A stretch of DNA of 64,000 nt from an uncultured Candidatus Saccharibacteria bacterium (GTDB lineage: Bacteria; Patescibacteriota; Minisyncoccia; Phycocordibacterales; UBA6899). The notes beneath the pieces are model-generated. The model was not told where the DNA came from. It searched no databases and saw only the letters and a program-made list of their open reading frames with translations. The position numbers and the translations under genes were made by a program. The DNA lies in assembly GCA_964469335.1 (NCBI GenBank), contig CAYXYK010000004.1, positions 23,230-87,229 on the forward strand, read 5' to 3'. Of this stretch, positions 1-64,000 are shown piece by piece (positions within the stretch are counted from its first letter, which is position 1; the number at the start of each line of letters is the position of its first letter).

Positions 1-1
1 A

Positions 2-679
2 GGGAATTTTCTGAAGGCTGATCCGCTCGGCTTCGATGTCACCTTGCTTGGGTCCGCTCAGGTGGACATGGGAGCAGGTTCGGCATTCCTCTCTCCGATA
101 CTGACCCCGACGGAAGACAGTGAACCGATACAATATGCACTGTCGGCGATCATGACCGAAGGAGATACTACACTGTGCGGGCTTCTGGTCGTCGAGTCGA
201 CGTCGACGTTCATGTACAGCGGTCCGCTCCTCCTTCTCTCAACTGGTATGACGACCACGACAGGTGCACTCCCGCTCCGGTTCTATCTTCCGGATGGTTA
301 TGCATCAAATGAGAATTCATCGTGCTTCGTCGACCTCATCTTCACTGGAAGGAATGCGAATGCGGATCTCGGACAGGGGTATAATCTCACAGTTCATTTG
401 CCCATCCAGTTCTTCGTCCCCGGAATCACCCTGACTCTACCCCCGGCTACCTTCGCGGAACCAGCGGTTTCCGAAGCGATCATCACGGAAGTAGAGAGCA
501 CGAGTACCGACGCATTTGTTGAGAATAACTCCACTTCATCGCCAAGCGTGATCGAAGAAGGATCAACCCCTCCTCAAGTAGAGACGACCGCACCGGCTAC
601 CGATGCTCTCCCTGTTTCGTCACAAGATGACGCATCGCAGCAACCCGCCGATCTCGAAGAAGCCACCCCTTCGGTTTGA
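2..679 (+). CDS. C-terminal fragment of a Thr/Ser-rich hypothetical (probably secreted) protein; ORF is open to the window edge
   Basis: Reading frame is open from position 2 with no upstream stop, so the start lies outside the window. Low-complexity T/S/P-rich C-terminus. No recognisable domain. Confidence 0.35.
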   Translation, partial: GNFLKADPLGFDVTLLGSAQVDMGAGSAFLSPILTPTEDSEPIQYALSAIMTEGDTTLCGLLVVESTSTFMYSGPLLLLSTGMTTTTGALPLRFYLPDGYASNENSSCFVDLIFTGRNANADLGQGYNLTVHLPIQFFVPGITLTLPPATFAEPAVSEAIITEVESTSTDAFVENNSTSSPSVIEEGSTPPQVETTAPATDALPVSSQDDASQQPADLEEATPSV

Positions 680-743
680 TGTCACTGTGCGCACTTTCTA
701 CGGTATCCGAAGAACTCAAGCGAGTGTTCCTTGATCGACGCGA

Positions 744-1928
744 ATGACTTCGATCTCCGAAGCACACTCTTTTCGATCGCCCCGACGAGGGATGAGGCAA
801 TATCTGCGAGCTGGTATACTGGCCTATATGCATGCTTTTGTCCGTGCGCTCATCATCAGTGGTGCTTCCCTCGTTGCATTGGTACCACTCGGTACGAATG
901 CACAGGAGCTTGTTCTGGACACACAGTCGATCATGAAGGCTCGTGTAGTCGAAGTCATATCGGAAGAAGCAAAAAACATACCCGGCACACTGACTCCTGC
1001 AAAACACCAGACCATCAAGGTGTACGTTCTTGACGGTGTCGACAGCGGGAAAGATCTCGTGGTGGATAACGATTACTACTATGACCTCAAGGTCGGTGAG
1101 GTGTTCTATTTGATGCATACGACCAATCCGCTTGACGGGACTGATTATTACGCAGTCACTGAACCGTATCGTATTCGCTCACTCTTGTTCTTCGTCGGAC
1201 TGTTCGTGCTGTGCGTTGTTGTATTCGGCGGCAAGCAGGGGATACGCGGACTCATGACGCTGGGCGGTAGTCTGCTGCTGATCTTTTTCGTGCTATTTCC
1301 CGGGATTCTCCAGGGCTATTCTCCCGTACTCCTTAGTGTCGGTGTTTCTGCGATCATCATCATTCTCGGGTCGTATATCACTCACGGGTTCAATCGCACG
1401 ACGACAGCTGCCGTACTTGGGATGCTTGTGACGATCGTCGTCACCGGAGTGATTGCTTATTTTGCCGTTGACAGTACAAGACTGCGCGGACTTGAAACCG
1501 AAGATGCGATGTATCTAAACCTCAACATGCAGGGTGCCATCGATCTGGTAGGTCTTCTTTTGGGCGGTATTTTGATCGGACTCCTCGGTGTGCTCTATGA
1601 CGCGGCAATAGGACAAGCGGTCGCCGTAGAGGAACTCCGCCGAGCAGGACCGAACCTCTCGGCAAAACATGTTTTTTTGCGTGCACTTCGGATCGGGAGG
1701 GAACATATCGGTGCGCTGGTGAACATTCTTGCGCTCGCATATGTAGGGGCAGCGCTTCCGCTCTTGCTCCTCTTCTATACTTCGAAGTTTCCGTTTTCGG
1801 TCAGTGTGAACAATGAGATCTTCGCGACCGAGATCATCCGCTCGATGATCGGCTCGATAGGGCTGATCCTTGCGATACCGATCACGACACTGATCTCCGT
1901 CTTCATCCTTTTTCGCACTGAAAAATAA
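744..1928 (+). CDS. YibE/F family polytopic membrane protein
   Basis: About 130 aa soluble N-terminal region followed by about 7 TM helices (LLFFVGLFVLCVVVFGG, GVLYDAAIGQAVAVEEL etc.), which is YibE/F-like architecture. True start may be an internal ATG (MHAFV.. at ~826). Confidence 0.55.
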   Translation: MTSISEAHSFRSPRRGMRQYLRAGILAYMHAFVRALIISGASLVALVPLGTNAQELVLDTQSIMKARVVEVISEEAKNIPGTLTPAKHQTIKVYVLDGVDSGKDLVVDNDYYYDLKVGEVFYLMHTTNPLDGTDYYAVTEPYRIRSLLFFVGLFVLCVVVFGGKQGIRGLMTLGGSLLLIFFVLFPGILQGYSPVLLSVGVSAIIIILGSYITHGFNRTTTAAVLGMLVTIVVTGVIAYFAVDSTRLRGLETEDAMYLNLNMQGAIDLVGLLLGGILIGLLGVLYDAAIGQAVAVEELRRAGPNLSAKHVFLRALRIGREHIGALVNILALAYVGAALPLLLLFYTSKFPFSVSVNNEIFATEIIRSMIGSIGLILAIPITTLISVFILFRTEK

Positions 1929-1997
1929 GGGCAGAAAACCGGATGCTTGTCGTCTCGAGGAAGAGTATACTCATGACATATCAATTTATCACTCATC

Positions 1998-2417
1998 ATG
2001 AGAGAAAAACTCAACAAGGTCAGTAAGTACTTCTATCGCCCTGATCAAGGCATATTCGTCATTCGTGTCATCGCTGGTGCGATCTTCGTCCACCATGGAT
2101 GGATGAAGCTCGATAATCTCGCGCAGATGGAAGGGTTCTTCACCGGGATGCTGCATATTCCCGCGTTTTTGTTCTATGCGACCATCTTCGTCGAGATCGC
2201 GGGAGGACTGATGCTCATCCTCGGTGTTGCGGCACGTGCCGCGGCTGCCGCGCTTACCGTCGTGATGCTCGTTGCGATCTTCGTCGCAGTCGCACCGTCA
2301 AAGGGTGCGCTTGCCGCCGAGTTCGAATGGTTATTGGCGGCAGTCACCTTCGGGCTCGCATTATCCGGATCAGGGAGGCTTCGGGTGACCCATCTCTTCG
2401 AGCACGACGGGAAATAG
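1998..2417 (+). CDS. DoxX family membrane protein
   Basis: GWMKLDNLAQMEGFFTGM...VEIAGGLMLILG is typical DoxX motif spacing. Four predicted TM segments. Confidence 0.7.
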   Translation: MREKLNKVSKYFYRPDQGIFVIRVIAGAIFVHHGWMKLDNLAQMEGFFTGMLHIPAFLFYATIFVEIAGGLMLILGVAARAAAAALTVVMLVAIFVAVAPSKGALAAEFEWLLAAVTFGLALSGSGRLRVTHLFEHDGK

Positions 2418-2444
2418 CAGCACGAGTACTCCCCGCACATAAAA

Positions 2445-2471
2445 GCAAAACCCGCACAGGCGGGTTTTTGC
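2445..2471. terminator. bidirectional rho-independent terminator between convergent genes
   Basis: aaaa-CCCGC-acag-GCGGG-ttttt. Perfect stem flanked by A-run and T-run. Confidence 0.75.
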
Positions 2472-2484
2472 GTGTGCGGGCGTT

Positions 2485-2805
2485 TTAGGCCAACAGTCGT
2501 TCGGGTTCGGTTGTCACCGTGATCTGGTCGAGCGAGTCGACCCAGTGTCTTCCTTTCAGTTTCGAGACGAAACGCTGTCTCCCGATCGGGATGACGAACT
2601 TGCATTCGAGCCGGAGCTCTCGCGCGATCTGTTCGGCCTTGCCGGGGCAGTCCGCCCAATGGCTTCCGCGGTATTCGGCGATGATCTCGTCGAACTGTTC
2701 GAGGTTGCCCCAGCGGGCGCGAGTGAAGATCTTCTCCACTCGATTGTAGGGGATTACCCCCCGAGCTATGTCGCCGACACACTTGTGAAAAGAAAGACCA
2801 TACAT
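2485..2805 (-). CDS. hypothetical protein (106 aa)
   Basis: Clean ORF convergent with the DoxX gene and ending at the shared terminator. No recognisable motif. Confidence 0.5.
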   Translation of the reverse strand: MYGLSFHKCVGDIARGVIPYNRVEKIFTRARWGNLEQFDEIIAEYRGSHWADCPGKAEQIARELRLECKFVIPIGRQRFVSKLKGRHWVDSLDQITVTTEPERLLA

Positions 2806-2939
2806 GATGGCTCCTTGAGAAAAAGTTGGTTGGGTTGAGAGAACGGGGGGTGCTGAGATACACTATATAATCAAATGAAAAAAAGTCAAGAATTCGCCCG
2901 CTTTGCTCTATATAATGGATAAATGGGATACTTGGATCG

Positions 2940-3188
2940 ATGTACTATGTCTACATGTTACTTTGCGGTGATGACACTATCTATACCGGTATCACCACCG
3001 ATGTCGAAAGGAGGGTTCAGCAGCACCGGTCGGGAAAAGGGGCACGCTATACGAGGTCGAGAGGTGCGAAACGACTCCTCTATACGGAGCGAAAGCGGAG
3101 CAGAAGCACTGCATCGAAACGTGAAGCAGAGATAAAGAGGATGACCAGAAGTGAGAAGCTCGCCCTCGTCGCCACATCGAAGAAATGA
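2940..3188 (+). CDS. GIY-YIG nuclease family protein (UPF0213-like, 82 aa)
   Basis: N-terminal YVYML.C.D.TIYTG.T.DVERRVQQHRSG.GARYT matches the GIY-YIG catalytic motif layout. Confidence 0.85.
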   Translation: MYYVYMLLCGDDTIYTGITTDVERRVQQHRSGKGARYTRSRGAKRLLYTERKRSRSTASKREAEIKRMTRSEKLALVATSKK

Positions 3189-3227
3189 AAATTGGACGTG
3201 AGCGGGGAAAGAAACTAGAATGAAAAA

Positions 3228-3845
3228 ATGAAGGACGAAAACAGAAGCAAGAACATCTTCTCGATCGGGGGAAAGGAGTCGGCACTCGAGCGTATCGCCA
3301 TCGGTTCTACCCGTTATATCGGTTCCCCGACGTCACTTGTCGTGCATACGGTCTTCTTCATTTCCGTCTTCGGTTTGCAGCGATTCGGTTTTTCTTTCGA
3401 GCAGACCATGCTTATCCTCACTACCGCCGTTTCCCTCGAAGCGATCTACCTATCGCTGTTCATTCAGATGACCGTCAATCGTCAGGCGCGCCAGATCGAA
3501 GAGGTCTCTGACGATGTCGATGATATTCAGGAAGACGTCGAGGAGATCTCAAAAGACGTCGACGGAATCCAAGAGGATGTCGAAGAGATCTCCAAGGACA
3601 TTGACGAGATGCTCGAGGACGTGGACAGTATCCAGGAGAACACCGAAGAGATCAATGCCGACATGGAAGGCATCCATGAGCATATTGAACATATCAAAGA
3701 GAATGTTGAGGACCTTTCCGAGGAATTCGAACGTGACGACTTCGAAGAGACTATCGATGATCAGAAGGTCGAGAAGATCGAACGAGTACTTGAAGAGCTC
3801 CTCTCTGAAGTGAAAGCACTGAAGCGCGAAAAAAGCGGAGTATGA
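3228..3845 (+). CDS. DUF1003-like membrane protein with C-terminal acidic 11-residue (hendecad) tandem repeats
   Basis: Two TM helices followed by QMTVNRQARQ, the DUF1003 signature. C-terminal DVDDIQEDVEE/ISKDVDGIQED/VEEISKDIDEM... repeats. Confidence 0.65.
   Translation: MKDENRSKNIFSIGGKESALERIAIGSTRYIGSPTSLVVHTVFFISVFGLQRFGFSFEQTMLILTTAVSLEAIYLSLFIQMTVNRQARQIEEVSDDVDDIQEDVEEISKDVDGIQEDVEEISKDIDEMLEDVDSIQENTEEINADMEGIHEHIEHIKENVEDLSEEFERDDFEETIDDQKVEKIERVLEELLSEVKALKREKSGV
3514..3720 (+). repeat. 33-nt in-frame tandem repeat (about 6 units) encoding the acidic hendecad repeats
   Basis: gacgtcgaggagatctcaaaagacgtcgacggaatccaagag / gatgtcgaagagatctccaaggacattgacgag... periodicity 33 nt. Confidence 0.7.
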
Positions 3846-4480
3846 AGATAACCAAAGTTGGGCATTCGTGCCTTTTCATCGAACTTCCGACACTTGCGCT
3901 CCTTATCGATCCCGGGACGTATGCCACTGTGCCGAGTTTCGAGAAGCTTGATCTCATCCTTCTCACGCACGAGCATGCCGACCACTTCGACCCCGAAACG
4001 ATCAAGAAACTGCTTGCGAAGCACAAGGAGTGCGAGATCCTCACTCACGCAGGAATGCGAAAGACCCTTGCGACCTTTGATATTCCCTCGACCTTGATCG
4101 AGGACGGAGAGGTCTGCGTCAGAAAGCGAGTGAGCATCGAGCGCACAGGGGATACACACGCATGTATCCACAAGGACCTGCCGCAACTTGAGAATTGCGG
4201 ATTCTTGGTCAACGAAGAATTCTTTTACCCCGGCGACTCATTCGTGATTCCCAAAAAGAAGGTCAAGACGCTCGCACTTCCTGTCGCAGCTCCGTGGATG
4301 CGGCTCGAAGAGTGCATCGATTATGCGATGGCAATGAAGCCGGAAGTGGTCTTTCCGGTTCACGACGGGATGCTCCGACCCGATCGCATGACGCCGACGA
4401 GACGGATCCCCGCGATGCTCTTGGAGAAAGAAGGCATCAGATTCGTTGAGATGCAAGACGGCTGGACCAATGAATTCTAA
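3842..4480 (+). CDS. MBL-fold metallo-hydrolase
   Basis: HEHADHFD (HxHxDH zinc-binding motif). Start overlaps the upstream stop (ATGA), suggesting translational coupling. Confidence 0.8.
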   Translation: MKITKVGHSCLFIELPTLALLIDPGTYATVPSFEKLDLILLTHEHADHFDPETIKKLLAKHKECEILTHAGMRKTLATFDIPSTLIEDGEVCVRKRVSIERTGDTHACIHKDLPQLENCGFLVNEEFFYPGDSFVIPKKKVKTLALPVAAPWMRLEECIDYAMAMKPEVVFPVHDGMLRPDRMTPTRRIPAMLLEKEGIRFVEMQDGWTNEF

Positions 4481-4499
4481 ACGGAGTTCGCCCTGAATC

Positions 4500-4582
4500 G
4501 CGAGCTACTTCGTTGGCCTCGTCACGAAATAACTCAACGTACCATTAAGTACATCTCGTCATTTCGTTCCTTTCCGCCTCAT
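4500..4582 (+). repeat. novel intergenic repeat element, degenerate copy E8
   Basis: ctacttcgttggcctcgtcacg...tcAACGTACcattaaGTACATctcgtcatttcgttcctttccgcctc aligns to the core of copies E1-E7 (GTAC-N6-GTAC hairpin + T/C-rich tail). Lies directly 3' of the MBL gene. Confidence 0.5.
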
Positions 4583-4632
4583 ATCTCATCGATTAATGAC
4601 AAACTCCTTGAGATGCTTACTACCATTTCGTT

Positions 4633-5682
4633 TTATAATACCGATTCGAAGAACGGGAGCAGAAGTGCAACCAGCACATCATACCAGTGGAACCTTGGAA
4701 GCTCCTCGAGTGGCATAGCATTCTTCTTCCAGTCAGCGATGATAGCCGCGAGTTGTTCGACCATGTGTTTTTCTTCGAAGAAGACGCCACCCTCGATATT
4801 GTGTTCAAAAGAAAGGGCATCAAGGTTGTGTGACCCGACGATCGCTGAAGTATCATCAATGACCATCGCCTTCGCATGATTCATCTCAGGAGTGACGAGA
4901 CAGGTGGCCCCCATGTTCCGAAACAGCGAAAGGTAGCGGTAATTCACTCGATCGATGATCGGGTGATCCGTCTTGCTCGGAATGATCACACTCACCTTCA
5001 CCCCTCGCAGGATGGCTGTGTGTAGTTGAGCGATCAGCCAACGGCGGGGGATGAAATACGGAGTGACCAAAGTGATGTGTTCTTTCGCTGCAGCGATATG
5101 TTCTTCGTAATATCTTCGGAGGGTATTGCGTTTCGCTTGCATCCCGTGTTCGATGAACCACAGTTTTGCCCGTTCTAATGTGGGTGCGTGTCTGTGCACA
5201 AGGAGTTCCGGGTCTTTCCCCCCGAGCGAAAGATAGACTTTGCGGAAAGATTGCAATGCACTCTCTGCGAACTTTGCACCGGAAAGCCTCACTTGAAGGT
5301 CTCTCCATGGCGCATAGTGGCGCGAGATGTTCACTCCACCGATGAACACGATATGTTCGTCGACGATGAGTAATTTGCGGTGAGTGCGTTTCCAGAAGTG
5401 ACTGAAGAAGAGTACTTCGACACCCGCCACCCGAAGTCGGTCGACACTCGCCGCCTTGAGGTCATAACTCCCAAGTGAATCAAGGATGAGAATGACCTTC
5501 AGCCCTTCGCGTGCCTTGCGCTCGAGCTCAGAGATAAAGTCGAATCCTTTGGTGTCTTCCTCGAAGATATACATTTCGAGGTACACGCTTCGCCCAGCGA
5601 GGGAGATAGCGGAAAGCATCGCCGACCAAGCTTTGTTCGATGTCGTATAGAATCTGAACCGTGATGCCGGCATATCATACAT
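4633..5682 (-). CDS. phospholipase D-like protein with two HKD motifs (cardiolipin synthase family)
   Basis: [19 protein letters not shown] and [20 protein letters not shown] are the two HxK(x4)D motifs. Start chosen at MYDMPASRF; the longer ORF to 5844 would overlap the divergent pilin gene. Confidence 0.8.
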
Positions 5683-5740
5683 TATGCCACGGAACGGTCC
5701 CGCTTGTTTTTTGAGGATGCTGCAATATAATAACCAGTAT

Positions 5741-6289
5741 ATGCAACAATTCTTTAGAGATCTGAATGCCTCGAAAAGTCGAGGATTCACTTTGATCGAA
5801 CTATTGGTCGTCATCGCCATCATCGGCATCCTCTCATCGGTCATCTTTGCATCGCTTTCGATCGCGAGAGAGAAGTCGCGCGATTCGAAACGAGTCGCGG
5901 AAGTGGGTCAGATCCGCAAGGCATTGGAGATATACTACGATGTGAACCAAACATATCCTTCGACCACACCGACAGGGTATACCGGTGAGGATGCGGCGGT
6001 ACAGCTACTCGCTGCAAACGGTCTCCTCGGGCACACCCCGGTGCCGCCTCCCGGAATCAGTACTACCTATCTCTATCGCGGAGTCAGTATCAACCCGCTC
6101 ACAGGAGTGAGGTCGGAATGCGTGACGGGACCGTGTAATAATTTCGAACTGGCGATCACACTCGAGCGTGATGATAATATCGTGCTTGCTTCCGATCTAG
6201 ATCTGACGACAGGGACACTCTACGGAGCGAACCCGAATTGTGCGGATTCGACGGCAGGAGTAGACCAGTGCTACGACGTCGGACCGTAA
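5741..6289 (+). CDS. type IV pilin-like protein (prepilin-type N-terminal cleavage/methylation domain)
   Basis: ..SKSRG|[24 protein letters not shown] is the canonical G|FTLIE prepilin motif with a hydrophobic helix. The -10-like tataat lies about 10 nt upstream. Confidence 0.85.
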
Positions 6290-6295
6290 GTCACT

Positions 6296-6406
6296 CCAAA
6301 TTTTCCCATCTACATCGTTGTGGGTCCCAAGCAACGCAGTCGACGTACCACAGAGTACGCCTCTTTTCTCGCTTTTCCCACGCCTCGTATCTGAAAAAAT
6401 TTGGAG
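6296..6406 (+). repeat. novel intergenic repeat element, copy E1
   Basis: Terminal inverted repeat ccaaatttt / aaaatttgg. Core CCCATCTAC..GTTGTGGGTCCCAAG..gacGTACcacagaGTACgcc..CTTTTCCCACGCC. Immediately 3' of the pilin gene. Confidence 0.7.
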
Positions 6407-6464
6407 CGCCTTCAATTCAGGATGGCTTCACGGAAAGGGGGAAATAGGGTAATGTAAGCTTTCA

Positions 6465-7916
6465 ATGGCACAAGGAGAGGTAATTCTGCGCTTCGAAGAC
6501 GTCAGTTTCGAGCATGGCCCGAGGAAACCCATATTGAATGAGGTGAATTTCACTGTACGGCGTGGTGCGAAAGTCACCCTGATGGGACAAAATGGCGCCG
6601 GGAAATCGACGCTGTTCTCCCTTATCACCAAGACCGCAAAGCCTGAATCGGGCAAGATCCATATCGGCGCGGGAATCTCGATCGCGCTCTCGCATCAGGT
6701 GATCCCGAAGGACAGCCTCGATCTCACGGTACGCGCATTCTTCGAGAAGTGTTTTGATAAGAAGGTCTATGATATAGACCCGAAGATTGACGCGGTACTT
6801 GAAGTAGTGAACCTTCACGCGCCACACGATCGCATCGTCCGTTCATTCTCTGGCGGCCAGCAGGCGAGACTTCTTCTTGCTTCTGCGCTGATCCAGGATC
6901 CGGACCTTCTTCTTCTTGATGAGCCGACCAACAATCTCGACAAAGCCGGCATCGCACATCTTACTGATTTCCTCCAGAACTACCCGAAGACGGTGATCGT
7001 CATCTCTCACGATGCCGACTTCCTCAACTCATTCACCGAAGGAGTGCTCTATCTCGACGTGCGTACACAGAAAATGGAACAGTATGTCGGTAACTATACC
7101 GATGTGGTCAAGGACATTTCCGCCCGTATCGAGAAGGAGAATCGCGCGAATGCTCTCCTCCAGAAAGAGATCCAGCGCAACAAGGATCAGGCCAATGTGT
7201 TCTCCCACAAGGGAGGTAACATGCGTGCACTCGCGAAGCGTATGCGCGAGAAGGCAGCCGACATGGAAGAAGAGGTCGTCGAAGTGCGAAAAGAGGATAA
7301 GACAATCCGCCCGTTCGTCATTCCCGCCCAGACCGATTTCATCGGGAACGCTCTCACCATCGAGTCACTCACCGTCATCAAGAATCATAAGCCGACAGAA
7401 AAGAAAGTCCGCATCGAGCTCCGCAAGAAGCAACATCTCCTCCTTCAGGGTCCGAACGGGATAGGAAAGTCGACACTGCTTGAATCGCTCGCCAACGGCA
7501 CCGCAAAGGGCGCGAAGATCGCCGAAGGTGTGCGTGTCGGCTACTATCGTCAGGATTTCTCCACACTTAACTTCGAAGATACCGTCTATCAGTCACTCGC
7601 GGGCATCATGGTGAAAGTTGACGAAGAGAAACTTCGCTCAGTTGCGGCAAGCTTCCTCATCACCAAAGAACTCATCTATGCCAAAATTGGCAGTCTCTCG
7701 GAAGGACAGAAGGGATTGGTCGCATTCGCACGCCTCGTACTCGAAGTGCCGGGACTCCTCATTCTCGATGAGCCGACCAACCACATCAATTTCCGCCATC
7801 TTCCTGCGATCGCGAAGGCGTTAGACCAGTACGAGGGGGCGATGATTCTCGTCTCGCACGTGCCGGAGTTCGTGAAGCAGATTCGGATAGACGACATTCT
7901 CGACCTCGAGAAATAG
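6465..7916 (+). CDS. ABC-F family ATPase (two tandem ABC domains, no TM domain)
   Basis: Domain 1: GQNGAGKST, LSGGQQARL, LLLDEPTNNLD. Domain 2: GPNGIGKST, LSEGQKGL, LILDEPTNHIN. Confidence 0.9.
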   Translation: MAQGEVILRFEDVSFEHGPRKPILNEVNFTVRRGAKVTLMGQNGAGKSTLFSLITKTAKPESGKIHIGAGISIALSHQVIPKDSLDLTVRAFFEKCFDKKVYDIDPKIDAVLEVVNLHAPHDRIVRSFSGGQQARLLLASALIQDPDLLLLDEPTNNLDKAGIAHLTDFLQNYPKTVIVISHDADFLNSFTEGVLYLDVRTQKMEQYVGNYTDVVKDISARIEKENRANALLQKEIQRNKDQANVFSHKGGNMRALAKRMREKAADMEEEVVEVRKEDKTIRPFVIPAQTDFIGNALTIESLTVIKNHKPTEKKVRIELRKKQHLLLQGPNGIGKSTLLESLANGTAKGAKIAEGVRVGYYRQDFSTLNFEDTVYQSLAGIMVKVDEEKLRSVAASFLITKELIYAKIGSLSEGQKGLVAFARLVLEVPGLLILDEPTNHINFRHLPAIAKALDQYEGAMILVSHVPEFVKQIRIDDILDLEK

Positions 7917-7923
7917 AAAGAAT

Positions 7924-8907
7924 CTATTTTTTAGGGATGAACTTTATGCTCATGAGTAGCTCCTTGATCCGCGAGGTACTGTATTTGAGGTTCGTATCCG
8001 AAAGAGTCCAAATGAGACCTCCTTTTACAAAGTAGTAGTACGTTGCATCTGTGTCCTTGAGGACATGAACAGTTAGTCCGTTTATTTTCTCTCCCGAAGT
8101 ACCCTCAGTCAGTTGGGCCATCCAGTCATCAATCGTGAACTGCTTCGGAGGGAATGCTGCTTCAAGCTCAACATTGCTGCCGCTGTAACCCATGAGGTTG
8201 TATATTCGCAATTTTATGCCTAAGCTCGTGTCGTGCTCAATGACGAGAGTATTTTTCCCAGAGTACTCAAGCGAAAATCCCCACTTCTCGTTTTTGTAAA
8301 CTCTCCGTGCTTGCTGTTCTTTTATGATCGCAGTAATTTCTTCTGAAGAGTGCTTTGTAAAAAAAGTCATATTTGAGACCATCTCCTCTGCAGTGTATGC
8401 CTCTGGTTGAGGTCCCTCTGCGATGCTGTACTCGAACTCATTTTGTAAAATAAAAACTGTTTTCCAACCGTCAGCATTAATTGCTATAAGTGTGGGTACT
8501 GCGCCATTTAAATTTATAGACGTAGAGAACCCTTGCTCCTCAAGATCCTTTTTTAGCTCATCAAGTGAAAAATAACTCGAAGTAGCAAAATCACCCTCAA
8601 GACGATTATATATGCTAGGTTCTTTGTATTTTGACTCTTTATCGTAAGGTCCAACAAAGACATGCTCGGGTGATAGTGATTCAGTCACGATTGGGTCGGC
8701 ATACTGAAGCTCGAACCCGAAATCTTCGTTTCGCCAGACGCTCGTCGTTGCGGCTGTTTTCGGTGCACCTACTGCGGGTTGCCCAGCAGTGTGCGTGTTC
8801 ATATTCGGAGAAGTCCCTTTCGTGTTTAGATAGAACACTCCGCATGCCATGACGAGGAACAGTGTGAAAGTCACAACTATCCACATCGTTATTTTTTCAA
8901 ATTTCAT
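7924..8907 (-). CDS. hypothetical membrane-anchored/secreted protein (327 aa), AT-rich gene
   Basis: Start chosen at MKFEKITMWIVVTFTLFLVMA (N-terminal TM/signal). The longer ORF to 9525 would overlap the helicase gene. Local GC is visibly lower than flanking genes. Confidence 0.6.
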   Translation of the reverse strand: MKFEKITMWIVVTFTLFLVMACGVFYLNTKGTSPNMNTHTAGQPAVGAPKTAATTSVWRNEDFGFELQYADPIVTESLSPEHVFVGPYDKESKYKEPSIYNRLEGDFATSSYFSLDELKKDLEEQGFSTSINLNGAVPTLIAINADGWKTVFILQNEFEYSIAEGPQPEAYTAEEMVSNMTFFTKHSSEEITAIIKEQQARRVYKNEKWGFSLEYSGKNTLVIEHDTSLGIKLRIYNLMGYSGSNVELEAAFPPKQFTIDDWMAQLTEGTSGEKINGLTVHVLKDTDATYYYFVKGGLIWTLSDTNLKYSTSRIKELLMSIKFIPKK

Positions 8908-8982
8908 TATTAAAAGTATAACAAACCCGCTTGAAAAATACGTTATTTTGCATTCCACCCAAATCCACCGTATCATCCATAC

Positions 8983-10692
8983 ATGACTCAAGACACAGCG
9001 CTCGAAATTCTCAAGACTGGGGCGAATGTGTTCCTCACCGGTGAGCCGGGAAGTGGTAAGACCCATACCGTGAACGCCTATGTGCACTATCTTCGTGAGC
9101 ATGGGATCGAGCCGTCGATCACCGCCTCGACGGGTATCGCTGCGACCCATGTCGGGGGAATGACCATCCATGCGTGGAGCGGGATCGGTATCAAGCGCTT
9201 CCTCACCGACTACGATCTCGATGCGCTTTCTTCGCGCGAGACGCTGGTGCGCCGAGTTGCGACCACGAAAGTCCTCATCATCGACGAGATCTCGATGCTC
9301 GATGGCGTCATTCTCGGACTCGTCGACAAGGTACTCCGCTCGATTCGTCGTAGCGAAGAGCCGTTCGGCGGTATACAGATGGTGTTCGTCGGCGACTTCT
9401 TCCAACTCCCGCCTATTCCCGAGAAGTCTGGGGGACTTGAGCAGCGACTCATGCCGCAATTCGCCTTCACTTCGCCTGCATGGAAAGCCGCAAACCCTTT
9501 GGTCTGCTATTTGACTGAGCAGCACCGTCAGGACGACGAAGTGTTCCTCTCGGCACTCTCAATGATTCGTAGTGGCGAGCTCGAGGAATCGCTCGGGGAG
9601 ATATTCGAAGATCGCCGTCTCGGGGGAGAGCTCGAGGTGCCAGAGAATGTGCCGCTTCTCTATACACACAACATGGATGTCGACCGCAAGAACAACGAAG
9701 CGCTTGAGAAAATCGAAGAGGAGGTGCACGAATTTAGGATGATCACCCGCGGCAAAGAAAATGTGGTCGAGTTGATGAAACGCGGCTGTCTTTCACCTGA
9801 AGTGCTTCGGCTTAAGATTGGCGCCTCGGTGATGTTTACCAAAAACGATTTCGAACGCGGCTATGTGAACGGCACCCTCGGTGTTGTCGAGGAATTCGAT
9901 GAGGATGACGGACTGCCGATCGTGCGGATGCGCAATGGGAAGTCAGTGAAAGCTGAGCCGGAAGAATGGTCCGTCTCCGACGGCGACAAGAAACTCGCAA
10001 CCCTTTCGCAAGTGCCACTTCGCCTCGCTTGGGCGATCACGGTGCATAAGTCACAAGGGATGTCCCTCGATGCAGCGGTGATGGACCTCTCCAAGTCGTT
10101 CGAATATGGACAGGGCTACGTTGCACTCTCGCGCGTACGCACCCTCTCAGGCCTCTATCTCGCCGGAATGAATCGCCGCGCATTCGAAGTGCATCCGATT
10201 GTCTTGGAGCGCGACCGTGAGATGAGGCAGCGTTCGGATGATGCTGATGAATACTTCGCCCACCTCCCGCCTGACGAGCTGAATAATATGCACGAGAACT
10301 TCCTCACTGCATCCGGCGGCTCACTTGAGAAAATCGAAGTTGAAGATTCCGCACTAGAACCAGGCAAAGAAAAGAATAAAAAGGGCGACACATATTTACG
10401 TACAAAAGAAATGATCCTCGCGCGCATCCCGCTCGACGAGATCGTGAAACTGCGTGAGATCAAGAAAAGTACGGTATTCTCACACATCGAAATACTGAAA
10501 GAAGGGGACGATACCATCGACATCAGCTACCTCAAGAGCGAGATGGATGATGAGAAGTTGCGGACTATCCTCAATGCCTTCGCGGCGTTCCGCGGCAGTG
10601 ATATGGAAAAGAAGCTCTCGCCGGTCAAAGACCTCTTAGGACAAGCGGCGACCTTCGACGAGATCCGTTTCGCGCGCCTGTTCCTCGACTAG
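8983..10692 (+). CDS. PIF1/RecD-like ATP-dependent DNA helicase with C-terminal HTH-like extension
   Basis: Walker A GEPGSGKTH; ITASTGIAA; Walker B LIIDEISM; ITVHKSQGMSLD...GQGYVALSRVR, the PIF1/RecD family motifs. Confidence 0.85.
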   Translation: MTQDTALEILKTGANVFLTGEPGSGKTHTVNAYVHYLREHGIEPSITASTGIAATHVGGMTIHAWSGIGIKRFLTDYDLDALSSRETLVRRVATTKVLIIDEISMLDGVILGLVDKVLRSIRRSEEPFGGIQMVFVGDFFQLPPIPEKSGGLEQRLMPQFAFTSPAWKAANPLVCYLTEQHRQDDEVFLSALSMIRSGELEESLGEIFEDRRLGGELEVPENVPLLYTHNMDVDRKNNEALEKIEEEVHEFRMITRGKENVVELMKRGCLSPEVLRLKIGASVMFTKNDFERGYVNGTLGVVEEFDEDDGLPIVRMRNGKSVKAEPEEWSVSDGDKKLATLSQVPLRLAWAITVHKSQGMSLDAAVMDLSKSFEYGQGYVALSRVRTLSGLYLAGMNRRAFEVHPIVLERDREMRQRSDDADEYFAHLPPDELNNMHENFLTASGGSLEKIEVEDSALEPGKEKNKKGDTYLRTKEMILARIPLDEIVKLREIKKSTVFSHIEILKEGDDTIDISYLKSEMDDEKLRTILNAFAAFRGSDMEKKLSPVKDLLGQAATFDEIRFARLFLD

Positions 10693-10727
10693 TGGCTTTC
10701 ATCGTGAGATAATTTCTCTATCACGAT

Positions 10728-11105
10728 ATGGAAAAGTACCATAAATACATCCGCTGGGCATTGCTCGGCGCACTCACCGCAGGTTTTCTCTATGCCGGGG
10801 TGATAAAACTGCTGGGGAAGGATAATGCACTCTTCGTTTCATGGGGTTTCCCGGTCTGGTTCACCTATGTGGTCGGAGCGCTCCAGTCATTCGGCGCAGT
10901 CGCGCTCTTCTATCGACCGACGGTGAAAATGGGGATGTTCTTCCTGACAGTGATCATCATCGGTGCGATCCTCACCCTCGCTGGAAAACATATGTTCTAT
11001 CCGGACATCTTGGCTCCGATCGCATTCCTGCTCGGACTTTTCGGACTCATGTACCTCAAAGCGAAACGTCCAGAAGAAGACGAAGGACGCTGGGGCCTTT
11101 TGTAG
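10728..11105 (+). CDS. small DoxX-like membrane protein (125 aa)
   Basis: Four predicted TM helices; GVIKLLGKDNALFVSWGFP resembles DoxX. Confidence 0.55.
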   Translation: MEKYHKYIRWALLGALTAGFLYAGVIKLLGKDNALFVSWGFPVWFTYVVGALQSFGAVALFYRPTVKMGMFFLTVIIIGAILTLAGKHMFYPDILAPIAFLLGLFGLMYLKAKRPEEDEGRWGLL

Positions 11106-11228
11106 AACAACCAAATTAATCCCATCTGCGACGTTGCGGGGCCCAAGTGTCTCAGTCAACGTACCTCGAAGTACGTCTCCCTCGTCACTTTTCCCGCGCC
11201 TTGCATATGGGCCAATTTGATTGTTCTA
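11103..11228 (+). repeat. novel intergenic repeat element, copy E2 (most complete)
   Basis: 15-bp terminal inverted repeat tagaacaaccaaatt / aatttgattgttcta. Core CCCATCTGCG..GTTGCGGGGCCCAAG..aACGTACctcgaaGTACGTc..CTTTTCCCGCGCC. Confidence 0.75.
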
Positions 11229-11285
11229 GAAATTCCAAAGTAAATATTTTGCGGGAAGAGGGGAATTGCGGTATCGTCTATAGGC

Positions 11286-12332
11286 ATGGACATCGTCTTT
11301 TCATTTCTCGGTCTCTATTTTCTGCTCAAGTTGACGGACCACTTTCTTGCCGCAAAAGGGTATCACGGCGAAGTGAGTGATCACTTCGATGGAAACATCT
11401 TCTATAGTTATGGTCTCACTCCCGAGACCCGCATTGTCGATCATAGCAGAGTGAAGATGTTCAAATGGCTATTCTCGCGTAAACGCTACAGCTGGAGATG
11501 GCGTGATGTCGGGACTACGACCAAACCTGCCGAGCGTGTGGAGGGGGCGGCGATGGTCGTCACTTTCATCAATCATTCGACGCTCTTGATTCAGACCGAA
11601 GGGAAGAATATCCTCACAGACCCCGTATGGTCAAAGCGCGTGAGCCCCTTCTCGTTCATCGGGCCAAAGCGTTTCCAAGATCCCGGAGTATTGTTCGAAG
11701 ATCTCCCTCCGATCGATATCGTCCTCATTTCGCATAACCACTACGATCATATGGACCTCGCCACGCTCCGGAAGATCACCAAAAAATGGGATCCGCCGAT
11801 CATTGCGGGGCTCGGCAACAAGCAGTACCTCACGGAGAAAGGATTCACCAATGTCACCGAGCTCGATTGGTGGGAGGATTTCACATTCGGAGAATCGCTC
11901 CGTATCGTCTGTGCGCCCGGACAACATTTCTCCTCTCGTGCGCTCTCGGATCGGGACAATACGCTTTGGTGCGGATACGTCATTGAGACGCCTCACGGTG
12001 ATAGCTTCTTTGCGGGAGATACCGGCTACGGTGAATTCGTGAAGCGTATCCAAGAAAGATACAAGGAATTCCGGCTCGCGATGCTTCCCATCGGTGCGTT
12101 CCGCCCGCAGTGGTTCATGGGTCCGGTCCATATCTCGCCTGAACAAGCAGTGCAGATCTACGATGAGCTCAAGGTGCGAACTGCGATAGGGATACACCAT
12201 AGCACCTTCCATCTTGCTGATGACGGTCAGGATGAGCCGAAGGAGATCATCGATGCGGAAAAAGCGAAGCGCAGCGACAATGTGTTGAATTTCATTGTGC
12301 CGAAGAACGGCGAGATGTTCAGTATCGACTAG
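11286..12332 (+). CDS. MBL-fold metallo-hydrolase (NAPE-PLD-like family) with N-terminal TM segment
   Basis: LISHNHYDHMD zinc-binding motif with later PIGAF/H residues. Start may be an internal ATG. Confidence 0.75.
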   Translation: MDIVFSFLGLYFLLKLTDHFLAAKGYHGEVSDHFDGNIFYSYGLTPETRIVDHSRVKMFKWLFSRKRYSWRWRDVGTTTKPAERVEGAAMVVTFINHSTLLIQTEGKNILTDPVWSKRVSPFSFIGPKRFQDPGVLFEDLPPIDIVLISHNHYDHMDLATLRKITKKWDPPIIAGLGNKQYLTEKGFTNVTELDWWEDFTFGESLRIVCAPGQHFSSRALSDRDNTLWCGYVIETPHGDSFFAGDTGYGEFVKRIQERYKEFRLAMLPIGAFRPQWFMGPVHISPEQAVQIYDELKVRTAIGIHHSTFHLADDGQDEPKEIIDAEKAKRSDNVLNFIVPKNGEMFSID

Positions 12333-13597
12333 CTTTTTTGTGCCGCATGAGTGCCGGCAACCCAGCCAGTCGTCCAGCATAATTGGAGCGAGAAACCTCC
12401 CGACGGTCGATCGATATCGAGGACGTCCCCTACGACATAGAGATTGTCGTATCGCTTCGAGCGCATGGTCTTGAGCTCGATCTCCTCAAGTGTGAGTCCT
12501 CCAGAGACAACGATCGCCTTCTCGGTGCCGAGTAGTCCCGTAACTGAGAGCGGCATAGCCTTCAAGAATTTCACGAGTGTGGTCCGCTCTGACTTACTTA
12601 CTTTATTCACTTCTTTTTCGCCGTCGAATGCGAGATATTCAGGAAGCATCTTCGCAAGCGTTGCAGGAACGACGAGCGAGAGTACATTCTTCAATTTCTT
12701 GTTCTGATCCTTTTTGAATATCTCCTGGATGTGGCGGTCGAGAGTGCCGTTGTCCATTTTCGGATAGAGGTCGATAGCAAGAGAGACGCTGCCGTATTTG
12801 AGTAGCTCACTGATATCGCGGCTCATGTTGAGGATGAGTGGTCCGGACATGCCGACATGGGTAAAGAGGATCTTTCCGACTCGCTTGAAATGTATACGAT
12901 CGTTCTGGATGACGCTCACTCGTGCTTCCTTGAATGACAGGCCGGAAAGACGGTGCGCCCATGTTTCCTTGGTAGTGATCGGAACGAGTGATGGCTCAGG
13001 GATGCGAATGGTGTGGCCGAGTTTCGCGAGCCACTTGAAACCGTCACCTGTCGATCCGGTCTCCGGGCGAGATGAACCCCCGGTCGCAAGGATGAATGAA
13101 GCGGCGCTAAGTGTCTCACCGTTCTTGAGCTTCACACCAGCTATCCTTCCGCTCTTCGTCGTGAATCCGGTGACTTCGGCATTCGATCGCACCTTCACTC
13201 CGCCTTCCTTCAGATAATCGAGCAGGGTCTTCCAGACCGTTTCCGCCTTTTCGGAAGCGGGAAACATCCGTCCTCCTTCTTCGAGTTTGGTCTCCATGCC
13301 GTGTGCGTGGAAGAATCCGAGGGTTTCTTTGACCGAGAATTGCGAGAACGGGGAGAACAGGAACTTCGATCGGTCTTTGAAGTTGGCGAGGAGCTTCCTG
13401 TCGTCGAGCTCGTGGTTGGTGATGTTCGAGCGTCCTCCACCAGTGATGAGGAGTTTCTCGCCGAGTCGCGCGTTCTTCTCGAGTACAAGTACCCGAGCGC
13501 CGCATTCTGCCGCACGCCCTGCCGCCATCATCCCAGAGGCACCGCCCCCTATGACGATCACATCGAAGCTTTCTTCTTTTTTCTTTGCGATGGCCAT
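12329..13597 (-). CDS. HI0933/BaiN-like NAD(P)/FAD-dependent oxidoreductase
   Basis: DVIVIGGGASGMMAAGRAAECGARVLVLEKN.RLG.KLLITGGGRSNITN is the characteristic HI0933-family N-terminus. Confidence 0.9.
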   Translation of the reverse strand: MAIAKKKEESFDVIVIGGGASGMMAAGRAAECGARVLVLEKNARLGEKLLITGGGRSNITNHELDDRKLLANFKDRSKFLFSPFSQFSVKETLGFFHAHGMETKLEEGGRMFPASEKAETVWKTLLDYLKEGGVKVRSNAEVTGFTTKSGRIAGVKLKNGETLSAASFILATGGSSRPETGSTGDGFKWLAKLGHTIRIPEPSLVPITTKETWAHRLSGLSFKEARVSVIQNDRIHFKRVGKILFTHVGMSGPLILNMSRDISELLKYGSVSLAIDLYPKMDNGTLDRHIQEIFKKDQNKKLKNVLSLVVPATLAKMLPEYLAFDGEKEVNKVSKSERTTLVKFLKAMPLSVTGLLGTEKAIVVSGGLTLEEIELKTMRSKRYDNLYVVGDVLDIDRPSGGFSLQLCWTTGWVAGTHAAQKS

Positions 13598-13727
13598 ATT
13601 TGCTCAAATCCTAGCACTGCACCACGTTATTTGCCATACCAAGCCGAGTTGTACTTCCGTCCCCCACGGTGCTGGCAGGTCAGGACACCTTTGGATACAA
13701 TAGTGAGCATATTCATAACTATCGAAC

Positions 13728-14483
13728 ATGGAGAAGTCATCATCGACAAAATACGTAGTTGCCGCGCTCGCGGTGTTAGTGGTGGTCGGAGGAGGTATCG
13801 CATTCTATCTCAATAATAAGACCGTTGTGTCCGGGACCACTGTGCCGGCAATCACATCGGAGAAGAATGAGCCAGTAGCATCGAGCGGTACATCGCTCAA
13901 GGACCTGCTTGCCAGCACCGGGCCGACCAAATGCTCGGTCACGACATCGACGGACAAGGCAGACTCGACCGGAATGGTCTATATCGCTGACGGGAAGATG
14001 CGTACGGATTTCACCAACACGATGAAGGTGGGAAATCTTGCAGGAAAGGTCCAGGTCGCGCACATGATCGTCGATACCGATTACAGTTACATGTGGGGTG
14101 ACGGCGAGATGAAGTTCGGCATCAAGATGGCAAAACAAGAGATCCTCGACGTACAGCCGGGAGCGGGGAATAGTCCGCAGAACGAAGCGGCGATCGACAT
14201 GAATGAGAAATCAGACTACAAGTGTGGCGGCTGGAAGATCGATGAGCGACTGTTCGTTCCTCCCTCGGATATACAGTTCCAGGACATGAGTGCGATGATG
14301 AAGAGCATGCCGTCCGTACAGTCGGGCACGAATGTCACAGGAGGCACGGCGAAGACCTCGGGAGGCGGCTCCGTCGCAGTCCCTCCCGGAATGAGTGCAA
14401 CGGATATGTCGGCGATGTGCGGACAATGTGACCAGGCGGGGGAGAGTAGGGATCAGTGTAGGGCTGCACTCGGCTGCAAATAA
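13728..14483 (+). CDS. hypothetical secreted/membrane-anchored protein (251 aa)
   Basis: N-terminal TM YVVAALAVLVVVGGGIAFYL. C-terminal Cys-rich tail. No recognised domain. Confidence 0.6.
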   Translation: MEKSSSTKYVVAALAVLVVVGGGIAFYLNNKTVVSGTTVPAITSEKNEPVASSGTSLKDLLASTGPTKCSVTTSTDKADSTGMVYIADGKMRTDFTNTMKVGNLAGKVQVAHMIVDTDYSYMWGDGEMKFGIKMAKQEILDVQPGAGNSPQNEAAIDMNEKSDYKCGGWKIDERLFVPPSDIQFQDMSAMMKSMPSVQSGTNVTGGTAKTSGGGSVAVPPGMSATDMSAMCGQCDQAGESRDQCRAALGCK

Positions 14484-14606
14484 AGGAACTTTCAAATATC
14501 CCCATCTGCTGCGTTGTGGGTCCCAAGCAGTTCGGTCAATGTACGAGAAGTACATCTCCCTCACTGCTTTTCCCACGCCTAGCATCTGGAGAATATTTGG
14601 AAGTCC
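14484..14606 (+). repeat. novel intergenic repeat element, copy E3
   Basis: Flanks ggaactttcaaatat / gaatatttggaagtcc. Core CCCATCTGCTGC GTTGTGGGTCCCAAG..aATGTACgagaaGTACATc..CTTTTCCCACGCC. Hairpin 2 carries the compensatory C>T/G>A change. Confidence 0.7.
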
Positions 14607-14627
14607 CTAAATCCCATGATTATTCTA

Positions 14628-14655
14628 TTGTTTCGCAATGTAGCTTCGGTATAAT
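14628..14655 (+). promoter_or_regulatory. candidate sigma70-like promoter (TTGTTT-16nt-TATAAT)
   Basis: ttgttt cgcaatgtagcttcgg tataat, located upstream of the small Lys-rich ORF and metallopeptidase gene. Confidence 0.35.
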
Positions 14656-14685
14656 GGTAATCAATTAATAGTTGATCAATTCACT

Positions 14686-14751
14686 ATGGGAAAAGGAGAC
14701 AATAGACAGCAGAAGGAGAAAAAGAAACCAAAAAAGGAGAAAGCAAAGTAA
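14686..14751 (+). CDS. possible 21-aa lysine-rich leader peptide / small ORF (MGKGDNRQQKEKKKPKKEKAK)
   Basis: ATG..TAA ORF directly followed by a perfect 12-bp hairpin (14758..14785) and then the metallopeptidase start. It is very short, so this is speculative. Confidence 0.2.
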   Translation: MGKGDNRQQKEKKKPKKEKAK

Positions 14752-14797
14752 CTTCTCAAACAACAGCCCACTCGGGCTGTTGTTTGTTATACTGCTC

Positions 14798-15196
14798 ATG
14801 ATGACTGATGAGCGATTCGAACAGCTTGTTTCCGAGGCGATCGAGACCATTCCTGAGAAATTCCTCAGGCGGCTTGATAATGTGGCGATCGTGACCGCAG
14901 AGAGACCTAGTCAAGAGCAGCTCAAGCAGAACGACATCCCTCCCGGGGATACGCTCCTTGGGCTCTATGAAGGCATCCCACTCATCGAACGAGGAGAATT
15001 CTACGGTGCAGGAGAGATTCTTCCAGACAAGATCACGATCTTCAAGGAGCCGATCCTCGAAGAGGCGGGAGGCGATGAAGCGAAACTGAAGGAAGTGGTG
15101 CGCGATACTGTCTGGCATGAGATCGCCCACTACTTCGGCTACGACGACCACGAGATCGAGGTGCGGGAGGAAGAAGGAAAGAACTACTCAATCTAG
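14798..15196 (+). CDS. zincin-like metallopeptidase family protein (HExxH)
   Basis: WHEIAHYFGYDDHEIE is an HExxH motif near the C-terminus, the pattern of the small 'possible zinc metallopeptidase' family. Start at MMTDERF after the hairpin. Confidence 0.65.
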   Translation: MMTDERFEQLVSEAIETIPEKFLRRLDNVAIVTAERPSQEQLKQNDIPPGDTLLGLYEGIPLIERGEFYGAGEILPDKITIFKEPILEEAGGDEAKLKEVVRDTVWHEIAHYFGYDDHEIEVREEEGKNYSI

Positions 15197-15237
15197 CCGT
15201 TTTTGCGGTTTTCGGGGAGTGAGGGTAGCATTGAGCT

Positions 15238-16365
15238 ATGGAACCACTTGCCGCGCAGCTCAGACCAGACACCTTAGATGGCTACGTCGGGCAAAAACAT
15301 CTCCTCGGAGAGGGGAAGCCACTTCGTGCAGCGATCCTCGGCAAGCACTTGTTCTCGTTCATCCTATGGGGGCCGCCCGGAGTGGGGAAGACCACCATCG
15401 CACGCATCTATGCAAATGCGGTCGATGCGAATTTCTATGAGCTCTCTGCGGTCTCGGCAGGGAAAGATGATATCCGTGAGATCGTTGCTGCGGTCACCAA
15501 CGCGAAGCCAAGCATTCTCTTTCTCGACGAGATCCACCGTTTCAACAAGGCTCAGCAGGATTTCCTTTTGCCGTTCGTCGAATCAGGGAAGCTGACGCTG
15601 ATCGGTGCGACCACTGAGAACCCGAGCTTCGAGGTGATACCGGCACTCCTCTCACGTGCGCGAGTATTCGTGCTTGAGAGTCTCTCAGACGAAGACATGC
15701 GTGAGATTCTCGCCCGTAGCAAGGTGAAGATGAAGGATGATGCACGCGACTGGCTGATCGCGGTCGCGGGCGGTGATGCGCGACAGGCGCTTACGGTGCT
15801 GGATGCGACAGTGCGACTCTACAAGACCGTCACGCTCGAACACTTGAAGGAAGCGGTCCAGTCGAAACATCTCCGCTATGATAAAGCGGGGGAGGAGCAC
15901 TATAACACCATCAGCGCCTTCATCAAGTCGATGCGCGCGTCACAGGCGGATGCCGCGATCTACTATCTCGCGCGAATGATTGAGGCAGGGGAGGACCCGC
16001 TCTTCATCGCGCGCAGAATGGTGATCTTCGCCAGTGAGGACATCGGGCTCGCGCAGCCGACAGCGCTCGTGGTAGCAAATGCCGTCTTTCGGGCTTGCGA
16101 AGTGATCGGCTACCCAGAGTGTCGGATCAATCTCGCGCATGGTGTCGCGTATCTTGCGAACTGCAAGAAGGATAGGAGTGCCTATGATGCGATCGGAGCG
16201 GCACTAGCGGACGTGAAATCACTCGGCAATCTCGAGATCCCGATGCACATCCGAAATGCGCCGACCAAACTCATGAAAGAGCTCGGTTATGGTGATGGAT
16301 ATGCGATGTATGATAAAGAAAGTTATCTGCCTGAAAAACTCAAGAATAAGAAATACTTAGGATAA
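15238..16365 (+). CDS. rarA: replication-associated recombination protein A (AAA+ ATPase, MgsA/RarA)
   Basis: Walker [10 protein letters not shown]; [11 protein letters not shown]; C-terminal MgsA domain ..[36 protein letters not shown].. Confidence 0.9.
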
Positions 16366-16393
16366 AAAATGATGGGCACCCCGAGGGGTGCCC
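16362..16393 (-). terminator. rho-independent terminator (minus strand) downstream of small CDS 16439..16600; may also stop rarA readthrough
   Basis: GGGCACCCC-ga-GGGGTGCCC perfect 9-bp stem. On the minus strand it is followed by TTTTTT. Confidence 0.7.
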
Positions 16394-16438
16394 ATGCTGT
16401 TCACTGACTATCCGTCAGCGGACGACGCGGTGCGTGCG

Positions 16439-16600
16439 TCAGCCGCTGGTGTTGCCGACCTCGACGTGGTTCTGGAGGTGGCCGCCGCCCTGGCCGGTGT
16501 CGAAGTAGTTCACGCCGATGTCGCCCTTCTGCGCCGCGTGCTGAGCCGTCGTCGTGGCCGGAGGCGAGTTCATGCCGTGGTCGGTGCGGTTGCGTTTCAT
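16439..16600 (-). CDS. small hypothetical Gly-rich protein (53 aa) in a GC-rich islet
   Basis: Perfect SD AAGGAGA 6 nt before ATG. MKRNRTDHGMNSPPATTTAQHAAQKGDIGVNYFDTGQGGGHLQNHVEVGNTSG. Own terminator downstream. Local GC is far above the window average. Confidence 0.45.
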   Translation of the reverse strand: MKRNRTDHGMNSPPATTTAQHAAQKGDIGVNYFDTGQGGGHLQNHVEVGNTSG

Positions 16601-16766
16601 GCCGTTCTCCTTGGAGTTGGCGGTTTGAGGAACACGGGCGGTCCGATGACCTTACCCATATGTAGTCTAGCAAAAACTCTTTTGCTGGCAAGTACTTTCG
16701 TGTATATCAGGAGGGTGTGGATAACTTATTTGCGGAGTTCTCCGAGAGGAGTATAGTGAGTGAGTT

Positions 16767-16796
16767 GGAGGGACCTTGGTCCCTCCTCTTTTATTG
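16767..16796 (+). terminator. rho-independent terminator-like hairpin (plus strand)
   Basis: GGAGGGACC-tt-GGTCCCTCC followed by tcttttatt. No obvious plus-strand CDS upstream. Confidence 0.5.
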
Positions 16797-17008
16797 CCTC
16801 GACAACGATGCATAAGAGATCTCGGACCAGGTTCCCTCCACTTTAATGGTTAATCACAATTCTATGGTCAAGGCTAAAGAAGTGGACTACGAAGGAATCG
16901 CAATCATCGTCACTACGTGTTCGATGTTCGCACTCTGGAGTGTCGTCTCAGTAGCAGTCCCCACGCTTGGGGTACTCGCGTAGACCCAGAAGGGATTACA
17001 CCAAATAC

Positions 17009-17041
17009 GGCGCCTAGCTAAATGCAGGCGCCTTTTTGTTT
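17009..17041 (+). terminator. rho-independent terminator (plus strand) ending an apparently non-coding ~200 nt region
   Basis: GGCGCCT-agctaaatgc-AGGCGCC followed by tttttgttt. Confidence 0.55.
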
Positions 17042-17049
17042 CTCGGCTT

Positions 17050-17135
17050 TCAGAGCATGCGGTCTTCTGCGTTGTGGGTCCCAAGTCCTAGTTCACCGTA
17101 CGAATAGTATGGCTCACTTCGCCACTCGCCTTACA
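17050..17135 (+). repeat. novel intergenic repeat element, degenerate copy E4
   Basis: ..CTTCTGC GTTGTGGGTCCCAAG..caCCGTACgaataGTATGGc..cacttcgccactcgcc. Hairpin 2 retains pairing only through a G.U wobble. Confidence 0.55.
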
Positions 17136-17353
17136 GGCGCTGTACACCTTTTGGATTTCTCGGAAAAAATCTCAAAAGGTCTTGCACGGTGGCCCCATAA
17201 GAATGGGTTCCCAATAGCCACCGCTCACCCACGCCTTGAATCCCATCAATTTCAGAAAGCCGATTTCCCAGCATCCTTGTCACAATTCGGGAAATGGTGG
17301 GTTATCCAAGGTAGCGCTCGAATTAGCCCAAGAAATAGGGTACCATTTAGGGA

Positions 17354-17908
17354 ATGGAGGTTTCCAAAGACACTCTGGACGAGATCATACGGCGGGCAAA
17401 GGAGGGCGACAGTAAGGCCTTTGACATGCTCTATAGTACCTATTTTACCCCACTGTACCGCTATGTGTTCATTCGACTCAAGACTCGGGAAGATGCTGAG
17501 GATGTGGTTCAGGACACCTTTCTGAAGGCATATCAAGCGCTTCCGCGATACGAGCACACGAGGGATAGCATGCTTCCATACCTGTTCACCATTGCCCGCA
17601 ATCTTTTGATCAATCACACCAAGAAAAAACGCCCGGACACGATGGCAGGGGAGGATATCGAGCGACATGCCGGCGACGAGAAGACCTCGGCGATGGCAGA
17701 GGGGAGAGAACTTCGAGAGGAGCTGCTCACTGCGATGGAAGTCTTGTCGGATACGGAACGCGAGGTGATAGAGCTGAAATTCTTCGGAGAACAGACCTAT
17801 GCTGAGATCGCGGAAGTGCTCGATAAGCGGGAAGATGCGATCAGACAGCACGTCGCAAGGGCGATGAAGAAGATGAGGGAGGTACTCAGTGAGCGTGAGG
17901 CAGTATAG
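17354..17908 (+). CDS. RNA polymerase sigma-70 family ECF sigma factor
   Basis: Region 2 VQDTFLKAYQALPRYE. Region 4 EREVIELKFFGEQTYAEIAEVLDKREDAIRQHVARAMKKM. Confidence 0.9.
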   Translation: MEVSKDTLDEIIRRAKEGDSKAFDMLYSTYFTPLYRYVFIRLKTREDAEDVVQDTFLKAYQALPRYEHTRDSMLPYLFTIARNLLINHTKKKRPDTMAGEDIERHAGDEKTSAMAEGRELREELLTAMEVLSDTEREVIELKFFGEQTYAEIAEVLDKREDAIRQHVARAMKKMREVLSEREAV

Positions 17909-18623
17909 AATGAAGAAAGATATGAACGACAACAACGAAAACCCGATCGAACTGAATGAGGAGAACAAGATCCTCAGGCTTGTAGACGCGCATGCACGAA
18001 GCGGCGGTCTTTCTCATTCGAGCGGTGACGCTGATGCTCGCGAATATGACGAGCTTTTCACGCTGCTTACAGAGTCCCGAAACTCTCTGAAGCCCGATGC
18101 CGCACTGCTTCGAAAGACACTCTCAAAACTCCCCGCGAGCGGAACCCCGTACTCGCTCGACCGTGCTGTCGGCGCTGCGGTGCCGAGTCCCTATGCCGCC
18201 CCCGTCAATTGGTTGTATTCCCGAGTCTCCTCGTGGAAGGTAGCGACTCCGGTCATCGTACTTTTCATTGCGGTCGCGACCATCATCGGTGCATCTCCGA
18301 AAAAGGGACAGGCTCCCACCATCATGCCCATCAGCAGTGAGACTATCGCGCCACTTTCGATCGAAAGCGCTGAACCCTCGACTTTTGCCATGACGGAAGT
18401 GACGCCGGACGCTGCGTCACCACGAATGATGATGGCGAAGATGTCGCAAACCACCGTTCCTTCCACGACGCCGCAGAACGTCGGAGAGCTCATCGCCCTA
18501 CTTTCGAACGAGGCAGACGGAGATATCGACCTCGGCATTTCCGATGTCAGCGATCCGCTTTATTCCTTTGATATAGAGTCAGTAGACGCTATCGAACAAC
18601 CGTATGACACGCAAACGATCTAA
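17889..18623 (+). CDS. putative anti-sigma factor (single-pass membrane protein)
   Basis: Overlaps the 3' end of the sigma gene. Soluble N-terminus, one TM (ATPVIVLFIAVATIIGA), extracytoplasmic C-terminus. Confidence 0.5.
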   Translation: MSVRQYRMKKDMNDNNENPIELNEENKILRLVDAHARSGGLSHSSGDADAREYDELFTLLTESRNSLKPDAALLRKTLSKLPASGTPYSLDRAVGAAVPSPYAAPVNWLYSRVSSWKVATPVIVLFIAVATIIGASPKKGQAPTIMPISSETIAPLSIESAEPSTFAMTEVTPDAASPRMMMAKMSQTTVPSTTPQNVGELIALLSNEADGDIDLGISDVSDPLYSFDIESVDAIEQPYDTQTI

Positions 18624-19374
18624 CAATAAGGCCGGAAAAGTACTCCTTCTCTCATTCATCGGACTGGGGCTGTTGGTTATGCCCGAAGTCGGTTTCGCGG
18701 CAGGGAAGACTTCAGCAGCCAACCGCACGAAAGTGGATTTCTGCTCCGCTGTCGATGCGTTCGCTGAAAAACTGAGTAAAGACATGACCGAAAGTACCGC
18801 ACGTTTCGGAGCGAAGGAGACCGATCGCCAAACACAACTCGACCTGAAGATCGCGCAACAGGAAGCTGAGCGACAGAATAGCCGTTTCGCTTGGGACAAT
18901 TCACGAGACAAGGTCTATACCGACCTCTCTGCTCGTGCTTCCACTGACGCACAGAAGGCGGCAATAAAAAAGTTCAGAGCCGCGGTCGACCTCGCGGTCG
19001 AGGCACGAAGGAAGAGCGTTGACAAGGCGACCACCGACTTCAAATCCGGTGTCGACAAGGGGATCAGTTCTCGGAAGACAGCGGTCGAGAAGGCTACCCA
19101 GCTTTTCAAGGATTCGACCGACAAAGCACTCTCTGACGCGAAAGCAGACTGTACCAAAGGGGTGGCGTCGGCGGATGCCCGCGCTCGATACCTCACTGCG
19201 CTCGAAGCAGCACAACAACAGCTGAAGCAGTCACTCGCACAGATCAAGACGACTGATAACCTCCGCACGCTAGTGAGTACACGGCAAACTGCAATCGAGC
19301 AGGCGGCGAAGGATTTCAAGTCTGCGGTCACGAAGGCTGAGAATACACTCAAGCTCGCATTCCCTGACGCCTAA
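18604..19374 (+). CDS. secreted alpha-helical Ala/Lys-rich hypothetical protein
   Basis: Signal peptide (KVLLLSFIGLGLLVMPEVGFA), then repetitive helical K/A/D-rich sequence. Third gene of the sigma operon. Confidence 0.6.
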   Translation: MTRKRSNNKAGKVLLLSFIGLGLLVMPEVGFAAGKTSAANRTKVDFCSAVDAFAEKLSKDMTESTARFGAKETDRQTQLDLKIAQQEAERQNSRFAWDNSRDKVYTDLSARASTDAQKAAIKKFRAAVDLAVEARRKSVDKATTDFKSGVDKGISSRKTAVEKATQLFKDSTDKALSDAKADCTKGVASADARARYLTALEAAQQQLKQSLAQIKTTDNLRTLVSTRQTAIEQAAKDFKSAVTKAENTLKLAFPDA

Positions 19375-19423
19375 AAACCTCCGCAAGCGGCGAGCTTTGT
19401 CGTCGTAAGGTGAAACACTTATA

Positions 19424-19481
19424 CCCATGCGGCTCGGTCAACGTACAATAAGTACGTCTTCCTCGCCGCATTTCCCACTCC
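19424..19481 (+). repeat. novel intergenic repeat element, partial copy E5 (lacks hairpin 1)
   Basis: CCCATGCGGC TCGG TCAACGTACaataaGTACGTCTTCC TCGCCGCATTTCCCACTCC. Confidence 0.55.
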
Positions 19482-19560
19482 TAAAATCTCACTCACTTGT
19501 AGAGGTTTTTAATAGAAAGAAATTTTTGTAATAAAAGAGTTATTGTCGTATGCTCAGTAA

Positions 19561-20187
19561 ATGAACAAGACACGCATCGAGATGCTTTCTGACGGGGTGT
19601 TTGCCATCGCGATGACCCTTCTGGTGATCGAGATCCATGTGCCCGTCGTTCCGGACGGAGCGTATTCGATGGTGAGTCTCTGGAGGGGACTTGCACACAT
19701 CTTTCCATCGGTTGCGAGTTATGTGGTCTCTTTCACCGTACTTGCGATGTATTGGACCAGCCATCATGCCCTATTCCACTTTTTCACGAAGACGGTGAAC
19801 CGTACCTTGCTGCAACTCAACATGCTTTACCTGATGCTGCTCGCGCTGATTCCGTTCTCGACAGCGCTGCTTGCTACCTATCATACGAATCTGCTTGCAG
19901 TCTGGGTGTATGGGATGAACATCATCGCGATGGGAGCCGCACAATACGGCCTCTTTATCTATGCGCTTCGTTCAAAAGAGGTTGATCTACATGAGATACC
20001 GTCACGGACGATCACTCAAGCGAAGATCCGCGCCTTGCTCACTCCCTCGTTCGCTTTGCTCGCAATGATCGTCGCGGTCGTTTCGGCGCCGCTTGCATTC
20101 GTTTTGTTCATGTTCCCGGTGGTGTTCAATCTTGTCCCCGGTACGCTTGATGCGACCGAGCGGTTTTTTGGTATCACCATACGCTGA
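19561..20187 (+). CDS. DUF1211/TMEM175 family potassium channel-like membrane protein
   Basis: RIEMLSDGVFAIAMTLLVIEI is the family signature. Six TM helices. Confidence 0.8.
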   Translation: MNKTRIEMLSDGVFAIAMTLLVIEIHVPVVPDGAYSMVSLWRGLAHIFPSVASYVVSFTVLAMYWTSHHALFHFFTKTVNRTLLQLNMLYLMLLALIPFSTALLATYHTNLLAVWVYGMNIIAMGAAQYGLFIYALRSKEVDLHEIPSRTITQAKIRALLTPSFALLAMIVAVVSAPLAFVLFMFPVVFNLVPGTLDATERFFGITIR

Positions 20188-20223
20188 GCACTTTTTCATC
20201 CACAGAAGCGTATATGGCCTGCG

Positions 20224-20232
20224 TGGTATAAT
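20224..20232 (+). promoter_or_regulatory. candidate extended -10 promoter element (TGgTATAAT) upstream of the malic enzyme gene
   Basis: tggtataat located 29 nt upstream of ATG at 20261. Confidence 0.3.
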
Positions 20233-20260
20233 GTCGTACTGACAAGATAACACCATATCC

Positions 20261-21430
20261 ATGAACTACGACAAGCGTTCCATAGCCGCCCACAAGAAAC
20301 ATCAAGGGAAGATCGAGGTGAACTCACTGTTCCCCCTGAAGAACAAAGATGATCTCTCCATCGCATATACCCCCGGTGTTGCCGCCGTGTGCACGCTCAT
20401 TGCTGCGGACAGGAAAGCTGCACGTACTCATACGCTCAAGGGTCGCACCGTCGCGGTCATCTCCGACGGTTCCGCAGTACTCGGGCTCGGGAATCTCGGC
20501 GCCGAAGCGGCGCTTCCCGTGATGGAAGGGAAGTGCGCATTGTTCAAGCAGTTCGCGGGTGTCGACGCATTCCCTCTGGTGCTCGGAACCCAAGATACCG
20601 AGGAGATCATCGCTGCGGTGAAGGCGGTCGCGCCGACTTTCGGAGGGATCAACCTCGAAGACATTGCTGCCCCGCGCTGCTTCGAGATCGAAGAGAGACT
20701 CCGCGCTGAACTCAGCATTCCGGTCTTTCATGATGACCAACATGGCACTGCAGTCGTGGTGCTTGCCGCGTTCCTCAATGCGCTGCGTGTCACGAAGCGC
20801 GAACTTCGCCAGACCAAGGTCGTGATCAACGGTGCTGGCGCAGCAGCCGTCGCCGTCTACCGTATGCTCATTCTCGCGGGAGTGGAGCGGGGCAATGTCA
20901 TTATGCTCGATTCGAAAGGCATCCTTCATCCTGATCGTGGTGGTATCCGCGGATACAAGCGAGCGATCGCCGAAGAAACGAACCGAAAATCGAAGAGCGG
21001 AGGACTCGCCGAAGCGATCCCTGGCGCAGACGTGTTCATTGGAACCTCAGTCGCTGACGTGCTTACCCCGGAACTCGTGCAGCTCATGGCGGACTCCCCG
21101 ATCGTATTCGCGCTCGCGAATCCGAATCCCGAGATCGCATACGAAGTCGCCAAGAAGACCAAGATCGCGGTCCTCGGTACTGGACGTTCCGACTTCCCGA
21201 ATCAGATCAATAATGTGCTTGCTTTCCCAGGTATTTTCAAGGGCGCACTCTCGTCAGGGGCGACTGTCATCAGCGAGGAGATGAAACTTGCCGCTGCGGT
21301 TGCGATCGCAAAACTGGTGTCGAAAAAAGAATTGAGTTCGACATATATCATTCCGAAGCCGTTCGACAAAAGAGTCGCAAAGGCGGTAGCTCTTGCCGTA
21401 GCGCGTGCATGGAAAGTACGTAAGGCGTAA
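20261..21430 (+). CDS. NAD(P)-dependent malic enzyme (short form)
   Basis: LSIAYTPGVAAVC...VAVISDGSAVLGLGNLG..AALPVMEGKCALFK; NAD-binding GAGAAAVAV; FALANPNPEI. Confidence 0.9.
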   Translation: MNYDKRSIAAHKKHQGKIEVNSLFPLKNKDDLSIAYTPGVAAVCTLIAADRKAARTHTLKGRTVAVISDGSAVLGLGNLGAEAALPVMEGKCALFKQFAGVDAFPLVLGTQDTEEIIAAVKAVAPTFGGINLEDIAAPRCFEIEERLRAELSIPVFHDDQHGTAVVVLAAFLNALRVTKRELRQTKVVINGAGAAAVAVYRMLILAGVERGNVIMLDSKGILHPDRGGIRGYKRAIAEETNRKSKSGGLAEAIPGADVFIGTSVADVLTPELVQLMADSPIVFALANPNPEIAYEVAKKTKIAVLGTGRSDFPNQINNVLAFPGIFKGALSSGATVISEEMKLAAAVAIAKLVSKKELSSTYIIPKPFDKRVAKAVALAVARAWKVRKA

Positions 21431-21438
21431 CACCGAAA

Positions 21439-21606
21439 ATGCAGAAAGAAGACTGGCAGCGTATCGCGAAATGGATCGGATGGGTATATCTGCCGATCGT
21501 GATCTTGGCTGTGCTGGTCTTTCTGCTCGTCGAGTGGAATGCATACCGACTGAGTCATCGTGACGGGGTCCCTCTGCAATCAGCAGTCGCGAGTACGACA
21601 GAATGA
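21439..21606 (+). CDS. possible small membrane protein (55 aa)
   Basis: MQKEDWQRIAKWIGWVYLPIVILAVLVFLLVEW.. contains a single TM. Short ORF, so speculative. Confidence 0.3.
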   Translation: MQKEDWQRIAKWIGWVYLPIVILAVLVFLLVEWNAYRLSHRDGVPLQSAVASTTE

Positions 21607-21616
21607 ACTTGTCGGG

Positions 21617-22588
21617 TTAGCTGAGAGAGAGGTTGTTGAGCGTGAGATGTTTTCGGGAGCGAACGAAGAAATATCCGACGACGACGAACGTGATAACTGG
21701 TGAGACATAGCTCGGAATATGGAGACCGAATACGTCGCAGAGCATGACGATGCCAAGGAAGAAGATCGAGTACATCGCGCCATGTTTGAGGAAGACGTAG
21801 CGTTTAATGCGCTCAATATTTGAAATGGTGACCCAGCGGACGATGTACGCGCCGATCCCGTTACCGATCAGGATGAGCGGCACCGAGAGAGTGAATGCGA
21901 ATGCGCCGAGCACTCCGTCGATAGAGAATGCGGTGTCGATCATCTGCAGATAGACGATCTTCGACATATCTGAGCGATGCTCTTTGCGCAGGGAAAGTTC
22001 CGCTTGCTCCGCGTTGGTCTTGAAACCGTGGACGATGAAGAACACCGTCGAGCCGATGACCGCTCCGAACGCCAAAATCGGGTCTATCTTGAGTGCGAAC
22101 CATACCACCACCGCAAGGATGACCGATACTGCCGCGAAGAACCAGATGCCGTTCTCGAGGAAGAACTTCTCCGCTCGAAGCCCGAGGTGCTTCTGCTCGA
22201 GGAAGAGCCAGTGGAGAAAGAGGAAGATCAGGAAGATACTCGCACCGAGAAGAAGGATGGGGGAGGATTTCTCTATCGCCTCGATGACATGTGGCTCACC
22301 GGAGAAGGTCGCGGTAAATGCTTCGATGATGCCCAGATTTGGAATGGCAACCCAGACGATGAGGAGGGGAAGCAACCCCCTAACAAGGAAGACGGCATAG
22401 AACATACCCCAAGTGAGGAACCATCGGCGTGCTTTCGGTCCGACAGTGCCTAACACTTCGGCGTTGATGACGGCGTTATCGATAGAGTTGATCGTCTCAA
22501 ACAAGGTGAGACCCACCACCACCAAGATCATTGTTGCGATATCCATGTTCACTATTATAGCTATTTTCAAGCGATTCGAAACTTGCAT
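21617..22588 (-). CDS. TerC/DUF475 family integral membrane protein
   Basis: LFETINSIDNAVINAEVL (TerC-clan xE..SxDNA motif). Multiple TM helices. Start may be the internal MDIATM. Confidence 0.7.
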   Translation of the reverse strand: MQVSNRLKIAIIVNMDIATMILVVVGLTLFETINSIDNAVINAEVLGTVGPKARRWFLTWGMFYAVFLVRGLLPLLIVWVAIPNLGIIEAFTATFSGEPHVIEAIEKSSPILLLGASIFLIFLFLHWLFLEQKHLGLRAEKFFLENGIWFFAAVSVILAVVVWFALKIDPILAFGAVIGSTVFFIVHGFKTNAEQAELSLRKEHRSDMSKIVYLQMIDTAFSIDGVLGAFAFTLSVPLILIGNGIGAYIVRWVTISNIERIKRYVFLKHGAMYSIFFLGIVMLCDVFGLHIPSYVSPVITFVVVGYFFVRSRKHLTLNNLSLS

Positions 22589-22782
22589 GACCCTGATATC
22601 AAGCGTCTGATGTGACGCTCAAGCGGTATTTGATAAAACAAAAGCCCCCAAGTCACTAGGCCTTTCACTGTAAGTATTCGCAAAAGTCCAAGTGCTCGTG
22701 GGCTCGCCTCACGTTGCTACGCAACATGTTCCGGCCGGCTTTTGTTTGACGCGAACAAAGTAGTTTGTTCGCTCGCGAAACG

Positions 22783-22812
22783 CGCAAAACAAAAGCCCCA
22801 CCGAGGTGGGGC
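22783..22812 (-). terminator. rho-independent terminator (minus strand) after gene 22851..24128
   Basis: Reverse complement GCCCCACC-tcg-GGTGGGGC followed by TTTTGTTTTG. Confidence 0.75.
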
Positions 22813-22850
22813 TGTGCGGAATGAACCGCAAAAAGAACTAGGTCAATGAG

Positions 22851-24128
22851 TCACTTCTTGGCGCCGGCGGCGGCACCGGTCTGGAGCGTGCCGGTCGCAC
22901 GAACGGTGTCGGGCACGACACGCGACTTGAGGTAGGAGCCTTGCGGCCCACGGCACATCTTGACCTTGGCGCCGGATGCATCGGTGAATTCCTCCACCTT
23001 GCAGGCGACGCGCTCTTGCTCGATGCGCTGGGTCGGTGCTTCCATCTTCCAAGTCATGCCGGCGATGGTGCTCAGGATGCCGCTGACTTCGTCTCGGGTG
23101 GGACCCTTCGGAACTTCGACCAACTTGTACGCGCCCGGGAGCTCGCACGGGATGATCTGGACCTTGGTGACGATGCGGGACATCGCGGAGGACGCGCCGC
23201 CGCCGGCGTTGCCGCCGCCGTTGGTGCCTGCGACGCCGAGGGACATCGAGCTTGCTGCCGAAACGGTCGGAAGTGCCGTCGTGATGATGGACTGCGAACC
23301 GAACCGGCGGATCACCTTTTCACCTGCTTCGGTGAAGGTGCGCTCGATGTACATCAGCTGCTCCTTGGTCGTTTCGTCGAAGACTGGAGCGATCTCCATG
23401 TCCTCGCCGAGGTCGATCTTGGTATTGGTGAAAAAGCCGATGTGGGTACCGAGCACTCCCTTCCTGGTGACCGTCATGAGCGGGCCGCACGCGGTGCGCT
23501 CGGTCACGATCTGACTGGTGGTCACCACCGATGCGGGTGTCGGCATGAAGAGCGGCAACACCGAGACCTGCTTGTAGTTCGTGGTCGTTGTGGTGTTGGT
23601 CGTCGTCGAATTGCCGGCCCCGTTACCCGTCGCGTTTCCGCCTGCTGCATTGCCGCCAGCGGCGTTGCCTCCGGCCGCGTTTCCGCCTGCTGCATTGCCT
23701 CCGGCACCGCCGTTGGCGGTCGTTGCGTTGTTCAGGGTGGAAGTGAGTGCTTGACGCTGGTCCTGCGAGAGGCTCGCGATCAGCTTCTGTTGCTGTTCGG
23801 TCGAGAGCTTGTTCCAGTTGTCCGAGATGGCCTTGGCATCACCGCCGGTGGCGTTGCCGCCGTTTGCGAGTGCTGCTGCGATCGCCGCCGCGGCCGCCTT
23901 GGCTTCCGCTTCGGCTTTTGCTGCCGCGTCGGCGTCCGAGGAGGGGTTCGCATTGACCGTGTCGGTGACGGTGATCGGTTGACCACCGGGAGTCGGCGAC
24001 GGGCAGACGTACTTGCCGGCCTCGTTCAGGAGCGAGATGCTCCCGTCGGGGCATTTGGGCCACGCGTGCGCGCTGGCAGCGAAGCCGAGGCTGAGGATGG
24101 CGAAGGAAATGGCATTGAGCTTCTTCAT
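22851..24128 (-). CDS. secreted hypothetical protein with Ala-rich region and (AGGNA)n repeat
   Basis: Signal peptide MKKLNAISFAILSLGFAASAHA. GGNAAGGNAAGGNAAGGNAAGGNA tract. Lies in a GC-rich segment. Confidence 0.7.
   Translation of the reverse strand: MKKLNAISFAILSLGFAASAHAWPKCPDGSISLLNEAGKYVCPSPTPGGQPITVTDTVNANPSSDADAAAKAEAEAKAAAAAIAAALANGGNATGGDAKAISDNWNKLSTEQQQKLIASLSQDQRQALTSTLNNATTANGGAGGNAAGGNAAGGNAAGGNAAGGNATGNGAGNSTTTNTTTTTNYKQVSVLPLFMPTPASVVTTSQIVTERTACGPLMTVTRKGVLGTHIGFFTNTKIDLGEDMEIAPVFDETTKEQLMYIERTFTEAGEKVIRRFGSQSIITTALPTVSAASSMSLGVAGTNGGGNAGGGASSAMSRIVTKVQIIPCELPGAYKLVEVPKGPTRDEVSGILSTIAGMTWKMEAPTQRIEQERVACKVEEFTDASGAKVKMCRGPQGSYLKSRVVPDTVRATGTLQTGAAAGAKK
23631..23706 (-). 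repeat. 15-nt in-frame tandem repeat (about 5 units) encoding GGNAA repeats
   Basis: gcgtttccgcctgctgcattgccgccagcggcgttgcctccggccgcgtttccgcctgctgcattgcc. Confidence 0.6.
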
Positions 24129-24141
24129 GTTGTGGTACTCC

Positions 24142-25182
24142 TTACTTGAGGGTTGTTGATGCGAGAAGGTTGCTGTTGTTGTCGGGAACGGCCCCTTGCA
24201 AGAGGAACCGGTTGATGAAGCCCGAGACTTCGGCGTAGGCCGAACGTTCTCGGTCGGTCGTCGGCGGGGGGATCCCGCCTTGGTACTTCGCTTTCCAGAT
24301 CAGGATCGCGAGAGGTGTGACGTCGTGCTCTCCTCCGACGATGTGTTCCAGTTCCCGTTTGATGGGGAGGATGGTGTCGATGTCGGGTGTTGCGGACCGT
24401 ACGGACCAGTTGCCGCCCTCGGCGTGATACACGAAGCTGTAGACGAGACCGTGAGCGCGCACAGTATACTCGCGTGCACGTACCTCGCGTTTGTCTCGCC
24501 ACTTCGCCGTGACCGATTGCCACAGGGCATTGTCCTCGAATTGCATCAGCGCGAACTCTTCGCCCGCGACCACTGAGATGTGCTCGTATTCGTCGTGTAC
24601 GACCTTGTCCGAGAGCTGGCTCGCGACGTCGGTCGGAAGATCGCTCTTCACGAGGAATGTTTCCAGCGTGCAGTTCGTGCACGGCCGGTCGAGATCAGGG
24701 GTCGTTTCGAGAGAAGTCGTCTGCACCACTACTTGGGTGCGGATGATGCGCCTCTTCTTGGCTGGCTTGGTCGGGATCGGCGGCAGTGCCTTTGTGGCGC
24801 TGCTCTCTTGTACCGTGACCGGTCGCTTCGCCGAGTCGGCGATGTCCTTCTGGACGATCGCGATCGCTTCTGCGAGGGTTGCCTTGCCTTTTTCTGCTGC
24901 GACAACCTTTGGAGCAGTAGCGAGCGTTTCCGTGACGTTCACTCGCACATCCGCTTGGGGCGGAGGGAGGGGGACGTTGTAGGTCTCGCCGATGTACATC
25001 CAATAGAGCGGAGCCTTGATCTTCCTCTTGTTGGCGTTGATGATCTGGGCGGGGGTCGTGCCGGTCGCTTTCGCAACCCGCTCGACACTGTCGCCGCGTA
25101 TCGCGGTGTGCGTTTCTGCGTGTGCAGCCATGCCGAAAAGGCAGAGCGCAAGCGCAAGAAGAGCACGGATGATGATGGTCAT
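24142..25182 (-). CDS. LysM domain-containing secreted protein
   Basis: Signal peptide, then LysM (TAIRGDSVERVAKATGTTPAQIINANK). Unknown C-terminal domain. Co-oriented with the GGNAA protein. Confidence 0.7.
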   Translation of the reverse strand: MTIIIRALLALALCLFGMAAHAETHTAIRGDSVERVAKATGTTPAQIINANKRKIKAPLYWMYIGETYNVPLPPPQADVRVNVTETLATAPKVVAAEKGKATLAEAIAIVQKDIADSAKRPVTVQESSATKALPPIPTKPAKKRRIIRTQVVVQTTSLETTPDLDRPCTNCTLETFLVKSDLPTDVASQLSDKVVHDEYEHISVVAGEEFALMQFEDNALWQSVTAKWRDKREVRAREYTVRAHGLVYSFVYHAEGGNWSVRSATPDIDTILPIKRELEHIVGGEHDVTPLAILIWKAKYQGGIPPPTTDRERSAYAEVSGFINRFLLQGAVPDNNSNLLASTTLK

Positions 25183-25323
25183 CGCTCGATTCTCCTTTGT
25201 GACTCAAATGACAAGGTGCAAAACATAAAAGCATAAGGCTGTGAGCCCCATGCTTCGTGTGATTTCAATCTATATAGAATCTACTCTATTTTACCGATAC
25301 TGTCAAATTAAACACGTGAAGAA

Positions 25324-26220
25324 TCATTCATTTAAGCCATTTTGGCTGGATGTAGAGGTTTCTATGGGGGTTGCCTCCACGATATTGGTCGTGGCTTCCT
25401 CCATCGCCTTCACCACCCGCTGTGAGAGCAGGTCAGTGAGATCAGGAAGTGGGATGGGGATGTGAATGGTCCCACGAGCATATGGGGCGACCTGATACGG
25501 TGAGAATACCACCAAAAGCCCTTGCTTTGTGAGGCCAACTGTCGAGAAATTCTCGGTTGTCGGCTCCGTCCCAGGGAGTGCTTGCGAGTCGTAGAGTTCC
25601 TGCGGCTGGTCGGAAAGGACAGCTCTCAGTTTCTCTCTGGTGTATGAAGAAAGGAACGACAATGCGAGCGTCGACGAAGCGAACAAGTCCCGAGTCTGCA
25701 GCAAAAGGTGCTTCTCCATGTCGTAGTTGAGGATCCTTGTCTGGCTGTTCGGGTGGGCGGCGCCTGCAGTGTATGATGATTCGTCAAAGCGGATAGAGAT
25801 GATGGTCGGGGAGAGGAGAAGTGCACTCCAGCGTACAGAGAGGTCACTCACGAACTCCTTGGGGACATTCGGTGAATACATCTCATCGATATCGCGCACG
25901 AACGATTCGATCGTGTCACTTGCGAACGAGCGGATGACCGCGTTCGCATCTTTTGCGAACTCTGGATGTTGCGCAAGGGCGACGACAGGGAAGTGCACCT
26001 CCACGTCATAGCGCTTCGCTTGATCACTCATGACGACCTTGCTGTCGGTGAGCGAAGGAACTTCGACGGGAACGGTCTGTGCTGTCGCACTCTCATCCTC
26101 GCGCGAACTGGCGACCGGACGAATGTCGTTCGCACGCATTTTGACCCAGACCAGCGCACCGAGCAAAGCGCAGACGATGATGACAATGAAGAGGAGGAAA
26201 TATTTGTTCTCTTTTTCCAT
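25324..26220 (-). CDS. DUF3298/DUF4163 (RsiV/PdaC C-terminal-like) domain membrane-anchored protein
   Basis: N-terminal TM. YTAGAAHPNSQTRILNYDMEKHLLLQTRDLF matches the DUF3298 G.AHP pattern. Confidence 0.55.
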   Translation of the reverse strand: MEKENKYFLLFIVIIVCALLGALVWVKMRANDIRPVASSREDESATAQTVPVEVPSLTDSKVVMSDQAKRYDVEVHFPVVALAQHPEFAKDANAVIRSFASDTIESFVRDIDEMYSPNVPKEFVSDLSVRWSALLLSPTIISIRFDESSYTAGAAHPNSQTRILNYDMEKHLLLQTRDLFASSTLALSFLSSYTREKLRAVLSDQPQELYDSQALPGTEPTTENFSTVGLTKQGLLVVFSPYQVAPYARGTIHIPIPLPDLTDLLSQRVVKAMEEATTNIVEATPIETSTSSQNGLNE

Positions 26221-26303
26221 TCACTTCATAGTAGCACTCATTGCGAATTGCGCATGTGTACAGTCGGTCCTTTTGTAGAGCCGTCTTTTGTCTAGGTGAG
26301 CGA

Positions 26304-26693
26304 TCACTTCTTCGCAGTCTTGTCGAAATGCTCACGTGAACGAACGACCTCGGGGAAGTGATTCTCTGCCCAGAGTGAGAGTGTGCCCAAGACACCGATC
26401 AGCGAGCGACCGAGCGGGGAAAGCGCGTATTCGACATGGGGAGGCACGACAGGGAAGACGGTGCGGGTGATGATACCGCTCCGTTCGAGCTTGCGCAGTC
26501 CCTGTGTGAGGACCTTCTGTGAGATGTCACCGAGCGCGCGGGCGAGCTCGTTGTGCCGCATGGTCTTCTTGTCGAGGGTGTGAATGATGAGTACCGTCCA
26601 TTTGTCGGCGATCAACTCAAGAACGCCGCGTGACGGACAGGTCGTGCGCGAGATGTCCCCTTTTTTCTTGCTTGGGTGCTTTATAGGTTCCAT
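26304..26693 (-). CDS. HxlR family winged-helix transcriptional regulator
   Basis: CP.R..LELIADKWTVLIIHTL.....HNEL......IS.KVLTQGLRKLERSGII.R is the HxlR-type HTH. Confidence 0.85.
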   Translation of the reverse strand: MEPIKHPSKKKGDISRTTCPSRGVLELIADKWTVLIIHTLDKKTMRHNELARALGDISQKVLTQGLRKLERSGIITRTVFPVVPPHVEYALSPLGRSLIGVLGTLSLWAENHFPEVVRSREHFDKTAKK

Positions 26694-26784
26694 TTGGGAA
26701 GTATAGCACAAAATGGTATATACTTGCAAGTTGGAACACATGAAAGGTATACTGGGCCACTAGCAACCATAACTTTCACTCCTT

Positions 26785-27423
26785 ATGAATGAAACAATCA
26801 TCAATGCGCTCTCATGGCGCTACGCCGTCCAATCGTTTGACACTTCGAAGAAGGTCAGCGAGGCAGACCTCCGCACTATCCTTGAGAGCGGACGCCTCTC
26901 GGCAAGTTCGTTCGGACTCGAACCGTGGAAGTTCATCGTGGTCGAGAACTCTGAACTCCGTACCAAACTTGCCGCAGCAGGGTATGGACAGGCGAAGATC
27001 ACCGAGGCTTCGCACCTCATCGTCATTGCGCGCCGCACAGACACTCGTGAGAACATTGTCGCGGAACGTATCGCACGCACCGCAACGATCCAGGGAGTAA
27101 CTGAATCGGCACTCGACGGCTTCAAGCAGATGCTCGATGGCACTGTTGCCGGACGTGACGACGCCGCACTCGACACTTGGAACCGCTCACAGACCTACAT
27201 CGCGCTCGGCTCGATGATGGAAGCTGCGTCACTCCTCAAGATCGACAATGCGGCGATGGAGGGATTCGACCCAAAGGGAGTCGATGAAGTGCTTGGACTT
27301 TCAGCAAAACACCTCACCGCGACCACCATGCTTGCGCTCGGGTATCGTAGCGAGAAGGATGAAGCGGCAAGGCGCCCGAAGGTACGCCGCGATTTTGATG
27401 AAGTAATTGAATTCATCAAGTAA
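26785..27423 (+). CDS. nitroreductase family NAD(P)H-dependent oxidoreductase
   Basis: SWRYAVQSFDTSKKVSEADLRTILESGRLSASSFGLEPWKFIVV is the nitroreductase N-terminus. Divergent from the HxlR gene. Confidence 0.85.
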   Translation: MNETIINALSWRYAVQSFDTSKKVSEADLRTILESGRLSASSFGLEPWKFIVVENSELRTKLAAAGYGQAKITEASHLIVIARRTDTRENIVAERIARTATIQGVTESALDGFKQMLDGTVAGRDDAALDTWNRSQTYIALGSMMEAASLLKIDNAAMEGFDPKGVDEVLGLSAKHLTATTMLALGYRSEKDEAARRPKVRRDFDEVIEFIK

Positions 27424-27450
27424 GTTCGCGGAAGTTCGAAACTCTTTGAT

Positions 27451-27483
27451 ACGAAAACGACATCCAATGGATGTCGTTTTCGT
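27451..27483. terminator. bidirectional terminator hairpin between convergent genes
   Basis: ACGAAAACGACATCC-aat-GGATGTCGTTTTCGT, a 15-bp perfect stem. Confidence 0.7.
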
Positions 27484-27530
27484 ATCATATAGAAAAAAGC
27501 AGCACCCAAAGGTGCTGCATGAATTGTTGC

Positions 27531-28049
27531 TCAGATGACGAAGATGTCGACCTTGCCGAGGCCGTCGATGTCGAGCGCGTTCGCGACCCCCTTGGAGAGG
27601 TCGATGATGCGTTTCCCCACATACGGTCCTCGGTCGGTGACCGTGGCGACCACTACCCGCTCGTTGGCGGGGTTTCGGATACAGACACGGGTGCCCAGGG
27701 GAAGATGCTTGTGTGCGACGGTCGCGGCATACATATCGTACGGCTTCTGGTTCGCCATCGGTCTGCCGTGGAAACCGGGGCCGTACCACGACGCGGTGCC
27801 GCTTTGGAACGGTTTTTCGGTGAAGTCGCAGGGTGATGCATCCGACTCCTCTCCACCGGCGATGAACCAGCGAACGTGGGCAAAGCCGCCCCTCCGCACC
27901 AGGCGAGGGGAGGGACGTGTTTCGGGGAGCGATACGGGGGCCGCTTGGATGTACTCATTTCCACCTTCACGTGCGGCACGGGCCGCTGAAGACAGTGACA
28001 AATAATCCAACGCGAGCAAACAGATAATGATGATGATACGAACGGACAC
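27531..28049 (-). CDS. RlpA-like (septal ring lytic transglycosylase, DPBB domain) protein
   Basis: Signal peptide. TASWYGPGFHGRPMANQKPYDMY..AAH..LPLGTRV.....NERVVVATVTDRGPYVGKRIIDLS. Confidence 0.85.
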   Translation of the reverse strand: MSVRIIIIICLLALDYLSLSSAARAAREGGNEYIQAAPVSLPETRPSPRLVRRGGFAHVRWFIAGGEESDASPCDFTEKPFQSGTASWYGPGFHGRPMANQKPYDMYAATVAHKHLPLGTRVCIRNPANERVVVATVTDRGPYVGKRIIDLSKGVANALDIDGLGKVDIFVI

Positions 28050-28245
28050 GAGAGAATCTCCTTGTGAAATGAACTAGCCTGTGTCGAGTCTAGCAAATCA
28101 TACTTAGCATGTCAAGTATTAGCATACGAACCTTTCGGTGGGGACCTCCCTGAGACACCACTCCTTGCAGGAGGTGAGGGGCTTGGGTAAAATATCCGTA
28201 CAATCATGCAATAAGCGTGGTCGCCTATTTTTTCATAATTCCGAT

Positions 28246-28716
28246 ATGATCGAACTGCGCAAAGAAACGAACGCAAAATATAAAGTCCGCGTCGGACGCT
28301 CGAAGACCGGACTCGGGCTCTATGCGATGGAGCCAATTCCGAAGGGGAAGAAGATTCTCGAATACATCGGCAAGGTGATGACCGATGAGTCTGACGATGA
28401 CAAGACCAGTCTCTATATCTTCAATATCAACAAGAAGGTCGATATCGACGGAGCCCCACGCTGGAATACGGCCCGCTACATCAACCATTCCTGCCGCCCG
28501 AATGCCGAGAGCGATACCTACAAGGATCATGTCTGGATCAAATCGACGAGGAACATCATGCTCGGCGAAGAGATCACCTATGACTACGGTAAAGAGTACT
28601 GGAACGAGTACATCAAGCCGAAAGGATGTCGCTGCGACAAATGTGTCGAGAAGCGCGAAGGTCTCGCACCGGGGACACTCAAACGCGGGAGAGCAGCCGC
28701 CGCGAAGAAGAAGTAG
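28246..28716 (+). CDS. SET domain protein (putative protein lysine methyltransferase)
   Basis: ARYINHSCRPN (the NHSC.PN SET motif) and EEITYDYG (ELT.DY motif). C-terminal Cys cluster CRCDKC (post-SET-like). Confidence 0.8.
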   Translation: MIELRKETNAKYKVRVGRSKTGLGLYAMEPIPKGKKILEYIGKVMTDESDDDKTSLYIFNINKKVDIDGAPRWNTARYINHSCRPNAESDTYKDHVWIKSTRNIMLGEEITYDYGKEYWNEYIKPKGCRCDKCVEKREGLAPGTLKRGRAAAAKKK

Positions 28717-28725
28717 TCCGATTCA

Positions 28726-28959
28726 TTGACGCGAGGGGAGTGTGTCTATAGTATTGGCGCAGACACCATCGAAAGGCGATCCATGAACGACAAGGCGTTG
28801 TTCGAACTGTTCAAGCGAGTCCATCGTGAAGAAGGAACCTGTGAAGAATTCCTCATCTGTGAGCGTTGGAGACTCATGCAGCCGCTCCGCGGCATGAATG
28901 ACAAGAAAAAGGATGAACTCGAAGCGATTGTGCGCGAGTATGTTCGAAGTTTGAAATGA
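28726..28959 (+). CDS. small hypothetical protein
   Basis: ORF followed by a terminator. True start may be MNDKALFELF (28783). Confidence 0.35.
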   Translation: MTRGECVYSIGADTIERRSMNDKALFELFKRVHREEGTCEEFLICERWRLMQPLRGMNDKKKDELEAIVREYVRSLK

Positions 28960-28995
28960 CCGCCACCCCTCTTCTAGGGTTGTGGCGGTTTTTCA
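28960..28995 (+). terminator. rho-independent terminator
   Basis: CCGCCAC-ccctcttctagggtt-GTGGCGG followed by tttttc. Confidence 0.7.
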
Positions 28996-29103
28996 CTTCT
29001 GGTGGATACTTTGCAATTTCGGGGTTTTTTGCTAGCATAGTCAAACATTCCGGCAAGGAGACTTCAAGCCTCAGTGTCTGAAAGTTGTTAATCATCCACA
29101 TAT

Positions 29104-29178
29104 TCCGGTGTAGCTCAGTGGTAGAGCAGTGCGCTGTTAACGCATTGGTCGCAGGTTCGAATCCTGCCGCCGGAGCCA
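29104..29178 (+). tRNA. tRNA-Asn (anticodon GTT)
   Basis: Cloverleaf folds manually. Acceptor tccggtg/cgccgga, D-stem gctc/gagc, anticodon loop cuGUUaa, T-arm gcaggTTCGAATcctgc, discriminator G, encoded CCA. Confidence 0.9.
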
Positions 29179-29183
29179 ACAAA

Positions 29184-29220
29184 AGAAAACATCCCTTTCG
29201 GGGGATGTTTTCTTTTGTTT
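29184..29220 (+). terminator. rho-independent terminator after tRNA-Asn
   Basis: GAAAACATCCC-tttcg-GGGGATGTTTTC followed by ttttgtttt. Confidence 0.8.
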
Positions 29221-29423
29221 TGGTCTCCGCGCGGAGCGAGGTGTCTGCACACCTCGCGTCAGGATTCGAAAAGCTTTGCGATATTTATGAGGAGCCCAGC
29301 TCTGAGTAAATCGCAAAGGTGTACTGAAGCTGTAAGCTTCGAAACTCCTGCCGCCCAATTTGAATGTTGTCTTTTGTTCGGTTTGTGATACTACTCAATG
29401 AGACAATCATCAAGGAGTTCTTC

Positions 29424-29774
29424 ATGCCCGCTGTCATCGAGAAGCCCGAAGCGTCTGCCGATCAAGCGACGCAAAAACACTTTTTCCGGATCTTCCTGGA
29501 ATTCAGGAAACCTGACGGTTCTGCCTCGCTTTTCTACGGAGACGGCACGAGCGGCTGCGGCGTGTACGCGGCCTTGGCCAAGATCTTCGATCGGAGTCCC
29601 AAGGAGATCTACGACACCCTGTGTGACTTGGCTTACGAGAAGGGTAACGGCTTCATGCAGGAGTACCTTTCGCTCGAAGATGCCTCCGCTGCACTGACGA
29701 AGGCGATCTTGTTTTCAGATACCGTCGATTGCGTGTGCTTTCTCAAGCAGGAAGCCCGCTTCTACATCGATTAA
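29424..29774 (+). CDS. hypothetical protein (116 aa)
   Basis: Good SD (caAGGAGttcttcATG). No recognisable domain. Confidence 0.6.
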   Translation: MPAVIEKPEASADQATQKHFFRIFLEFRKPDGSASLFYGDGTSGCGVYAALAKIFDRSPKEIYDTLCDLAYEKGNGFMQEYLSLEDASAALTKAILFSDTVDCVCFLKQEARFYID

Positions 29775-29828
29775 GACAAGAAGTAGCCTGAGTCACCCGT
29801 AGTCCTCTCCGTTCGATTTCCACCTTTG

Positions 29829-29870
29829 CCCCACCACGCAATCCCTGCCGCGGTGGGGTTTTGCTTTTTT
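29829..29870 (+). terminator. rho-independent terminator
   Basis: CCCCACC-acgcaatccctgccgc-GGTGGGG followed by ttttgctttttt. Confidence 0.75.
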
Positions 29871-29885
29871 GTGTATGATTCGCAT

Positions 29886-31055
29886 CTACTCCACCACAGG
29901 TATGGTGAACGAGAATTTCGATCCTTTTCCGAGGGTACTTTCGATCGACATCTCTCCGCCGTGATCTTTAATGATCTCGCTTGAGATGTGGAGGCCAAGT
30001 CCCAGCCCCGCGATGCCGCTGGTGTGTTCGTCTGAGACCCTAAAGAACCTCTCGCGGACGCTCCCGAGCTTCTCTTTCGGTATCCCGATGCCGAAATCCT
30101 GTACGCCAACAATGGTCATGTTCGGGTCTTCCTTGATCGAGATGATGATCTTGTCGCTCTTGGGTGAATATTTGACTGCGTTAGTGAGGAGGTTGATTAG
30201 TACCTGTTCGATCCTGCCTTTGTCCGCATTCACGGCGCGTTTCGCTGCGCCTTCCTTCGTGATGGTATGCGTCTTGTTGATATGAGTGAACATTTCCATC
30301 ACTTCATCGATCGCTAGGTTGAGGTCGAATTCCGATCGTTTCAGTTCAAGTTTGCCGGTCTGGAGGCGATAAAGGTCGGTGAATGAGTCGATGAGCTCAG
30401 TGAGGCGGTCTACTTGTTTCTCGAGCACGGTCAGTGTCGTGAGCTTTTTGTCATGATTCTCTTCTCTCGCTTCGAGCTGCATGGTCTGCGCAAGTGCTTT
30501 GATGGTGCCGAGCGGTGTTCGCAGCTCGTGCGAGGCGACTCCGATGAAATCATCCTTGAGCGTCTCCGCCGCTTTGCGCTCGGTGATATCCTCGATAGCG
30601 AGCAGGATGAGTTCGGTTTTGTACTTCTCGAGTACAATGCGGCGCGCATTGAGGAGCATGGTCTTCTCCCCGACGTCTTCGAAGATATGAGTGATCTCGA
30701 AATCGTGGAACTGGGTGTCTCGGGGAAGGATATCAAGCAGGAGTTCTTTGAGCTTCGGTATGTCCCACTGACCGTTGCCAAGGTCGAAGATCTTCTTCTC
30801 ATAGGTTTCCTCCTTGGTCACTTTGAATGTGTCAAAGAACGCTTTGTTCGCAGTCCGGATGGCGAGATTCTCTCCGAGGATGATGAGTGGCTCGCGCACG
30901 GTCTCGACGATTGCATCAGCATACGCGTAGATAACTACGAGGTCTTCGACGGTGAGGGTCGCAATGTCTTTCATCAGCTCCGCTGCAGAGGGTGCCCCAA
31001 GGACCGCTGCGGGGAGACCTGCCGCGGGAATCGGCTTTTTTTTAGAATCGGCCAT
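29886..31055 (-). CDS. cytoplasmic PAS-domain sensor histidine kinase (HisKA + HATPase_c)
   Basis: H-box ASHELRTPLGTI. N-box LINLLTNAVKYSP. G1 DFGIGIP. G2 GLGLGLHIS. Confidence 0.9.
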   Translation of the reverse strand: MADSKKKPIPAAGLPAAVLGAPSAAELMKDIATLTVEDLVVIYAYADAIVETVREPLIILGENLAIRTANKAFFDTFKVTKEETYEKKIFDLGNGQWDIPKLKELLLDILPRDTQFHDFEITHIFEDVGEKTMLLNARRIVLEKYKTELILLAIEDITERKAAETLKDDFIGVASHELRTPLGTIKALAQTMQLEAREENHDKKLTTLTVLEKQVDRLTELIDSFTDLYRLQTGKLELKRSEFDLNLAIDEVMEMFTHINKTHTITKEGAAKRAVNADKGRIEQVLINLLTNAVKYSPKSDKIIISIKEDPNMTIVGVQDFGIGIPKEKLGSVRERFFRVSDEHTSGIAGLGLGLHISSEIIKDHGGEMSIESTLGKGSKFSFTIPVVE

Positions 31056-31132
31056 ATGAAGTACTCACAGTAACACTGTATGCATGAGCGGGAGATGAGG
31101 CTGGGCATCAAAGTGTATGGCGCAAGGTACAC

Positions 31133-31858
31133 CTACAGTTTTTTATACAGCTGATTGAAAATGACCGATTGGAACTGTGCGAGGGCAGCATCGCGGATGA
31201 TGAATGCTTCTTCGGAGCTCAAGTTGATGAAGGCAAGATAATCAGCGTAGACGAGTTGAATAATGTTTTGATCGAATACACCGCTCTCTCCGGGGATATA
31301 TTTGATGAAACGCTCGAGCCTCGAGCGTTTTTGCTTTCCTGAAACTGGGTTGCTGATCACCAGACGCTCGAGCTTCTTTTTGTCGCGTAGAGTGCGATAG
31401 GTAGGGGAGAGGTAACGATTTACCTTTGCGAGATCACGTTCTGAGGTGTAGCGGTAGAACGTGCCACCCTTTGGAGTTTTTGCAATCGCATCATCAAATA
31501 CCGTACGGATACCAAGGGGTCCTGAGTAGTAACGAATGTGTGCGGGAAGCAGTTTCTCAGCCTTGGCTTTGAGTTTCTCGACTTCATGCTCGGCATCTTT
31601 TGTGGCAACAGCGAATGCGCGAGTGATGCACTCGGGGTCTTCTGCAAGATATACCTTACGCTTCCCGCGGGCTTCGCTGCGGATGAACTTTTGAGCGATA
31701 AGATTTTTCAGGTTGCGGTATATCTCAGGTCGACCAATTCCGGATATTGCTGCGATTTCAGTCACTAGCAGTGGTTCTCGTCTTGAGAGAAGAGCGGCAT
31801 AGATATTGTGTGCATTCTTCCCAAAACCCAGTCGTCGCATGATCTCACGATATTCCAT
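31133..31858 (-). CDS. TrmB-like helix-turn-helix transcriptional regulator
   Basis: N-terminal winged HTH (YAALLSRREPLLVTEIAAISGIGRPEIYRNLKNLIAQKFI). Confidence 0.5.
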   Translation of the reverse strand: MEYREIMRRLGFGKNAHNIYAALLSRREPLLVTEIAAISGIGRPEIYRNLKNLIAQKFIRSEARGKRKVYLAEDPECITRAFAVATKDAEHEVEKLKAKAEKLLPAHIRYYSGPLGIRTVFDDAIAKTPKGGTFYRYTSERDLAKVNRYLSPTYRTLRDKKKLERLVISNPVSGKQKRSRLERFIKYIPGESGVFDQNIIQLVYADYLAFINLSSEEAFIIRDAALAQFQSVIFNQLYKKL

Positions 31859-31966
31859 TTTTAAAAGTGTACCATAGTTGATTCACTTTTTACTATTTTT
31901 CTGCACCCATACGCGTATCGCATTACGATAGGGGAGGTTCGTTCCTTTCAACTCACGGAGGTGATT

Positions 31967-32275
31967 ATGGCCAGCAACGTGAAACCGATCAATCCCAACG
32001 ATGATCTGATCAAGCTGAAGTTCGCGCTGATTCCCGACGCAGTGTTTGAAGTCTTGAACATGCTGATTGCAAAGAAGTGGGATGGGCACTCAGCGTATGT
32101 GCTCCAAAAGGAGGTCGTGGCGGCCTTGAAAGAAAAAGGATTCGCTGAATCCGAGATTTACGACGGCCATTGGCTTGATTTCGAAGACAGTTACCGGGCA
32201 GAGGGCTGGAAAGTTGTGTACGACCGGCCCGGGTACAATGAGAGCTATGATGCGTCTTTCAAGTTCAGTAAATGA
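31967..32275 (+). CDS. hypothetical small protein (102 aa)
   Basis: SD GGAGGTGA upstream. Followed by a strong terminator. Confidence 0.6.
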   Translation: MASNVKPINPNDDLIKLKFALIPDAVFEVLNMLIAKKWDGHSAYVLQKEVVAALKEKGFAESEIYDGHWLDFEDSYRAEGWKVVYDRPGYNESYDASFKFSK

Positions 32276-32282
32276 ATTTCTC

Positions 32283-32311
32283 GCCCCGCTTTTTGCGGGG
32301 CTTTTATTTCT
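32283..32311 (+). terminator. rho-independent terminator
   Basis: CGCCCCGC-ttttt-GCGGGGC followed by ttttatttctt. Confidence 0.85.
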
Positions 32312-32347
32312 TCTATCTATCCTCGCCATAAAGCGTATGCTGAGTCG

Positions 32348-33052
32348 ATGAATACAACCACTAGCATGCCCGCGCATCGGAAGATCTCGCTCGCTGCGGG
32401 GCTCCTCTACTTACTCACCTTCGTTTCGATCCCGACGCTTTCGATCTATGGGCCGGTCAAGAGCGCAGGGTACATTCTCGGGGCGGGTCCTGATACCGGC
32501 GCCATCGTCGGAGGTCTGCTCGAGATCACCGTCGCGCTCGCCGGGATCGCAACTGCCGTCGTACTCTATCCGATTCTCAAGAAGCAGAGCGAATCCCTTG
32601 CACTCGGACTCGTCGCATCCCGCGTGCTCGAAGCGAGCACGATGTTCGTTGGAGTCGCGTTCATCATCACCATCGTTTCACTGCGGCAGGATGGGAGCGG
32701 GGAAGCGGCACTGCCAGTCAGTCACGCGCTCTCGACGCTGTATGATCGCATCTTCCTCCTCGGACAAAGTTTCCTTCCGGCGGTCAATGACCTTCTGCTC
32801 GGATTCTTATTGTATAAGTCTCGGTTGGTGCCACGAGGACTTTCACTGATCGGGATCGTCGGCGGACCACTCCTCATCATCGGCTATCTTGCTGTGCTAT
32901 TTGGTCTGGTCGGGCAACATGAACCACTCGCGGGGATGTCTGCGATCGGTGTCGCGCTGTTCGAGTTCTCGCTCGGACTCTGGCTTGTATTCAAAGGATT
33001 CAGCACGTCGGCGGTCGTGGAGCTCGATGCGCGCTCCACTTCCTCGAAGTAA
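32348..33052 (+). CDS. DUF4386-like integral membrane protein
   Basis: Six TM helices with AGLLYLLTFVSIP N-terminus. Family assignment is tentative. Confidence 0.55.
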   Translation: MNTTTSMPAHRKISLAAGLLYLLTFVSIPTLSIYGPVKSAGYILGAGPDTGAIVGGLLEITVALAGIATAVVLYPILKKQSESLALGLVASRVLEASTMFVGVAFIITIVSLRQDGSGEAALPVSHALSTLYDRIFLLGQSFLPAVNDLLLGFLLYKSRLVPRGLSLIGIVGGPLLIIGYLAVLFGLVGQHEPLAGMSAIGVALFEFSLGLWLVFKGFSTSAVVELDARSTSSK

Positions 33053-33090
33053 CTTCGGCTGATACGATGGAAGGATAACCACATCCGACT

Positions 33091-33522
33091 ATGTCAAACA
33101 AAACTCCGAATAAGACCGTCGCAACCAAGATCAGTGCCGCGAGCTTCCTCAAGAGTGAAGAGTTCTCGCCAGAGGAAAAGAAAGCAGCGAAGACACTGAT
33201 CGCGCTGTTCGAAAAAGTGAGCAAGAAGAAGTGCGTCATGTGGGGAAAGATCTTCGGTTTCGGGACTTATCACTATGTGATCAAGAGTCGCGAGGCAGAC
33301 TGGATGGCGACGGGGTTCGCACTGAGAAAGAATGCGATCACCATCTACTTGATGACTGGCACGAAACAGTACCCGCAGCTCCTTGCGCAGCTCGGGAAAC
33401 ACAAGCTCTCGGGTGGCTCATGTATCTATGTGAAGAAGCTCGAAGACATCGACCTCTCGGTGCTCGAGAAGCTGATCAGGGTGGCGCTCCTCGACCTCTC
33501 GAAGAAGTGGAAAGTGTCTTGA
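33091..33522 (+). CDS. DUF1801-like small protein
   Basis: VMWGKIFGFGTYHY...ADWMATGFALRKNAITIYLM pattern. Family assignment is tentative. Confidence 0.45.
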   Translation: MSNKTPNKTVATKISAASFLKSEEFSPEEKKAAKTLIALFEKVSKKKCVMWGKIFGFGTYHYVIKSREADWMATGFALRKNAITIYLMTGTKQYPQLLAQLGKHKLSGGSCIYVKKLEDIDLSVLEKLIRVALLDLSKKWKVS

Positions 33523-33545
33523 GTCGGGGAAGTTGCTGTATTTTT

Positions 33546-33578
33546 AAAAACAGACCCCATTGCGGGGTCTGTTTTTCG
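33546..33578. terminator. bidirectional rho-independent terminator
   Basis: tttttaaaaa-CAGACCCC-attgc-GGGGTCTG-tttttcg. Confidence 0.85.
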
Positions 33579-33597
33579 ATTCAAATCACTCGAGACA

Positions 33598-33960
33598 CTA
33601 CTGCTCCATCCTTGCCTTGAGTACCTGGATCATGCCTTCGAGGCGATTCGCCTCGGCGGTGTTGCCGTCGAGCGTCGCACTGATCTTCTGACTGAGGAGA
33701 AGTGACATCATCTTCGCGTTCTTCTCGGCACGGGTCGGCTCGGCGGGCGCTTCTTCAGTGTCGGCGCTCTCCGCGTCATTCACCGTATGGAGCGGTTCGC
33801 CTTCGAGGCGACGTGCCAGCTCTTCGCGCGACTCCAGTCCAAGTTCGCGTCCACCGAGAAGATAATCGGCAGTATCGAGTTGCGATTCTGACAACTGGTT
33901 CGCGCCGCCGTAGATAAGATCATCCTCGTTCCTTTCTCCCGCTTTACCTTCTCTTCCCAT
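33598..33960 (-). CDS. hypothetical protein (120 aa)
   Basis: Start chosen at MGREGKAGE. The longer ORF would overlap the GlsB gene. Confidence 0.4.
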   Translation of the reverse strand: MGREGKAGERNEDDLIYGGANQLSESQLDTADYLLGGRELGLESREELARRLEGEPLHTVNDAESADTEEAPAEPTRAEKNAKMMSLLLSQKISATLDGNTAEANRLEGMIQVLKARMEQ

Positions 33961-34049
33961 GGTGATGTATGACTTAGACCCTTGTGTAATGACTTCATGG
34001 TACAAGGCGAAGCGCAAAAAAGGAAGAACTCCGGAATAAGGGCCCCTCG

Positions 34050-34304
34050 CTATGCTCGACCTTGCCTTTTGAACAGCCGCATCAGGTAGATGAGGATGCA
34101 GGCGCCGAGGAGTGCGACCAGGAAACTGTAGAGGTTGAATCCGCCGACACCGCCTTCGCCGAGGAGACTCATGACCATACCGCCGATCACCGCACCGATG
34201 ATCCCGACCACGACATCCCACACCAATCCTCCACCCGTGCCCATCAGGAATGACGCGACCCAACCGACCAGTGCACCGAACACGATCCAAATGATGATTC
34301 CCAT
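34050..34304 (-). CDS. GlsB/YeaQ/YmgE family stress-response membrane protein
   Basis: MGIIIWIVFGALVGWVASFLMG...GIIGAVIGG, the family's signature Gly-zipper TM helices. Confidence 0.8.
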   Translation of the reverse strand: MGIIIWIVFGALVGWVASFLMGTGGGLVWDVVVGIIGAVIGGMVMSLLGEGGVGGFNLYSFLVALLGACILIYLMRLFKRQGRA

Positions 34305-34305
34305 A

Positions 34306-34665
34306 TTATTCTTTTTCTTGAGCATTTAATTTCGATGCGGCCTCCGGAGTCGATACGGTCCTTCCCATGAGGAACAGATTGACGATTCCCACCACGACCA
34401 CGTAATACACCAACATCGCGAGCAGCGTCGTCCATTCGAAGATGCTGCCTGATACCTGAGAAACTTTGAAGACTGACAAGAACGGCGAAGCGAATACGTA
34501 GGTCGCCGAATAAATGAAATGACTGAACCCTGCATCCGGATTCGCGCCGAGGAGTTTGAGAAAGAAACGGAATACGAGCAGTATCTCGATGACTCCGAAG
34601 ATGTACCAGACGATCTGGGTACCCCTATAGAGCGGCTTGGTACTCGGTGAATTGAATGAATCCAT
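34306..34665 (-). CDS. YggT-like small membrane protein
   Basis: IVWYIFGVIEILLVFRFFLKLLGANP..F..FIY..T.....PF resembles YggT/Ycf19. Confidence 0.5.
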   Translation of the reverse strand: MDSFNSPSTKPLYRGTQIVWYIFGVIEILLVFRFFLKLLGANPDAGFSHFIYSATYVFASPFLSVFKVSQVSGSIFEWTTLLAMLVYYVVVVGIVNLFLMGRTVSTPEAASKLNAQEKE

Positions 34666-35822
34666 ATGAACTGAAATTAGTCTTCAGCATAGCGCTTTCG
34701 GGTGAGGAAGCGATGAAGCGGCGGAGACACCCCGAACTTCATCTTGCGTTCATGAGGAATAGGTATACTGTGAGCCTAATGAATAAACACCAGCCGGTCT
34801 CTAATGACCCGCTTGGTGACGCAGAAGATGGCCATATTCTCACGCAGGCGATTATTGACACCATTCATGAGCCACTGATCGTTCTTGATGAAGACTTGCG
34901 CATCATCGTCGCGAGTAACTCTTTCTATAGGAAATTCGATATCAGCGAAGCAGAGACGAAAGAAAAACTCATCTACGAACTCGGTAACGGCGAGTGGGAC
35001 ATCCCGGAACTCCGTAAACTACTCAAAGAAGTGTTGTCAGATGATACGGTCGTCAAAGAATATGAGGTAGAACGGGACTTCCCATTCCTCGGGCTACGGA
35101 CACTCAATGTGAATGCACGTGAGATACGTTACGAGAACGGGCGGAAGAAAATGCTCGTCTCTATCTTCGATATCACCGAGCAACGTGCGCTTGAACACGA
35201 GAAGGAAAAATTGATGACCCAGAAAGACCTGCTCCTCAAGGAGATGCGTCACCGTATCGCGAACAGCCTGCAGCTCATCGCGAGCATCCTGCTCCTGAAG
35301 GCACAGTCAGTTGACTCGAAAGAAAGCCGTGCTCACCTCGAGGATGCACATGAGCGCATCCTTTCCATCGCAACGGTCCAGCAACAGCTTGACCCAGTTT
35401 CGAGTGGCGAAGAAACATCAGTGGCTGAATATCTGACCGGCCTGTGTCGCTCACTCGCGCGCTCGATGATCGGAGGCCGAAAACCGATCACTATCACGGT
35501 CGAGGCAGGGCACGGAAAAGTATCCTCCGATACTGCAGTGAGTTTCGGACTCATTACCACCGAGCTTGTCATCAACGCGATCAAGCACGCGTTCCCAAAT
35601 GGGCAGAAAGGGATCATCATCGTGAGCTACAGTGCGAAGGGGAGCGGGTGGACACTCTGTGTCTCCGATGACGGGATCGGACAATCTGAGAAAAAGAAGC
35701 ATACACACGTCGGACTTGGTACCAGTATCATCGGTGCACTTGCGAATCAACTGCATGCCATCATTCGCACCACGAGTACTCCGCATGGGACGAAGGTGTC
35801 GATCATTCACGCGAATCTTTGA
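34656..35822 (+). CDS. PAS-domain sensor histidine kinase, HisKA_2/HWE-type
   Basis: H-box KDLLLKEMRHRIANSLQLIASIL. HATPase_c_2 ELVINAIKHAF...VSDDGIG...GLGTSII. Confidence 0.85.
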   Translation: MNPYELKLVFSIALSGEEAMKRRRHPELHLAFMRNRYTVSLMNKHQPVSNDPLGDAEDGHILTQAIIDTIHEPLIVLDEDLRIIVASNSFYRKFDISEAETKEKLIYELGNGEWDIPELRKLLKEVLSDDTVVKEYEVERDFPFLGLRTLNVNAREIRYENGRKKMLVSIFDITEQRALEHEKEKLMTQKDLLLKEMRHRIANSLQLIASILLLKAQSVDSKESRAHLEDAHERILSIATVQQQLDPVSSGEETSVAEYLTGLCRSLARSMIGGRKPITITVEAGHGKVSSDTAVSFGLITTELVINAIKHAFPNGQKGIIIVSYSAKGSGWTLCVSDDGIGQSEKKKHTHVGLGTSIIGALANQLHAIIRTTSTPHGTKVSIIHANL

Positions 35823-35902
35823 GTATGAGGCACTATGCTCACCGTATCGTCACAGGCGAGAGTTCATCGTTCGCTCATACTTATGTGCAATAATCCATCT
35901 TC

Positions 35903-37159
35903 ATGAAAAAAATCGTCCATGTCGCCACTCCGGAAATGCTAAGTGCGTCCCTCGTTTCATTGGGGATGCCGGTATTGATCTATGATAAAGAATTCAAGAT
36001 ATTCTATTCCAATATCGTCGACCAGCAGCTTGCCTCCGAACTCGATATTGTGAAGGAGATACGAAGTACGACCTCGGTCGACACAGCACGAGACTCCCTG
36101 CTTGCTTCGCTCGCACATGAGCTACGTAACCCGCTCGCGCCAATACGCAATACCATCGAGCTCTTGCGGATAAAGAATCATGATGATGCACTCATGGAAT
36201 ATATCGATGTGATCGATCACCAATTCGAATACATGTCGGAGCTCATCACTCAACTCTTGGATTCGACTCGATTCGTGCACGGCAAGATTGAGCTCTCACT
36301 CGAAGCGGTCGATATTGGCGCAGTGATCGAACGGGTAGTACATGCTACTCGAGCACTCGTCGATAAGGTAGGTATCACGCTCACCCTCGATCTCTCATCC
36401 GAAAAGGCGGTCGTGCTTGCTGACCGCATCCGCATCGAACAGGTCATCGCAAATCTGCTCCATAATGCGGTAAAATTCACCCCGAAGGGGGGAAGTATCC
36501 ATATCAAAGTAGTGAATGACGGGCGGCATGTCGCTGTTTCGGTCAAAGACAACGGTGCAGGTATCACCGAAGAAGAGATGGGGAGTATCTTCTTGCCGTT
36601 CTATCAGAGCGCGCGCATGAGGACAGAGAATAAAGGCCTTGGAGTCGGGCTCGATCTGGTAAACAAGATCCTTAACCTCCACAATGGCAAGATCACCGTC
36701 AAAAGCGGAGGACTCAATCAGGGGAGCGAGTTCACCGTTGTTCTGCCACTTCTTTCTGAAAGTAAGTGGGAATCGAGCAACACGGTATCGTCATCTGAAC
36801 TACAGACGCAGACGAAGAAGATCCTTGTCGTCGATGATAACGAAGCAGCAGCGGACACCATGGTGCAGCTCCTTTCTGCGCTCGGTTTCGATGCAAAAGC
36901 CATCTATCATCCAAAGGAAGTCACCGATTATCTCAGTGATCACGAGGTCGATGTCGCTTTTTTCGATATCGGGATGCCAGAAATGGACGGGTATCAACTC
37001 GTGAGACAGGTTCGCGAGAAGTGGGATACGCTCCCGATCATCGCACTCTCTGGGTATGGACAAGAAGACGACAAGCGTAAGGCAAAAGAAGCAGGCTTCA
37101 CTTCGCACCTCACAAAGCCGGCTGGAATGAACGACCTACGCGCCGCACTCGCAAGTTGA
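35903..37159 (+). CDS. hybrid sensor histidine kinase/response regulator
   Basis: HisKA LAHELRNPLAPI. HATPase NLLHNAVKFTP, DNGAGI, GLGVGLDLV. C-terminal receiver KILVVDDNEAA...DVAFFDIGMPEMDGY...TKP. Confidence 0.9.
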   Translation: MKKIVHVATPEMLSASLVSLGMPVLIYDKEFKIFYSNIVDQQLASELDIVKEIRSTTSVDTARDSLLASLAHELRNPLAPIRNTIELLRIKNHDDALMEYIDVIDHQFEYMSELITQLLDSTRFVHGKIELSLEAVDIGAVIERVVHATRALVDKVGITLTLDLSSEKAVVLADRIRIEQVIANLLHNAVKFTPKGGSIHIKVVNDGRHVAVSVKDNGAGITEEEMGSIFLPFYQSARMRTENKGLGVGLDLVNKILNLHNGKITVKSGGLNQGSEFTVVLPLLSESKWESSNTVSSSELQTQTKKILVVDDNEAAADTMVQLLSALGFDAKAIYHPKEVTDYLSDHEVDVAFFDIGMPEMDGYQLVRQVREKWDTLPIIALSGYGQEDDKRKAKEAGFTSHLTKPAGMNDLRAALAS

Positions 37160-37166
37160 TCAGAGA

Positions 37167-37210
37167 AACGAACACCCGATAGTCAACACTGTCGGGTGTT
37201 CGTTCATATA
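37167..37210 (+). terminator. terminator-like hairpin after the hybrid kinase gene
   Basis: CGAACACCCGA-tagtcaacactg-TCGGGTGTTCG, an 11-bp stem with a weak T-tract. Confidence 0.55.
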
Positions 37211-37363
37211 TATGCGCACAACGTCATTCCTCCTCATCTCACCCTCATGGGGGTAGTGCTACGCTGTATGTGAGTAACTGAGTTCACACAAGCTTGATGC
37301 GATCTATCTTCGAGGAACCCAGGAACCCAGGTCGATTATTTACATACATGAGGGCAACCTCAT

Positions 37364-38053
37364 GTGACAGATTTAAAAAACTCAAACAAAAAATTTATGA
37401 AATTCTCTCAGACAAACAATATGACAAAGCGTATTGGGACGACTATTCTCACTGGCGCAACCATCATGGCAACATTTTTCGGTCTTCCGTTACTCGCTCA
37501 GGCGGCAACCTATACCCGGCAGCTCGATCTCGGCATGTCCGGCGCCGATGTGACCGCACTCCAGCAATTTCTCGCATCAGACTCGACCACGTATCCGGAA
37601 GGAGTGGTGACTGGGTACTACGGCAGTTTGACCGCAGCAGCAGTCGGGCGTTATCAGGCAAAGAACGGTCTTGCCTCGGTCGGACGCGTCGGGCCCGCTA
37701 CGCTCGCGTTACTCAATGGTGGTAGCACCGTTATCGGTGATGTGAGCCTCGGCTATGGCGATGTCAGTGCGCCGATACTTCAACCCGAATCGGTTATCAC
37801 TGCAAGGACTTCGGTGACGATGAATTGGTACACCAATGAGCCTGCAACGGCACGCGTCCTGTATGGGACATACTGGCCGTTCCTCTTCACGAATGCGCCT
37901 TCAGTTGCAGGGATCGGTGGTGCAAGTACATATCAAACAGTGACGATCAACGATCTCGCTCCGAACTCGACATACTACTATGTCCTCCAGTCTACCGATG
38001 CGTCGGGGAATGTGAACCAGACAGTAGGAAAGCCGTTCTCGACGACGAACTAG
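37364..38053 (+). CDS. secreted peptidoglycan-binding domain (PG_binding_1) protein with Fn3-like C-terminus
   Basis: Signal peptide. GADVTALQQFLA...GVVTGYYGSLTAAAVGRYQAKNGL..VGRVGPATLALL matches PG_binding_1. Start likely internal (MTKRIG, ~37421). Confidence 0.7.
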   Translation: MTDLKNSNKKFMKFSQTNNMTKRIGTTILTGATIMATFFGLPLLAQAATYTRQLDLGMSGADVTALQQFLASDSTTYPEGVVTGYYGSLTAAAVGRYQAKNGLASVGRVGPATLALLNGGSTVIGDVSLGYGDVSAPILQPESVITARTSVTMNWYTNEPATARVLYGTYWPFLFTNAPSVAGIGGASTYQTVTINDLAPNSTYYYVLQSTDASGNVNQTVGKPFSTTN

Positions 38054-38083
38054 TTCGAAGCAAGGCAGTAAGCTTTGCAACAT

Positions 38084-38115
38084 GATGACATGCGGAAGTG
38101 ATTCCGCATGTCATC
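38084..38115 (+). terminator. perfect 14-bp hairpin; probable terminator of 37364..38053, and overlaps the first ATG of the next ORF
   Basis: GATGACATGCGGAA-gtga-TTCCGCATGTCATC. Confidence 0.5.
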
Positions 38116-38365
38116 TGATTCTCAGGATTATAAAATAGCGGAACAAAATATGACTGATCAAAAAAATGATACTAATACGAATACCAATACGCATGCCGCC
38201 AGCGAATCCCATCAGAAGCAAAAAGACGACGAGCACAAGAAGCACGGAGATCAGCATCGTGACCCGAAAGAAGGTGGAGAAAACGATCCGGATGACAAGA
38301 CCGATACTGATGACTTCCCAGGAATGAAGACCGAAAAGAATATCACAAAAGTACCCGCGGAATAA
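38108..38365 (+). CDS. small acidic low-complexity hypothetical protein
   Basis: Hydrophilic, T/N/D/K-rich. First ATG lies within the hairpin. Alternative in-frame start at 38150 (MTDQKND). Confidence 0.3.
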   Translation: MSSDSQDYKIAEQNMTDQKNDTNTNTNTHAASESHQKQKDDEHKKHGDQHRDPKEGGENDPDDKTDTDDFPGMKTEKNITKVPAE

Positions 38366-38376
38366 ATTACACCCGA

Positions 38377-40812
38377 ATGTTCGTATTTACTCACATTAGT
38401 CCTTTAATATCATTGCCTATGTTCTTCACGAAAAAAACAGAAAAACGCATCGCGAAAGCGACACTCGCGCTGTATGCGCTTTCGACCATCGGCGTGTTCG
38501 GCCTTGGCGGTGCGACAGCAAGTGCTGCCGAAGCACCGGTATGTACCACCATCGACCTCGGTAGTAGTATCGCGACCAAGTCAGCGGGGTATACCGAGAC
38601 GAACCCGAGCGCGTCACCGCTCTCGGCCGCACTCTATGCACATCCGTTCGCCGCATCATTTGTCACCGCGTCCACGGTCCCGCCTTGGGTCAACCCAGCG
38701 ACTGATGCGAATTTCGTCGGTTCTGCCGCTCAGTGGATCTCGACCGATGCATCTTGGCCGGGTGGAATAGGGAACACTGAGGGGTCGTCCACACTCAACC
38801 AGTGGAGACTCTATCAGGATGAGTTCACCGTACCCGCGAATGCGACCGGAACCACGCTCAACGTGTGGTATACGGGAGACGATGCGACCGCGCTCTATCA
38901 TAACGGCACATTCGCCGATATGACTGGAGTCGATGACGATGTGTTCGGAACAGTGCCGACAACGACACCCGGACACTTCACGTCGGTGTTCCACAAGGTG
39001 CTCACGCCGGGAGTCGGGACCAACACCGTCAGCTTCGTCGTGCGCAACTGGGGAACCGACGGAACTTCGAATCCGACCGGCCTCCTCTATCGTGCTGTTG
39101 TACAGTACTGTGTACCCGCACCGGTCACTGATGTGACGGTACTGATCGCAAAGTATGTGAACGGAGTCCCTGCGACCGCGACATCGACGAACGGAGCAGC
39201 ATTTCCGATGACCGCTACTTGGAATGCGACCAATATCGGTACCGGAACAGGACAGTTCATGCTCGAATCAAGTACCAGCTCGACTCCGTACCAGGCTATC
39301 TCACCTCCGATGACGATGGGGGCGAATTTCGCGACCAATGAGATTCTCGGCGGCGGAGTTGTTGCCGCAAGTTGTGCGACCGGAACACCGTTCGCCCTCA
39401 CCGGATATACCGTGGGTGAATCAGAGAGCGCGGCTGCTCTCGCGACCCCGACAACAACACCGCCGAATCTCCAGAACATCACCTCGAACAAGTTCGTGAT
39501 CGTTTGGAATTCGACCTGTGCGCTCGCCACGACGACTCCCGTCACGACTGGATCCCTGGTCGTCTCGAAGAAAGTGGTCGGAGGCACTGCAACATCAAGT
39601 GACTTCATGATCCACGTCATGCATGACGGAATGGAGATCGTCGGAAGTCCCGCGACCGCCACGCTGAGCGGTAAGACTTACGCCGGACTTGCAAGCAGTA
39701 CCTATGCAGTCAGTGAGAGCGGTCCGACCGCGAACTACGTGTCGGTCTTCTCCGGAGACTGTAATGCGGTAGGGGTTGTGATGGTAACAGGAAGTACGAC
39801 CAAGAATTGTATGATCACGAATACCTTCGTTCCGACAACGACACCTACCACACTCAAGGTGCATATCTTGAAGTATTTGAACGGTAGCGTCGCTTCTGCG
39901 AGCACGTCAGCCGGCTACTTGTTCCCGATGAGTGCGACCTGGAAGAGTGCGAATCTTAGTGGGGGTGCAACAAGCACCGGCACATATGTGCTCGGCACTA
40001 GTATCGGTGGTGCGGTGAACATGTACGGCGCTGATACTGCTGCGATGCAGTCACCGGCCTACTACACCACCAGTGAGGTGACCGGTGCCGGAAGCGGTGC
40101 AGTCCTTCCTGTCGGTGCCGTTTGTGCGACGACCAGCTACCGTCTCGTCGGGTATCGCTCAAGTGATATCAGTTTCGCAGATGCGGCAACTCAGTCGATG
40201 TCGACCAGTGCGCCGATCTTCGCGAACCTCACTGCGGATAAGTATCTGATCGTCATGAATGAGACCTGTACCCCAGGTGTCGTTCCTCCGGTGACCATTT
40301 CTCCGAAAGCGGAGAAGGAGAAGATCCTCGCTGAGCTCGTCGCACTCAAGGCTTCGCTCGTGAATGTGAACGCAAAGAATGCGCGTGAGCGAGGTGAGAA
40401 TGAGAAGAAGAACAATGACAAGAAGATTCTCTCTCGCGTGATCGCGGATCTCCGTACATCACTTCGTGCGAATCTCTGGGTCACCGACACTCGCCTCAAT
40501 GACCGTAAGGGAGACAAGGTGTTCGATGCCGAACAAGAGGCAGTCATCGATCTCAAGGTGCTCTATAACAGCAAGCGCAGCGCAGTCAGTCAGACTGTTG
40601 TGCTCGACCTCATCACCCGTCTTGCTGCTGACGATCGCGCCATTGCCGTAGCGGCGATCGCGGATGCAGTCGCTGCAGGCGGAGTTGCTGCGAACATCGC
40701 GAACGCGAATGTCGCACTCGCTTCAGGTGATGCCGCAACGGCACTCGGACACTATGTCACCGCCATCGGTTACTACCAGGATGCTTGGGGATTTGCGGTG
40801 ACATCCTTCTAG
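38377..40812 (+). CDS. large Thr/Ala-rich secreted surface protein (811 aa) with internally duplicated ~250 aa domains and C-terminal coiled coil
   Basis: Signal/TM at N-terminus. Repeated blocks (..KYVNGVPATATSTNGAAFPMTATWNATN.. / ..KYLNGSVASASTSAGYLFPMSATWKSAN..). C-terminal K/E-rich helical region. Confidence 0.75.
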   Translation: MFVFTHISPLISLPMFFTKKTEKRIAKATLALYALSTIGVFGLGGATASAAEAPVCTTIDLGSSIATKSAGYTETNPSASPLSAALYAHPFAASFVTASTVPPWVNPATDANFVGSAAQWISTDASWPGGIGNTEGSSTLNQWRLYQDEFTVPANATGTTLNVWYTGDDATALYHNGTFADMTGVDDDVFGTVPTTTPGHFTSVFHKVLTPGVGTNTVSFVVRNWGTDGTSNPTGLLYRAVVQYCVPAPVTDVTVLIAKYVNGVPATATSTNGAAFPMTATWNATNIGTGTGQFMLESSTSSTPYQAISPPMTMGANFATNEILGGGVVAASCATGTPFALTGYTVGESESAAALATPTTTPPNLQNITSNKFVIVWNSTCALATTTPVTTGSLVVSKKVVGGTATSSDFMIHVMHDGMEIVGSPATATLSGKTYAGLASSTYAVSESGPTANYVSVFSGDCNAVGVVMVTGSTTKNCMITNTFVPTTTPTTLKVHILKYLNGSVASASTSAGYLFPMSATWKSANLSGGATSTGTYVLGTSIGGAVNMYGADTAAMQSPAYYTTSEVTGAGSGAVLPVGAVCATTSYRLVGYRSSDISFADAATQSMSTSAPIFANLTADKYLIVMNETCTPGVVPPVTISPKAEKEKILAELVALKASLVNVNAKNARERGENEKKNNDKKILSRVIADLRTSLRANLWVTDTRLNDRKGDKVFDAEQEAVIDLKVLYNSKRSAVSQTVVLDLITRLAADDRAIAVAAIADAVAAGGVAANIANANVALASGDAATALGHYVTAIGYYQDAWGFAVTSF

Positions 40813-40844
40813 TTCACGGGGCAATTTAGATTAGTCGATAATAC

Positions 40845-40876
40845 AAAACCGCCACTTTCGAGTGGCGGTTTTGTTG
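40845..40876 (+). terminator. rho-independent terminator
   Basis: AAAACCGCCACT-ttcg-AGTGGCGGTTTT followed by gttg. Confidence 0.85.
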
Positions 40877-40952
40877 TCCACAACATAATTGTGTTGGTTG
40901 ATATGATATCTTGGAGCAAGAACGATCCACAACTATTTACGGAGAGATATGT

Positions 40953-41117
40953 ATGAGCAAAAAGCTCGGATATAGTGTTTTCGTGTTCGTTGCGCTGCTC
41001 TGTCTTCTTTCAGGGACCGCAGCACACAACATCTTCGGTCTTGAGATAGATAAGGATTCACGTGCTTGCTTCGAGATCGGGCAACACGCGATCTGCGTGA
41101 CTCCACTCAAGCAGTAG
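40953..41117 (+). CDS. small secreted Cys-containing peptide (54 aa)
   Basis: SD GGAGAG 7 nt before ATG. Signal peptide MSKKLGYSVFVFVALLCLLSGTAA. Mature ~30 aa with 2 Cys. Own terminator downstream. Confidence 0.5.
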   Translation: MSKKLGYSVFVFVALLCLLSGTAAHNIFGLEIDKDSRACFEIGQHAICVTPLKQ

Positions 41118-41120
41118 ATG

Positions 41121-41146
41121 AGAGCCCCGGCGGGGCTCTTTTTGTT
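41121..41146 (+). terminator. rho-independent terminator
   Basis: AGAGCCCCG-gc-CGGGGCTCT followed by ttttg. Confidence 0.85.
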
Positions 41147-41250
41147 CAGCGGCAGAGAAGTTGACTTTCCATTGGGATGTTGTAGTTTCAGGGACAGAAA
41201 AAGGTGAGACCCCTGCCTACTCAGGAGTCGCAAAGCACAAGCGAGGTTCC

Positions 41251-41610
41251 ATGCGTTCAGAACAGCAAGACCGCCTTCATCTCGAGGCGCACAGGATCTT
41301 CTCCCGCATCGAAGTCGAGGCTCAGACTTTCGGTGGCATCAGCCAGCGTGCCGCGTTCTTCAAGGACATCGCACTCTCGGTCGTCGTCGCGTCGATGCAT
41401 GGCGATCCGAACAAGCTTCCGGAGATGTTCAACACCTCGGTATTCCGTTCCTTGGTGCTCGAGCCGGTGCTGCGCTATGCCGAAGGGGACAAGATCCGCC
41501 TCGAAGCCCTGATGTTCCGTCTCGGGCAGTTCCTCACGGTGCGCGAGTACACCGAGCGCCAGCTGGCGTACGAAGCGAAGTTCTGCCTTCCGTTCAAGAA
41601 GGCCGCGTAG
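41251..41610 (+). CDS. hypothetical protein (119 aa)
   Basis: Start chosen at MRSEQQD. Followed by a terminator hairpin. Confidence 0.45.
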   Translation: MRSEQQDRLHLEAHRIFSRIEVEAQTFGGISQRAAFFKDIALSVVVASMHGDPNKLPEMFNTSVFRSLVLEPVLRYAEGDKIRLEALMFRLGQFLTVREYTERQLAYEAKFCLPFKKAA

Positions 41611-41624
41611 CCCCGCCCCACACG

Positions 41625-41652
41625 AAGCCCCCACCCCGGGGGCTTTCCTTTT
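41625..41652 (+). terminator. rho-independent terminator
   Basis: AGCCCCC-acccc-GGGGGCT followed by ttccttttc. Confidence 0.7.
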
Positions 41653-41701
41653 CATCGGGCAGCACTCTGCTACACTGCATTGATTAGGATAATCAACCCT
41701 T

Positions 41702-42160
41702 ATGGACGACAAACACGTACTCACTATCGAACGAATCTTGCATGCGCCTCGCGAGAAGGTGTGGCTCGCCTGTACCGACGAGGTAGAGCTCTCGAAGTGG
41801 TGGGGGCAGCCGAAAGATGGCGTGATGCCGTTTGCAAAGCTCGACTTCAAGGAGGGTGGGTCGTTCCACTTCATGGTGGAGCTGCCGGGGGATATCGAAA
41901 TATGGGGGAAGTCTGTATACAAGGAGATCGTCGAGCCTGAGCGAATCGTGTTCGACGAGTATTTCTCGAACGAGCATGGCGACCTTCTCGACGACGAAGA
42001 GCTGCCGAAGTCGGAAATCACCCTCACACTTATTGCGGAGGGGAGTGGAACCAAGCTCATCGTGCGCCATGCGGGACTCGGAGTCGCGCCGCATACCATC
42101 CTTGAATACAAAGAAGGATGGACAGAATCGCTCGATCGGCTTGCTGCGGCAGCGAGATAA
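41702..42160 (+). CDS. SRPBCC family protein (AHSA1/Aha1-like domain)
   Basis: LTIERILHAPREKVWLACTDEVELSKWWG is a typical AHSA1-domain N-terminus. Confidence 0.85.
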   Translation: MDDKHVLTIERILHAPREKVWLACTDEVELSKWWGQPKDGVMPFAKLDFKEGGSFHFMVELPGDIEIWGKSVYKEIVEPERIVFDEYFSNEHGDLLDDEELPKSEITLTLIAEGSGTKLIVRHAGLGVAPHTILEYKEGWTESLDRLAAAAR

Positions 42161-42177
42161 GTAGTATCCTTCATTCT

Positions 42178-42732
42178 ATGAGAAAAATCATCGTTACTGA
42201 ATTCATTACTCTCGACGGCATCATCGAAGCGCCGCACGAATGGTCGTTCCCATACTGGGATGACGGCATCGCCAAATTCAAACTTGACGAAGTGCTAGAA
42301 GCGGAGTCGCTCCTCCTTGGACGTATCACCTATAAGGGATTTGCGGACGCTTGGCCTGAACGCGAGGATGAGACCGGGTTCGCCGACAAGATGAACAGTA
42401 TGAAGAAGTATGTTGTCTCGACAACGCTCAAACCCGAGTGGAACAATTCGGTCCTGTTCAAAGAACATCCGATCGAAGAGATACGGAAAGTAAAGGCAGA
42501 GGAGGGCGGTGACATCTTGGTCGCGGGGAGCGGCGAACTGATCTCATCGCTTATTGAGAATGACCTGATCGACGAATATCGTCTCTTGGTCTATCCGCTC
42601 GTACTCGGAACCGGCAAAAAGCTGTTCACCGGCAAGCATCATATCGAGCTCACGCTCACCGAAGAGCGGAAGTTCGAGAAGGGGGTTACTCTTCTCCGCT
42701 ACGAACCTGTCCGTAGTGCTACTGCAGCATAA
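42178..42732 (+). CDS. dihydrofolate reductase family protein (RibD C-terminal domain-like)
   Basis: MRKIIVTEFITLDGIIEAP......LLLGRITY..F...W........ILVAGSGELISSLIENDLIDEYRLLVYPLVLGTGKKLF. Confidence 0.85.
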   Translation: MRKIIVTEFITLDGIIEAPHEWSFPYWDDGIAKFKLDEVLEAESLLLGRITYKGFADAWPEREDETGFADKMNSMKKYVVSTTLKPEWNNSVLFKEHPIEEIRKVKAEEGGDILVAGSGELISSLIENDLIDEYRLLVYPLVLGTGKKLFTGKHHIELTLTEERKFEKGVTLLRYEPVRSATAA

Positions 42733-42827
42733 TCTTCGCACTTCAATTTCGAAGGTCCGGGTAGCTGCGTCTGATTGATGCAGAGCAGGGACGGTTAGGA
42801 TAAAATAAAGGTACGTAATATTCCCAT

Positions 42828-43370
42828 ATGTTCACACTCGCAATTCTCGCAATCGGTGCCGTCATCCTCTTCGCTCTTGCCGCAAAGAGTCCGAGCGATT
42901 TCCATATCGAACGGTCGGTCGCAATGGCCGCTACACCTGAGCAGATATTCCCTCTGATCAATGATTTCCATTCATGGGTGAATTGGTCGCCGTACGAAAA
43001 GCTCGATCCGAAGATGGAAAAGACCTACAGCGGGAGCGAGGCGGGTCCGGGTGCGGTCTATGAATGGAAGGGGAACGGGAAAGCGGGCGCAGGTCGCATC
43101 GAGATCATCAAAGTGTCCGAGCCGTTGCGGGTCACGATGACGCTCGATATGTACAAGCCGATCAGGGGACACAATAAGGTGGTGTTCAGTATCACTCCTT
43201 CGGGAGAAGAGTCGGTCGTAACCTGGGCGATGGACGGTACCAACCCCTTCATCGTAAAAGTCGTGAGCCAGTTCGTGAATATGGATAAGATGATCGGGAA
43301 GGATTTCGAGGAAGGACTCTTCAATCTGAAAGCGCTGGTCGAGCCTCCTCCTTCCGACGAGGACGAATGA
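42828..43370 (+). CDS. SRPBCC family protein (polyketide cyclase/dehydrase-like) with N-terminal TM
   Basis: ..IFPLINDFHSWVNWSPYEKLDP..GAVYEWKGNGKAGAGRIEI is the SRPBCC ligand-binding fold pattern. Confidence 0.8.
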   Translation: MFTLAILAIGAVILFALAAKSPSDFHIERSVAMAATPEQIFPLINDFHSWVNWSPYEKLDPKMEKTYSGSEAGPGAVYEWKGNGKAGAGRIEIIKVSEPLRVTMTLDMYKPIRGHNKVVFSITPSGEESVVTWAMDGTNPFIVKVVSQFVNMDKMIGKDFEEGLFNLKALVEPPPSDEDE

Positions 43371-43415
43371 GCTGGAACAGTAACAGCATCTCTTCGCAAG
43401 ATCGAGATGCTTTTT

Positions 43416-43874
43416 CTATGCACCGTTCGACTTCAGCCAAGCGAGTGCTTCCTCCCTAGTGTCGAATGTTTTGATGTCAGTGCGTTTTGTGAGATAGCTG
43501 ATCGTGCGTATCGCCATCTTTGTAAGGAGGTTCCCTCCGACGATCGCTGTTTTCAAGACCGGGTAGTCGCTTCCTTCGGCGAGGTGCCGGATGATCTCGG
43601 AAGATTCTTCGTCGAATCCATAGAGTTCGCTGACATCCACGATGCAGTACGCTCTGTCACCGTGTTGTGCGTTCAACTCCGTCGCATGCTCCTTCACTGC
43701 CTTCACCCAAGCGATGAGATCATCACGTATCTCGGTTGAGGCAATGTCCCCTGCAACTCGGAGTTCAAGCCCCCCGTCTTCATTCACTGTAATCCCTAAT
43801 TGTGCTTTTTCATCGAACGCAGTCTCCATCGTGTCTTCATCATAACATGCAAAGTTGTCTCCGCTGAGAGTCAA
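43416..43874 (-). CDS. STAS-domain (SpoIIAA/anti-sigma antagonist-like) protein, paralog of 56491..56901
   Basis: ..CIVDVSELYGFDEESSEIIRHLAEG.....KTAIVGGN.....AIRTISYLTKRTDIKTFDTREEALAWL is a STAS-like layout ending in F.t.eEAl.WL. Confidence 0.5.
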   Translation of the reverse strand: MTLSGDNFACYDEDTMETAFDEKAQLGITVNEDGGLELRVAGDIASTEIRDDLIAWVKAVKEHATELNAQHGDRAYCIVDVSELYGFDEESSEIIRHLAEGSDYPVLKTAIVGGNLLTKMAIRTISYLTKRTDIKTFDTREEALAWLKSNGA

Positions 43875-43904
43875 TACTCACTGGTTGCCGCTCTATCATC
43901 GCTG

Positions 43905-43943
43905 CGTAAAAGAAAAGCGCCCCTTCAGAGAAGTGGGCGCTTT
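43905..43943 (-). terminator. rho-independent terminator (minus strand) after 43962..44240
   Basis: AAAGCGCCC-(12 nt loop)-GGGCGCTTT. On the minus strand it is followed by TTTTCTTTTA. Confidence 0.75.
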
Positions 43944-43961
43944 CGCATCGTGGTGCCGCGG

Positions 43962-44240
43962 TTAGGCGGCGCGTGCCGCGATCGCGGCGATCATCTCCGC
44001 ACCGTCCGGTGTCGGGAGCGCGTAGTTGCCGGTCAACTTGACCCAACCCTTCTTCGCCCAGCTGACGATGATGTCGCGTACTTCCTTCGCGGTGAGGAGC
44101 GGGTTCTTGAGGACCCTGCGCACTTCGCGGGTGATGGTGCTGACGCGTTCGCCGATGCCGGTCATGATTGGGGTGGTGGAAAGGTGAAGAGCGATTGCAT
44201 GGGTGACGCTCATCTTCACGGCGGGTTGTACACTCTGCAT
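43962..44240 (-). CDS. small hypothetical protein (92 aa)
   Basis: SD AGGAG before ATG (MQSVQPAVK..). Divergent from the ECF sigma operon. Confidence 0.5.
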   Translation of the reverse strand: MQSVQPAVKMSVTHAIALHLSTTPIMTGIGERVSTITREVRRVLKNPLLTAKEVRDIIVSWAKKGWVKLTGNYALPTPDGAEMIAAIAARAA

Positions 44241-44411
44241 TGAAAGAACTCCTGAATCCTCCGAATCGGAGAACCACATAGTAACGGATTTTCCCGGAAT
44301 GTCCATATATAGAGCAGTGATTCTGTGATGAAACTGTGACATTTGCGTCATTTCCGTCAAGATGTAAGAATCAGTCGATACCGGCGTCATCTGTAGTGTT
44401 GGTGTAGTAAC

Positions 44412-44918
44412 ATGCAAAATAGCGAAGAAGAATTTCTCAAGCTCTATGACGATGAAGCTGACGCCCTCTACCGCTTCGTGTTTTTGCGCATCAACGATCA
44501 TGACCGTGCGCTCGATATCGTCCAAGAAACATATCTGCGCGTCTGGCGTGCCCTCTGTGAGGGCGGTGAGATAAAGGTACTACGACCCTTCCTTTTCGCC
44601 ACTGCCCGCAATCTCCTCATCGATACGTATCGACAGGACGGCCGCAGGCAGACAGACTCCCTTGATCGCTTTTTCGAGGAAGGAGGTGAGCTTGAGGATG
44701 ATCTCCTCTCGACACCATATGTGCAATTCGATATCGACCGAGCGAAGCAACTACTCGCCGAACTCGATCCGCCTGAATACCGTGAAGTGATACTCCTTCG
44801 CTACGTCGAAGAATTGACACCGAAGGAGATTGCCCAGGCGGAGGGAGTGAGCGAGTACGTCGTTTCGGTCAGGATCAATCGTGCGATGAAGAAATTACAA
44901 GCCCAGTTCAACACATGA
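44412..44918 (+). CDS. RNA polymerase sigma-70 family ECF sigma factor (second copy)
   Basis: Region 2 LDIVQETYLRVWRAL. Region 4 REVILLRYVEELTPKEIAQAEGVSEYVVSVRINRAMKKL. Confidence 0.9.
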   Translation: MQNSEEEFLKLYDDEADALYRFVFLRINDHDRALDIVQETYLRVWRALCEGGEIKVLRPFLFATARNLLIDTYRQDGRRQTDSLDRFFEEGGELEDDLLSTPYVQFDIDRAKQLLAELDPPEYREVILLRYVEELTPKEIAQAEGVSEYVVSVRINRAMKKLQAQFNT

Positions 44919-46078
44919 ATACATTCGAAGAACAACTGAAACGTGCGATAAAGGAGATCAAGCTTTCCGATCAAGAGCGCAGTGCGCTACGCGAACGGCT
45001 GGTCTCCCAGATGGCACAGACCACTCTTCCTGCGGCTTCGCGTCGTATGTATTCACGTACCCTTACACAAACTAGAATCAAAAGAACCATGCCAATTGCA
45101 CTACTTATCGCACTCCTCATGAGTGGAGGAGTCTCCTATGCCGCCGAAGGGACAGCACCGGGCGACACACTGTATCCGGTCAAAGTCCACGTCAATGAAA
45201 ACGTTCGCGGAGCACTTGCGCTCAGTGACGCTGCGAAAGCAAAACTTGAGGTCGACCTTGCCGACCGCCGATTAAAAGAAGCGGAGAAACTCGAAAGCGA
45301 GCATCGACTCGATGCGACGACGACCGTCATGCTCCGCGTGGAGTTCGAGGAACATCGCTCGCGCGCGGATGAGCACATCCGCAGTGTTGAAGGAAAGAGC
45401 AGTGATGATGCCGCGGAGATCTCCCTCGACCTCGATACCCGACTCGACAGCCATCGCAGCACACTTGGACTCCTCGGTATCGACGGAGACGATGATGATG
45501 AGGGAGAAGATCGTCACGGCGGTGACAATAACGATGACCGACGTGGAAGAGACGAAGGTCGACAGCTCCGTGCCACCACATCAGTCACCGCGAGTACCTC
45601 GCTTCGAGTGCGAAGTGAAGATGACAGCATGCATCGAAGCGGTGATGACAGCGATGAGCGCGAGCAGAGCGCGAGCGCGGTCAGCAGCACCGAAGTGCGT
45701 GTCGAGTCCCATTCGCGAGGACGCGACCACGACGAAGATGACGGTGACGACGAGGATGATGACCGTAGAGGAGGACTCATCCCGACGATCGTCGCTCCGG
45801 TCCTCACTCCCACCCCCGCTCCGACCGGTGCGAGCACACAGAGCACATTCACGCTTGCGCAGATCGCCACCCATAATACACAGTCGAGTTGCTACAGCGC
45901 GATATCCGGAAAGGTATACAACCTGACCTCATTCTTCAGTGGTCATCCTGGAGGTAGCGCGGCGATCCTCTCCTTATGTGGACATGATGGAACAGCGGGA
46001 TTCATGGCACAGCACGGTGGTGCGTCGCGTCCGCAGAGTGAGCTCGCAGCACTCTATATCGGAACACTCGTTCCATAA
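44915..46078 (+). CDS. anti-sigma-factor-like DUF5667-type protein fused to a C-terminal cytochrome b5-like heme-binding domain
   Basis: Overlaps the sigma gene stop (ATGA). TM (MPIALLIALLMSGGVSYAA). PGDTLYPVK motif. Long D/E/R-rich linker. C-terminus HNTQSSCYSAISGKVYNLTSFFSGHPGG..GHDGT..F (cyt-b5 HPGG motif). Confidence 0.65.
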   Translation: MNTFEEQLKRAIKEIKLSDQERSALRERLVSQMAQTTLPAASRRMYSRTLTQTRIKRTMPIALLIALLMSGGVSYAAEGTAPGDTLYPVKVHVNENVRGALALSDAAKAKLEVDLADRRLKEAEKLESEHRLDATTTVMLRVEFEEHRSRADEHIRSVEGKSSDDAAEISLDLDTRLDSHRSTLGLLGIDGDDDDEGEDRHGGDNNDDRRGRDEGRQLRATTSVTASTSLRVRSEDDSMHRSGDDSDEREQSASAVSSTEVRVESHSRGRDHDEDDGDDEDDDRRGGLIPTIVAPVLTPTPAPTGASTQSTFTLAQIATHNTQSSCYSAISGKVYNLTSFFSGHPGGSAAILSLCGHDGTAGFMAQHGGASRPQSELAALYIGTLVP

Positions 46079-46086
46079 AGCGGCAT

Positions 46087-46120
46087 AACAAAACACCCCA
46101 CACAAGTGGGGTGTTTTGTT
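46087..46120 (+). terminator. rho-independent terminator
   Basis: AACAAAACACCCCA-cacaa-GTGGGGTGTTTTGTT. Confidence 0.85.
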
Positions 46121-46132
46121 ATACTGGGGAAT

Positions 46133-46399
46133 ATGACACAACGAGAATGCCATCATAAGGATGAGATCAACGAAGTGACCGCGAAAGACATGACTATATG
46201 CGAGGACTGTGCGGATACGGGGGATAGCTGGATAGCACTGCGGATGTGTCTCTCGTGCGGACATGTCGGCTGCTGTGACAGCTCGAAGAATCGACACGCG
46301 ACAAAACACTTCGAAGCGACTGAACATCCGATCATGCGATCGGTCACTCCAGGGCAGGAGTTCATGTGGTGTTATGTTGATCAACTCTATTTGAAATAG
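46133..46399 (+). CDS. UBP-type zinc finger (zf-UBP) domain protein
   Basis: CEDCADTGDSWIALRMCLSCGHVGCCDSSKNRHATKHFEATEHPI has the zf-UBP C/H spacing. Confidence 0.75.
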   Translation: MTQRECHHKDEINEVTAKDMTICEDCADTGDSWIALRMCLSCGHVGCCDSSKNRHATKHFEATEHPIMRSVTPGQEFMWCYVDQLYLK

Positions 46400-46426
46400 A
46401 AAGATGAAAGACGTGGCAAAAAAATC

Positions 46427-47059
46427 ATGTTGCACTATTTGGTGCGGATGCCGAAAGAGGGAAGTGCACATCCACCCCTTCTTCTCCTTCTTCATGGATA
46501 CGGGAGCAATGAAGAAGATCTGCTCGATCTTGCTGATGAGCTCCCTCCCCAATTCCTTATCCTTTCTGTGCGTGCACCGCGTATCCTTGCGAAAGGGAGT
46601 TATGCATGGTTCGACATCGACTTCTCTTCGGGGACACCGGTGAATGACAAGGCACAGGCCGAGGAAAGTCGACTGATACTCAAAGAATTCATCGACGGAG
46701 TAGCGAAAGAGTTTTCGGTCGACGCAGCAAGGATATATATGCTCGGCTTCAGTCAGGGGGCGATCATGAGCTATAGTATTGCGCTCACCAATCCCGGACT
46801 CATCCGTGGTGTCGCCGCACTCTCGGGGAGGATACTGAAGGAGATCCGCTCTGGTGTGACAAGGGAAGGGAATGAGGAGCTGAAGATATTCATCGGACAC
46901 GGCACAGAGGACACCGTGCTGCGTATCGACTTTGCGCGTGAGGCGAAAACATACCTCGAGTCGATCGGCATCACGCCCGAGTATCACGAGTACGGGGTGG
47001 GGCACAGTATATCGAAGGAGGAAATAGCTAAGCTCCGCGAGTGGTTCGAGACGATATGA
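46427..47059 (+). CDS. phospholipase/carboxylesterase family alpha/beta hydrolase
   Basis: LLLLHGYGSNEEDL; nucleophile elbow GFSQGA; later His. Confidence 0.85.
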   Translation: MLHYLVRMPKEGSAHPPLLLLLHGYGSNEEDLLDLADELPPQFLILSVRAPRILAKGSYAWFDIDFSSGTPVNDKAQAEESRLILKEFIDGVAKEFSVDAARIYMLGFSQGAIMSYSIALTNPGLIRGVAALSGRILKEIRSGVTREGNEELKIFIGHGTEDTVLRIDFAREAKTYLESIGITPEYHEYGVGHSISKEEIAKLREWFETI

Positions 47060-47090
47060 AAACGCCACCCAGGGGGTGGCGTTCGTGTTT
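47058..47090. terminator. bidirectional terminator hairpin between convergent genes
   Basis: AACGCCACCC-agg-GGGTGGCGTT. Confidence 0.7.
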
Positions 47091-47101
47091 CACATGTCCG
47101 C

Positions 47102-47299
47102 TCAGGCGACGGCAGCGACCCGCGGCGGGACTTCAGGGAAGGCTTCGGGGAGCCTCCGCTTGAGTTCGTCGAGCGTCGGCTGGCGGTAGTGGCAGTGCGG
47201 GCACTCCTTGCCCCAGTTCTTGGGAAGCGGCATTGGTTCACCACAGCCGGGATTCCGGCAGACATGGTCAGGGTTGCCGAGCATTTCTTCGATAGCCAT
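47102..47299 (-). CDS. small zinc-ribbon-like hypothetical protein (65 aa)
   Basis: CRNPGCG...CPHCH is a two-CxxC zinc-ribbon arrangement. Confidence 0.45.
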   Translation of the reverse strand: MAIEEMLGNPDHVCRNPGCGEPMPLPKNWGKECPHCHYRQPTLDELKRRLPEAFPEVPPRVAAVA

Positions 47300-47384
47300 C
47301 GGTCAGGTTCTCCGTTTCAGTTGCGGCGTACACATGTACGTCTGTAGCGAGGTTACCATGATTCCTTTCTCGTGCAACTCAGCA

Positions 47385-48998
47385 TCACTTCGTGACCGAG
47401 AAATTGATCATCATCCCATCGGCGAGGTGCTCGGCGACATGGCAGTGCGCCATCCAATCACCAGGATTTGTGACTTCGAGGAGGATATCAACGGTGTCTC
47501 CCGTCTGTACCAAAGTCGTATCCTTCCACACCATGTTGGTGCTGGGGACGCCGTTCGTCGCGAGGACGACGAAACGCTCCCCGTGGAAATGGATCGGATG
47601 TTGCATCGGGTGCATCGATTTTCCGTCGTTCACGACGCGGATCTTCACTTTGTCGCCGACTTTGAACTTCCAGTTCACGTCCATGTTGGCGAGCTTGGTC
47701 TCTTCGTCAATCATTTGCCACTGTACGGAATTCTGGTCCGACATCGCATTCATCATCGCCATGGTGTCTTCCCACTCGATCTTCGAGGTGCCGCTCCCCA
47801 TCACCATGCTTCCGTCATTGTGCATCATGCTGCCATCCGGCATGCGGTGCATCCCCATCATTCCGCTCCCGCTTCCGCTCATCATCCCTCCCATACCGGG
47901 CATGTCGACGGTGAGGCGGATGGTCTTGTCCGGTGCTTTCGTTTGATATCCGTCGAGAGCCTTGAACTCGGCTCGGGTTGCGGCGTTCACTCGGAGTGTC
48001 TCGAACTCTTTTTGATGGGAGACGGTGATCGCGTCGTCCGTCACAGTGAAGCTGCCGAGCGGATGAGTATGAACTGAGGTCTTGTGTTCGATTGGGAATA
48101 TCCCGCTTTCAGGGAAGAAGACGTCGACGACCGCGCGCTCGGAGGGGCCGAGGATGACGCCGTCCACGAACGTCTCATGTTCGTAGCGGCCGTTGTCGGA
48201 GCCGACGAGTTTCATCTTCGCCCCCGGAATGGTGAAGTTGAACGGTGTCGCGTTGGCAACATTGGTGAGGTAAAGTCGCACCACTTCTCCTTTCTTAGCG
48301 GTGAGTTTATGGTCGGTCGCTCCTTGTGTGAGCAGCACGTTACCATATCGGCCCATCAATGTGTGGTCCGTGCGTCCTTTGGTGAAGGGGACCGGCTGTC
48401 CGTCCGCTCCGATCAAGATGTCACCGAGGGTGATCGGGATCTCGCGGTTGACCGGCGACCAGTATGCCCCGTCCAGAGGTGTGACGACGAAGTTGCCGTA
48501 CAGACCCATCATCTGTTCGTATGGCTCGTCGAAGTGCGGGTGGTACCAATAGACACCGGCGTCAGGGAACTTGATGGTATATTCGAATGATTCGCCCGGC
48601 ATTACGAGCGGCTGCGTGACCCCCGGTACTCCGTCGAAAGCATTGTCGAGTCGTACGCCGTGAGAGTGAACGGTCGAGCCGCTGTCGATATCGTTCACGA
48701 AACGGATCTTCACTTCCGCGCCTTGGGACACTCTGATAGTCGGACCCGGAATGCTGCCGTTGTATGCGAGCATGCGCACTTCCTCGCCGTTGATCACCTT
48801 CTTCACTACGCTGGCGGTGAGTGTGTACTCTTCGCCGTTTTGAAGCAGTACTTCGTTGCTTGGCGCTGCGAGCGGAAGCTGTGCGAGCGGGAGTAGTGCA
48901 GAAGACTTATTATTCGTTCCGCTCAGATACCATGCACCGATGACGATAAGCGTGAATGTGATGAGCGCGATCGAGATGTTCCTGTTTCGTGTATGCAT
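47385..48998 (-). CDS. multicopper oxidase (CueO/CopA-like) with Met/Gly-rich insert
   Basis: Signal/TM N-terminus. HPHFDEPYEQMMG; C-terminal WMAHCHVAEHLADGMM (HCHxxxHxxxxM type-1/3 copper site). MPGMGGMMSGSGSGMMGMHRMPDGSMMH Met-rich segment. Confidence 0.9.
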   Translation of the reverse strand: MHTRNRNISIALITFTLIVIGAWYLSGTNNKSSALLPLAQLPLAAPSNEVLLQNGEEYTLTASVVKKVINGEEVRMLAYNGSIPGPTIRVSQGAEVKIRFVNDIDSGSTVHSHGVRLDNAFDGVPGVTQPLVMPGESFEYTIKFPDAGVYWYHPHFDEPYEQMMGLYGNFVVTPLDGAYWSPVNREIPITLGDILIGADGQPVPFTKGRTDHTLMGRYGNVLLTQGATDHKLTAKKGEVVRLYLTNVANATPFNFTIPGAKMKLVGSDNGRYEHETFVDGVILGPSERAVVDVFFPESGIFPIEHKTSVHTHPLGSFTVTDDAITVSHQKEFETLRVNAATRAEFKALDGYQTKAPDKTIRLTVDMPGMGGMMSGSGSGMMGMHRMPDGSMMHNDGSMVMGSGTSKIEWEDTMAMMNAMSDQNSVQWQMIDEETKLANMDVNWKFKVGDKVKIRVVNDGKSMHPMQHPIHFHGERFVVLATNGVPSTNMVWKDTTLVQTGDTVDILLEVTNPGDWMAHCHVAEHLADGMMINFSVTK

Positions 48999-49097
48999 GC
49001 CGCCATTATAACAGAGCAGAAATGTGGCACATACATGACCATGAATACCGGGAGCGTGGCAAGTCACAGCGAGGTGTGGGCCGTTGTTATTCTTCGT

Positions 49098-49937
49098 ATG
49101 CGCAAGCATACATTGGTCTTTCTTATATTTTTCTCGGTCTATCTGTCGCTTCCCGAGATCGCATTTGCGATCACGAGGGAGATCAGATTTCCCGTCGATG
49201 GAGTGGCACATTTCAAGGATGATTTCGCCGATCCTCGCGGCGGAGGATCACGGCAGCATCTCGGCATCGACATCATCTCAGAGAAGATGACCCCGGTTGT
49301 TTCTGCGGTCGACGGTGTCGTTTCATACATCGTTTCTCCTGAAGCATCGTGGGGTTATTCGCTCTCCATCATCGATGCGGACGGCTACCAATACAAATAT
49401 CTCCATCTCAACAACGATACTCCTGGCACGGATGACGGCAGGGGAGGCGAAGCGAACGCGTACGCACCCGGTATCGCGCGCGACATTCCCGTGCACAAAG
49501 GGGAACTCATCGGTTGGGTGGGTGACAGCGGCAATGCAGAGGCGGTCGGCGCGCATCTCCACTTCGAGATCTGGAGTCCGATGCGGAGCGCAGTGGATCC
49601 GTATGAATCCTTAGTGCTTGCTGTAGGAAGCTCAACCCGTATCACGGTCACCGATGCCGGAATGTCGACGAAGAAGCCGGAGGTGATCACCGTCGCGAAG
49701 AGCGGTAAAGCGAACTACGTTTTCACGAAGAAGCTCGTGAAGGGGATGAAGAGTGAAGAAGTCCGGCAGCTGCAGCTCAAGCTCCAGTCGCTCGGCTACT
49801 TGAAGGGGGTGAAGGCAAGCGGATATTATGGTGCACTCACCAAGACCGCAATTCTTGCACTGCAGAAGAAACACGGGCTCGAACAGACCGGAGCAGTGGG
49901 GCCGAAGACGAGAACTGTGCTCAATCGGAGTGCGTGA
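49098..49937 (+). CDS. M23 family metallopeptidase with C-terminal peptidoglycan-binding domain
   Basis: Signal peptide. HLGIDI...D; AHLHFEI (M23 HxH). C-terminus LQLKLQSLGYLKGVKASGYYGALTKTAILALQKKHGL..TG.VGPKT matches PG_binding_1. Start could be at 49035. Confidence 0.85.
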   Translation: MRKHTLVFLIFFSVYLSLPEIAFAITREIRFPVDGVAHFKDDFADPRGGGSRQHLGIDIISEKMTPVVSAVDGVVSYIVSPEASWGYSLSIIDADGYQYKYLHLNNDTPGTDDGRGGEANAYAPGIARDIPVHKGELIGWVGDSGNAEAVGAHLHFEIWSPMRSAVDPYESLVLAVGSSTRITVTDAGMSTKKPEVITVAKSGKANYVFTKKLVKGMKSEEVRQLQLKLQSLGYLKGVKASGYYGALTKTAILALQKKHGLEQTGAVGPKTRTVLNRSA

Positions 49938-50013
49938 TACGTGGACTTTACATTGTGCATACAGAGAGTAATGTCGATACGGATACCGTCATTCTGTTTT
50001 CAAGGAGAACACC

Positions 50014-50379
50014 ATGAATGCGATGCGAGTCGGGCAACCCCCGGACAGTGATGAAAGTGGCGTGCGCGAGACGCGCTGGTACGTGTTCCTCCACGATAGC
50101 GGGAGAGCGAACGAGATCGTCGCGAAGGCGCTCAATACCGAAGCGGACAATGCCGAACGGTTCCGGCAGGATGTCACCTGCGGTGATGGACGGGAACGCA
50201 ATCTGATCTCGGTCAGCTTCGCGGAAGCGCGGATCGCCCGAAATGCCGGCACGGAGAACGATTTCAAAGTCACCGTGTTCGTCGAAGAAGGTGGAGGCGC
50301 GCCGCGCGAGTGGAAGGACCCGAGTCGAACACGTCGACGCAAACTGCTCCTCAAGAAAGTCGCTCCCGCCGCAAGATGA
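50014..50379 (+). CDS. hypothetical protein (121 aa)
   Basis: Strong SD (AAGGAGAAcaccATG). Terminator immediately after. The overlapping long minus ORF is judged spurious. Confidence 0.55.
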   Translation: MNAMRVGQPPDSDESGVRETRWYVFLHDSGRANEIVAKALNTEADNAERFRQDVTCGDGRERNLISVSFAEARIARNAGTENDFKVTVFVEEGGGAPREWKDPSRTRRRKLLLKKVAPAAR

Positions 50380-50395
50380 AGGCAAGATGGGGATC

Positions 50396-50425
50396 GCCTC
50401 GTGCATGCACGAGGCTTTTTCTTTG
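50396..50425 (+). terminator. rho-independent terminator
   Basis: GCCTCGTGCA-TGCACGAGGC followed by tttttctttg. Confidence 0.85.
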
Positions 50426-50456
50426 TCCGCTGATGTTTGATTGCTACAATACCAAG

Positions 50457-51860
50457 ATGGAAACCATCGTCGCGGTCGCAAAACATCCGCTTGAACAGAT
50501 CATCCGACTCTTTACGCCTCGGGAGGGAAGTCTCTATTCGCCCGCGGCTGATGTGCTCATGGCGGGGGGAGCATCGATCATCTGTTTTGTGGTGATGTGG
50601 TTCTTTGTCGGAGAAGGGACAGATATCAGTACGTGGGCGATTGCAGTCTACTATGCCGCGTTCTTCGTGAACTACCCGCACTTCATGGCGTCGTATCAGC
50701 TCATCTATAAGGATGCCCGTCCGAGTTTCACCGACTTCACGCATAATCGCGTATTCGCTTGGAAGCTGTGGTGGGCGGGCTTCATCGTTCCGCTCGTCCT
50801 CCTGACGTTCTTCGTCTATGCGCTCTTCATGCACAGTCTCACGTTGATCGGGTATCTGGCGAATGCGATGTTCTTTTTCGTCGGGTGGCACTATATCAAA
50901 CAGATTTACGGCTGTGTCATCGTGCTCTCTTCGGCAAAGCGGGTGTACTACACCCGACTTGAGCGTTGGAGCATACTTGTCCCGCTCTACTCGCTTTGGG
51001 CGATCTCATTCGTGAACGCGAATCTCTACGGCGGTCAGAACAACTATTATCAGATCATCTATAATGCGGCGAAGATACCCGAACTGTATCTGCATGCATC
51101 ATTCACGCTGCTCGCCCTCTCGACCTTCATCATGGTGGCAATGATGGCGCGTAAGATCATCGCAGGGAAGAGTGTCCCTCCGGTCGCCGCCATGGTCGCA
51201 CTGCTCTCGATCTACGTGTGGTACATTCCCGCACTCTCGCATCCGTTCTTCCTGTACATCGTACCCTTGTTCCACTCACTGCAATATCTTTTGTTCGTGA
51301 ATGCATACGAGCGCAACAGTGCTTTCGCACAGATGAGAGTGAAAAAGGAGGTGGAGACCAGGGCGACACTTGGCGCGCTGACACGCATCGGCAGCATGAT
51401 GTTCCTCGTTGTTCCGGCGATCGTCCTTGTCGTGGCGACGCTGTGGCCGCCGCGCGCCGCTCTCGACTATCTGATGGTCGAGTGGTTCGGTGTGCTCGGA
51501 AGCGTGAGCACACTCCTTTGGGCGAAGACCATACTCGTCATCATTGCGGCATCGTTCGCTTTTGTTTACGTGCGAAGGAAGGGACGGGAAAGTGCGAGTT
51601 GGAAATATGCCTCATTCTTCTTCACCTCATTCCTACTCGGGATCATGGCATTCGCGGTCCTCCCGACCGTTTTCGACATCCTTGTGCGGAACAACCTCCT
51701 TCCAGGAAGCTTGAGCTATGACTACAAGATATTCGGAGTGTCACTCTATCTCTATGCATTCACCATCATCATCAATATCCATCATTATTTCATCGACAAT
51801 GTGATCTGGAAGTCGAATAATCCCCATATTCGCGCGAACTTATTCGCCCCGAAACAGTAA
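50457..51860 (+). CDS. hypothetical polytopic membrane protein (~467 aa, >=10 TM)
   Basis: Highly hydrophobic with aromatic-rich loops. No family recognised by eye. Confidence 0.7.
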   Translation: METIVAVAKHPLEQIIRLFTPREGSLYSPAADVLMAGGASIICFVVMWFFVGEGTDISTWAIAVYYAAFFVNYPHFMASYQLIYKDARPSFTDFTHNRVFAWKLWWAGFIVPLVLLTFFVYALFMHSLTLIGYLANAMFFFVGWHYIKQIYGCVIVLSSAKRVYYTRLERWSILVPLYSLWAISFVNANLYGGQNNYYQIIYNAAKIPELYLHASFTLLALSTFIMVAMMARKIIAGKSVPPVAAMVALLSIYVWYIPALSHPFFLYIVPLFHSLQYLLFVNAYERNSAFAQMRVKKEVETRATLGALTRIGSMMFLVVPAIVLVVATLWPPRAALDYLMVEWFGVLGSVSTLLWAKTILVIIAASFAFVYVRRKGRESASWKYASFFFTSFLLGIMAFAVLPTVFDILVRNNLLPGSLSYDYKIFGVSLYLYAFTIIINIHHYFIDNVIWKSNNPHIRANLFAPKQ

Positions 51861-51898
51861 TATGTGCGGGAGTCGCGGAGCCGTGAGATAATGTCCGG

Positions 51899-52534
51899 AT
51901 GGACGAAATGCTGATACAAAAGATCGTGGATGAGATCACCGAGCAAGCGAAGACCAGGAAAGTACTCTATCTCGCATCTGGCGGGTCATCCATCCCCGTG
52001 TCCGTCGCGGTGCTCAAGTCCTTGTCACCGGAGACGATGCGGAAGCTCACACTGACACTTACCGATGAGCGGTACGGGAACGTGGGACACCCGGACTCGA
52101 ACTGGCAGCAACTGAAAGATGCAGGACTCGATACGAGCATGTTCTCATGTGTTCCAGTGCTTCCCCCTGGCGAGCTCGAGAAAGAAGAGGTGGCAGAGCA
52201 TTTTGAGGAGCATCTTTCAGCGCTGTTCAAGACCTCTCCGTACATCATCGCACTTTTCGGAATAGGAGCCGACAGTCATATCGCTGGTATTCTCCCGGAC
52301 AGTGATGCGGTGAAGGAAGAAAAACATCTTGTCGCGGTCTACGATGCGGGGGCGTTCACGCGTATCACCATCACTCCGCCGGTATTCCACATGATCGACA
52401 GCGCCTATGTGTATGCACGTGGCGAGTCGAAGCGTGCCGCTGTAGATGGGATCGGGCAAGAGTTACCGTTTGTTTCGTTCCCTAATCAACTGGTAAAATG
52501 GTGCGGACATTACTCGGTTTCTTACAATCAATAA
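51899..52534 (+). CDS. pgl: 6-phosphogluconolactonase
   Basis: ..VLYLASGGSSIP.....LTLTDERYG...HPDSNWQQ, the Pgl/NagB-superfamily pattern. First gene of the pgl-gnd-zwf operon. Confidence 0.75.
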   Translation: MDEMLIQKIVDEITEQAKTRKVLYLASGGSSIPVSVAVLKSLSPETMRKLTLTLTDERYGNVGHPDSNWQQLKDAGLDTSMFSCVPVLPPGELEKEEVAEHFEEHLSALFKTSPYIIALFGIGADSHIAGILPDSDAVKEEKHLVAVYDAGAFTRITITPPVFHMIDSAYVYARGESKRAAVDGIGQELPFVSFPNQLVKWCGHYSVSYNQ

Positions 52535-52541
52535 AAACATC

Positions 52542-53450
52542 ATGAGCATGAAGATCGGATTCGTCGGACTCGGAAAGATGGGCACACAAATGGTCAGCAA
52601 ACTGCTCGCAGCGGGTTTTTCGGTGGTGGTGATCGATAGAGGCAGCGAAGCCGCACAAAAGATGAAGTCGGAAGGCGCACTGCTCGCGACGACCCGTACT
52701 GAAATGAAAGATGCACTCGGAGCGAACCCGATCATCTGGCTGATGATCCCTTCCGGTGCGGTCGAAGAAGAGATCACCGAGTGGGCGAATATCCTGCCAT
52801 CTGGGGCACTCATCATCGACGGGGGGAATTCGGATTGGCGCCTTACGGTCGCACGCGGGAAGCGTCTTGGCGAGAAAGGGATCCATTTTATGGACGTCGG
52901 AACGTCGGGCGGGATCCTCGGCTCGGTGAACGGCTTCAGTATGATGATCGGAGGTGACAAGGAACTCTATGCACGTACCATTCCACTCTTTGAGGCACTC
53001 GCAGCACCACACGGAGGTCAGGGGTATATGGGAAAGACCGGCAGTGGTCACTATGTGAAGATGATCCACAACGGGATCGAATACGGGATGATGCAGTCAT
53101 TTGCGGAGGGTTACCACCTCCTCAAGGAGGGTCCGATGACCGATATCCCTCTACCCATGGTCGCTGCAGTATGGCAGAAGGGAAGTATCATCAACTCGAC
53201 CTTGAACGGTTTGATCCAGGAAGTGATGGATGAGAATGCATCGCTTGAGGGTGTTGATGGGTATGTCGCTGAGTCGGGCGAGGGAAGGTGGACACTTGAG
53301 ACCGGAGCACAGTCGGGGATACCGCTGCCGGCGCTTGCATCGGCACTCGCGGTCCGCAAAGAGAGCCAAGAAGGGAAAACAAGCTATGCGACCAAACTCC
53401 TCGCGGCGATGCGCAACAAGTTCGGCGGGCATGCGATAAACAAGAATTGA
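52542..53450 (+). CDS. gnd: 6-phosphogluconate dehydrogenase (decarboxylating), short ~300 aa form
   Basis: Rossmann motif KIGFVGLGKMGTQMV. Confidence 0.8.
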   Translation: MSMKIGFVGLGKMGTQMVSKLLAAGFSVVVIDRGSEAAQKMKSEGALLATTRTEMKDALGANPIIWLMIPSGAVEEEITEWANILPSGALIIDGGNSDWRLTVARGKRLGEKGIHFMDVGTSGGILGSVNGFSMMIGGDKELYARTIPLFEALAAPHGGQGYMGKTGSGHYVKMIHNGIEYGMMQSFAEGYHLLKEGPMTDIPLPMVAAVWQKGSIINSTLNGLIQEVMDENASLEGVDGYVAESGEGRWTLETGAQSGIPLPALASALAVRKESQEGKTSYATKLLAAMRNKFGGHAINKN

Positions 53451-53453
53451 TCC

Positions 53454-54941
53454 ATGAGCACCACAGAGCAAAACACGACGACATTCCCACCGACCGCACT
53501 CGTCATCTTCGGGGCGACTGGAAATCTGTCCGGTAAGAAGATATTCCCGGCACTGTATCGCCTGCTTGAACTCGGTCGCTTACCCGAGAATTTCGTCATT
53601 ATCGGCGTGGTGCGCAATTCACTACAGAAGACCATTTTTCAAGATCTTGAGATCACACTTCTGCGCCAACGCGGTTCGTGCGACCAGGAACTGCTTTCGA
53701 AGCTCCGAGGAATGACCCAGCTGATCCAGATGGACAGCACCGTAGAGGACGACTATCGCGCACTCAAGGCGATGCTTAACGATATAGACACGAAGAGCGG
53801 AGTGAAACATAATCGCTTGTTCTACCTTGCTATCCCTCCCTCGATCTTCCGCACCGTACTGGTCTGCCTCGCGGCGGTCGGGCTCAATATGGAAGATGAC
53901 GGTGTCGCGCACCGTATCCTCGTCGAGAAGCCGTTCGGTACGGATCTCGCGAGTGCACGAGACTTGGTAGCGACGATGAATGCGTACTTCACTGAAGTGC
54001 AGACATTCCGTATCGATCACTATCTTGCGAAGGAGACCGCGCAGAACATCTTGACGTTCCGTTTCAATAATCCGCTCATCGACGGCATCTGGGGGAGACA
54101 TTCGATCGATCATATCCAGATCACCTCGGCGGAGACGAATGATGTCGCTGATCGCGCCGCATTCTATGAAGGCATGGGGGCACTGCGCGATATTGTACAG
54201 AGTCACTTGCTTCAGCTTGTCGCGCTCACGATGATGGAAGTGCCGTTCCCGATGACCGCGAAGAATATGCATGCCGAACGGCTTCTCCTTTTGCGATCGA
54301 TCGCACCCATCAAGCCCGCACACATCGACGAATTGGCGGTGCGCGGACAATATGAAGGATACAAGGAGCATGTCGGGAATCCCGATTCACGGGTCGAGAC
54401 GTTCGCCGCACTCAAGATCGAAGTTCTCAATAGTCGCTGGGGCGGTGTGCCGGTACTCCTCCGCACCGGAAAAGCGCTCGCTGCATCGTTCACCGAGATC
54501 AATGTCGTGTTCAAGGATCGCTCGCGACGCAATGTCCCTGACAATCTCCTGACACTGCGCATCCAACCGAATGAAGGGGTTACACTTTCCATGCTCGCGA
54601 AGAAGCCGGGCTTCAGTTCCGAGACCGAGCCAGTCGAGATGAGTTTCCGATACGAGACTTCGTTCGGTGAGGCGAAGCAAGCAGCAGCGTACGAGCGCGT
54701 CCTCGTCGATGCGATGCAGGGTGACCAAACACTGTTCGCGACCTCGAACGAGGTGCTCGCTGCTTGGGAGATTCTCCAGCCGATCATCGATGCATGGGCG
54801 AATGAAGATGCACTTCCACCCGCTACATATCCGAAGGGAAGTATGGGTCCGAAAGAGTCAGACGAACTGGCAAGAGAATACGGTACCGAGTGGCTCTCCG
54901 CAGTCGCGGCGTCCGAGAAGGTGGAATCAGAAGAGGAATAG
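53454..54941 (+). CDS. zwf: glucose-6-phosphate 1-dehydrogenase
   Basis: LVIFGATGNLSGKKIFPALYRL; active-site RIDHYLAKE; IVQSHLLQL. Confidence 0.95.
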   Translation: MSTTEQNTTTFPPTALVIFGATGNLSGKKIFPALYRLLELGRLPENFVIIGVVRNSLQKTIFQDLEITLLRQRGSCDQELLSKLRGMTQLIQMDSTVEDDYRALKAMLNDIDTKSGVKHNRLFYLAIPPSIFRTVLVCLAAVGLNMEDDGVAHRILVEKPFGTDLASARDLVATMNAYFTEVQTFRIDHYLAKETAQNILTFRFNNPLIDGIWGRHSIDHIQITSAETNDVADRAAFYEGMGALRDIVQSHLLQLVALTMMEVPFPMTAKNMHAERLLLLRSIAPIKPAHIDELAVRGQYEGYKEHVGNPDSRVETFAALKIEVLNSRWGGVPVLLRTGKALAASFTEINVVFKDRSRRNVPDNLLTLRIQPNEGVTLSMLAKKPGFSSETEPVEMSFRYETSFGEAKQAAAYERVLVDAMQGDQTLFATSNEVLAAWEILQPIIDAWANEDALPPATYPKGSMGPKESDELAREYGTEWLSAVAASEKVESEEE

Positions 54942-54952
54942 GAAATACATAC

Positions 54953-54986
54953 GGCCCGATAATACTGTCGGGCAATTCCTTTTATT
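54953..54986 (+). terminator. rho-independent terminator after zwf
   Basis: GCCCGA-taatactg-TCGGGC followed by aattccttttatt. Confidence 0.5.
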
Positions 54987-55102
54987 AGGAAGGATGTAGT
55001 GATACCCGTGATATAGCCCACTGAGTATTTTTTGACGGAAACCTGTGTCTGTATTAATATCCAAAACGGATTTCCTTTTTTGTCAAAGCCTCGGAGGCAC
55101 AT

Positions 55103-56407
55103 ATGAACGCATTACGTCAGGAACGTCGCAGTACCGGTTTTCGGAAGCCGCTGCTTGCTATCGTCCTCGCAGGGGGACGAGGCTCGCGCCTCGGCCCACT
55201 CACCGAATTCCGCTGTAAGCCGGAACTCCCGTTCGGCAAGAACCGGCTGGTCGACTTTGCGCTTGCCAACGTGGTCAACTCGCAGGTCGTCAATCACACC
55301 ATGCTGCTCACGCAGTACATGCAGCAGGGGCTCATCGCACACCTCAACTCGTTCGACTTCAACTCGCACGCGTGGGGGAGGTCGGTCACGTTCGTCCCCG
55401 CGCAACAGCAACCCAACGACGACTCGTGGTACGGTGGCACCGCCAATGCGGTGTACCAGAACCGCGACCTGGTGCGGAGAAGCATCTCCGACACGGTGGT
55501 GATCCTTGCTGCAGACCACATCTGCAAGCTCGACATCCGTCAGGTGTATGCGGCGCATGCCGATGCAGGTGCATCGTTCACCGTCTGCGGCATGGTCATG
55601 CCATCCTCGGACGCTGCAGGAGTGTTCGGAGTGATGGAGCTCGACGACTCGGCACGCATCATCGGTTTCGAAGAGAAGCCGGCGGAGCCGAAGTCGGTGC
55701 CGGGCCGCCCCGGCGAGTGCTTCGCCTCGATGGGCATCTACATGGTCGGGAAGCAATTCCTCCTCGATGCACTCGAGGAAGATCATGCAGACCCTGCATC
55801 GGGTCACGATTTCGGTAAGGATGTCATCCCACGGATCGTCGCTCAAGGAGCGAAGGTCTATGCGTACGACTACAACGAGAATGTGATCCCTGGAGAAGTC
55901 GAGATCAAGGATGGTGTCGAGGTGCCGATGCACTACTGGTGCGACGCAGGGCTGATCGATCCGTATTGGGAGGCCAATATGGATCTGGTCGGCAAGCTGC
56001 CGAAGCTGAACCTGTACAACAGGGCATGGCCGGTCTTGACCGCCTGGGACGGACTCTCTCCTGCGAAGTTCGCCGGTGCCCCGGGCGAGTTCTGGGACAT
56101 CGTCCTCTCAGGCGGGTGCATCGTCGTCAGCCCTCGCCGGCTGGTGAAGTCGGTGCTGTCTCGGGCGGTCCGGGTCGAGCATGGTGCGAGCGTCGAAGGC
56201 TCGGTCATCTTCGACCGGGCAGTCATCGGTCCCGGTGTGGAGCTTCTCAACACCATCGTCGAAGAGGATGTCGTGGTGCCAAGCGGTGTCCGTGTCGGCT
56301 TTGATCTCGCCGAAGACGAGGCGAACGGTGTGTGGATCGACAAGTACCACGACCCGTCGTCTTGGCATGGGCCGATCCGTATCGTGACAAGAACTTCGTT
56401 CAAGTGA
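55103..56407 (+). CDS. glucose-1-phosphate adenylyltransferase-like (GlgC family) sugar nucleotidyltransferase
   Basis: LAIVLAGGRGSRLGPLTEFRCKPELPFGKNRLVDFALANVVNS is the GlgC-type N-terminus. C-terminal LbH region. Gene is GC-rich. Confidence 0.8.
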   Translation: MNALRQERRSTGFRKPLLAIVLAGGRGSRLGPLTEFRCKPELPFGKNRLVDFALANVVNSQVVNHTMLLTQYMQQGLIAHLNSFDFNSHAWGRSVTFVPAQQQPNDDSWYGGTANAVYQNRDLVRRSISDTVVILAADHICKLDIRQVYAAHADAGASFTVCGMVMPSSDAAGVFGVMELDDSARIIGFEEKPAEPKSVPGRPGECFASMGIYMVGKQFLLDALEEDHADPASGHDFGKDVIPRIVAQGAKVYAYDYNENVIPGEVEIKDGVEVPMHYWCDAGLIDPYWEANMDLVGKLPKLNLYNRAWPVLTAWDGLSPAKFAGAPGEFWDIVLSGGCIVVSPRRLVKSVLSRAVRVEHGASVEGSVIFDRAVIGPGVELLNTIVEEDVVVPSGVRVGFDLAEDEANGVWIDKYHDPSSWHGPIRIVTRTSFK

Positions 56408-56416
56408 TCCCGACTT

Positions 56417-56450
56417 GGGCCGCACAACACTGTGCGGCCCATTCTTTTCC
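56417..56450 (+). terminator. rho-independent terminator
   Basis: GGGCCGCACA-acac-TGTGCGGCCC followed by attcttttcc. Confidence 0.8.
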
Positions 56451-56490
56451 ATGTTTCTTCGTCTGATTTTGTTTGCTATAGTAGCGGAAT

Positions 56491-56901
56491 ATGGAACACG
56501 ATGCGCACGCACTCGTACTGACACACCGCTTTGGCACGGACGGCATCATCTATCTCACCGCCAGTGGAAAGATCTCAAATGATCAGCTTCTGAGATTCTC
56601 AACCTGGGCTGATGAGGTGAAGCATCTCATCCGAGATCGTGACGCACAGGGCGACAACCCGATACTTGTGCTCACTGACATTTCCGGAGTGTTACATTTC
56701 GAACGCAAACCGATCGCTGTCCTCCGTGAGTTACTTTCCTATGACAGCCAGTTCCCGATCCGCTCCGCGATCGTCGGTGGAAATCGTTTTGCAGTGCTGA
56801 TGCTCGACTCGATCATTTCGCTCCTCCGCCGAACCGGAGTGAGACATTTCAAGAACAAAGAATCAGCGCTGAACTGGCTACAGAGCGCAAGAGCAGTATG
56901 A
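56491..56901 (+). CDS. STAS-domain (anti-sigma antagonist-like) protein, paralog of 43416..43874
   Basis: ..LVLTDISGVLHFERKPIAVLRELL.....RSAIVGGNRFAVLML.....RRTGVRHFKNKESALNWL. Confidence 0.5.
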   Translation: MEHDAHALVLTHRFGTDGIIYLTASGKISNDQLLRFSTWADEVKHLIRDRDAQGDNPILVLTDISGVLHFERKPIAVLRELLSYDSQFPIRSAIVGGNRFAVLMLDSIISLLRRTGVRHFKNKESALNWLQSARAV

Positions 56902-57389
56902 CCTCGATCGGTATCGTCATGAAAAAAGTCTCACCGACGCATCACGCATTCACGATGGTGTTCGAGGGGGGAGGAAAGGAGACTATAGAACTCGAGACCA
57001 AGACCTATCTCTATCATGATCTTCTGCATTTCGCAGTTGAAAGTGAGGCGGGATTGCGTGATTCGTTCTATGGGAGACTCCTGAAGGGGTATCGCTACGA
57101 CGAGCTGTCACTTCCGGAGATGCCGACACTCGCCTCAGGCGGTGACCATGAAGGGCTTATGACCGAGCGCATCGTTGGGCTCATGACCGGCGTACTCCGG
57201 CATGACTCTAGACCCGAAGCAGCGATACTCGGACTCGATAACCTGCTATCCGCATCCGGGGACAGTGTGCCGGCATGGTTCACGGCAGACTTCGTCCTCG
57301 CGGTGAAAGAGCGGATGCGCAAACTGGAAGGACAGTGGAAGGGTACACCATTCGGTGAGTCGATGACGCTCGAGTTCGTGGTTCAGTAA
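56898..57389 (+). CDS. hypothetical protein (163 aa), overlapping the STAS gene stop by 4 nt
   Basis: Overlapping start and stop suggest translational coupling. No motif recognised. Confidence 0.5.
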   Translation: MTSIGIVMKKVSPTHHAFTMVFEGGGKETIELETKTYLYHDLLHFAVESEAGLRDSFYGRLLKGYRYDELSLPEMPTLASGGDHEGLMTERIVGLMTGVLRHDSRPEAAILGLDNLLSASGDSVPAWFTADFVLAVKERMRKLEGQWKGTPFGESMTLEFVVQ

Positions 57390-58867
57390 GAAAGGAACTC
57401 CAATGCACTCGCATTGAGCGCATCGCGGTCGTCATAGTACTGATTCGAACTGGTCTTGATGGTCTCGACGACGTTTTGGATGTATTTCACCGAGTTGAGG
57501 TCGGGGTTCTGGTCACCTCCACGTGCGATGTAGTCGATATAGCCGTCCGCGAGTTCCTTCGAGCTCTGTGTCAACTGAGTGATGTCGGCGACTGCATTCT
57601 GGAATTTATTCACGAACGGGAATGCGGGAATGCGATCCCTGATGTTACGCAATTTGCCGAGGAGCTGGTCGAGGTCGGCACTCGACTGTTTGAGGTCGGT
57701 GGTGCTGTTGCGAGTGACCGCATCGCTGGCTTCGATCATTTCCGCACCGATCGCGATGATGGTCGCATCGAAGTCGTCCATGAAATCCTCGTACTGGTCT
57801 ATCTGGCGCTTCTTCTCGACCGAAAGCGGACGCATCTTCCCGATGAGCGCGTCGATGACCGACTTCGCCGCATTGCCGGGGATCGCGAACTTGATGGTCT
57901 CACCGACGAGATTTCCTGATGCCGACTGGTTGCCGTAGATGGCGATATCGACACCGACAACCTTGCCGCTCTCATTTACGAGCGGACCGCCACTGTTGCC
58001 GGGGTGGATCGGATTCGATATTTCGAGATAGTTCTTGCCTTCGAAATCAAGACGCCGGGAGAGCGAACCCTCGTTGAAGCTCGGATCGCCGGAAAGTCCG
58101 AATGGGAATCCGAACGCGTAGAGCGCGTCACCTTGTTTGAGTGATGCTTCTCCTGAATCACCGAAGACAAGTGGAGAGATGGAGGTGGGCGGGATCGTGA
58201 TGATCGCAAGGTCATTTTCCTTGTTACGGCCACTTACATATCCGGTGGTGGTTCCTCCCGACGAGAGATGGAGATAGACACGGAACGAGTCTCGCACGAC
58301 GTGTTCATTGGTGACGACGACGCTCGGTGTGATGACAAAGCCGCTTCCTTTTCCCGCGCGAGATGAGACATACGCGATCGCAGGCTTCACGCTCGCGATG
58401 ATCGCACCTTTTTGCGGTGTGACATTGGTCGAACTCGGAGGTGGCACCGGGAGCGCAATCGGCGCAGGGGGCGGCACTGGGAGCGCGAGCTTGGTGACGG
58501 TCAGCTGTTTTTTCAGCAGGAGATTCTGCTCCTTGAGGGCACTGAGCTCGCCTGAGACGGTATCGGTCTTGGTGGCGATCTCCTTCTCCATGCTCGTCGT
58601 CGCGCGAGTCTCGATGTTCCCGAGTTTTTGCTCGAGCTGCGCGATCCTATCGTTGAGCTCTTTTTCTTTTGCGCGTGCAGCCGCCTGTTCCGTGTCTATT
58701 CGGTCACTCGAAAAGAATTTCTTATACCCATATGTTCCGCCGGTGGCGATCACACTCAGAGTGATTGCTCCGAGCAGGAGGAACTTGAGTGAGAGCGTTT
58801 TCACCTCTTCACTATATGAAGGACGGGGAAAAGTGGCAAGCCGCATGCTCGCTTCACGTGCTGGCAC
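57383..58867 (-). CDS. membrane-anchored trypsin-like (S1/HtrA-type) serine protease with coiled-coil and Pro-rich linker
   Basis: TNEHVV (His), DLAIITI (Asp), GNSGGPLV (Ser). N-terminal TM. LPVPPPAPIALPVPPPS linker. Confidence 0.8.
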   Translation of the reverse strand: MPAREASMRLATFPRPSYSEEVKTLSLKFLLLGAITLSVIATGGTYGYKKFFSSDRIDTEQAAARAKEKELNDRIAQLEQKLGNIETRATTSMEKEIATKTDTVSGELSALKEQNLLLKKQLTVTKLALPVPPPAPIALPVPPPSSTNVTPQKGAIIASVKPAIAYVSSRAGKGSGFVITPSVVVTNEHVVRDSFRVYLHLSSGGTTTGYVSGRNKENDLAIITIPPTSISPLVFGDSGEASLKQGDALYAFGFPFGLSGDPSFNEGSLSRRLDFEGKNYLEISNPIHPGNSGGPLVNESGKVVGVDIAIYGNQSASGNLVGETIKFAIPGNAAKSVIDALIGKMRPLSVEKKRQIDQYEDFMDDFDATIIAIGAEMIEASDAVTRNSTTDLKQSSADLDQLLGKLRNIRDRIPAFPFVNKFQNAVADITQLTQSSKELADGYIDYIARGGDQNPDLNSVKYIQNVVETIKTSSNQYYDDRDALNASALEFLSY

Positions 58868-58894
58868 AAAGAGAATTTTGCTATACTCCAGTAT

Positions 58895-59275
58895 ATGTCG
58901 CGAACATTCATTCTTGATGGAAATGATTTCGATACACTCGAAGGATTCTATGATGTGTTTGAGGTGGTCGCACTCCAGGGTGTTGCGTGGGGAAGGAACC
59001 TCGATGCGTTCGACGATGCGCTTTCGGGTGGTGTGGGGTTGTTCGCATCCGGGGACACTATCATCTGGAAGAACTCACAACGCTCACGCGAGTGTCTTGG
59101 CTACAAGGAAACGATCCGTCAACTCGAGCGACAGCTCGCAGAGTCAGATCCGAGTCAGCACGATTCGATCATGCTCGCGATCGAGCTTGCGAAAAACGAG
59201 AAAGGGGAGACGGTATTCAATTGGCTGCAGGAGATCATCACTGAGCATTCAGACATCCACGTTCGCTTCGAGTGA
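58895..59275 (+). CDS. barstar-like (RNase inhibitor family) protein
   Basis: LDGNDFDTLEGFYDVFEVVALQGVAWGRNLDAFDDALSG resembles the barstar fold N-terminus. Family call is tentative. Confidence 0.5.
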   Translation: MSRTFILDGNDFDTLEGFYDVFEVVALQGVAWGRNLDAFDDALSGGVGLFASGDTIIWKNSQRSRECLGYKETIRQLERQLAESDPSQHDSIMLAIELAKNEKGETVFNWLQEIITEHSDIHVRFE

Positions 59276-59325
59276 GGTGTACAGCCTACTTTCGAGCGGG
59301 GAGCAATTTTGCTAAAGTGGGATGA

Positions 59326-60177
59326 ATGACAAAAACGAAGCGTATCGGCGAGATATTCAAGACCCAGCGGGTGACCGAGGGTGCGGGGGTGAAGCTGCGC
59401 CGAGGTTTCGGGAATGTCGAAGTTCCTCGCTTCGACCCCTTTCTCTTGTTCGATGATTTCAGTGGTGCGGAGCCAGCGGACTATATGGCCGGATTTCCGT
59501 GGCACCCGCATCGCGGCATCGAGACCGTCACATATGTTCTCCGTGGCGACGTCCGTCATCGTGACTCGATGGGGAATGAAGGAGTGATCGGTAAGGGTGA
59601 CCTGCAGTGGATGAGCGCAGGCAGCGGGATCATTCACGAAGAGATGCCCGAGGGAGTCAGCGGGATGAAAGGTTTCCAGTTGTGGGTGAATCTTCCGAAA
59701 CATGCAAAGATGTCGAAGCCGAAGTATCAGGATATCAAAGTGAAGACCGTCCCCGAGGTGGGACTTCCTGGAGGCGGACGACTCAAGGTCATCGCGGGTG
59801 AGGCTGGCGGCGAGCATGGTCCGGTGAAGGATATCGTCGCGAGTCCGCTCTATGTCGACGTGTTACTCAAGGACAATGAGCGCTTCGCGTTTCCCGTTAC
59901 GGAAGGAAATACTACCTTCGTCTATTTGATCGAGGGAGAGCTCGGAACCGGAGTCGAGGGCAGTATCATCTATGACAAGGGAACCATCCTTCTCTACGCA
60001 CGCGATGGCGACCTGGTGGAACTCAAAGCGGGCTCTTCAGGCGCACGCTTCCTCTTGGTCTCAGGAAAACCATTGAATGAGCCGGTCGCCTGGTACGGTC
60101 CTATCGTGATGAATTCACATGATGAACTTCAGACTGCCTTCAAAGAACTTGAAATCGGTACCTTCATCAAAGATTGA
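59326..60177 (+). CDS. pirin family protein
   Basis: GFPWHPHRGIETVTYVLRGDVRHRDSMGN is the pirin cupin His motif. Confidence 0.9.
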   Translation: MTKTKRIGEIFKTQRVTEGAGVKLRRGFGNVEVPRFDPFLLFDDFSGAEPADYMAGFPWHPHRGIETVTYVLRGDVRHRDSMGNEGVIGKGDLQWMSAGSGIIHEEMPEGVSGMKGFQLWVNLPKHAKMSKPKYQDIKVKTVPEVGLPGGGRLKVIAGEAGGEHGPVKDIVASPLYVDVLLKDNERFAFPVTEGNTTFVYLIEGELGTGVEGSIIYDKGTILLYARDGDLVELKAGSSGARFLLVSGKPLNEPVAWYGPIVMNSHDELQTAFKELEIGTFIKD

Positions 60178-60290
60178 GTCGCGCGGCGCACTTCGTCGTT
60201 GTGGGGCCCGAAGTTCTCAGTCACCGTACGAAGAGTACGGCTCCATCGAACTTCTTCCCATGCCTCGAATTGCATCCACTCGTCTCAATC
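60172..60290 (+). repeat. novel intergenic repeat element, copy E6
   Basis: Terminal inverted repeat gattgagtcg / cgtctcaatc. Core GTTGTGGGGCCCGAAG..cACCGTACgaagaGTACGGc..cttcttcccatgcc. Directly 3' of the pirin gene. Confidence 0.7.
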
Positions 60291-60343
60291 TTTCAAGGAG
60301 GAAGCAGGTTGCTTGAATCCGTATTTCGACTTATAACTCATAC

Positions 60344-61252
60344 ATGAATTCTACCCACGAGATCATCATTTTCTATAAATACACACCGATTGCCGAACCA
60401 GAGAAGTTCATGGATTTTCACCGTGAGCTCTGTATTCTCCTTCGCCTTACTGGGCGGGTGCTGATCGCAAAAGAGGGAATCAATGGCACGCTCGAAGGAA
60501 CAACTGCGGCGATTGCTGCATATGAAAAACGCATGCGCGAAGAGGATGGTCGCGCAGGCACACACGGAAATTTCAGTGATTTATGGTTCAAGCATAGCCC
60601 TGGGACAGGTAACGCTTTCCCGAAGCTGAAGATAAAGGTGCGCAAAGAGATCGTCACGCTCGGACTCGGTGAAGAGGGGGACATCGACCCGAACGAGATC
60701 ACCGGAACGCATCTGAAGCCTGAAGAACTGAAACAGTGGATCGACAATGGAGAGGACGTCACCATCATCGACATGCGCAACGATTATGAGTATAAAGTCG
60801 GGCATTTCGCGGGTTCGATCAATCCGAAACTCGATAATTTCCGTGATCTTGCCGTGACATTGCCGAAGCTCGAGCATCTCAAAGACAAGAAAGTGCTAAC
60901 GGTGTGCACTTATGGTGTGCGCTGCGAGAAGGCTTCCGGCTTTCTCAAGTCAAAAGGATTCAATGATGTCTATCAGCTCGACGGCGGTATTGGCAGTTAT
61001 ATGAAAAAATACCCGGGACAGGATTTCAATGGTTCATTGTTCGTATTTGATAATCGTTTGCTCGAGCGGTTCACTGATGAGTATCAAGTGGTGGGGAAGT
61101 GCGAGCGCTGCGGTGAAACAAGTGAAGAACTATCAAACTGTGCAAATGCGGAGTGTCATCGCAAAATGATCGTCTGCCTCCCGTGCCAGAATCAGGACGG
61201 CCGAATCATCTGTACTGCGACCTGCGAAACGGTCGCGAGTGTTGCAAACTAG
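60344..61252 (+). CDS. trhO: rhodanese-domain tRNA uridine(34) hydroxylase-like protein (TrhO/UPF0176)
   Basis: IIFYKYTPIAEPEKFMDFHRELC..L.L.GRVLIAKEGINGTLEG is the UPF0176 N-terminus. Rhodanese Cys (CTYGVRC). C-terminal Cys cluster. Confidence 0.8.
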   Translation: MNSTHEIIIFYKYTPIAEPEKFMDFHRELCILLRLTGRVLIAKEGINGTLEGTTAAIAAYEKRMREEDGRAGTHGNFSDLWFKHSPGTGNAFPKLKIKVRKEIVTLGLGEEGDIDPNEITGTHLKPEELKQWIDNGEDVTIIDMRNDYEYKVGHFAGSINPKLDNFRDLAVTLPKLEHLKDKKVLTVCTYGVRCEKASGFLKSKGFNDVYQLDGGIGSYMKKYPGQDFNGSLFVFDNRLLERFTDEYQVVGKCERCGETSEELSNCANAECHRKMIVCLPCQNQDGRIICTATCETVASVAN

Positions 61253-61359
61253 CCTTGTGCTTGGATAATTCGCATTTCCTGCTTTACAGTGGTGCGAAAA
61301 GGTTGTGATTCAACGATATTGACTCTTCATTCTAAATATTTCGTACCGATGAATTTCGA

Positions 61360-62664
61360 GTGAGTCATCTCGACAATATTCCCGCCGATGGTAGACCTGT
61401 GACTATGGAAAGCACCACCTCGACGCGTGACGGGGTTTTGTCGCAGGGCTACCAGAGCGATGTCGTCCCTCTGGTTGAGCTCGTGCGCGAAAAACATTCG
61501 ATCGTCGAGATCGTTGATAAGCTCATTCACGAGGCGGAGCGCGAGCGCGCGTCCGATATCCATATCGATCCTGCCGAGCATCATGTGCGGGTACGCTTCC
61601 GCATCGACGGCGTACTCACCGACAGGTTCTCTTGTGCGAAGAACATGCACGGAGAGATCATCTCGCGTATCAAGGTACTTTCATCGCTCCGTACCGATGA
61701 ACATCAGTCTGCCCAAGACGGACGTTTTCGCGTACTCGGCGGAGCGGATACAAAAACCATCGATGTGCGCGTGTCGATCACTCCGACATATCATGGAGAG
61801 AACGCGGTACTCAGGCTTCTTGGTGATAAATCAGAGAAATTCACACTCGAAGCACTCGGTTTTAGTGAGAAAGACCGGGAGCATATCGAACGCGCGGCAA
61901 AACGTCCGTACGGGATGATCCTCTCGACGGGCCCCACCGGAAGCGGAAAGACTACGACGCTCTACACGCTCATCCGCATGCTTTCGACCCCGGATATCTC
62001 CATCGTTACTATCGAGGATCCGATCGAGTGTGCAGTTCCAGACATCTCGCAGATACAGATCAACCCACGTACTGGGCTCACTTTCGCAAACGGTCTCCGT
62101 TCGATCCTTCGACAGGACCCGAATGTCATTATGGTGGGAGAGATTCGCGATTCGGAGACCGCTGGGATCGCGGTCAATACGGCGCTGACGGGGCATCTAC
62201 TGCTCTCGACACTTCACACCAACGATGCCGCGACGACCTTACCTCGGCTCTTGGACATGGGCATCGATGCGTACCTTGTCGCGTCGACCGTGAATATCGC
62301 GATAGGGCAAAGGCTCATCCGGCGCATTTGCAAGGATTGTCGAGAAGAATACAAACTTTCTGACGGAGAATACATTAGCCTCCGCGCACTCATCGGTGAG
62401 CGAGTGCAGCGTGAGAGCACCTTCTATAAAGGCCGAGGGTGTGCGTCGTGCGGTGGGACGGGCTACAAAGGGCGACTCGTCATCTGTGAGGTGCTCGTCG
62501 TTGATCATGACATCCACGAAGCGATCCTCAAGAAGGAGCCTGCATCGCGGCTGAAAGAAATCGCGATCGCAAGCGGCATGACCACGATGCTCGAAGACGG
62601 ATTTATCAAGGCGGCAGAAGGAAAGACCACTGTCGCGGAAATTTTACGTACGATCAATGAATAA
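61360..62664 (+). CDS. pilB: type IV pilus assembly ATPase PilB / GspE family (short form lacking N-terminal domain)
   Basis: Walker A LSTGPTGSGKTTT; Walker B/Asp box VMVGEIRDSETA; His box LSTLHTND; tetracysteine CKDC..CASCGG. GTG start; alternative ATG at ~61405. Confidence 0.9.
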   Translation: MSHLDNIPADGRPVTMESTTSTRDGVLSQGYQSDVVPLVELVREKHSIVEIVDKLIHEAERERASDIHIDPAEHHVRVRFRIDGVLTDRFSCAKNMHGEIISRIKVLSSLRTDEHQSAQDGRFRVLGGADTKTIDVRVSITPTYHGENAVLRLLGDKSEKFTLEALGFSEKDREHIERAAKRPYGMILSTGPTGSGKTTTLYTLIRMLSTPDISIVTIEDPIECAVPDISQIQINPRTGLTFANGLRSILRQDPNVIMVGEIRDSETAGIAVNTALTGHLLLSTLHTNDAATTLPRLLDMGIDAYLVASTVNIAIGQRLIRRICKDCREEYKLSDGEYISLRALIGERVQRESTFYKGRGCASCGGTGYKGRLVICEVLVVDHDIHEAILKKEPASRLKEIAIASGMTTMLEDGFIKAAEGKTTVAEILRTINE

Positions 62665-63754
62665 TCTTGCCTCATTCAAACAATTCAGTGCACTTTCGTT
62701 CAGCGGGAGTCGTTTTTCGACCAAAGAGCAGACTATGTTCGCGAAGCGAATGTCGTTCTTGGTGAAGGCAGGGGTGCCCCTGATCGAGTCGCTGTCCCTC
62801 ATTAAGAAGCAAACGAAATCGAAGCAGAAGTCTCTGCTCTACGGACAAGTCATCGAAGACGTGAACAACGGTCTGTTCCTTTCGACCAGTTTAGCCCGTC
62901 GTGGCAATCTGTTCGGGGAGTTCGCGGTCAACCTGATCCGTGTCGGGGAGGAGAGCGGAATACTCAGTCAGAATCTCTCGTACCTTGCCGATGAGCTCGA
63001 GAAGAAGGATGCGCTCCGTCGCAAGGTGATCGGCGCGCTCGTGTATCCCGCAGTGATCACGGTCGCGACCCTTGGGATCACCGGTGTACTGACGATGTAC
63101 ATCTTTCCGAAGATATTGCCGGTATTCTCGAGTTTGCATGTCGCGCTTCCACTATCGACCCGGATGCTGATCGCGATCTCTGCGTTCATGCACAGCTATG
63201 GCGCATGGTTCTTTGTCGGGCTATTCGCATTCGGAGCACTGTTCGTTGTCGCAAAGAACAAGATCGAGGCGGTGCGCTATGCGAGCCACGGGCTCATCCT
63301 TCGCCTTCCGCTCTTCGGCAAGATGATGCGCGGGTACAATCTCGCGAACTTCTGTCGCACGCTTGGGCTACTCCTCCGGAGCGGGATCCAGGTCTCTGCC
63401 GCGCTCGAGATGACCGTCGAGACGACCGGGAATCTGGTGTACAAGAGAGCATACAAGGATATCCATCGTGCCGTCATGGTCGGCCTCCCGATCTCAAACG
63501 CGCTCTCGGAGCATCACCGACTCTTTCCCGATCTGCTCATCCATATGGTCGCGATCGGTGAGACCACAGGAAACCTCTCGAATGCACTGACCTATCTCTC
63601 TGAGATGTATGAGGCGGAAGTCGAAGAGATGACGAAGAATCTTTCGAGTGCGATAGAGCCGGTTCTGATGGTGACCATGGGTGTCCTGGTCGGCTTCATC
63701 GCGGTTTCGATCATTACTCCGATATATGAGATCACTCAGAACCTCCACGGATAA
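62657..63754 (+). CDS. pilC: type IV pilus inner membrane platform protein PilC / GspF family
   Basis: Two GspF repeats (..GVPLIESLSLI.. / ..GIQVSAALEMT..) with TM helices. Start overlaps the pilB stop. Confidence 0.9.
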   Translation: MNNLASFKQFSALSFSGSRFSTKEQTMFAKRMSFLVKAGVPLIESLSLIKKQTKSKQKSLLYGQVIEDVNNGLFLSTSLARRGNLFGEFAVNLIRVGEESGILSQNLSYLADELEKKDALRRKVIGALVYPAVITVATLGITGVLTMYIFPKILPVFSSLHVALPLSTRMLIAISAFMHSYGAWFFVGLFAFGALFVVAKNKIEAVRYASHGLILRLPLFGKMMRGYNLANFCRTLGLLLRSGIQVSAALEMTVETTGNLVYKRAYKDIHRAVMVGLPISNALSEHHRLFPDLLIHMVAIGETTGNLSNALTYLSEMYEAEVEEMTKNLSSAIEPVLMVTMGVLVGFIAVSIITPIYEITQNLHG

Positions 63755-63871
63755 CCGCCCGAATATGTCCGCCTGCTTTGTTGCGGAGGCTCCGCAACTC
63801 GGTCGATGTACCATGAGTACATCTTCCTCGTTGCGCACTCCGCGCCTCGCATCCAGAACATATTTGGGCGG
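63755..63871 (+). repeat. novel intergenic repeat element, copy E7 (between pilC and a pilin gene)
   Basis: Terminal inverted repeat ccgcccgaatatgt / acatatttgggcgg. Hairpin 1 is a perfect GTTGCGGAG-gc-CTCCGCAAC. Hairpin 2 is cgATGTACcatgaGTACATc. Confidence 0.7.
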
Positions 63872-63875
63872 CTAT

Positions 63876-64000
63876 GTGAATTCAAAAAATCGCGGATTCA
63901 CACTCATTGAAGCGTTGGTGGTGATGGGGATCCTCACGATGCTTGGGGGGCTGGGGCTCTTCATGAATCTCGATACCTACCACGGTTTCATGTTCCGCAG
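63876..64000 (+). CDS. prepilin-type N-terminal cleavage/methylation domain protein (pilin), 3'-partial at the window edge
   Basis: (V/M)NSKNRG|FTLIEALVVMGILTMLGGLGLF... Start codon GTG 63876 (or TTG 63864). Confidence 0.6.
   Translation, partial: MNSKNRGFTLIEALVVMGILTMLGGLGLFMNLDTYHGFMFR

Follow-up and report, generated by a model that had tools for sequence, protein, structure and literature searches.

Which kind of element recurs in one orientation and with one core behind the unrelated genes of an ultra-small bacterium? CPR bacteria account for much of bacterial diversity, yet to our knowledge next to nothing has been learned about how their transcripts are ended, stabilised or processed. 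The stretch of DNA considered here (the window) comprises 64,000 nucleotides from an uncultured Candidatus Saccharibacteria bacterium, a member of the CPR that the analysis places in the Paceibacterota. A previous reading made from the letters alone, the sequence-only reading, described in it a family of structured elements that all point the same way and sit at the 3' ends of genes. That family is real and its copies stand; their anatomy, some of their bounds and the proposed copy number are corrected below.

Eight copies in the window

The covariance model R1, derived from the eight window copies and run with filters off, recovers exactly these eight, all of them on the + strand, as had been reported. 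The core motifs are indeed over-represented relative to shuffled sequence: CGTTGYGGGKCCCAAG occurs 11 times against 1.6 expected, and the GTAC-N5/6-GTAC patterns yield 4+4 matches in the window against ~0.2. The intact copies E1, E2, E3, E6 and E7 score 92-120 bits, the decayed copies E0, E4 and E5 30-51 bits.

The focal full-length palindromic element, E2 (11099..11232, + strand, 112 bits, bounds from arm-to-arm alignment), folds into one hairpin of -48.2 kcal/mol (z = -6.9) whose 5' outer arm contains the TAG that ends the upstream gene (10728-11105). Its inner helix (11133..11201, + strand) pairs GTTGCGGGG (11133-11141) with CCCGCGCCT (11193-11201), according to the MFE fold and covariation, and encloses the tip hairpin ACGTAC-CTCGAA-GTACGT (11159..11176, + strand), the most conserved part of the family. 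E1 (6288..6412, + strand, 104 bits) is a full-length copy identified by its fold, with bounds by arm alignment, and follows a pilin-like gene (5684-6289); the orthologous copy in the related strain L001 differs in the inner stem, which is of the E6 type there. E3 (14484..14608, + strand, 120 bits, fold z = -6.5), likewise full-length, lies directly 3' of the TAA of gene 13728-14483 and is identical in L001. The full-length copy E6 (60161..60301, + strand, 92 bits, bounds by arm alignment) takes the TGA stop and the last codons of a Pirin gene (59326-60177) into its 5' arm; an orthologous element follows Pirin at locus L079. E7 (63751..63875, + strand, 108 bits) is full-length and fills the gap behind pilC (62657-63754); the next gene encodes a pilin, and its GTG start is found 5 nt past the 3' arm.

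Three copies are decayed. E5 (19372..19511, + strand, 51 bits with the full model) carries an insertion in the 5' arm and starts at the TAA of gene 18604-19374; the span of 19424-19481 given before was too short, as the copy begins at ~19372 at the stop codon and ends at ~19511. E0 (4476..4613, + strand, 39 bits) lies between convergent genes and starts at the TAA of gene 3842-4480, and the same site in L001 is taken by a copy that is different, intact and oppositely oriented. E4 (17048..17158, + strand, 30 bits) is degenerate, with a fold no better than that of shuffles, and its site in L001 is occupied by a different, intact copy. It sits ~65 nt past its gene and behind a canonical intrinsic terminator (17009-17036), so that the rule that copies start at the stop codon holds for most of them but fails for E4.

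Along the window the copies number 6 in 15 kb, 0 in 40 kb and 2 in 4 kb; between 19.5 and 60 kb the covariance model returns none, even with filters off. Neighbouring copies are spaced by 1.8-4.8 kb, with several housekeeping genes on both strands in between. The extrapolation to hundreds of copies per genome is not demonstrated: the distribution is patchy, and relatives have 1, 1 and 0 copies in 16-21 kb.

A single rod-like hairpin

Folding and covariation give one long rod per intact copy instead of the two consecutive hairpins described earlier. Every intact copy folds into one imperfect hairpin of 115-140 nt (z = -3.5 to -6.9) with the tip CGTAC-N5/6-GTACG. The motif GTTGYGGG, formerly assigned to a first hairpin of its own, pairs with CCCRCGCC on the far arm, and its Y covaries with the R on the 3' arm (C-G in 41/58 copies, T-A in 14/58). 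E7 alone has a local 9-bp hairpin in the 5' arm; the arms are otherwise generally not self-complementary. The tip hairpin with its compensatory changes had been recognised correctly, as had the outer inverted repeats, which form a long closing stem. In 58 copies the four central GTAC/GTAC pairs of the tip are invariant or nearly so, and the closing pair covaries (C-G 53/58, T-A 4/58). Below the tip lie three internal loops of conserved sequence. The inner stem is variable in sequence yet complementary. The outer stem is likewise variable, and the stop codon of the preceding gene falls at the start of its 5' arm or within it. The termini are thus the least conserved part of the element and the interior the most conserved; near the ends, only an inner AAAAT/ATTTT box is common to the copies.

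Base pairing of the element is strongly supported. Among the 58 copies, 87.2% of cells are paired, compared to 67.1% after shuffling and 29-50% with slid partners, and double changes are found at 25 of 28 pairs. An independent metagenome set gives nearly the same picture (88.4% paired, 68.4% shuffled). The covariation claimed from the eight copies therefore exceeds chance: pairing is kept through double changes, well above both controls.

The antisense strand folds better than the sense strand in 56 of 58 copies and is more stable by a mean of 8.5 kcal/mol, which leaves an RNA-level role unproven. Mismatches on the sense strand are pyrimidine-pyrimidine in 132 cases and purine-purine in 5, and a hand tally outside the conserved columns counts 28 A.C and 17 G.T mismatches. 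Given this pyrimidine excess and the lack of a preference for G.U over A.C, the usual signature of selection on a sense RNA is missing. The G.U wobble of E4, taken before as a sign of RNA-level selection, carries no weight in view of the better antisense folds and of A.C mismatches that are at least as frequent as G.T. The conserved T.C and C.T mismatches of the sense strand correspond to tandem G.A-type mismatches on the antisense strand.

Gene ends, turnover and relatives

The upstream ORF can be assessed for 59 copies, and 48 of these lie at or over the stop codon, as is typical of REP elements: the codon abuts or lies in the outer stem, counted from 5 nt before the first paired base to 20 nt inside the 5' arm. 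There is no comparable tightness to the neighbouring gene on the 3' side. The flanking genes are oriented same/same in 30 cases, same/opposite in 7, opposite/same in 10 (including some ORF miscalls) and opposite/opposite in 3. The upstream genes are mutually unrelated and encode MBL-fold, pilin, Pirin, PilC and hypothetical proteins. Many copies have an outer 5' arm made up of the final stretch of the coding sequence, and several are followed by a promoter-like region of the next gene. Stop codons adjoining copies are TAA in 19, TAG in 19 and TGA in 6 cases (152, 156 and 100 for other genes). Several ends read TAGAAC...GTTCTA, which had suggested a relation to TAG stops; a GTAG tag, or an element that supplies or targets a TAG stop, was discarded because stop usage is as in other genes (TAG p = 0.52).

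The hairpin lacks a U-tract behind it and the sequence past the 3' arm is not T-rich, hence the element is not a standard intrinsic terminator. A promoter and terminator scan of the window did not separate the elements from the background and flagged canonical terminators at 16767-16786 and 17009-17032 instead. At locus L042 a canonical intrinsic terminator is found in the slot of the element, as would befit a gene-end role.

Copies are gained and lost between relatives. E7 is missing after pilC at three related loci (L079, L080 and L081), and in relatives without the element only 2 nt separate the pilC stop codon from the start of the next gene. This gap, together with the often coding outer 5' arm, argues against the proposal that a small element inserted into pre-existing terminator stems, which was rejected for the pilC site. 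At L065 an arm remnant alone is left. A 27-nt patch in the 5' arm of E2 is wholly different between the window and L001, with the remainder ~97% identical. No direct repeat is seen at filled and empty pilC sites, whose relatives are too diverged for base-exact junctions, nor in the flanks of 58 copies. Mean identity is 0.52 among the window copies (highest 0.69) and 0.51 between genomes, so that copies sharing a genome resemble each other no more than copies of different phyla do. This equality rules out recent amplification or concerted evolution, and shared motifs are not an effect of recent copying.

Orthologous copies are well conserved. At one site shared by three genomes the element is 81-97% identical, compared to 58-64% for third codon positions of the adjoining gene and ~50-62% for the downstream spacer; E6 and its L079 orthologue are 66% identical, with 41% for third positions. 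Judged by these alignments, orthologous copies evolve much slower than synonymous sites, and the element looks selectively maintained. The gene order between copies is syntenic in relatives, and where strains differ in gene content, the copies do not mark the borders of the difference. An all-against-all comparison of ORFs at 81 loci for a partner gene beside the copies returned syntenic orthologues only. A Pfam scan of ~50 window ORFs gave no transposase, recombinase, integrase or RAYT (Y1/HUH), and no parent IS of the element was seen.

In Paceibacteria and Saccharibacteria the family is present in multiple copies, and it occurs in many ultra-small (CPR) bacteria. Shorter, low-copy relatives are found in the Proteobacteria Polaromonas, Comamonas, Salmonella and E. 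coli, with single conserved copies in Polaromonas (R1 score 33-38 bits) and Comamonas (21.6 bits). The Comamonas copy, in C. odontotermitis WLL, is located in the spacer of a fadB-like and a fadA-like gene (NZ_CP083452, 336.36 kb), the Salmonella copy at queA-tgt. The E. coli relative, at pyrH-frr (K-12, 192.6-192.8 kb), is antisense to its flanking genes and ~120 nt from the stop codon. The Rfam model sX9 (RF02228) scores 40.9 bits (E = 6e-4) on the relative in Comamonas, 24.1 in Salmonella and 18.7 in Polaromonas, the best of these being below its gathering threshold of 44 bits. Its alignment covers the tip AUGUAC..GUACA, then CUCCGG and then the 3' arm of the proteobacterial relatives, and the match in Comamonas covers the tip hairpin and the 3' arm in sense orientation. 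The alignment points to a weak match between sX9 and the 3' half of these relatives, and the connection from the window to sX9 goes through the intermediates in Polaromonas and Comamonas. In Xanthomonas campestris pv. vesicatoria (strain 85-10, 2929816-2929890), sX9 is an sRNA of 75 nt confirmed by Northern blot and recorded with very few reads and no class assigned (PMC3300014); counting all instances, it ranks among the top 20 Rfam sRNA annotations by prevalence (PMC9029176). As a model, sX9 spans half of the palindrome and is taken to be a free-standing sRNA.

Within the window, an Rfam scan at gathering thresholds returns a single tRNA and nothing else, and a permissive scan around E2 gives no match even at E <= 10. 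Literature searches on the core sequence, on CPR repeats and on MITEs in CPR turned up nothing specific. The label 'undescribed' is thus apt insofar as no Rfam model matches a window copy, but goes too far in that the relatives overlap sX9 and a position hugging the stop codon is known for REP (PMC3733652). A phage origin was dismissed, with no match among viral contigs or phage records.

Known repeats and possible explanations

Several families of repeats are comparable in kind. REP elements are extragenic palindromes located mostly between co-directional or convergent genes, a few nt from the end of the upstream ORF and sometimes over its stop codon, as is the element (PMC3733652). They are found in several phyla, form hairpins of ~100 nt as dimers, and are proposed to be transcribed and to function as hairpins in the RNA (PMC3733652). 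The element differs in being one rod of 115-140 nt, whereas REP is a stem-loop of 20-40 nt or a pair of them; covariation supports arm-to-arm pairing and not the two inverted self-palindromic units of a REPIN. Unlike REP and REPIN, it has no conserved GTAG or CGTC tag, its ends being variable and its interior conserved, and no master sequence (within-genome identity ~52%); a RAYT gene was found neither among ~50 window ORFs nor recurring at 81 loci. ERIC/IRU, Correia/NEMIS, RUP and other MITE-like hairpin repeats of bacteria are, like the element, imperfect palindromes of ~100-150 nt inserted beside genes; they are co-transcribed and can stabilise or destabilise the flanking mRNA (PMC3733652). 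The resemblance to ERIC is in kind only. Conserved terminal inverted repeats that match a parent IS are a defining feature of MITEs, whereas the termini of the element vary from copy to copy; the target-site duplication, equally defining, is not seen at the pilC site, where the empty-site relatives are diverged, or in the 58 flanks. In contrast to MITE-like repeats, the same core spans CPR bacteria and Proteobacteria.

Our preferred reading, to which we assign a probability of roughly 45%, is that of an old and widespread family of palindromic gene-end elements of 115-140 nt, REP/ERIC-like in kind, which are co-transcribed, selectively maintained and rarely inserted. The sequence-only interpretation survives in part: the gene-end family and the long closing stem are retained, the two hairpins, the insertion into terminator stems and the G.U argument are not. 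The element lies on the coding-strand side of the upstream gene, where no room is left for a promoter, and would therefore be transcribed in CPR bacteria as a 3' UTR or intercistronic spacer. Once the terminating ribosome has departed, the RNA would form the rod, which may serve as a 3'-end structure, namely as a barrier to 3' exonucleases, as a site of transcript ending or processing, or both. The conserved loops are putative contact points for a protein. Their sequences are conserved across phyla and would be needless for a plain stabilising hairpin, which implies a partner; none was found among the ORFs at 81 loci and ~50 window ORFs. New copies would arise rarely and by insertion, with a hairpin-recognising single-strand DNA enzyme as a candidate, and would subsequently be kept by selection or left to decay. 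We note that the antisense stability bias, the mismatch pattern without the signature of a selected sense RNA, the implied partner that these ORFs did not yield, the antisense placement of the E. coli pyrH-frr relative far from the stop codon and the absence of a U-tract count against this reading.

The element is found at the ends of many unrelated genes, with one core in Paceibacteria and Saccharibacteria and relatives in cultured Proteobacteria, and evolves slower than synonymous sites without the signature of a recent burst known from ordinary mobile repeats. If the constraint reflects function, the element would be a widespread gene-end signal amenable to study in cultured Comamonas, Salmonella, E. 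coli and Xanthomonas, and sX9, a very frequently annotated 'sRNA', would become half of a palindromic repeat.

A purely selfish, non-autonomous element of the MITE/REPIN type is an unlikely explanation. Here a folded single DNA strand, probably the antisense strand, would be recognised and moved by a hairpin-specific enzyme, for example a HUH/Y1 transposase encoded elsewhere; the position at stop codons would mark where a gene-dense genome tolerates insertions, and the complementary variable arms would be kept by template-switch 'palindrome correction' during replication and not by selection. The antisense bias fits such an element, as do gain, loss and replacement of copies between relatives, the REP/RAYT precedent (PMC3733652), and a patchy distribution across distant phyla that, with the single copies in Polaromonas and Comamonas, suggests horizontal transfer. 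The 27-nt arm patch of E2 resembles arm conversion or copy exchange, and outer arms that copy coding sequence are consistent with template switching. Active MITE or REPIN populations, however, contain near-identical copies, which are lacking here, with identity within genomes equal to that between them. The least conserved part is the termini and the most conserved the interior, a target-site duplication is not seen at the pilC site with its diverged relatives or in the 58 flanks, and no transposase is found in the window ORFs or recurring beside the copies at 81 loci. Conservation of orthologous copies far above synonymous sites is unexpected of neutral junk, and tolerance alone leaves unexplained why the 5' and not the 3' boundary is pinned to the stop codon. 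Even a purely selfish origin would make for an unusual mobile element, with an internal conserved part and copy-specific ends.

We regard as doubtful a stronger form of the functional reading, a so far unrecognised, factor-dependent gene-end signal common to CPR bacteria and Proteobacteria. The stop codon would then be enclosed by the base of an RNA or single-stranded DNA module, whose conserved internal loops would recruit a conserved protein or the ribosome. Such recruitment would define the 3' end of the mRNA, link that end to the termination of translation, or bring about the processing of polycistronic transcripts, and in Xanthomonas sX9 would represent a processing product of the module.

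A DNA-level site seems rather improbable. In this view a hairpin or cruciform placed where transcription units end would be bound or cleaved, for example by a topoisomerase, a nucleoid protein or a replication-restart factor, and the purine-rich antisense strand would be the face recognised. REP/BIME elements provide precedents for binding of gyrase, IHF and Pol I. The antisense stability bias, the tandem G.A-type mismatches of that strand, the absence of a preference for G.U over A.C and the E. coli relative oriented opposite to its flanking genes all argue for such a site. Yet copies are oriented like their upstream gene and have their 5' boundary fixed to its stop codon, neither of which a duplex or cruciform needs; sX9 shows sense-strand RNA accumulating in a relative, and the site is without a known partner.

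Independent genes for trans-acting sRNAs like sX9, whose variable stems would act as seeds for particular targets, are very improbable. The detection of sX9 as a discrete 75-nt RNA (PMC3300014), the match of its model to the 3' half of the relatives and its place among the 20 most prevalent Rfam sRNA annotations (PMC9029176) speak for this explanation. A start at or inside the upstream stop codon, however, leaves no room for a promoter, the variable segments are paired within the rod and unexposed, no terminator follows the copies, and the very few reads and missing class of sX9 fit a processing fragment (PMC3300014).

Integron-like attC recombination sites at the ends of gene cassettes, which share with the element the attC-like length, the imperfect palindrome of varying sequence and kept structure directly after stop codons, the orientation of the genes and the better fold of the bottom strand, are scarcely credible and contradicted on their defining features: RYYYAAC/GTTRRRY end boxes (R and L boxes) are absent, with the ends being the variable part, an integrase is absent among the window ORFs scanned, and instead of a cassette array there are several housekeeping genes, encoded on either strand and syntenic in relatives, from one copy to the next, with copies not bordering the strain differences in gene content. 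An attC-like box, GCCTAAC, occurs in just two related copies, unaccompanied by a matching GTT box.

Copies in the window and their fold

The eight repeat copies noticed in the sequence-only reading are real, and the family extends further than was supposed there, reaching several phyla and relatives in E. coli. The eight intervals, when read, are plainly related sequences that are also recovered by a repeat finder and by multiple alignment. Within the window, CGTTGYGGGKCCCAAG has 11 matches with up to three mismatches versus 1.6 expected from shuffled sequence, and GTAC-N5-GTAC and GTAC-N6-GTAC have 4 matches each versus approximately 0.2 expected from shuffling. A covariance model of the element (R1; 116 positions, 28 pairs) was derived from five window copies plus three from a related strain. 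Applied unfiltered to the entire window, it returned exactly the eight copies; all are on the + strand, and the stretch from 19.5 to 60 kb is empty of them. Of the eight, five are intact (92-120 bits), namely E1 (6288-6412), the focal copy E2 (11099-11232), E3 (14484-14608), E6 (60161-60301, after the Pirin gene) and E7 (63751-63875, after pilC); E5 (19372-19511, 51 bits), E0 (4476-4613, 39 bits) and E4 (17048-17158, 30 bits) are decayed.

Each intact copy folds as a single long imperfect hairpin tipped by the GTAC palindrome (z = -3.5 to -6.9). The two successive hairpins described earlier are not borne out: the supposed first hairpin is not a conserved pairing, its GYGGG being paired with CCCRC of the 3' arm, and the Y covaries with the R (C-G in 41 and T-A in 14 of 58 copies). 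From the outermost part inwards, the element consists of a copy-specific outer stem, an AAAAT/ATTTT box, CATCTGC opposite GCATCTG with two conserved T.C/C.T mismatches, a GCGGG/CCCGC helix whose closing pair is a nearly invariant T.G, an asymmetric loop with CCC inside, a copy-specific inner stem, a loop with TCA opposite CTC, and the tip CGTAC-N5/6-GTACG. In alignments fitted to R1, and hence biased in favour of structure, standard pairs occupy 87.2% of the pair cells of the 58 copies versus 67.1% when partners are shuffled and 29-50% when they are slid by 1-3 columns, 25 of the 28 pairs have changes on both sides, and an independent metagenome set yields 88.4% versus 68.4% (shuffled) and 30-47% (slid). 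Despite this fitting, the margins are large and the single-sequence folds are concordant.

Gene ends and turnover between relatives

Of 79 distinct copies, 59 are close to the end of an ORF on the same strand that is at least 70 codons long. In 48 of these 59, the stop codon falls in the interval from 5 nt before the first paired base to 20 nt into the 5' arm, and therefore the last codons and the stop often lie within the stem, as in E6 and in two loci from other genomes, L015 (GTGATTTAG / CTAAATCAC) and L027 (AAAGAGTGAGGG / CTCTCACTCTTT). The 3' boundary has no comparable tightness with respect to downstream genes. The upstream genes are mutually unrelated, and the identity of the adjoining stop codons is not special. 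In the window, the proposed location at gene stop codons holds for seven of the eight copies; it fails for E4, which is found behind a canonical terminator.

The orthologous loci suggested as a check on mobility do differ between relatives, both in presence or absence and by replacement of copies. E7 is located behind pilC in the window, and no element is found in relatives whose PilC is 80%, 65% and 60% identical; in one relative lacking E7, the pilC stop is followed after only 2 nt by the start codon of the next gene. The related strain (L001), whose DNA is 86-96% identical to the window, harbors a different, intact copy in reversed orientation at the E0 site, between convergent genes, and copies with different stems at the E4 and E1 sites, the latter copy being like E6. 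A 27-nt patch in the 5' outer arm of E2 (window 11106-11132, L001 10379-10405) differs at almost every base between both strains, E2 being approximately 97% identical outside the patch, and the window arm is a nearly perfect complement of the 3' arm common to both. This looks like arm conversion via template switching, or an exchange with another copy. The orthologous site past a small basic protein gene contains the element in four loci (three distinct sequences, L049 being a duplicate of L030), only a 3'-arm remnant in one locus, and a canonical intrinsic terminator in the slot in another.

Between genomes, the element at this site shares 81-97% identity, versus 58-64% for third codon positions in the neighbouring gene and about 50-62% for the downstream spacer, and E6 is 66% identical to its orthologue, with 41% for third codon positions; these identities describe a small sample of sites. 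Copy-to-copy identity is 0.52 within a genome versus 0.51 between genomes or phyla, hence the family shows neither recent amplification nor concerted evolution. The shared core is maintained separately in each copy, which is the chief argument against the copies as neutral debris.

Locus L079, from another genome, contains a direct duplicate of about 30 nt (7591-7620 versus 7414-7444; AAGTGAGGGCAATGGTGAAC.TTGTTGTTG) of the copy's own 5' arm, about 60 nt downstream of a post-Pirin copy and including bases that upstream end the Pirin coding sequence. This duplicate may be a trace left by copy formation, or else a truncated second copy. Two strain-specific additions adjoin the PIF1-like helicase gene: about 1 kb in the window (7916-8930), with a 327-aa gene on the - strand in the identical contig L004, and a 658-aa gene in L001 (7878-9976). 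Neither strain-specific segment is bounded by element copies.

Distribution and known elements

The window derives from a CPR bacterium known from metagenomes: the closest named PilC homologues of the window gene belong to Kaiserbacteria, Adlerbacteria and Parcubacteria, and exact-sequence look-ups of window proteins gave environmental assemblies only. A single specific pattern, searched in species-representative genomes, gave 40 loci, the majority of them from Ca. Saccharibacteria and Paceibacteria/Parcubacteria MAGs, and R1 matches almost all CPR loci at full length (40-100 bits). In several MAGs the copies are spread over multiple contigs. A MAG labelled Gammaproteobacteria (L043, GC about 40-50%) has four copies within 8 kb, around polA, rmuC, holA and gmk (827-1231, 7378-7845 region), two of them without an adjoining long same-strand ORF. 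Seven Polaromonas/Comamonadaceae MAGs harbor a shorter, nearly identical version (R1, 33-38 bits on Polaromonas); one Polaromonas locus also encodes an RNase P RNA (L037 596-923, bacterial class A, 208 bits), unrelated to the element. A metagenome collection adds 32 loci, many from small-cell groundwater fractions, and the viral contigs and phage records searched contain zero copies.

By BLAST, the Polaromonas copy matches one from the isolate Comamonas odontotermitis, on a complete replicon; the Comamonas copy starts 4 nt past a fadB-like stop codon and lies ahead of a fadA-like gene. The Comamonas copy matches the Salmonella queA-tgt spacer (83% over 59 nt, E = 1e-7), where a relative in sense orientation directly follows the queA stop codon (L084, Salmonella enterica CP082688, 1475-1590), as well as an E. 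coli sequence found in 4210 of 5426 complete genomes, at a median of two places. One such place, the pyrH-frr spacer of E. coli K-12 (L086, NC_000913, 192640-192760; also L083 and L085), contains an unannotated relative of about 120 nt with the core CCATCCTCA-CGTAC-N4-GTACG-CTCCGG on the strand opposite pyrH; this relative could not be matched to a named E. coli repeat. The relatives from Polaromonas to E. coli all fold as the same type of rod.

sX9 (Rfam RF02228) is a Xanthomonas sRNA of 75 nt validated by Northern blot (PMC3300014) and, in a count of every instance, one of the most prevalent Rfam sRNA annotations (PMC9029176). Because its model aligns to the tip hairpin and 3' arm of the proteobacterial relatives (Comamonas, 40.9 bits, just below the 44-bit threshold, E = 6e-4; Salmonella L084, 24.1 bits; Polaromonas, 18.7 bits), sX9 probably represents the 3' half of a palindrome homologous to them. 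Since none of the window copies matches sX9 directly, their link to it is transitive.

REPs are palindromic repeats that lie mainly between genes of co-directional or convergent orientation, no more than 20 bp from the end of the upstream ORF and sometimes overlapping its stop codon; REP dimers fold into larger hairpins, and an RNA role was proposed (PMC3733652). The element behaves in agreement with this description. Unlike REPs, however, it has neither a short tagged unit nor a master sequence, its arms are not palindromes in themselves, and no RAYT gene was seen among about 50 window ORFs scanned or recurring beside copies in 81 loci. The element is akin in kind to REP/ERIC-type gene-end palindromes, with unusual architecture and population structure. 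It does not fit the MITE type either, since variation is concentrated at its termini; no target duplication was seen in the pilC comparison or in the flanks of 58 copies, although the relatives with empty sites are too diverged to give base-exact junctions.

Readings of the element and other features of the window

Our preferred reading, tentatively held at a probability of roughly 45%, is that the hairpin would be co-transcribed with the upstream gene, that selection would retain it as an RNA structure of the 3' end, serving in protection, end definition or processing, that its conserved loops would serve a putative partner, and that copies would be gained through rare insertion. A purely selfish mobile element recognised by its hairpin, with palindrome correction producing the complementary variable arms, seems doubtful: the E2 patch and the site-to-site turnover would fit it, set against a separately maintained core and the lack of recent amplification.

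The proposed co-transcribed hairpin is weakened chiefly by the lack of a G.U signature on the sense strand, by the more stable antisense fold and by the absence of a partner. The antisense strand is more stable in 56 of 58 copies (mean difference 8.5 kcal/mol), because the pyrimidine-pyrimidine mismatches of the sense strand (132 versus 5 purine-purine) become G.A-type pairs on the other strand. The strand signals conflict, with one conserved T.G versus one frequent C.A (both sense). The G.U wobble of E4, earlier taken as a sign of RNA-level selection, carries no weight, since a hand tally outside the conserved columns shows no excess of G.T (17) over A.C (28) and E4 is a decayed copy. A hairpin or cruciform site at the DNA level, read on the antisense strand, would accommodate the better antisense fold; given the tight placement at stop codons, we regard it as unlikely. 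Free-standing sRNA genes, suggested by the sX9 alignment, are highly improbable for copies whose stems so often contain the end of a coding sequence. The hairpin form recalls attC sites, and these can be dismissed almost entirely, as end boxes and a cassette array are absent and no integrase was found among the window ORFs scanned.

The window also contains tandem 15-nt units (CCNGCNGCRTTKCCDCC) at 23626-23705 within two overlapping long ORFs (22851-24128, -; 22941-24149, +), neither with a Pfam match; the repeat probably belongs to a pentapeptide-type repeat protein. A SET-domain protein, unusual for a CPR genome, is encoded at 28138-28716. Likewise unusual in CPR is the protein encoded at 44915-46078, which combines DUF5667 with a cytochrome b5-like domain at its C terminus; its gene adjoins one for an ECF-type sigma factor.

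Follow-up and report, generated by a model that had tools for sequence, protein, structure and literature searches.

A small-gene cassette gained once downstream of rarA in a Patescibacteria clade, and the orphan protein it probably encodes

The window, that is, the whole 64,000-nucleotide stretch of DNA analysed, holds a short islet between the rarA gene and a module made up of a 45-amino-acid membrane peptide and an ECF sigma factor. The genes around it, encoding a flavoprotein, a Zincin_1 protein, RarA, the ECF sigma factor, an anti-sigma-like protein, TMEM175 and malic enzyme, are conserved, and the locus comprises the following features.

16366..16711, minus strand: islet cassette of about 345 bp, a complete transcription unit, delimited by alignment with the empty sites of lineages L102-L104
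16691..16664, minus strand: predicted sigma-70-type promoter TTGCCA-16-TGcTAGACT with an extended -10, from a sequence scan
about 16655-16657, minus strand: predicted transcription start site, placed from the promoter position
16601..16657, minus strand: 5' UTR containing a pair of hairpins; part of the Shine-Dalgarno AAGGAGA is paired within the second (16621..16601)
16612..16606, minus strand: Shine-Dalgarno AAGGAGA, 5 nt upstream of the ATG
16439..16600, minus strand: 53-codon ORF MKRNRTDHGMNSPPATTTAQHAAQKGDIGVNYFDTGQGGGHLQNHVEVGNTSG, 49-55 amino acids with ATG and Shine-Dalgarno intact in 7/7 lineages
16404..16418, minus strand: small 3'-UTR hairpin CTGAC/GTCAG, invariant in five lineages and lost in L100 and L101
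16364..16395, minus strand: intrinsic terminator of the small gene, an 11-bp perfect stem (16372-16382/16385-16395) followed by T6
16388..16756, plus strand: ORF of 122 codons, taken as a compositional by-product and no gene
16716..16724, minus strand: perfect DnaA-box 9-mer TTATCCACA, predicted by sequence, just outside the islet and between two divergent promoters
16767..16796, plus strand: hairpin GGAGGGACC/GGTCCCTCC with a T-run, a 9-bp perfect stem (16767-16775/16778-16786) present in all 10 lineages
16846..16983, plus strand: gene for the 45-amino-acid hydrophobic peptide, a neighbour older than the islet that the outgroups also have
17009..17040, plus strand: terminator of the 45-amino-acid peptide gene, GGCGCC..GGCGCC + TTTTTG, with an unchanged stem but a replaced loop in L012, L094 and L100

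The initial annotation of this DNA had proposed the minus-strand ORF, its Shine-Dalgarno and its hairpin-plus-T6 terminator, and all three are found at the positions listed above; the predicted promoter is an element absent from its list. The T6 run of the terminator overlaps the rarA stop codon. The GC content of the islet had been described as far higher than that of the rest of the window, and it is indeed elevated, at 0.67 over 16400-16599 against 0.49-0.59 in 2-kb bins of the window, but the wording was somewhat overstated, since the islet (0.704) is the second-highest 162-nt peak, after one of 0.71 at 23842. The anomaly sits mainly at third codon positions. The GC3 of the 53-codon ORF is 0.94, the highest among window ORFs of at least 30 amino acids; 49 of 52 codons end in G or C where local codon usage would predict 31.3 (exact P=1.2e-8), and GGC occurs in 9 cases out of 9, compared with 27% locally. 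The deviation in composition and codon usage is thus borne out.

Syntenic cassettes were found in seven related lineages, and every homolog of the small gene lies at this same place. In a genome scan based on RarA the small gene was present in 0/80 loci, RarA being too conserved (65-81% across phyla) for such a scan to find close relatives; a scan with sigma-factor orthologs did find them. In three outgroup lineages the site is empty, the rarA stop codon being directly followed by GGGGTGTTGATAACTT, equivalent to position 16712 onward of the window. The carriers form a single clade, and this monophyly together with the three empty sites shows that the cassette was gained once, in the common ancestor of this small group of Patescibacteria (Paceibacteria-like).

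The plus-strand hairpin at 16767 had been noted as following the islet with no gene to terminate. This turns out to be mistaken, as the hairpin predates the islet and in the genomes lacking the cassette lies 50-90 nt past the rarA stop codon (about 60 in L102). Its position marks it as the probable ancestral rarA terminator and/or a 5' element or leader of the 45-amino-acid peptide gene; an alternative long hairpin, 16766-16840, can include it (z=-4.3). The peptide itself shows 100% identity across 13 loci and 87% in L094, and its gene has accumulated 0.13, 0.13 and 0.59 parsimony steps per site at codon positions 1, 2 and 3, respectively.

A search with the 53-amino-acid product returned orthologs from its own clade and nothing beyond it: outside the clade there was no homolog in 5.8 billion protein clusters, Pfam, NCBIfam, PHROGs, PADLOC, the PDB, phages or plasmids. 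More precisely, neither the product, its orthologs nor the two alternative ORFs matched Pfam or NCBIfam (E<=10), PHROGs or PADLOC; a profile search of the PDB and tblastn against phages and plasmids gave no match; and the matches of a profile built from the seven sequences were confined to the clade, as were those of an HMM search of 1.84 billion representatives, apart from one repeat-protein false positive (P0005). Among metagenome contigs, a protein-pattern scan gave zero confirmed matches and a DNA pattern of the 5' UTR gave five, all by chance and in unrelated genes.

The islet had been suggested to be horizontally acquired. It is present in some relatives and missing from others, with a precisely defined empty site, and its composition is atypical, which is how horizontal islands are recognized, and the insertion relative to related genomes, the three empty sites and the monophyly of the carriers all fit acquisition. 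The high GC3 is no passive foreign relic; it is actively maintained (see below). No donor was identified in any collection searched, the borders of the islet carry no repeats, and mobility genes were not found. Since neither donor nor homolog was found anywhere, the data do not tell horizontal transfer from a different origin. An internal duplication or paralog as the source was rejected, nothing matching being present in the window or in the outgroup loci.

The expression signals of the cassette have been kept throughout the clade. Start codon, Shine-Dalgarno and stop codon are retained in all seven lineages, as are the promoter hexamers, while the spacer and the upstream sequence vary; in L007 about 55 bp around the promoter have been replaced, and yet TTGCAT-16-TGcTATGCT is retained. 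The 5'-UTR hairpins show 93.9% of cells paired, against 32-50% when the partners were slid, and two of their pairs have undergone compensatory double changes (CG<->GC and UA<->CG) between subclades. In the terminator, four pairs of the stem are altered on both sides, and the seven lineages have four different stem sequences, always arranged as a hairpin and a T-run. An upstream AUG at 16655 was considered as the start of a uORF and rejected because its frame is not conserved.

The evolution of the 53-codon ORF is peculiar. Its openness is weak evidence when taken alone, since two other frames are likewise open for compositional reasons, but all seven sequences have an intact start, stop and reading frame and show three-base periodicity. 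The ORF has undergone at least eight length changes, all of them multiples of 3, so that the distances from ATG to PP, to DTGQ and to the stop shift by multiples of 3 only, whereas the UTRs shift by 1, 2, 4, 8 or 10 nt. GC3 is 0.90-0.96 in all seven orthologs (GC1 0.51-0.64, GC2 0.44-0.59) even though third positions have changed about once per site by parsimony, because most of these changes are exchanges between C and G, which make up 60-80% of third-position changes in the ORF compared with about 12% in rarA and the sigma-factor gene (Fisher p down to 1e-12). Thus the high GC3 is actively maintained. In contrast, positions 1 and 2 vary as much as position 3 or more, with 0.95 and 1.45 steps per site set against 1.4-1.7 at the third positions of the neighbouring genes; pN/pS is 1.6 in this frame, and no purifying selection was detected in any frame of the islet. 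The invariant residues across the seven lineages amount to seven, M1, PP and DTGQ, and the N-terminal 25 residues are better conserved than the fast-evolving C-terminal half. With such a pN/pS and such rapid first and second positions, the protein sequence must be almost unconstrained, as would be the case for a product with little or no function, while the restriction of almost all third codon positions to G or C argues for a real orphan gene.

We therefore lean, with modest confidence, towards an orphan protein-coding gene, an acquired and self-contained cassette, gained once, whose translated product is a small, hydrophilic and disordered protein. The window protein contains 17% Gly, has a GRAVY of -1.02 (-0.47 to -1.15 among the seven orthologs), and lacks cysteine and a signal peptide; AlphaFold2 returned a low-confidence, disordered model (pLDDT 56) without secondary structure. 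In the scenario that we propose, the unit of promoter, leader, ORF and terminator would have entered the spacer between rarA and the 45-amino-acid peptide gene once, in the ancestor of the clade. It would be transcribed from its own predicted housekeeping-type promoter, its leader would partly mask the ribosome-binding site, and translation would yield a cytoplasmic, hydrophilic, intrinsically disordered protein of about 50 residues. Only the N-terminal basic stretch with PP and the central DTGQ would be sequence-specific parts; in the remainder the constraint would bear on length, frame and overall hydrophilicity, and not on sequence. Selection would hold the third positions at C or G, the simplest reason being that a strongly expressed message gains from efficient translation or from a stable mRNA. 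Judging from these features, we infer that the gene is translated and highly expressed; among highly expressed reference genes, EF-Tu, GroEL, DnaK, S2 and L2 are all absent from the window. Our guess at a biochemical role, made with low confidence, is a small protein of the hydrophilin kind, abundant and either protective or short-motif-binding.

It could be argued that the transcript acts as an RNA, regulatory or antisense, with the ORF being incidental or a translated spacer. Indeed, conservation is greater in the UTRs, where a comparison of the window with L007 gave 0 changes over about 137 nucleotides, than in the ORF, where it gave nine substitutions and one codon insertion, and the amino-acid positions evolve near-neutrally. 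The only terminator-like site on the plus strand past rarA is the one at 16767, and since there is no good rarA terminator before it, read-through from rarA would be fully complementary to the small-gene mRNA, so that an excludon-like mutual antagonism with the convergent rarA is conceivable. We nevertheless consider an RNA function unlikely, since there is no known RNA-level cause for a G/C three-base periodicity that has persisted through about one change per site, or for indels in the ORF that are triplets only, and complementarity to the mRNA of the neighbouring peptide is not above chance. The supported RNA structure is limited to the UTR hairpins and the terminator. A structured non-coding RNA was rejected: the islet has no Rfam match even at E<=10, the mRNA folds no more stably than shuffled sequences (z-score -1.3), and the pairs predicted inside the ORF are broken in divergent sequences, with an unfavourable covariation term.

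Just as improbable, in our view, is an expressed young ORF without function, either a proto-gene or a decaying foreign gene, that drifts neutrally. A pN/pS of at least 1, the small number of invariant residues, the lack of homologs and the predicted disorder would all be expected of such an ORF. However, frame, start, Shine-Dalgarno, stop, promoter and terminator have all been kept in 7/7 lineages over a span in which the synonymous sites of the neighbours took about 1.4-1.7 steps each; PP and DTGQ are invariant, and the G/C constraint at third positions is active.

We give somewhat less credence still to the idea that translation is selected rather than its product, the cassette being a ribosome-loaded, G/C-clamped message, inserted convergently at the 3' end of rarA, that would either control rarA by antisense or transcriptional interference or itself be controlled by replication status through the neighbouring perfect DnaA box, in the manner of the Sda checkpoint. 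If true, it would explain the conservation of frame, length and third positions without conserved amino acids.

The initial annotation had also raised a RiPP-like precursor, and a modified peptide or bacteriocin in which the leader is conserved and the core varies would agree with the better conservation of the N-terminal 25 residues, the rapid C-terminal half possibly reflecting diversifying selection. This now seems highly improbable: genes for maturation, proteolysis or export are absent within about 5 kb in the neighbourhoods of 10 lineages, the cassette was gained alone, the product lacks Cys, a signal peptide and any leader-cleavage motif, whether double-glycine or another, its best-conserved motif, DTGQ, falls inside the supposed core, and profiles of RiPP leaders and cores (NHLP, Nif11, lasso, lanthipeptide and similar) gave no matches. 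Finally, the plus-strand ORF has hardly any claim to be the real gene, although it is longer, free of stops across the ORF region in five lineages compared, and was chosen in its equivalent 162-amino-acid form by the gene caller in L100, since its openness is expected from the complementarity of its first position to the G/C-rich third position, which makes stops rare, and since it is truncated in L101, where 44 codons are left, and in L094, where 71 are left, starts at different places among lineages (in the window inside the terminator stem and without a Shine-Dalgarno), crosses the promoter of the small gene, has dissimilar translations between subclades, a pN/pS of 1.28 and no family matches; it had already been dismissed as noise, rightly so, and the conserved unit is the minus-strand ORF.

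Returning to the orphan protein-coding gene, candidate-phyla-radiation bacteria are rich in orphan small genes, which, to our knowledge, have almost never been analysed. The gain can be assigned to a single branch with exact empty sites, and selection is demonstrable on every one of the expression signals, which makes this a clean case. With synonymous sites constrained to G/C and non-synonymous sites free, a gene of this kind would be rejected by standard dN/dS validation, and both such tests and gene callers, which mis-called or missed it in 2/7 lineages (the opposite strand was called in L100 and nothing at the locus in L101), can fail on real small genes. It is also a tractable candidate for studying the role of a newly acquired, disordered 50-residue protein in a minimal-genome symbiont.

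Among known systems, the hydrophilins and small bacterial stress proteins, such as E. coli YciG, B. subtilis GsiB and the KGG-repeat proteins, along with yeast Hsp12, offer one comparison; hydrophilins typically accumulate when cells face water deficit or osmotic stress. The window protein resembles them in being small, very hydrophilic, Gly-rich, predicted to be disordered, and encoded by a single, strongly signalled gene. Hydrophilins are defined by Gly>6% and GRAVY<-1 or a mean hydrophilicity>1 (PMC4190154). Six of the seven orthologs exceed the Gly limit (L101 has 4%) and four fall below the GRAVY limit, L100 (-0.99) being borderline and L094 (-0.62) and L101 (-0.47) lying outside. Gly-richness together with the hydrophilin limits is not retained in L094 and L101. 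The product has no sequence relation to them, and Pfam (including the KGG motif family) and NCBIfam gave no match to the KGG-repeat or YciG-GsiB families at E<=10. A stress-peptide role, as first suggested, is thus a guess, with four of seven orthologs within the hydrophilin limits.

Type I toxin-antitoxin systems combine a small hydrophobic peptide with a divergent or antisense RNA, and the 45-amino-acid hydrophobic peptide gene, its highly structured leader and the divergent small transcript recall them, but the outgroups hold the peptide gene without the cassette, the cassette product is hydrophilic, and PADLOC and Pfam returned nothing. Pairing with the 45-amino-acid peptide mRNA was rejected, the duplex energy being no better than that of shuffled sequences.

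B. subtilis Sda is a small checkpoint protein whose promoter is under DnaA-box control. The small gene is like it in encoding about 50 amino acids, in having a perfect DnaA-box 9-mer, which precedes the predicted start site by about 60 nt, and in lying next to the replication-associated rarA. The 9-mer is the sole perfect match in the window, close to the chance expectation of one per 64 kb, and is kept in 7/7 carriers, the relatives without the cassette having TTATCAACA at this position. Unlike Sda, however, there is no sequence similarity, and the single box lies outside the cassette, equally near the putative promoter of the neighbouring peptide gene.

The gene also has much in common with taxonomically restricted bacterial small genes, being limited to a narrow clade, short, disordered, fast-evolving, and missed or mis-called by gene finders. 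It differs from typical orphan genes in that its gain falls on one branch with exact empty sites, and in that it combines near-neutral amino-acid positions with an exceptionally strong and actively maintained G/C bias at third positions.

The small ORF between rarA and the gene of a hydrophobic 45-aa peptide forms part of a compact arrangement, listed here with the terminator of that neighbour:

16372-16395, minus strand: hairpin 1, perfect, 11 bp, followed by T6, 3' of the small ORF
16439..16600, minus strand: small ORF of 53 codons, with AAGGAGA 5 nt upstream of its ATG
16691..16664, minus strand: sigma-70-like promoter with extended -10, TTGCCA-16-TGcTAGACT, upstream of the small ORF
17009-17032, plus strand: hairpin 3 followed by TTTTTG, which terminates the 45-aa gene

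The ORF, its AAGGAGA and the hairpin with T6 are thus all present as the initial annotation had described them. Hairpin 1 is the terminator of the small gene, and its T-run shares bases with the stop codon of rarA (15238..16365), which is convergent. The GC content, said to be far above that of the rest of the window, does reach 67% across 16400-16599 against a mean of about 53%, but the islet is only the second-highest 162-nt GC peak and not a unique outlier. The highest lies in the other compositional outlier, two adjacent minus-strand genes at 22851-25182 (425 and 346 aa; GC 0.60-0.64, GC3 0.74-0.81) whose N-termini resemble signal peptides and which gave one weak LysM match. In the small ORF the excess is concentrated in third codon positions (GC1/GC2/GC3 = 0.62/0.47/0.94, other window genes having a GC3 of 0.57-0.81), and its GC3 is the top value among window ORFs of at least 30 aa. 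Codon usage deviates likewise: 49 of 52 codons end in G or C, against 31.3 expected from local usage (P=1.2e-8), and all nine Gly codons are GGC (27% locally).

The initial annotation had also proposed looking for homologs and for islets in related genomes. Among 5.8 billion protein clusters, and with an HMM against 1.84 billion representatives, only four or five short proteins matched (96-48% identity), all encoded at one site, between rarA and the 45-aa ORF, an ECF sigma gene and an anti-sigma-like gene. There was no match in Pfam or NCBIfam and nothing similar in phages, plasmids, PDB, PHROGs or PADLOC; as a taxonomically restricted small gene it is of a familiar kind, and it is a member of no known family. 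RarA puts the organism among Patescibacteria (Paceibacteria/Parcubacteria-like MAGs, identity ≤81%).

Five further, more distant syntenic contigs (L100-L104) were retrieved via sigma-factor orthologs. Two of them have a GC-rich islet, its ortholog being 55 aa long in L100 and 49 aa in L101, and public gene calls overlook the small gene in both (L100, 3108-3596, where the called ORF is of 162 aa on the opposite strand; L101, 3127-3600, with no call at the site), which illustrates how annotation can fail on a small gene with G/C third positions. The islet is wholly absent from L102, L103 and L104, where the GGGGTGTTGATAACTT block, equivalent to window 16712 onward, lies directly 3' of the rarA stop. 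The islet is therefore a discrete unit of about 345 bp (16366..16711), containing exactly terminator, 3' UTR, ORF, 5' UTR and promoter. A tree of rarA+sigma groups the seven carriers into a single clade, with the three empty-site lineages diverging one after another outside it, which indicates that the cassette was gained once. A discrete insertion fits the earlier suggestion of an acquired gene. No repeats or mobility genes were found at the borders, and neither a paralog nor a source sequence was found.

Three frames are stop-free across the islet, for compositional reasons. Only the minus-strand frame keeps start codon, Shine-Dalgarno and stop in all seven lineages; the third of the open frames lacks a start codon. 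We measured lengths between four anchors, ATG, CCNCCN (PP), GACACSGGCCAG (DTGQ) and the stop. Distances in nt were 36, 36, 36, 36, 30, 36 and 33 from ATG to PP (the L094 value was set by hand, since the pattern initially matched an earlier out-of-frame CCNCCN), 63, 63, 66, 69, 66, 72 and 60 from PP to DTGQ, and 60, 60, 60, 60, 57, 57 and 54 from DTGQ to the stop. All changes are multiples of three (at least eight events, chance about (1/3)^8), in contrast to 1, 2, 4, 8 and 10 nt in the UTRs. GC3 stays at 0.90-0.96 in all carriers despite about one third-position change per site; 60-80% of these changes are C<->G. In rarA+sigma that share is about 12% (Fisher p, 2e-4 to 1e-12), and S<->W changes make up about 85%. 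Taken together, the kept signals, the changes in threes and the upkeep of GC3 argue that the minus-strand frame is translated. The actively maintained three-base G/C periodicity, for which we know of no RNA-level cause, rules out a foreign relic in passive decay as well. A function at the RNA or antisense level, with the ORF incidental, is unlikely: the ORF body has no Rfam match and a fold z-score of -1.3, and predicted pairs inside it are broken in divergent sequences.

Substitutions, counted for four genes on one seven-taxon tree, are distributed as follows.

Parsimony steps per site at codon positions 1 / 2 / 3
rarA: 0.20 / 0.08 / 1.74
sigma: 0.25 / 0.14 / 1.40
45-aa neighbour: 0.13 / 0.13 / 0.59
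small ORF: 0.95 / 1.45 / 0.98

The small ORF fails the standard test of purifying selection, with a pN/pS of 1.6 in its frame and 0.7-1.3 in the remaining five, and only M1, PP (13-14) and DTGQ (34-37) are invariant in its product. A functionless proto-gene is about as improbable as the RNA-level reading. The RiPP-like precursor first suggested, or a bacteriocin, is very improbable, given that the locus holds no partner genes and the cassette came in alone. The plus-strand ORF, which is shortened to 44 codons in L101 and to 71 in L094, has next to no chance of being a genuine gene, in keeping with its first description as antisense noise.

The promoter's -35 and extended -10 are retained across the seven lineages, while spacer and upstream sequence vary. 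In L007, about 55 bp around the promoter (4941-5000, window 16660-16715) have been exchanged for unrelated sequence that still supplies TTGCAT-16-TGcTATGCT, the downstream transcript being unchanged. Two 5'-UTR hairpins are kept (93.9% of cells paired vs 32-50% in slid controls); the second (16621..16601) includes part of the Shine-Dalgarno in its pairing, and two of its pairs have changed on both sides, in a compensatory way, between subclades. The terminator exists in four sequence versions, each a hairpin with a T-run. Such conserved signals are the mark of a working transcription unit whose translation start is predicted to be regulated or damped. An AUG at or adjoining the predicted transcription start (16655, minus strand) opens a 20-codon uORF that ends on the main start codon, with an ATGA overlap. 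Neither the frame nor the length of this uORF is conserved: it has 11 codons in L094, is missing from L101 and in L100 is fused with the main ORF.

Hairpin 2 (16767-16786 plus T-run, plus strand) had been thought to have no gene to terminate. It is kept in all ten lineages, and in cassette-less genomes it stands 50-90 nt 3' of the rarA stop (about 60 in L102); therefore it would most simply be the ancestral rarA terminator, split from rarA by the insertion. Read on the plus strand, the hairpin of the cassette has no T-run behind it, and no further terminator was found before 16767, so transcription may plausibly read through from rarA and run antisense to the small mRNA. In the conserved leader of the 45-aa gene (16760-16870, plus strand), hairpin 2 occupies the 5' end and competes with a long alternative hairpin (16766-16840; z=-4.3, -43 kcal/mol) whose pairs are left intact by one-sided substitutions in L012 and L007. 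A candidate promoter, TTGCGG-16-TATAGT (16730-16757, plus strand), with conserved hexamers and variable spacer, lies a few nt upstream of this long hairpin.

The 45-aa ORF itself (MVNHNSMVKAKEVDYEGIAIIVTTCSMFALWSVVSVAVPTLGVLA, 16846-16983, plus strand), a real gene for a small membrane peptide that lies upstream of the ECF sigma operon, is strongly conserved (identical in 13 loci, nearly all changes at third positions) and also present in islet-less lineages; searches gave no family assignment. Between the two divergent small-gene promoters, the DnaA-box 9-mer TTATCCACA (16716-16724, minus strand) is the sole perfect match in 64 kb, a frequency near chance; all carriers have it, and cassette-less relatives have TTATCAACA. 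The spacer from the 45-aa terminator to the conserved block upstream of sigma (17040-17260, plus strand) is highly variable, a stretch of about 100 nt (about 17115-17215) being confined to the lineages of the window and L094. The block itself (17262-17353, plus strand, about 90 nt), directly 5' of the sigma start codon, is almost invariant in all ten lineages, contains an inverted repeat (17285-17298 / 17342-17355) and is likely a regulatory region of the sigma operon.

On balance we lean towards a real, translated, acquired gene. The cassette would have been gained once, ready-made, and would yield a disordered hydrophilic small protein, probably well expressed, that may act via its two short motifs or via bulk physico-chemical properties. 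The gene is well delimited, with an uncommon evolutionary signature and an unexplained third-position constraint, and lends itself well to testing how small genes are validated, even though its kind is not surprising. AlphaFold2 with the family alignment gave a pLDDT of 56, a pTM of 0.13 and zero secondary structure, and the product lacks Cys, a hydrophobic segment and, as first noted, a signal peptide. Within the preferred reading of a translated gene, a putative hydrophilin-like protectant or short-motif binder is a tentative assignment. Hydrophilins are defined by Gly>6%, by GRAVY<-1 and by a mean hydrophilicity>1 (PMC4190154). The orthologs range from -0.47 to -1.15 in GRAVY and from 4 to 18% in Gly, and three of the seven do not combine Gly>6% with GRAVY<-1; the window protein, judged on these two values, does.

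Follow-up and report, generated by a model that had tools for sequence, protein, structure and literature searches.

Apparent relics of a mobile, gene-polar hairpin repeat of Patescibacteria beside an intrinsic terminator

The stretch at positions 17009-17135 holds a canonical terminator followed by a decayed copy of a non-coding hairpin repeat of about 110 nt, one member of a family that recurs behind genes in Patescibacteria (CPR), a streamlined and mostly uncultured group whose gene-expression signals and mobile DNA are little known. We read this repeat as a mobile 3′-UTR hairpin of the REP/ERIC/Correia type with a probable function at the RNA level, and we put the probability of this reading at about 0.6, the descriptive part being held more firmly than the function. 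The family is new within a known class, that of the bacterial hairpin-forming intergenic repeats, and its unusual traits are a conserved interior with variable ends, a strong polarity and its sharing across CPR classes. It seems to be undescribed; Rfam 15 gave no match to the element at the gathering threshold or at E<=10 (16 kb and small slices searched), the family pattern found 0 matches in viral contigs, and full-text literature searches on structured RNAs, repeats, terminators, MITEs and REPINs of CPR/Patescibacteria turned up no account of it.

Repeat finding and alignment detected eight related stretches in the window, that is, in the whole 64 kb of DNA analysed. A strict IUPAC pattern derived from four of these copies was run on about 185,000 genomes, each from a different species, and matched 52 loci in 37 assemblies, where a rough estimate gives about nine chance matches. 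One locus, in Cellvibrio (L039), was rejected as a family member since the rest of the element is absent there and the covariance model described below did not recognise it, which leaves 51 loci in 36 assemblies. All of the lineage-labelled assemblies among these are Patescibacteria (Saccharibacteria, Paceibacterota, Kaiser-, Wolfe-, Nomura- and Lloydbacteria, and Parcubacteria), and a few others are 'bacterium' MAGs with no lineage label. The strict pattern matched most assemblies once or twice, so the family is patchy rather than universal in CPR. As the seed pattern fixed GTAC..AGTAC and some positions of the 3′ arm, the conservation seen there is partly by construction.

We then built a covariance model, R1, from five window copies and 50 external copies. 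Run over both strands of the 64-kb window with filters off, it returned exactly eight copies, all on the + strand, and the reverse strands of the same loci reached only 8-11 bits; over 371 kb of CPR loci it found 63 copies. Five of the window copies are intact and score 88-107 bits, all on the + strand. They lie at 6297-6410, after a pilin-like gene with an N_methyl Pfam match (100.8 bits), at 11113-11226, 7 nt downstream of the stop codon of a 130-codon ORF (106.7 bits), at 14493-14605 (103.5 bits), at 60178-60290, where the first base directly follows the stop codon of a pirin gene (87.9 bits), and at 63760-63872, after a T2SS-F/PilC-like gene, this last copy carrying the GGA/CCU/UCC variant (89.9 bits). 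The other three copies, E5 (49.5 bits), E8 (39.4 bits) and E4 (25.0 bits), are degenerate, and each of them spans model positions 1-114 on the + strand.

An RNAalifold analysis of an independent MAFFT alignment folded the element into one long hairpin, with compensatory changes at 13 of 22 pairs. From the base to the tip, the rod consists of a locus-specific outer stem, P1 (CAUCUGC/GCAUCUG, with a tandem U.C/C.U mismatch inside), P2 (GUUGYGGG/CCCRCGCC, with an almost invariant U.G), P3 (a helix of 5-7 bp that is free in sequence) and the apical helix P4 (CGUAC/GUACG), and its pyrimidine-pyrimidine mismatches are conserved. In the alignment of 63 sequences (A5, which was fitted to R1 and hence leans towards the R1 structure), 93% of the cells pair, compared to 75% in shuffles and 25-54% in slid controls; no shuffle out of 500 reached the observed pairing, and cells changed on both sides number 250, against 68 in the shuffles. 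When the rod is extended to 35 pairs, into the A/U-rich feet, 83% is paired as opposed to 64% in shuffles. Mutual information revealed an additional covarying pair between columns 45 and 72, within pyrimidine-rich loops (CG 22, AU 21, GC 8, UA 3), as well as a perfect three-way covariation, in which 47 sequences have GGG|NCCC|CCC and 10 have GGA|GCCU|UCC. A base triple 29/34/85 (C+.G-C / U.A-U) was recorded and not adopted, as its parallel third strand over a 1-nt linker is sterically implausible; it is also weakened by the fact that the GGA variant shares other signatures of a subfamily.

This fold differs from the one proposed in the first-pass annotation, which had described two local hairpins followed by a pyrimidine tail. 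Covariation supports a single long hairpin, and the proposed hairpin 1 pairs in 58.1% of the cells, compared to 57.7% in shuffles, and shows no covariation. The supposed separate CTTTTCCC tail is in fact the 3′ arm of P3/P2 (93% against 75% paired). The CCCATCTGC box, whose absence had been taken as a mark of decay in E4, varies across the family, and E4 has the variant GGTCTTCTGC at the same model positions. In 12 model-only copies, the changes in P4 are compensated (CGCAC/GUGCG, CGUAU/AUACG, CUUAC/GUAAG), and as GUAC itself thus changes in a compensated way in the weaker members, it is the pairing that is kept and not the GTAC sequence. In summary, covariation establishes the element as one long rod-like hairpin.

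We next looked at the position of the copies relative to genes. Of 70 copies, 39 have a co-oriented ORF of at least 150 aa that terminates at their 5′ foot; relative to the model start, its stop codon falls at -14 to +7 for 38 of them and at -34 for the other. The mirrored control, which counts antisense ORFs that end at the 3′ foot, gave 8 of 70, with scattered offsets. The 5′ foot stands 0-14 nt past the stop codon, which it sometimes overlaps, and the stop codon is at or inside the foot of the hairpin in 25 of 35 copies. The genes upstream encode 48 proteins of 39 unrelated families (SecA, GyrB, FtsW, MreB, ParB, S15, L25, TypA and pilins among them), and where two copies occupy opposite strands of one 8-kb locus, each is behind its own gene. 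The copies are hence polar with respect to the gene upstream.

The stem also runs past the unit of about 110 nt into flanks that are specific to the locus, and it often takes in the gene's final codons together with the stop codon. The complementarity of the flanks beyond the unit amounts to -9.0 kcal/mol, compared to -5.5 kcal/mol for mismatched partners (p=2.5e-10), and between two orthologous copies (L015 and L037) there is a compensated change from C-G to U-A inside the end of the coding sequence. The exceptions are about 10 of 63 copies that have no co-oriented gene ahead. In L010, for example, an intact copy in antisense orientation separates the zincin gene from mgsA, and five genomes share a conserved copy that lies upstream of the HU gene, again in antisense. 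The window copy E8 sits between convergent genes, MBL-fold (+) and PLD-like (-); an enrichment of convergent genes was dropped as support for termination, since the background is already 43% convergent by crude gene calls.

No canonical terminator-like site adjoins the intact copies, and neighbouring genes that lack a copy have one. The element does not itself provide a consistent U-tract: in the 17 nt past P1, the longest T run is at least 4 in 25 of 62 copies and at most 2 in 24 of 62, and in the window copies the stem is followed by TTT and then GG. Most genes on the + strand of the window have no copy, and the uneven spread of the copies implies that the element is not the general terminator of the organism.

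Within single genomes, two pairs of paralogous copies (L044/L052 and L009/L035) at unrelated loci show about 95% identity across about 110 nt; their similarity halts abruptly at both ends, and their outer stems differ in a compensated way. A discrete non-coding unit is thus found at unrelated loci, as in MITEs. Relatives in which the gene order of the sigma region is shared (L057, L058 and L059) differ in which copies they carry. The E5 site is occupied in the window and in L057 and empty in L058 and L059. The E4 site is likewise occupied in the window and in L057 and empty in L058, and no copy was detected in L059, where the region is rearranged. The copy at 14493 is present in the window and absent from all three relatives, which have a tiny Lys-rich ORF and an ordinary canonical terminator in its place. 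Since the paralogs are about 95% identical with sharp edges and the relatives differ in presence and absence, the element is mobile; it behaves as a discrete unit that is copied and pasted and that turns over. The window copies are moreover clustered, with none between 19.6 and 60.1 kb, a gap for which the calculated probability is about 0.003 for eight uniformly placed points.

No transposase-like ORF recurs among the 52 loci (about 435 kb of DNA), no RAYT gene was found in the approximately 435 kb of locus DNA examined, and no recombinase-like ORF family recurs in the loci, in a comparison that did not target integrases specifically. An autonomous parent, or an element split into halves 0.1-4 kb apart, did not appear in the examined loci, E4 itself excepted. 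The termini are A/T-rich, pair with each other and differ between copies, and there was no consistent direct duplication of a target site at the copies compared.

In the reading that we prefer, the copies would be transcribed as part of the mRNA of the upstream gene, and the rod of about 45 bp at the 3′ end of this mRNA could act as a barrier to 3′ exonucleases, as an RNase III site and/or as a weak or factor-assisted terminator. A trans-acting enzyme would spread the copies, and only as a 3′ UTR, behind the gene that it follows, would the element be tolerated or of use. A role at mRNA 3′ ends is suggested by the polarity, the adjacency to stop codons, the locus-specific extension of the stem and the lack of ordinary terminators beside intact copies. 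Against a role at the RNA level count the lack of a terminator-grade U-tract, the antisense copies and the distribution of wobble pairs, which does not favour the sense strand. At variable pairs, there are 55 G.U and 118 A.C, with no preference for the sense RNA, and among the fixed pairs, one is a U.G conserved in 58 sequences and one an A.C that is frequent, in 26. A wobble asymmetry, which we had considered as a sign of selection on the RNA, was thus not seen.

The near symmetry of G.U and A.C (113 and 144 when the two fixed pairs are included), which would be unexpected under selection on the sense RNA alone, agrees with the idea that the element is selfish DNA, a folded single strand recognised by a strand-specific transposase of the HUH/Y1 type or by a recombinase, the transcript being without function. 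We regard this as possible but unlikely. The position after stop codons and the orientation would then mark where insertion is possible or tolerated, and several observations agree with this: the sharp boundaries of same-genome paralogs, the gain and loss among relatives, the clustering of the window copies, the conserved mismatches (U.C, C.U, C.A), the patchiness of the family (36 assemblies in about 185,000 species genomes) and the intact copies found in antisense. However, the orientation tracks the upstream gene even for the opposed copies of the 8-kb locus, and the 5′ foot keeps within about 20 nt of the stop codon, whereas the 3′ side has no such tie. The locus-specific flanks, coding-sequence ends among them, pair with each other, which points to selection acting on the transcript in its folded form or else to a special mechanism of insertion, and neither a recurring transposase-like ORF in the 52 loci nor a split or autonomous version was found.

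A bolder proposal, which we consider doubtful, is that the element would be an RNA module specific to Patescibacteria, with a core read by a factor or by the terminating ribosome, and that the 97-nt motif nested in E4 (see below) would be a second undescribed structured RNA. If true, this would amount to a portable, sequence-specific 3′-end signal at the stop codon, spreading between genes and between CPR lineages.

We find it improbable that the element is a vertically inherited signal of Patescibacteria, recognised in the RNA by a factor and defining mRNA 3′ ends, with mobility as a secondary trait. According to this explanation, the core made of P2, 'CCC' and the internal loop would be bound by a protein particular to the lineage or adopt a tertiary structure, and would act through sequence-specific termination, through processing or through a coupling to translation termination. 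Such a signal would agree with a core that is conserved over several CPR classes while the stems covary, with the perfect GGG/GGA three-way covariation and the pair 45-72 inside conserved pyrimidine loops, with the stop codon at or inside the foot in 25 of 35 copies at tight offsets, and with orthologous housekeeping genes, such as FtsW, that carry a copy in distant genomes. On the other hand, strict matches come from 36 assemblies only, mostly one or two in each, and close relatives differ. The GGA variant shares other subfamily signatures and may stem from few events, the parallel base triple is sterically implausible, and most + strand genes of the window have no copy.

The mobile 3′-UTR hairpin that we favour can be compared to several known systems. 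The ERIC or IRU sequences of Enterobacteriaceae and Vibrio are imperfect palindromes of about 120 nt, intergenic and transcribed, which have a conserved central core and form long co-transcribed hairpins; they affect mRNA stability in an orientation-dependent manner and are present or absent at orthologous sites. Compared by description and not by sequence, the CPR element resembles them in its long imperfect hairpin, its conserved core and its presence or absence at orthologous sites, and we know of no sequence relationship between the two. It differs in being confined to Patescibacteria, in its polarity (about 10 bits in reverse, compared to about 100) and in its tie to the upstream stop codon. 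The Correia elements of Neisseria (NEMIS/CREE) are non-autonomous repeats of 100-150 nt that form long hairpins in mRNA, where they are RNase III targets or terminators; many copies are near gene ends, and they have conserved terminal inverted repeats of 26 bp and a TA target duplication. The CPR element has instead variable termini, a conserved interior and no definable target duplication. REP sequences are palindromes of 20-40 nt with a GTAG or CGTC tag, which form symmetric doublets (REPINs) and are mobilised in trans by RAYT transposases; they are extragenic at gene 3′ ends, have proposed roles in mRNA stabilisation and in termination, and persist within lineages. In contrast, the CPR element is an asymmetric single unit of about 110 nt that lacks the defining terminal GTAG/CGTC tag, and its core sequence is common to several classes, which is unusual for REPs.

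With intrinsic terminators, the element shares a hairpin placed just past the stop codon and co-oriented with the gene, and in many copies the 5′ foot is rich in A and the 3′ foot in U. It differs from them in having no consistent U-tract and a stem of about 45 bp with fixed mismatches; its conservation far exceeds what termination needs, and the same genome uses ordinary terminators elsewhere. The attC sites of integrons are similar in being imperfect palindromes directly after a co-oriented ORF, in a structure that partly outlasts the sequence, and in fixed unpaired bases that could mark one strand. The attC reading was nevertheless rejected, as the R''/R' cores (RYYYAAC/GTTRRRY) are absent, the core reading GTTGCGG/GTTGTGG, and the copies follow dispersed housekeeping genes with no cassette arrays. 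Likewise, the conserved terminal inverted repeats and target-site duplication of a MITE are lacking, the termini differing between copies, and readings as a promoter or as a structure sequestering the SD were set aside because the core motifs are absent and the downstream promoters are conserved outside the element.

For CPR, R1 provides a covariance model of a recurrent, covariation-supported and gene-polar element, which marks the 3′ ends of genes and offers a test object for mRNA termination or stabilisation. Small non-autonomous elements do turn over in these genomes of about 1 Mb, and in the annotation of MAGs they give rise to false ORFs and make gene ends indistinct. The copies that were flagged contribute little to this, being apparently ordinary relics beside an ordinary terminator.

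This terminator, at 17009-17041 on the + strand, lies 25 nt past the stop codon of a small hydrophobic ORF read from the sequence (16846-16983, +; 45 aa), whose transcript it would end. It consists of a GC stem of 7-8 bp with a loop of 8-10 nt (GGCGCCT-10 nt-AGGCGCC), followed immediately by the tract TTTTTGTTT; it is thus a GC-rich stem-loop with an immediate U-tract, downstream of a gene and co-oriented with it. The hairpin and the T-tract are kept in three relatives (L057, L058 and L060), and the 45-residue gene was also called on two Logan contigs of the same species (L001 and L002) and on L057, so that both the ORF and its terminator recur in relatives. Judged by its sequence, the site is a genuine, textbook intrinsic terminator, and termination here would be carried out by it and not by E4. 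Downstream of E4, the ECF sigma factor gene (17354-17908, +; Pfam Sigma70_r2, Sigma70_r4_2 and Sigma70_ECF) is the first of a three-gene operon ending at 19374, whose synteny is kept in L057-L059. The first-pass annotation was therefore right in placing a canonical terminator directly upstream of E4 and an ECF sigma gene, which starts at 17354, downstream of it. On L001, we also noted one strain SNP that breaks P2, which is uninformative.

The first-pass annotation had also correctly seen that E4, E5 and E8 belong to a genuine repeat family as degenerate members; the apical hairpin is retained by all eight window copies, and R1 gives E5 and E8 49.5 and 39.4 bits. The state of these copies is different from what was described. 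E5, said to keep only hairpin 2 and the tail, is a full-length copy at 19374-19510 on the + strand, directly after the stop codon of the operon (TAA, 19372-19374; R1 match 19382-19507, E=4.6e-14), and it keeps the outer stem AAAACCUC/GAGGUUUU, P1, P3 and P4. Its lesion is in P2, where the 5′ arm is mutated and does not pair in the model, and there is a 13-nt insertion at 19411-19423. E8, said to be similarly reduced, spans the full length at 4492-4604 (+; E=1.4e-10) with P1, P3 and P4, its P3 being intact and fully re-paired (CGAAAU/AUUUCG); P2 is lost, with 4 nt deleted and a 3′ arm that reads UUUCCG. Neither E5 nor E8 therefore has an intact P2 and 'CCC' strand, and in both, the 5′ feet and P1 are kept and the lesions are internal, in P2, contrary to a decay from the 5′ side. 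At the orthologous sites, the L057 counterpart of E5 has no 13-nt insertion and reaches 70.7 bits, E8 corresponds to an intact copy of 103 bits in L032 (MAG GFS_12994), and in L058 and L059 the place of E5 is an intergenic gap of only 40-50 nt. As the orthologues of E5 and E8 are more intact, the window copies are decaying rather than being held at a reduced form, which speaks against the GTAC hairpin plus tail as a functional minimum.

R1 matched E4 at 17051-17165 on the + strand (25.0 bits, E=1.1e-05; filters off, 64 kb, both strands), so that a repeat copy is indeed present here. Its apical GTAC hairpin does form with the help of wobble pairing, as had been noted, with one G.U in CCGUAC/GUAUGG (17096-17112). 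E4 does not, however, end at 17135 without terminal inverted repeats: the whole copy extends over 17044-17262 (+), interrupted by an insert of 97 nt, and still has its P2, its P4 and its terminal inverted repeat. The 5′ half, at 17044-17124, is the best-preserved part of the copy, interrupted by the insert and not truncated (profile positions 9-75 at 17059-17124, nhmmer 28.7 bits). It holds the foot CGGCUUUC, the 5′ arm of P1, the 5′ arm of P2 (GUUGUGGG), 'CCC' and the 5′ arm of P3, and then the apical P4 (CCGUAC-GAAUA-GUAUGG) and the 3′ internal loop. The 3′ half, at 17222-17262 (+), contains the 3′ arm of P2 (CCCACGCCUUG), the 3′ arm of P1 and the foot GAAAGCCG; it matches profile positions 78-110 at 17225-17257 (nhmmer 7.5 bits, E=4e-4 in 501 nt) and has its orthologue in the 3′ arm of the copy in L057. 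With 17125-17221 spliced out, the profile score of E4 rises from 28.7 to 45.3 bits, and in the fold of the spliced copy, the foot CGGCUUUC (17044-17051) pairs with GAAAGCCG (17255-17262), GUGGG pairs with CCCAC, and P2 and P4 form. The bases of P2 thus match in E4, with arms that are parted by the 97 nt.

Since the conserved P2 core is lost or disrupted in each of them, E4, E5 and E8 are probably relics, full-length copies with internal damage rather than 5′-eroded minimal units. The model of the first-pass annotation, in which two local hairpins and a pyrimidine-tail terminator would erode from the 5′ side to a minimal unit of GTAC hairpin and CTTTTCCC tail, placed in a stack after a canonical terminator so as to shield the sigma operon, is scarcely tenable: P4 is indeed kept in 8 of 8 window copies, E4 does follow a real terminator and the lesions of E5 and E8 do fall in the 5′ arm of P2, but hairpin 1 is without covariation, the 'tail' pairs with the 5′ arm, no U-tract follows P4, E4 is split with its terminal repeat kept, E5 and E8 still have P1 and their 5′ feet, and the orthologues are more intact.

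The insert in E4 (17125-17221, +), delimited as the co-linear gap between the two profile matches, is structured in its own right. It comprises two hairpins and folds alone at -30.7 kcal/mol, and it is missing from the compact E4 orthologue in L057. A sequence with 93% identity is present in the same arrangement in L060/L063, and the motif also occurs in other contexts (L061, L062 and L064), with some covariation in its second stem. It is hence a separate conserved structured motif, nested within the repeat.

E4, the decayed hairpin-repeat copy upstream of the ECF sigma gene (window 17044-17262), was found to contain a conserved motif of about 100 nt (window 17125-17221), which has no entry in Rfam. 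Further copies of this nested motif lie on the external loci L060 (3763-3837), L061 (about 398-520, -), L062 (about 6520-6642, -), L063 (about 11384-11496) and L064 (about 8502-8614, -). Its first hairpin is AU-rich and invariant (ACCUUUUGGAUUUYUCGGAAAAAAUCUCAAAAGGU), and its second, centred on CCCAUNAGAAUGGGUUCCC, has a closing stem that covaries (GGUGGC/GCCACC versus GGCUUGG/CCAAGCC). On L061 and L062 the motif is present without the hairpin repeat, and no sigma gene was found on the locus DNA around it.

The segment from TTGTCACA up to the sigma start codon (window 17277-17353) is strongly conserved at the equivalent site in all relatives (L057-L060). The TGTCACA upstream of the sigma gene resembles a -35 box found in certain ECF sigma promoters, so the promoter of the sigma gene is probably located 3′ of E4. 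Two further canonical terminator hairpins were found less than 700 nt from the terminator at window 17009-17041, one at 16760-16790, 3′ of a 122-codon ORF (GGAGGGACC-UU-GGUCCCUCC followed by a U-tract), and the other at 16372-16395 (-). Hence, ordinary terminators are freely used by this organism.

In the relatives, the site of copy 14493, an intact hairpin repeat, is occupied by a tiny Lys-rich ORF (MGKGDNRQQKDKKKPKKEKVK in L057) with a canonical terminator after it (L057 1133-1300, L058 793-1038 and L059 1837-2027), and the intact copy replaces this segment in the window (14484-14671). The orthologous site in MAG GFS_12994 holds a degenerate copy (40.6 bits with the covariance model R1) that differs greatly from an intact copy elsewhere in that MAG (L010, below). 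In a public contig of the window's own species (L001), a strain-level SNP at 137-139 (window 14573-14575, CCCAC to CCGAC) breaks one P2 pair; the copy is otherwise identical to that of the window (94.6 versus 103.5 bits).

P2 also takes part in a perfect three-way covariation between columns 29, 34 and 85 of the 63-sequence alignment A5. A G-C top pair is accompanied by C in the 'CCC' strand after P2 in 47 sequences and an A-U pair by U in 10, as in window copy 63760 (GGA at 63785-63787, then CCU/GCU), while a single case has AAA/CUU/UUU at these positions. This could reflect a tertiary contact or merely mark a subfamily.

A near-identical copy is common to five genomes (L045, 5655-5768, -; L006; L031; L033; L046). 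The L045 instance sits between the genes for RNase Y and HU in antisense orientation, and is therefore an exception to the rule that the repeat follows a co-oriented stop codon. In MAG GFS_12994, the space between the zincin gene and mgsA holds an intact copy in antisense orientation (L010 547-660, +, 92.6 bits). A separate repeat, with a 15-nt period and four overlapping copies (CCNGCNGCNTTNCCNCC-like, window 23626-23705), falls within long overlapping ORFs (22851-24149) in the highest-GC region (0.59).
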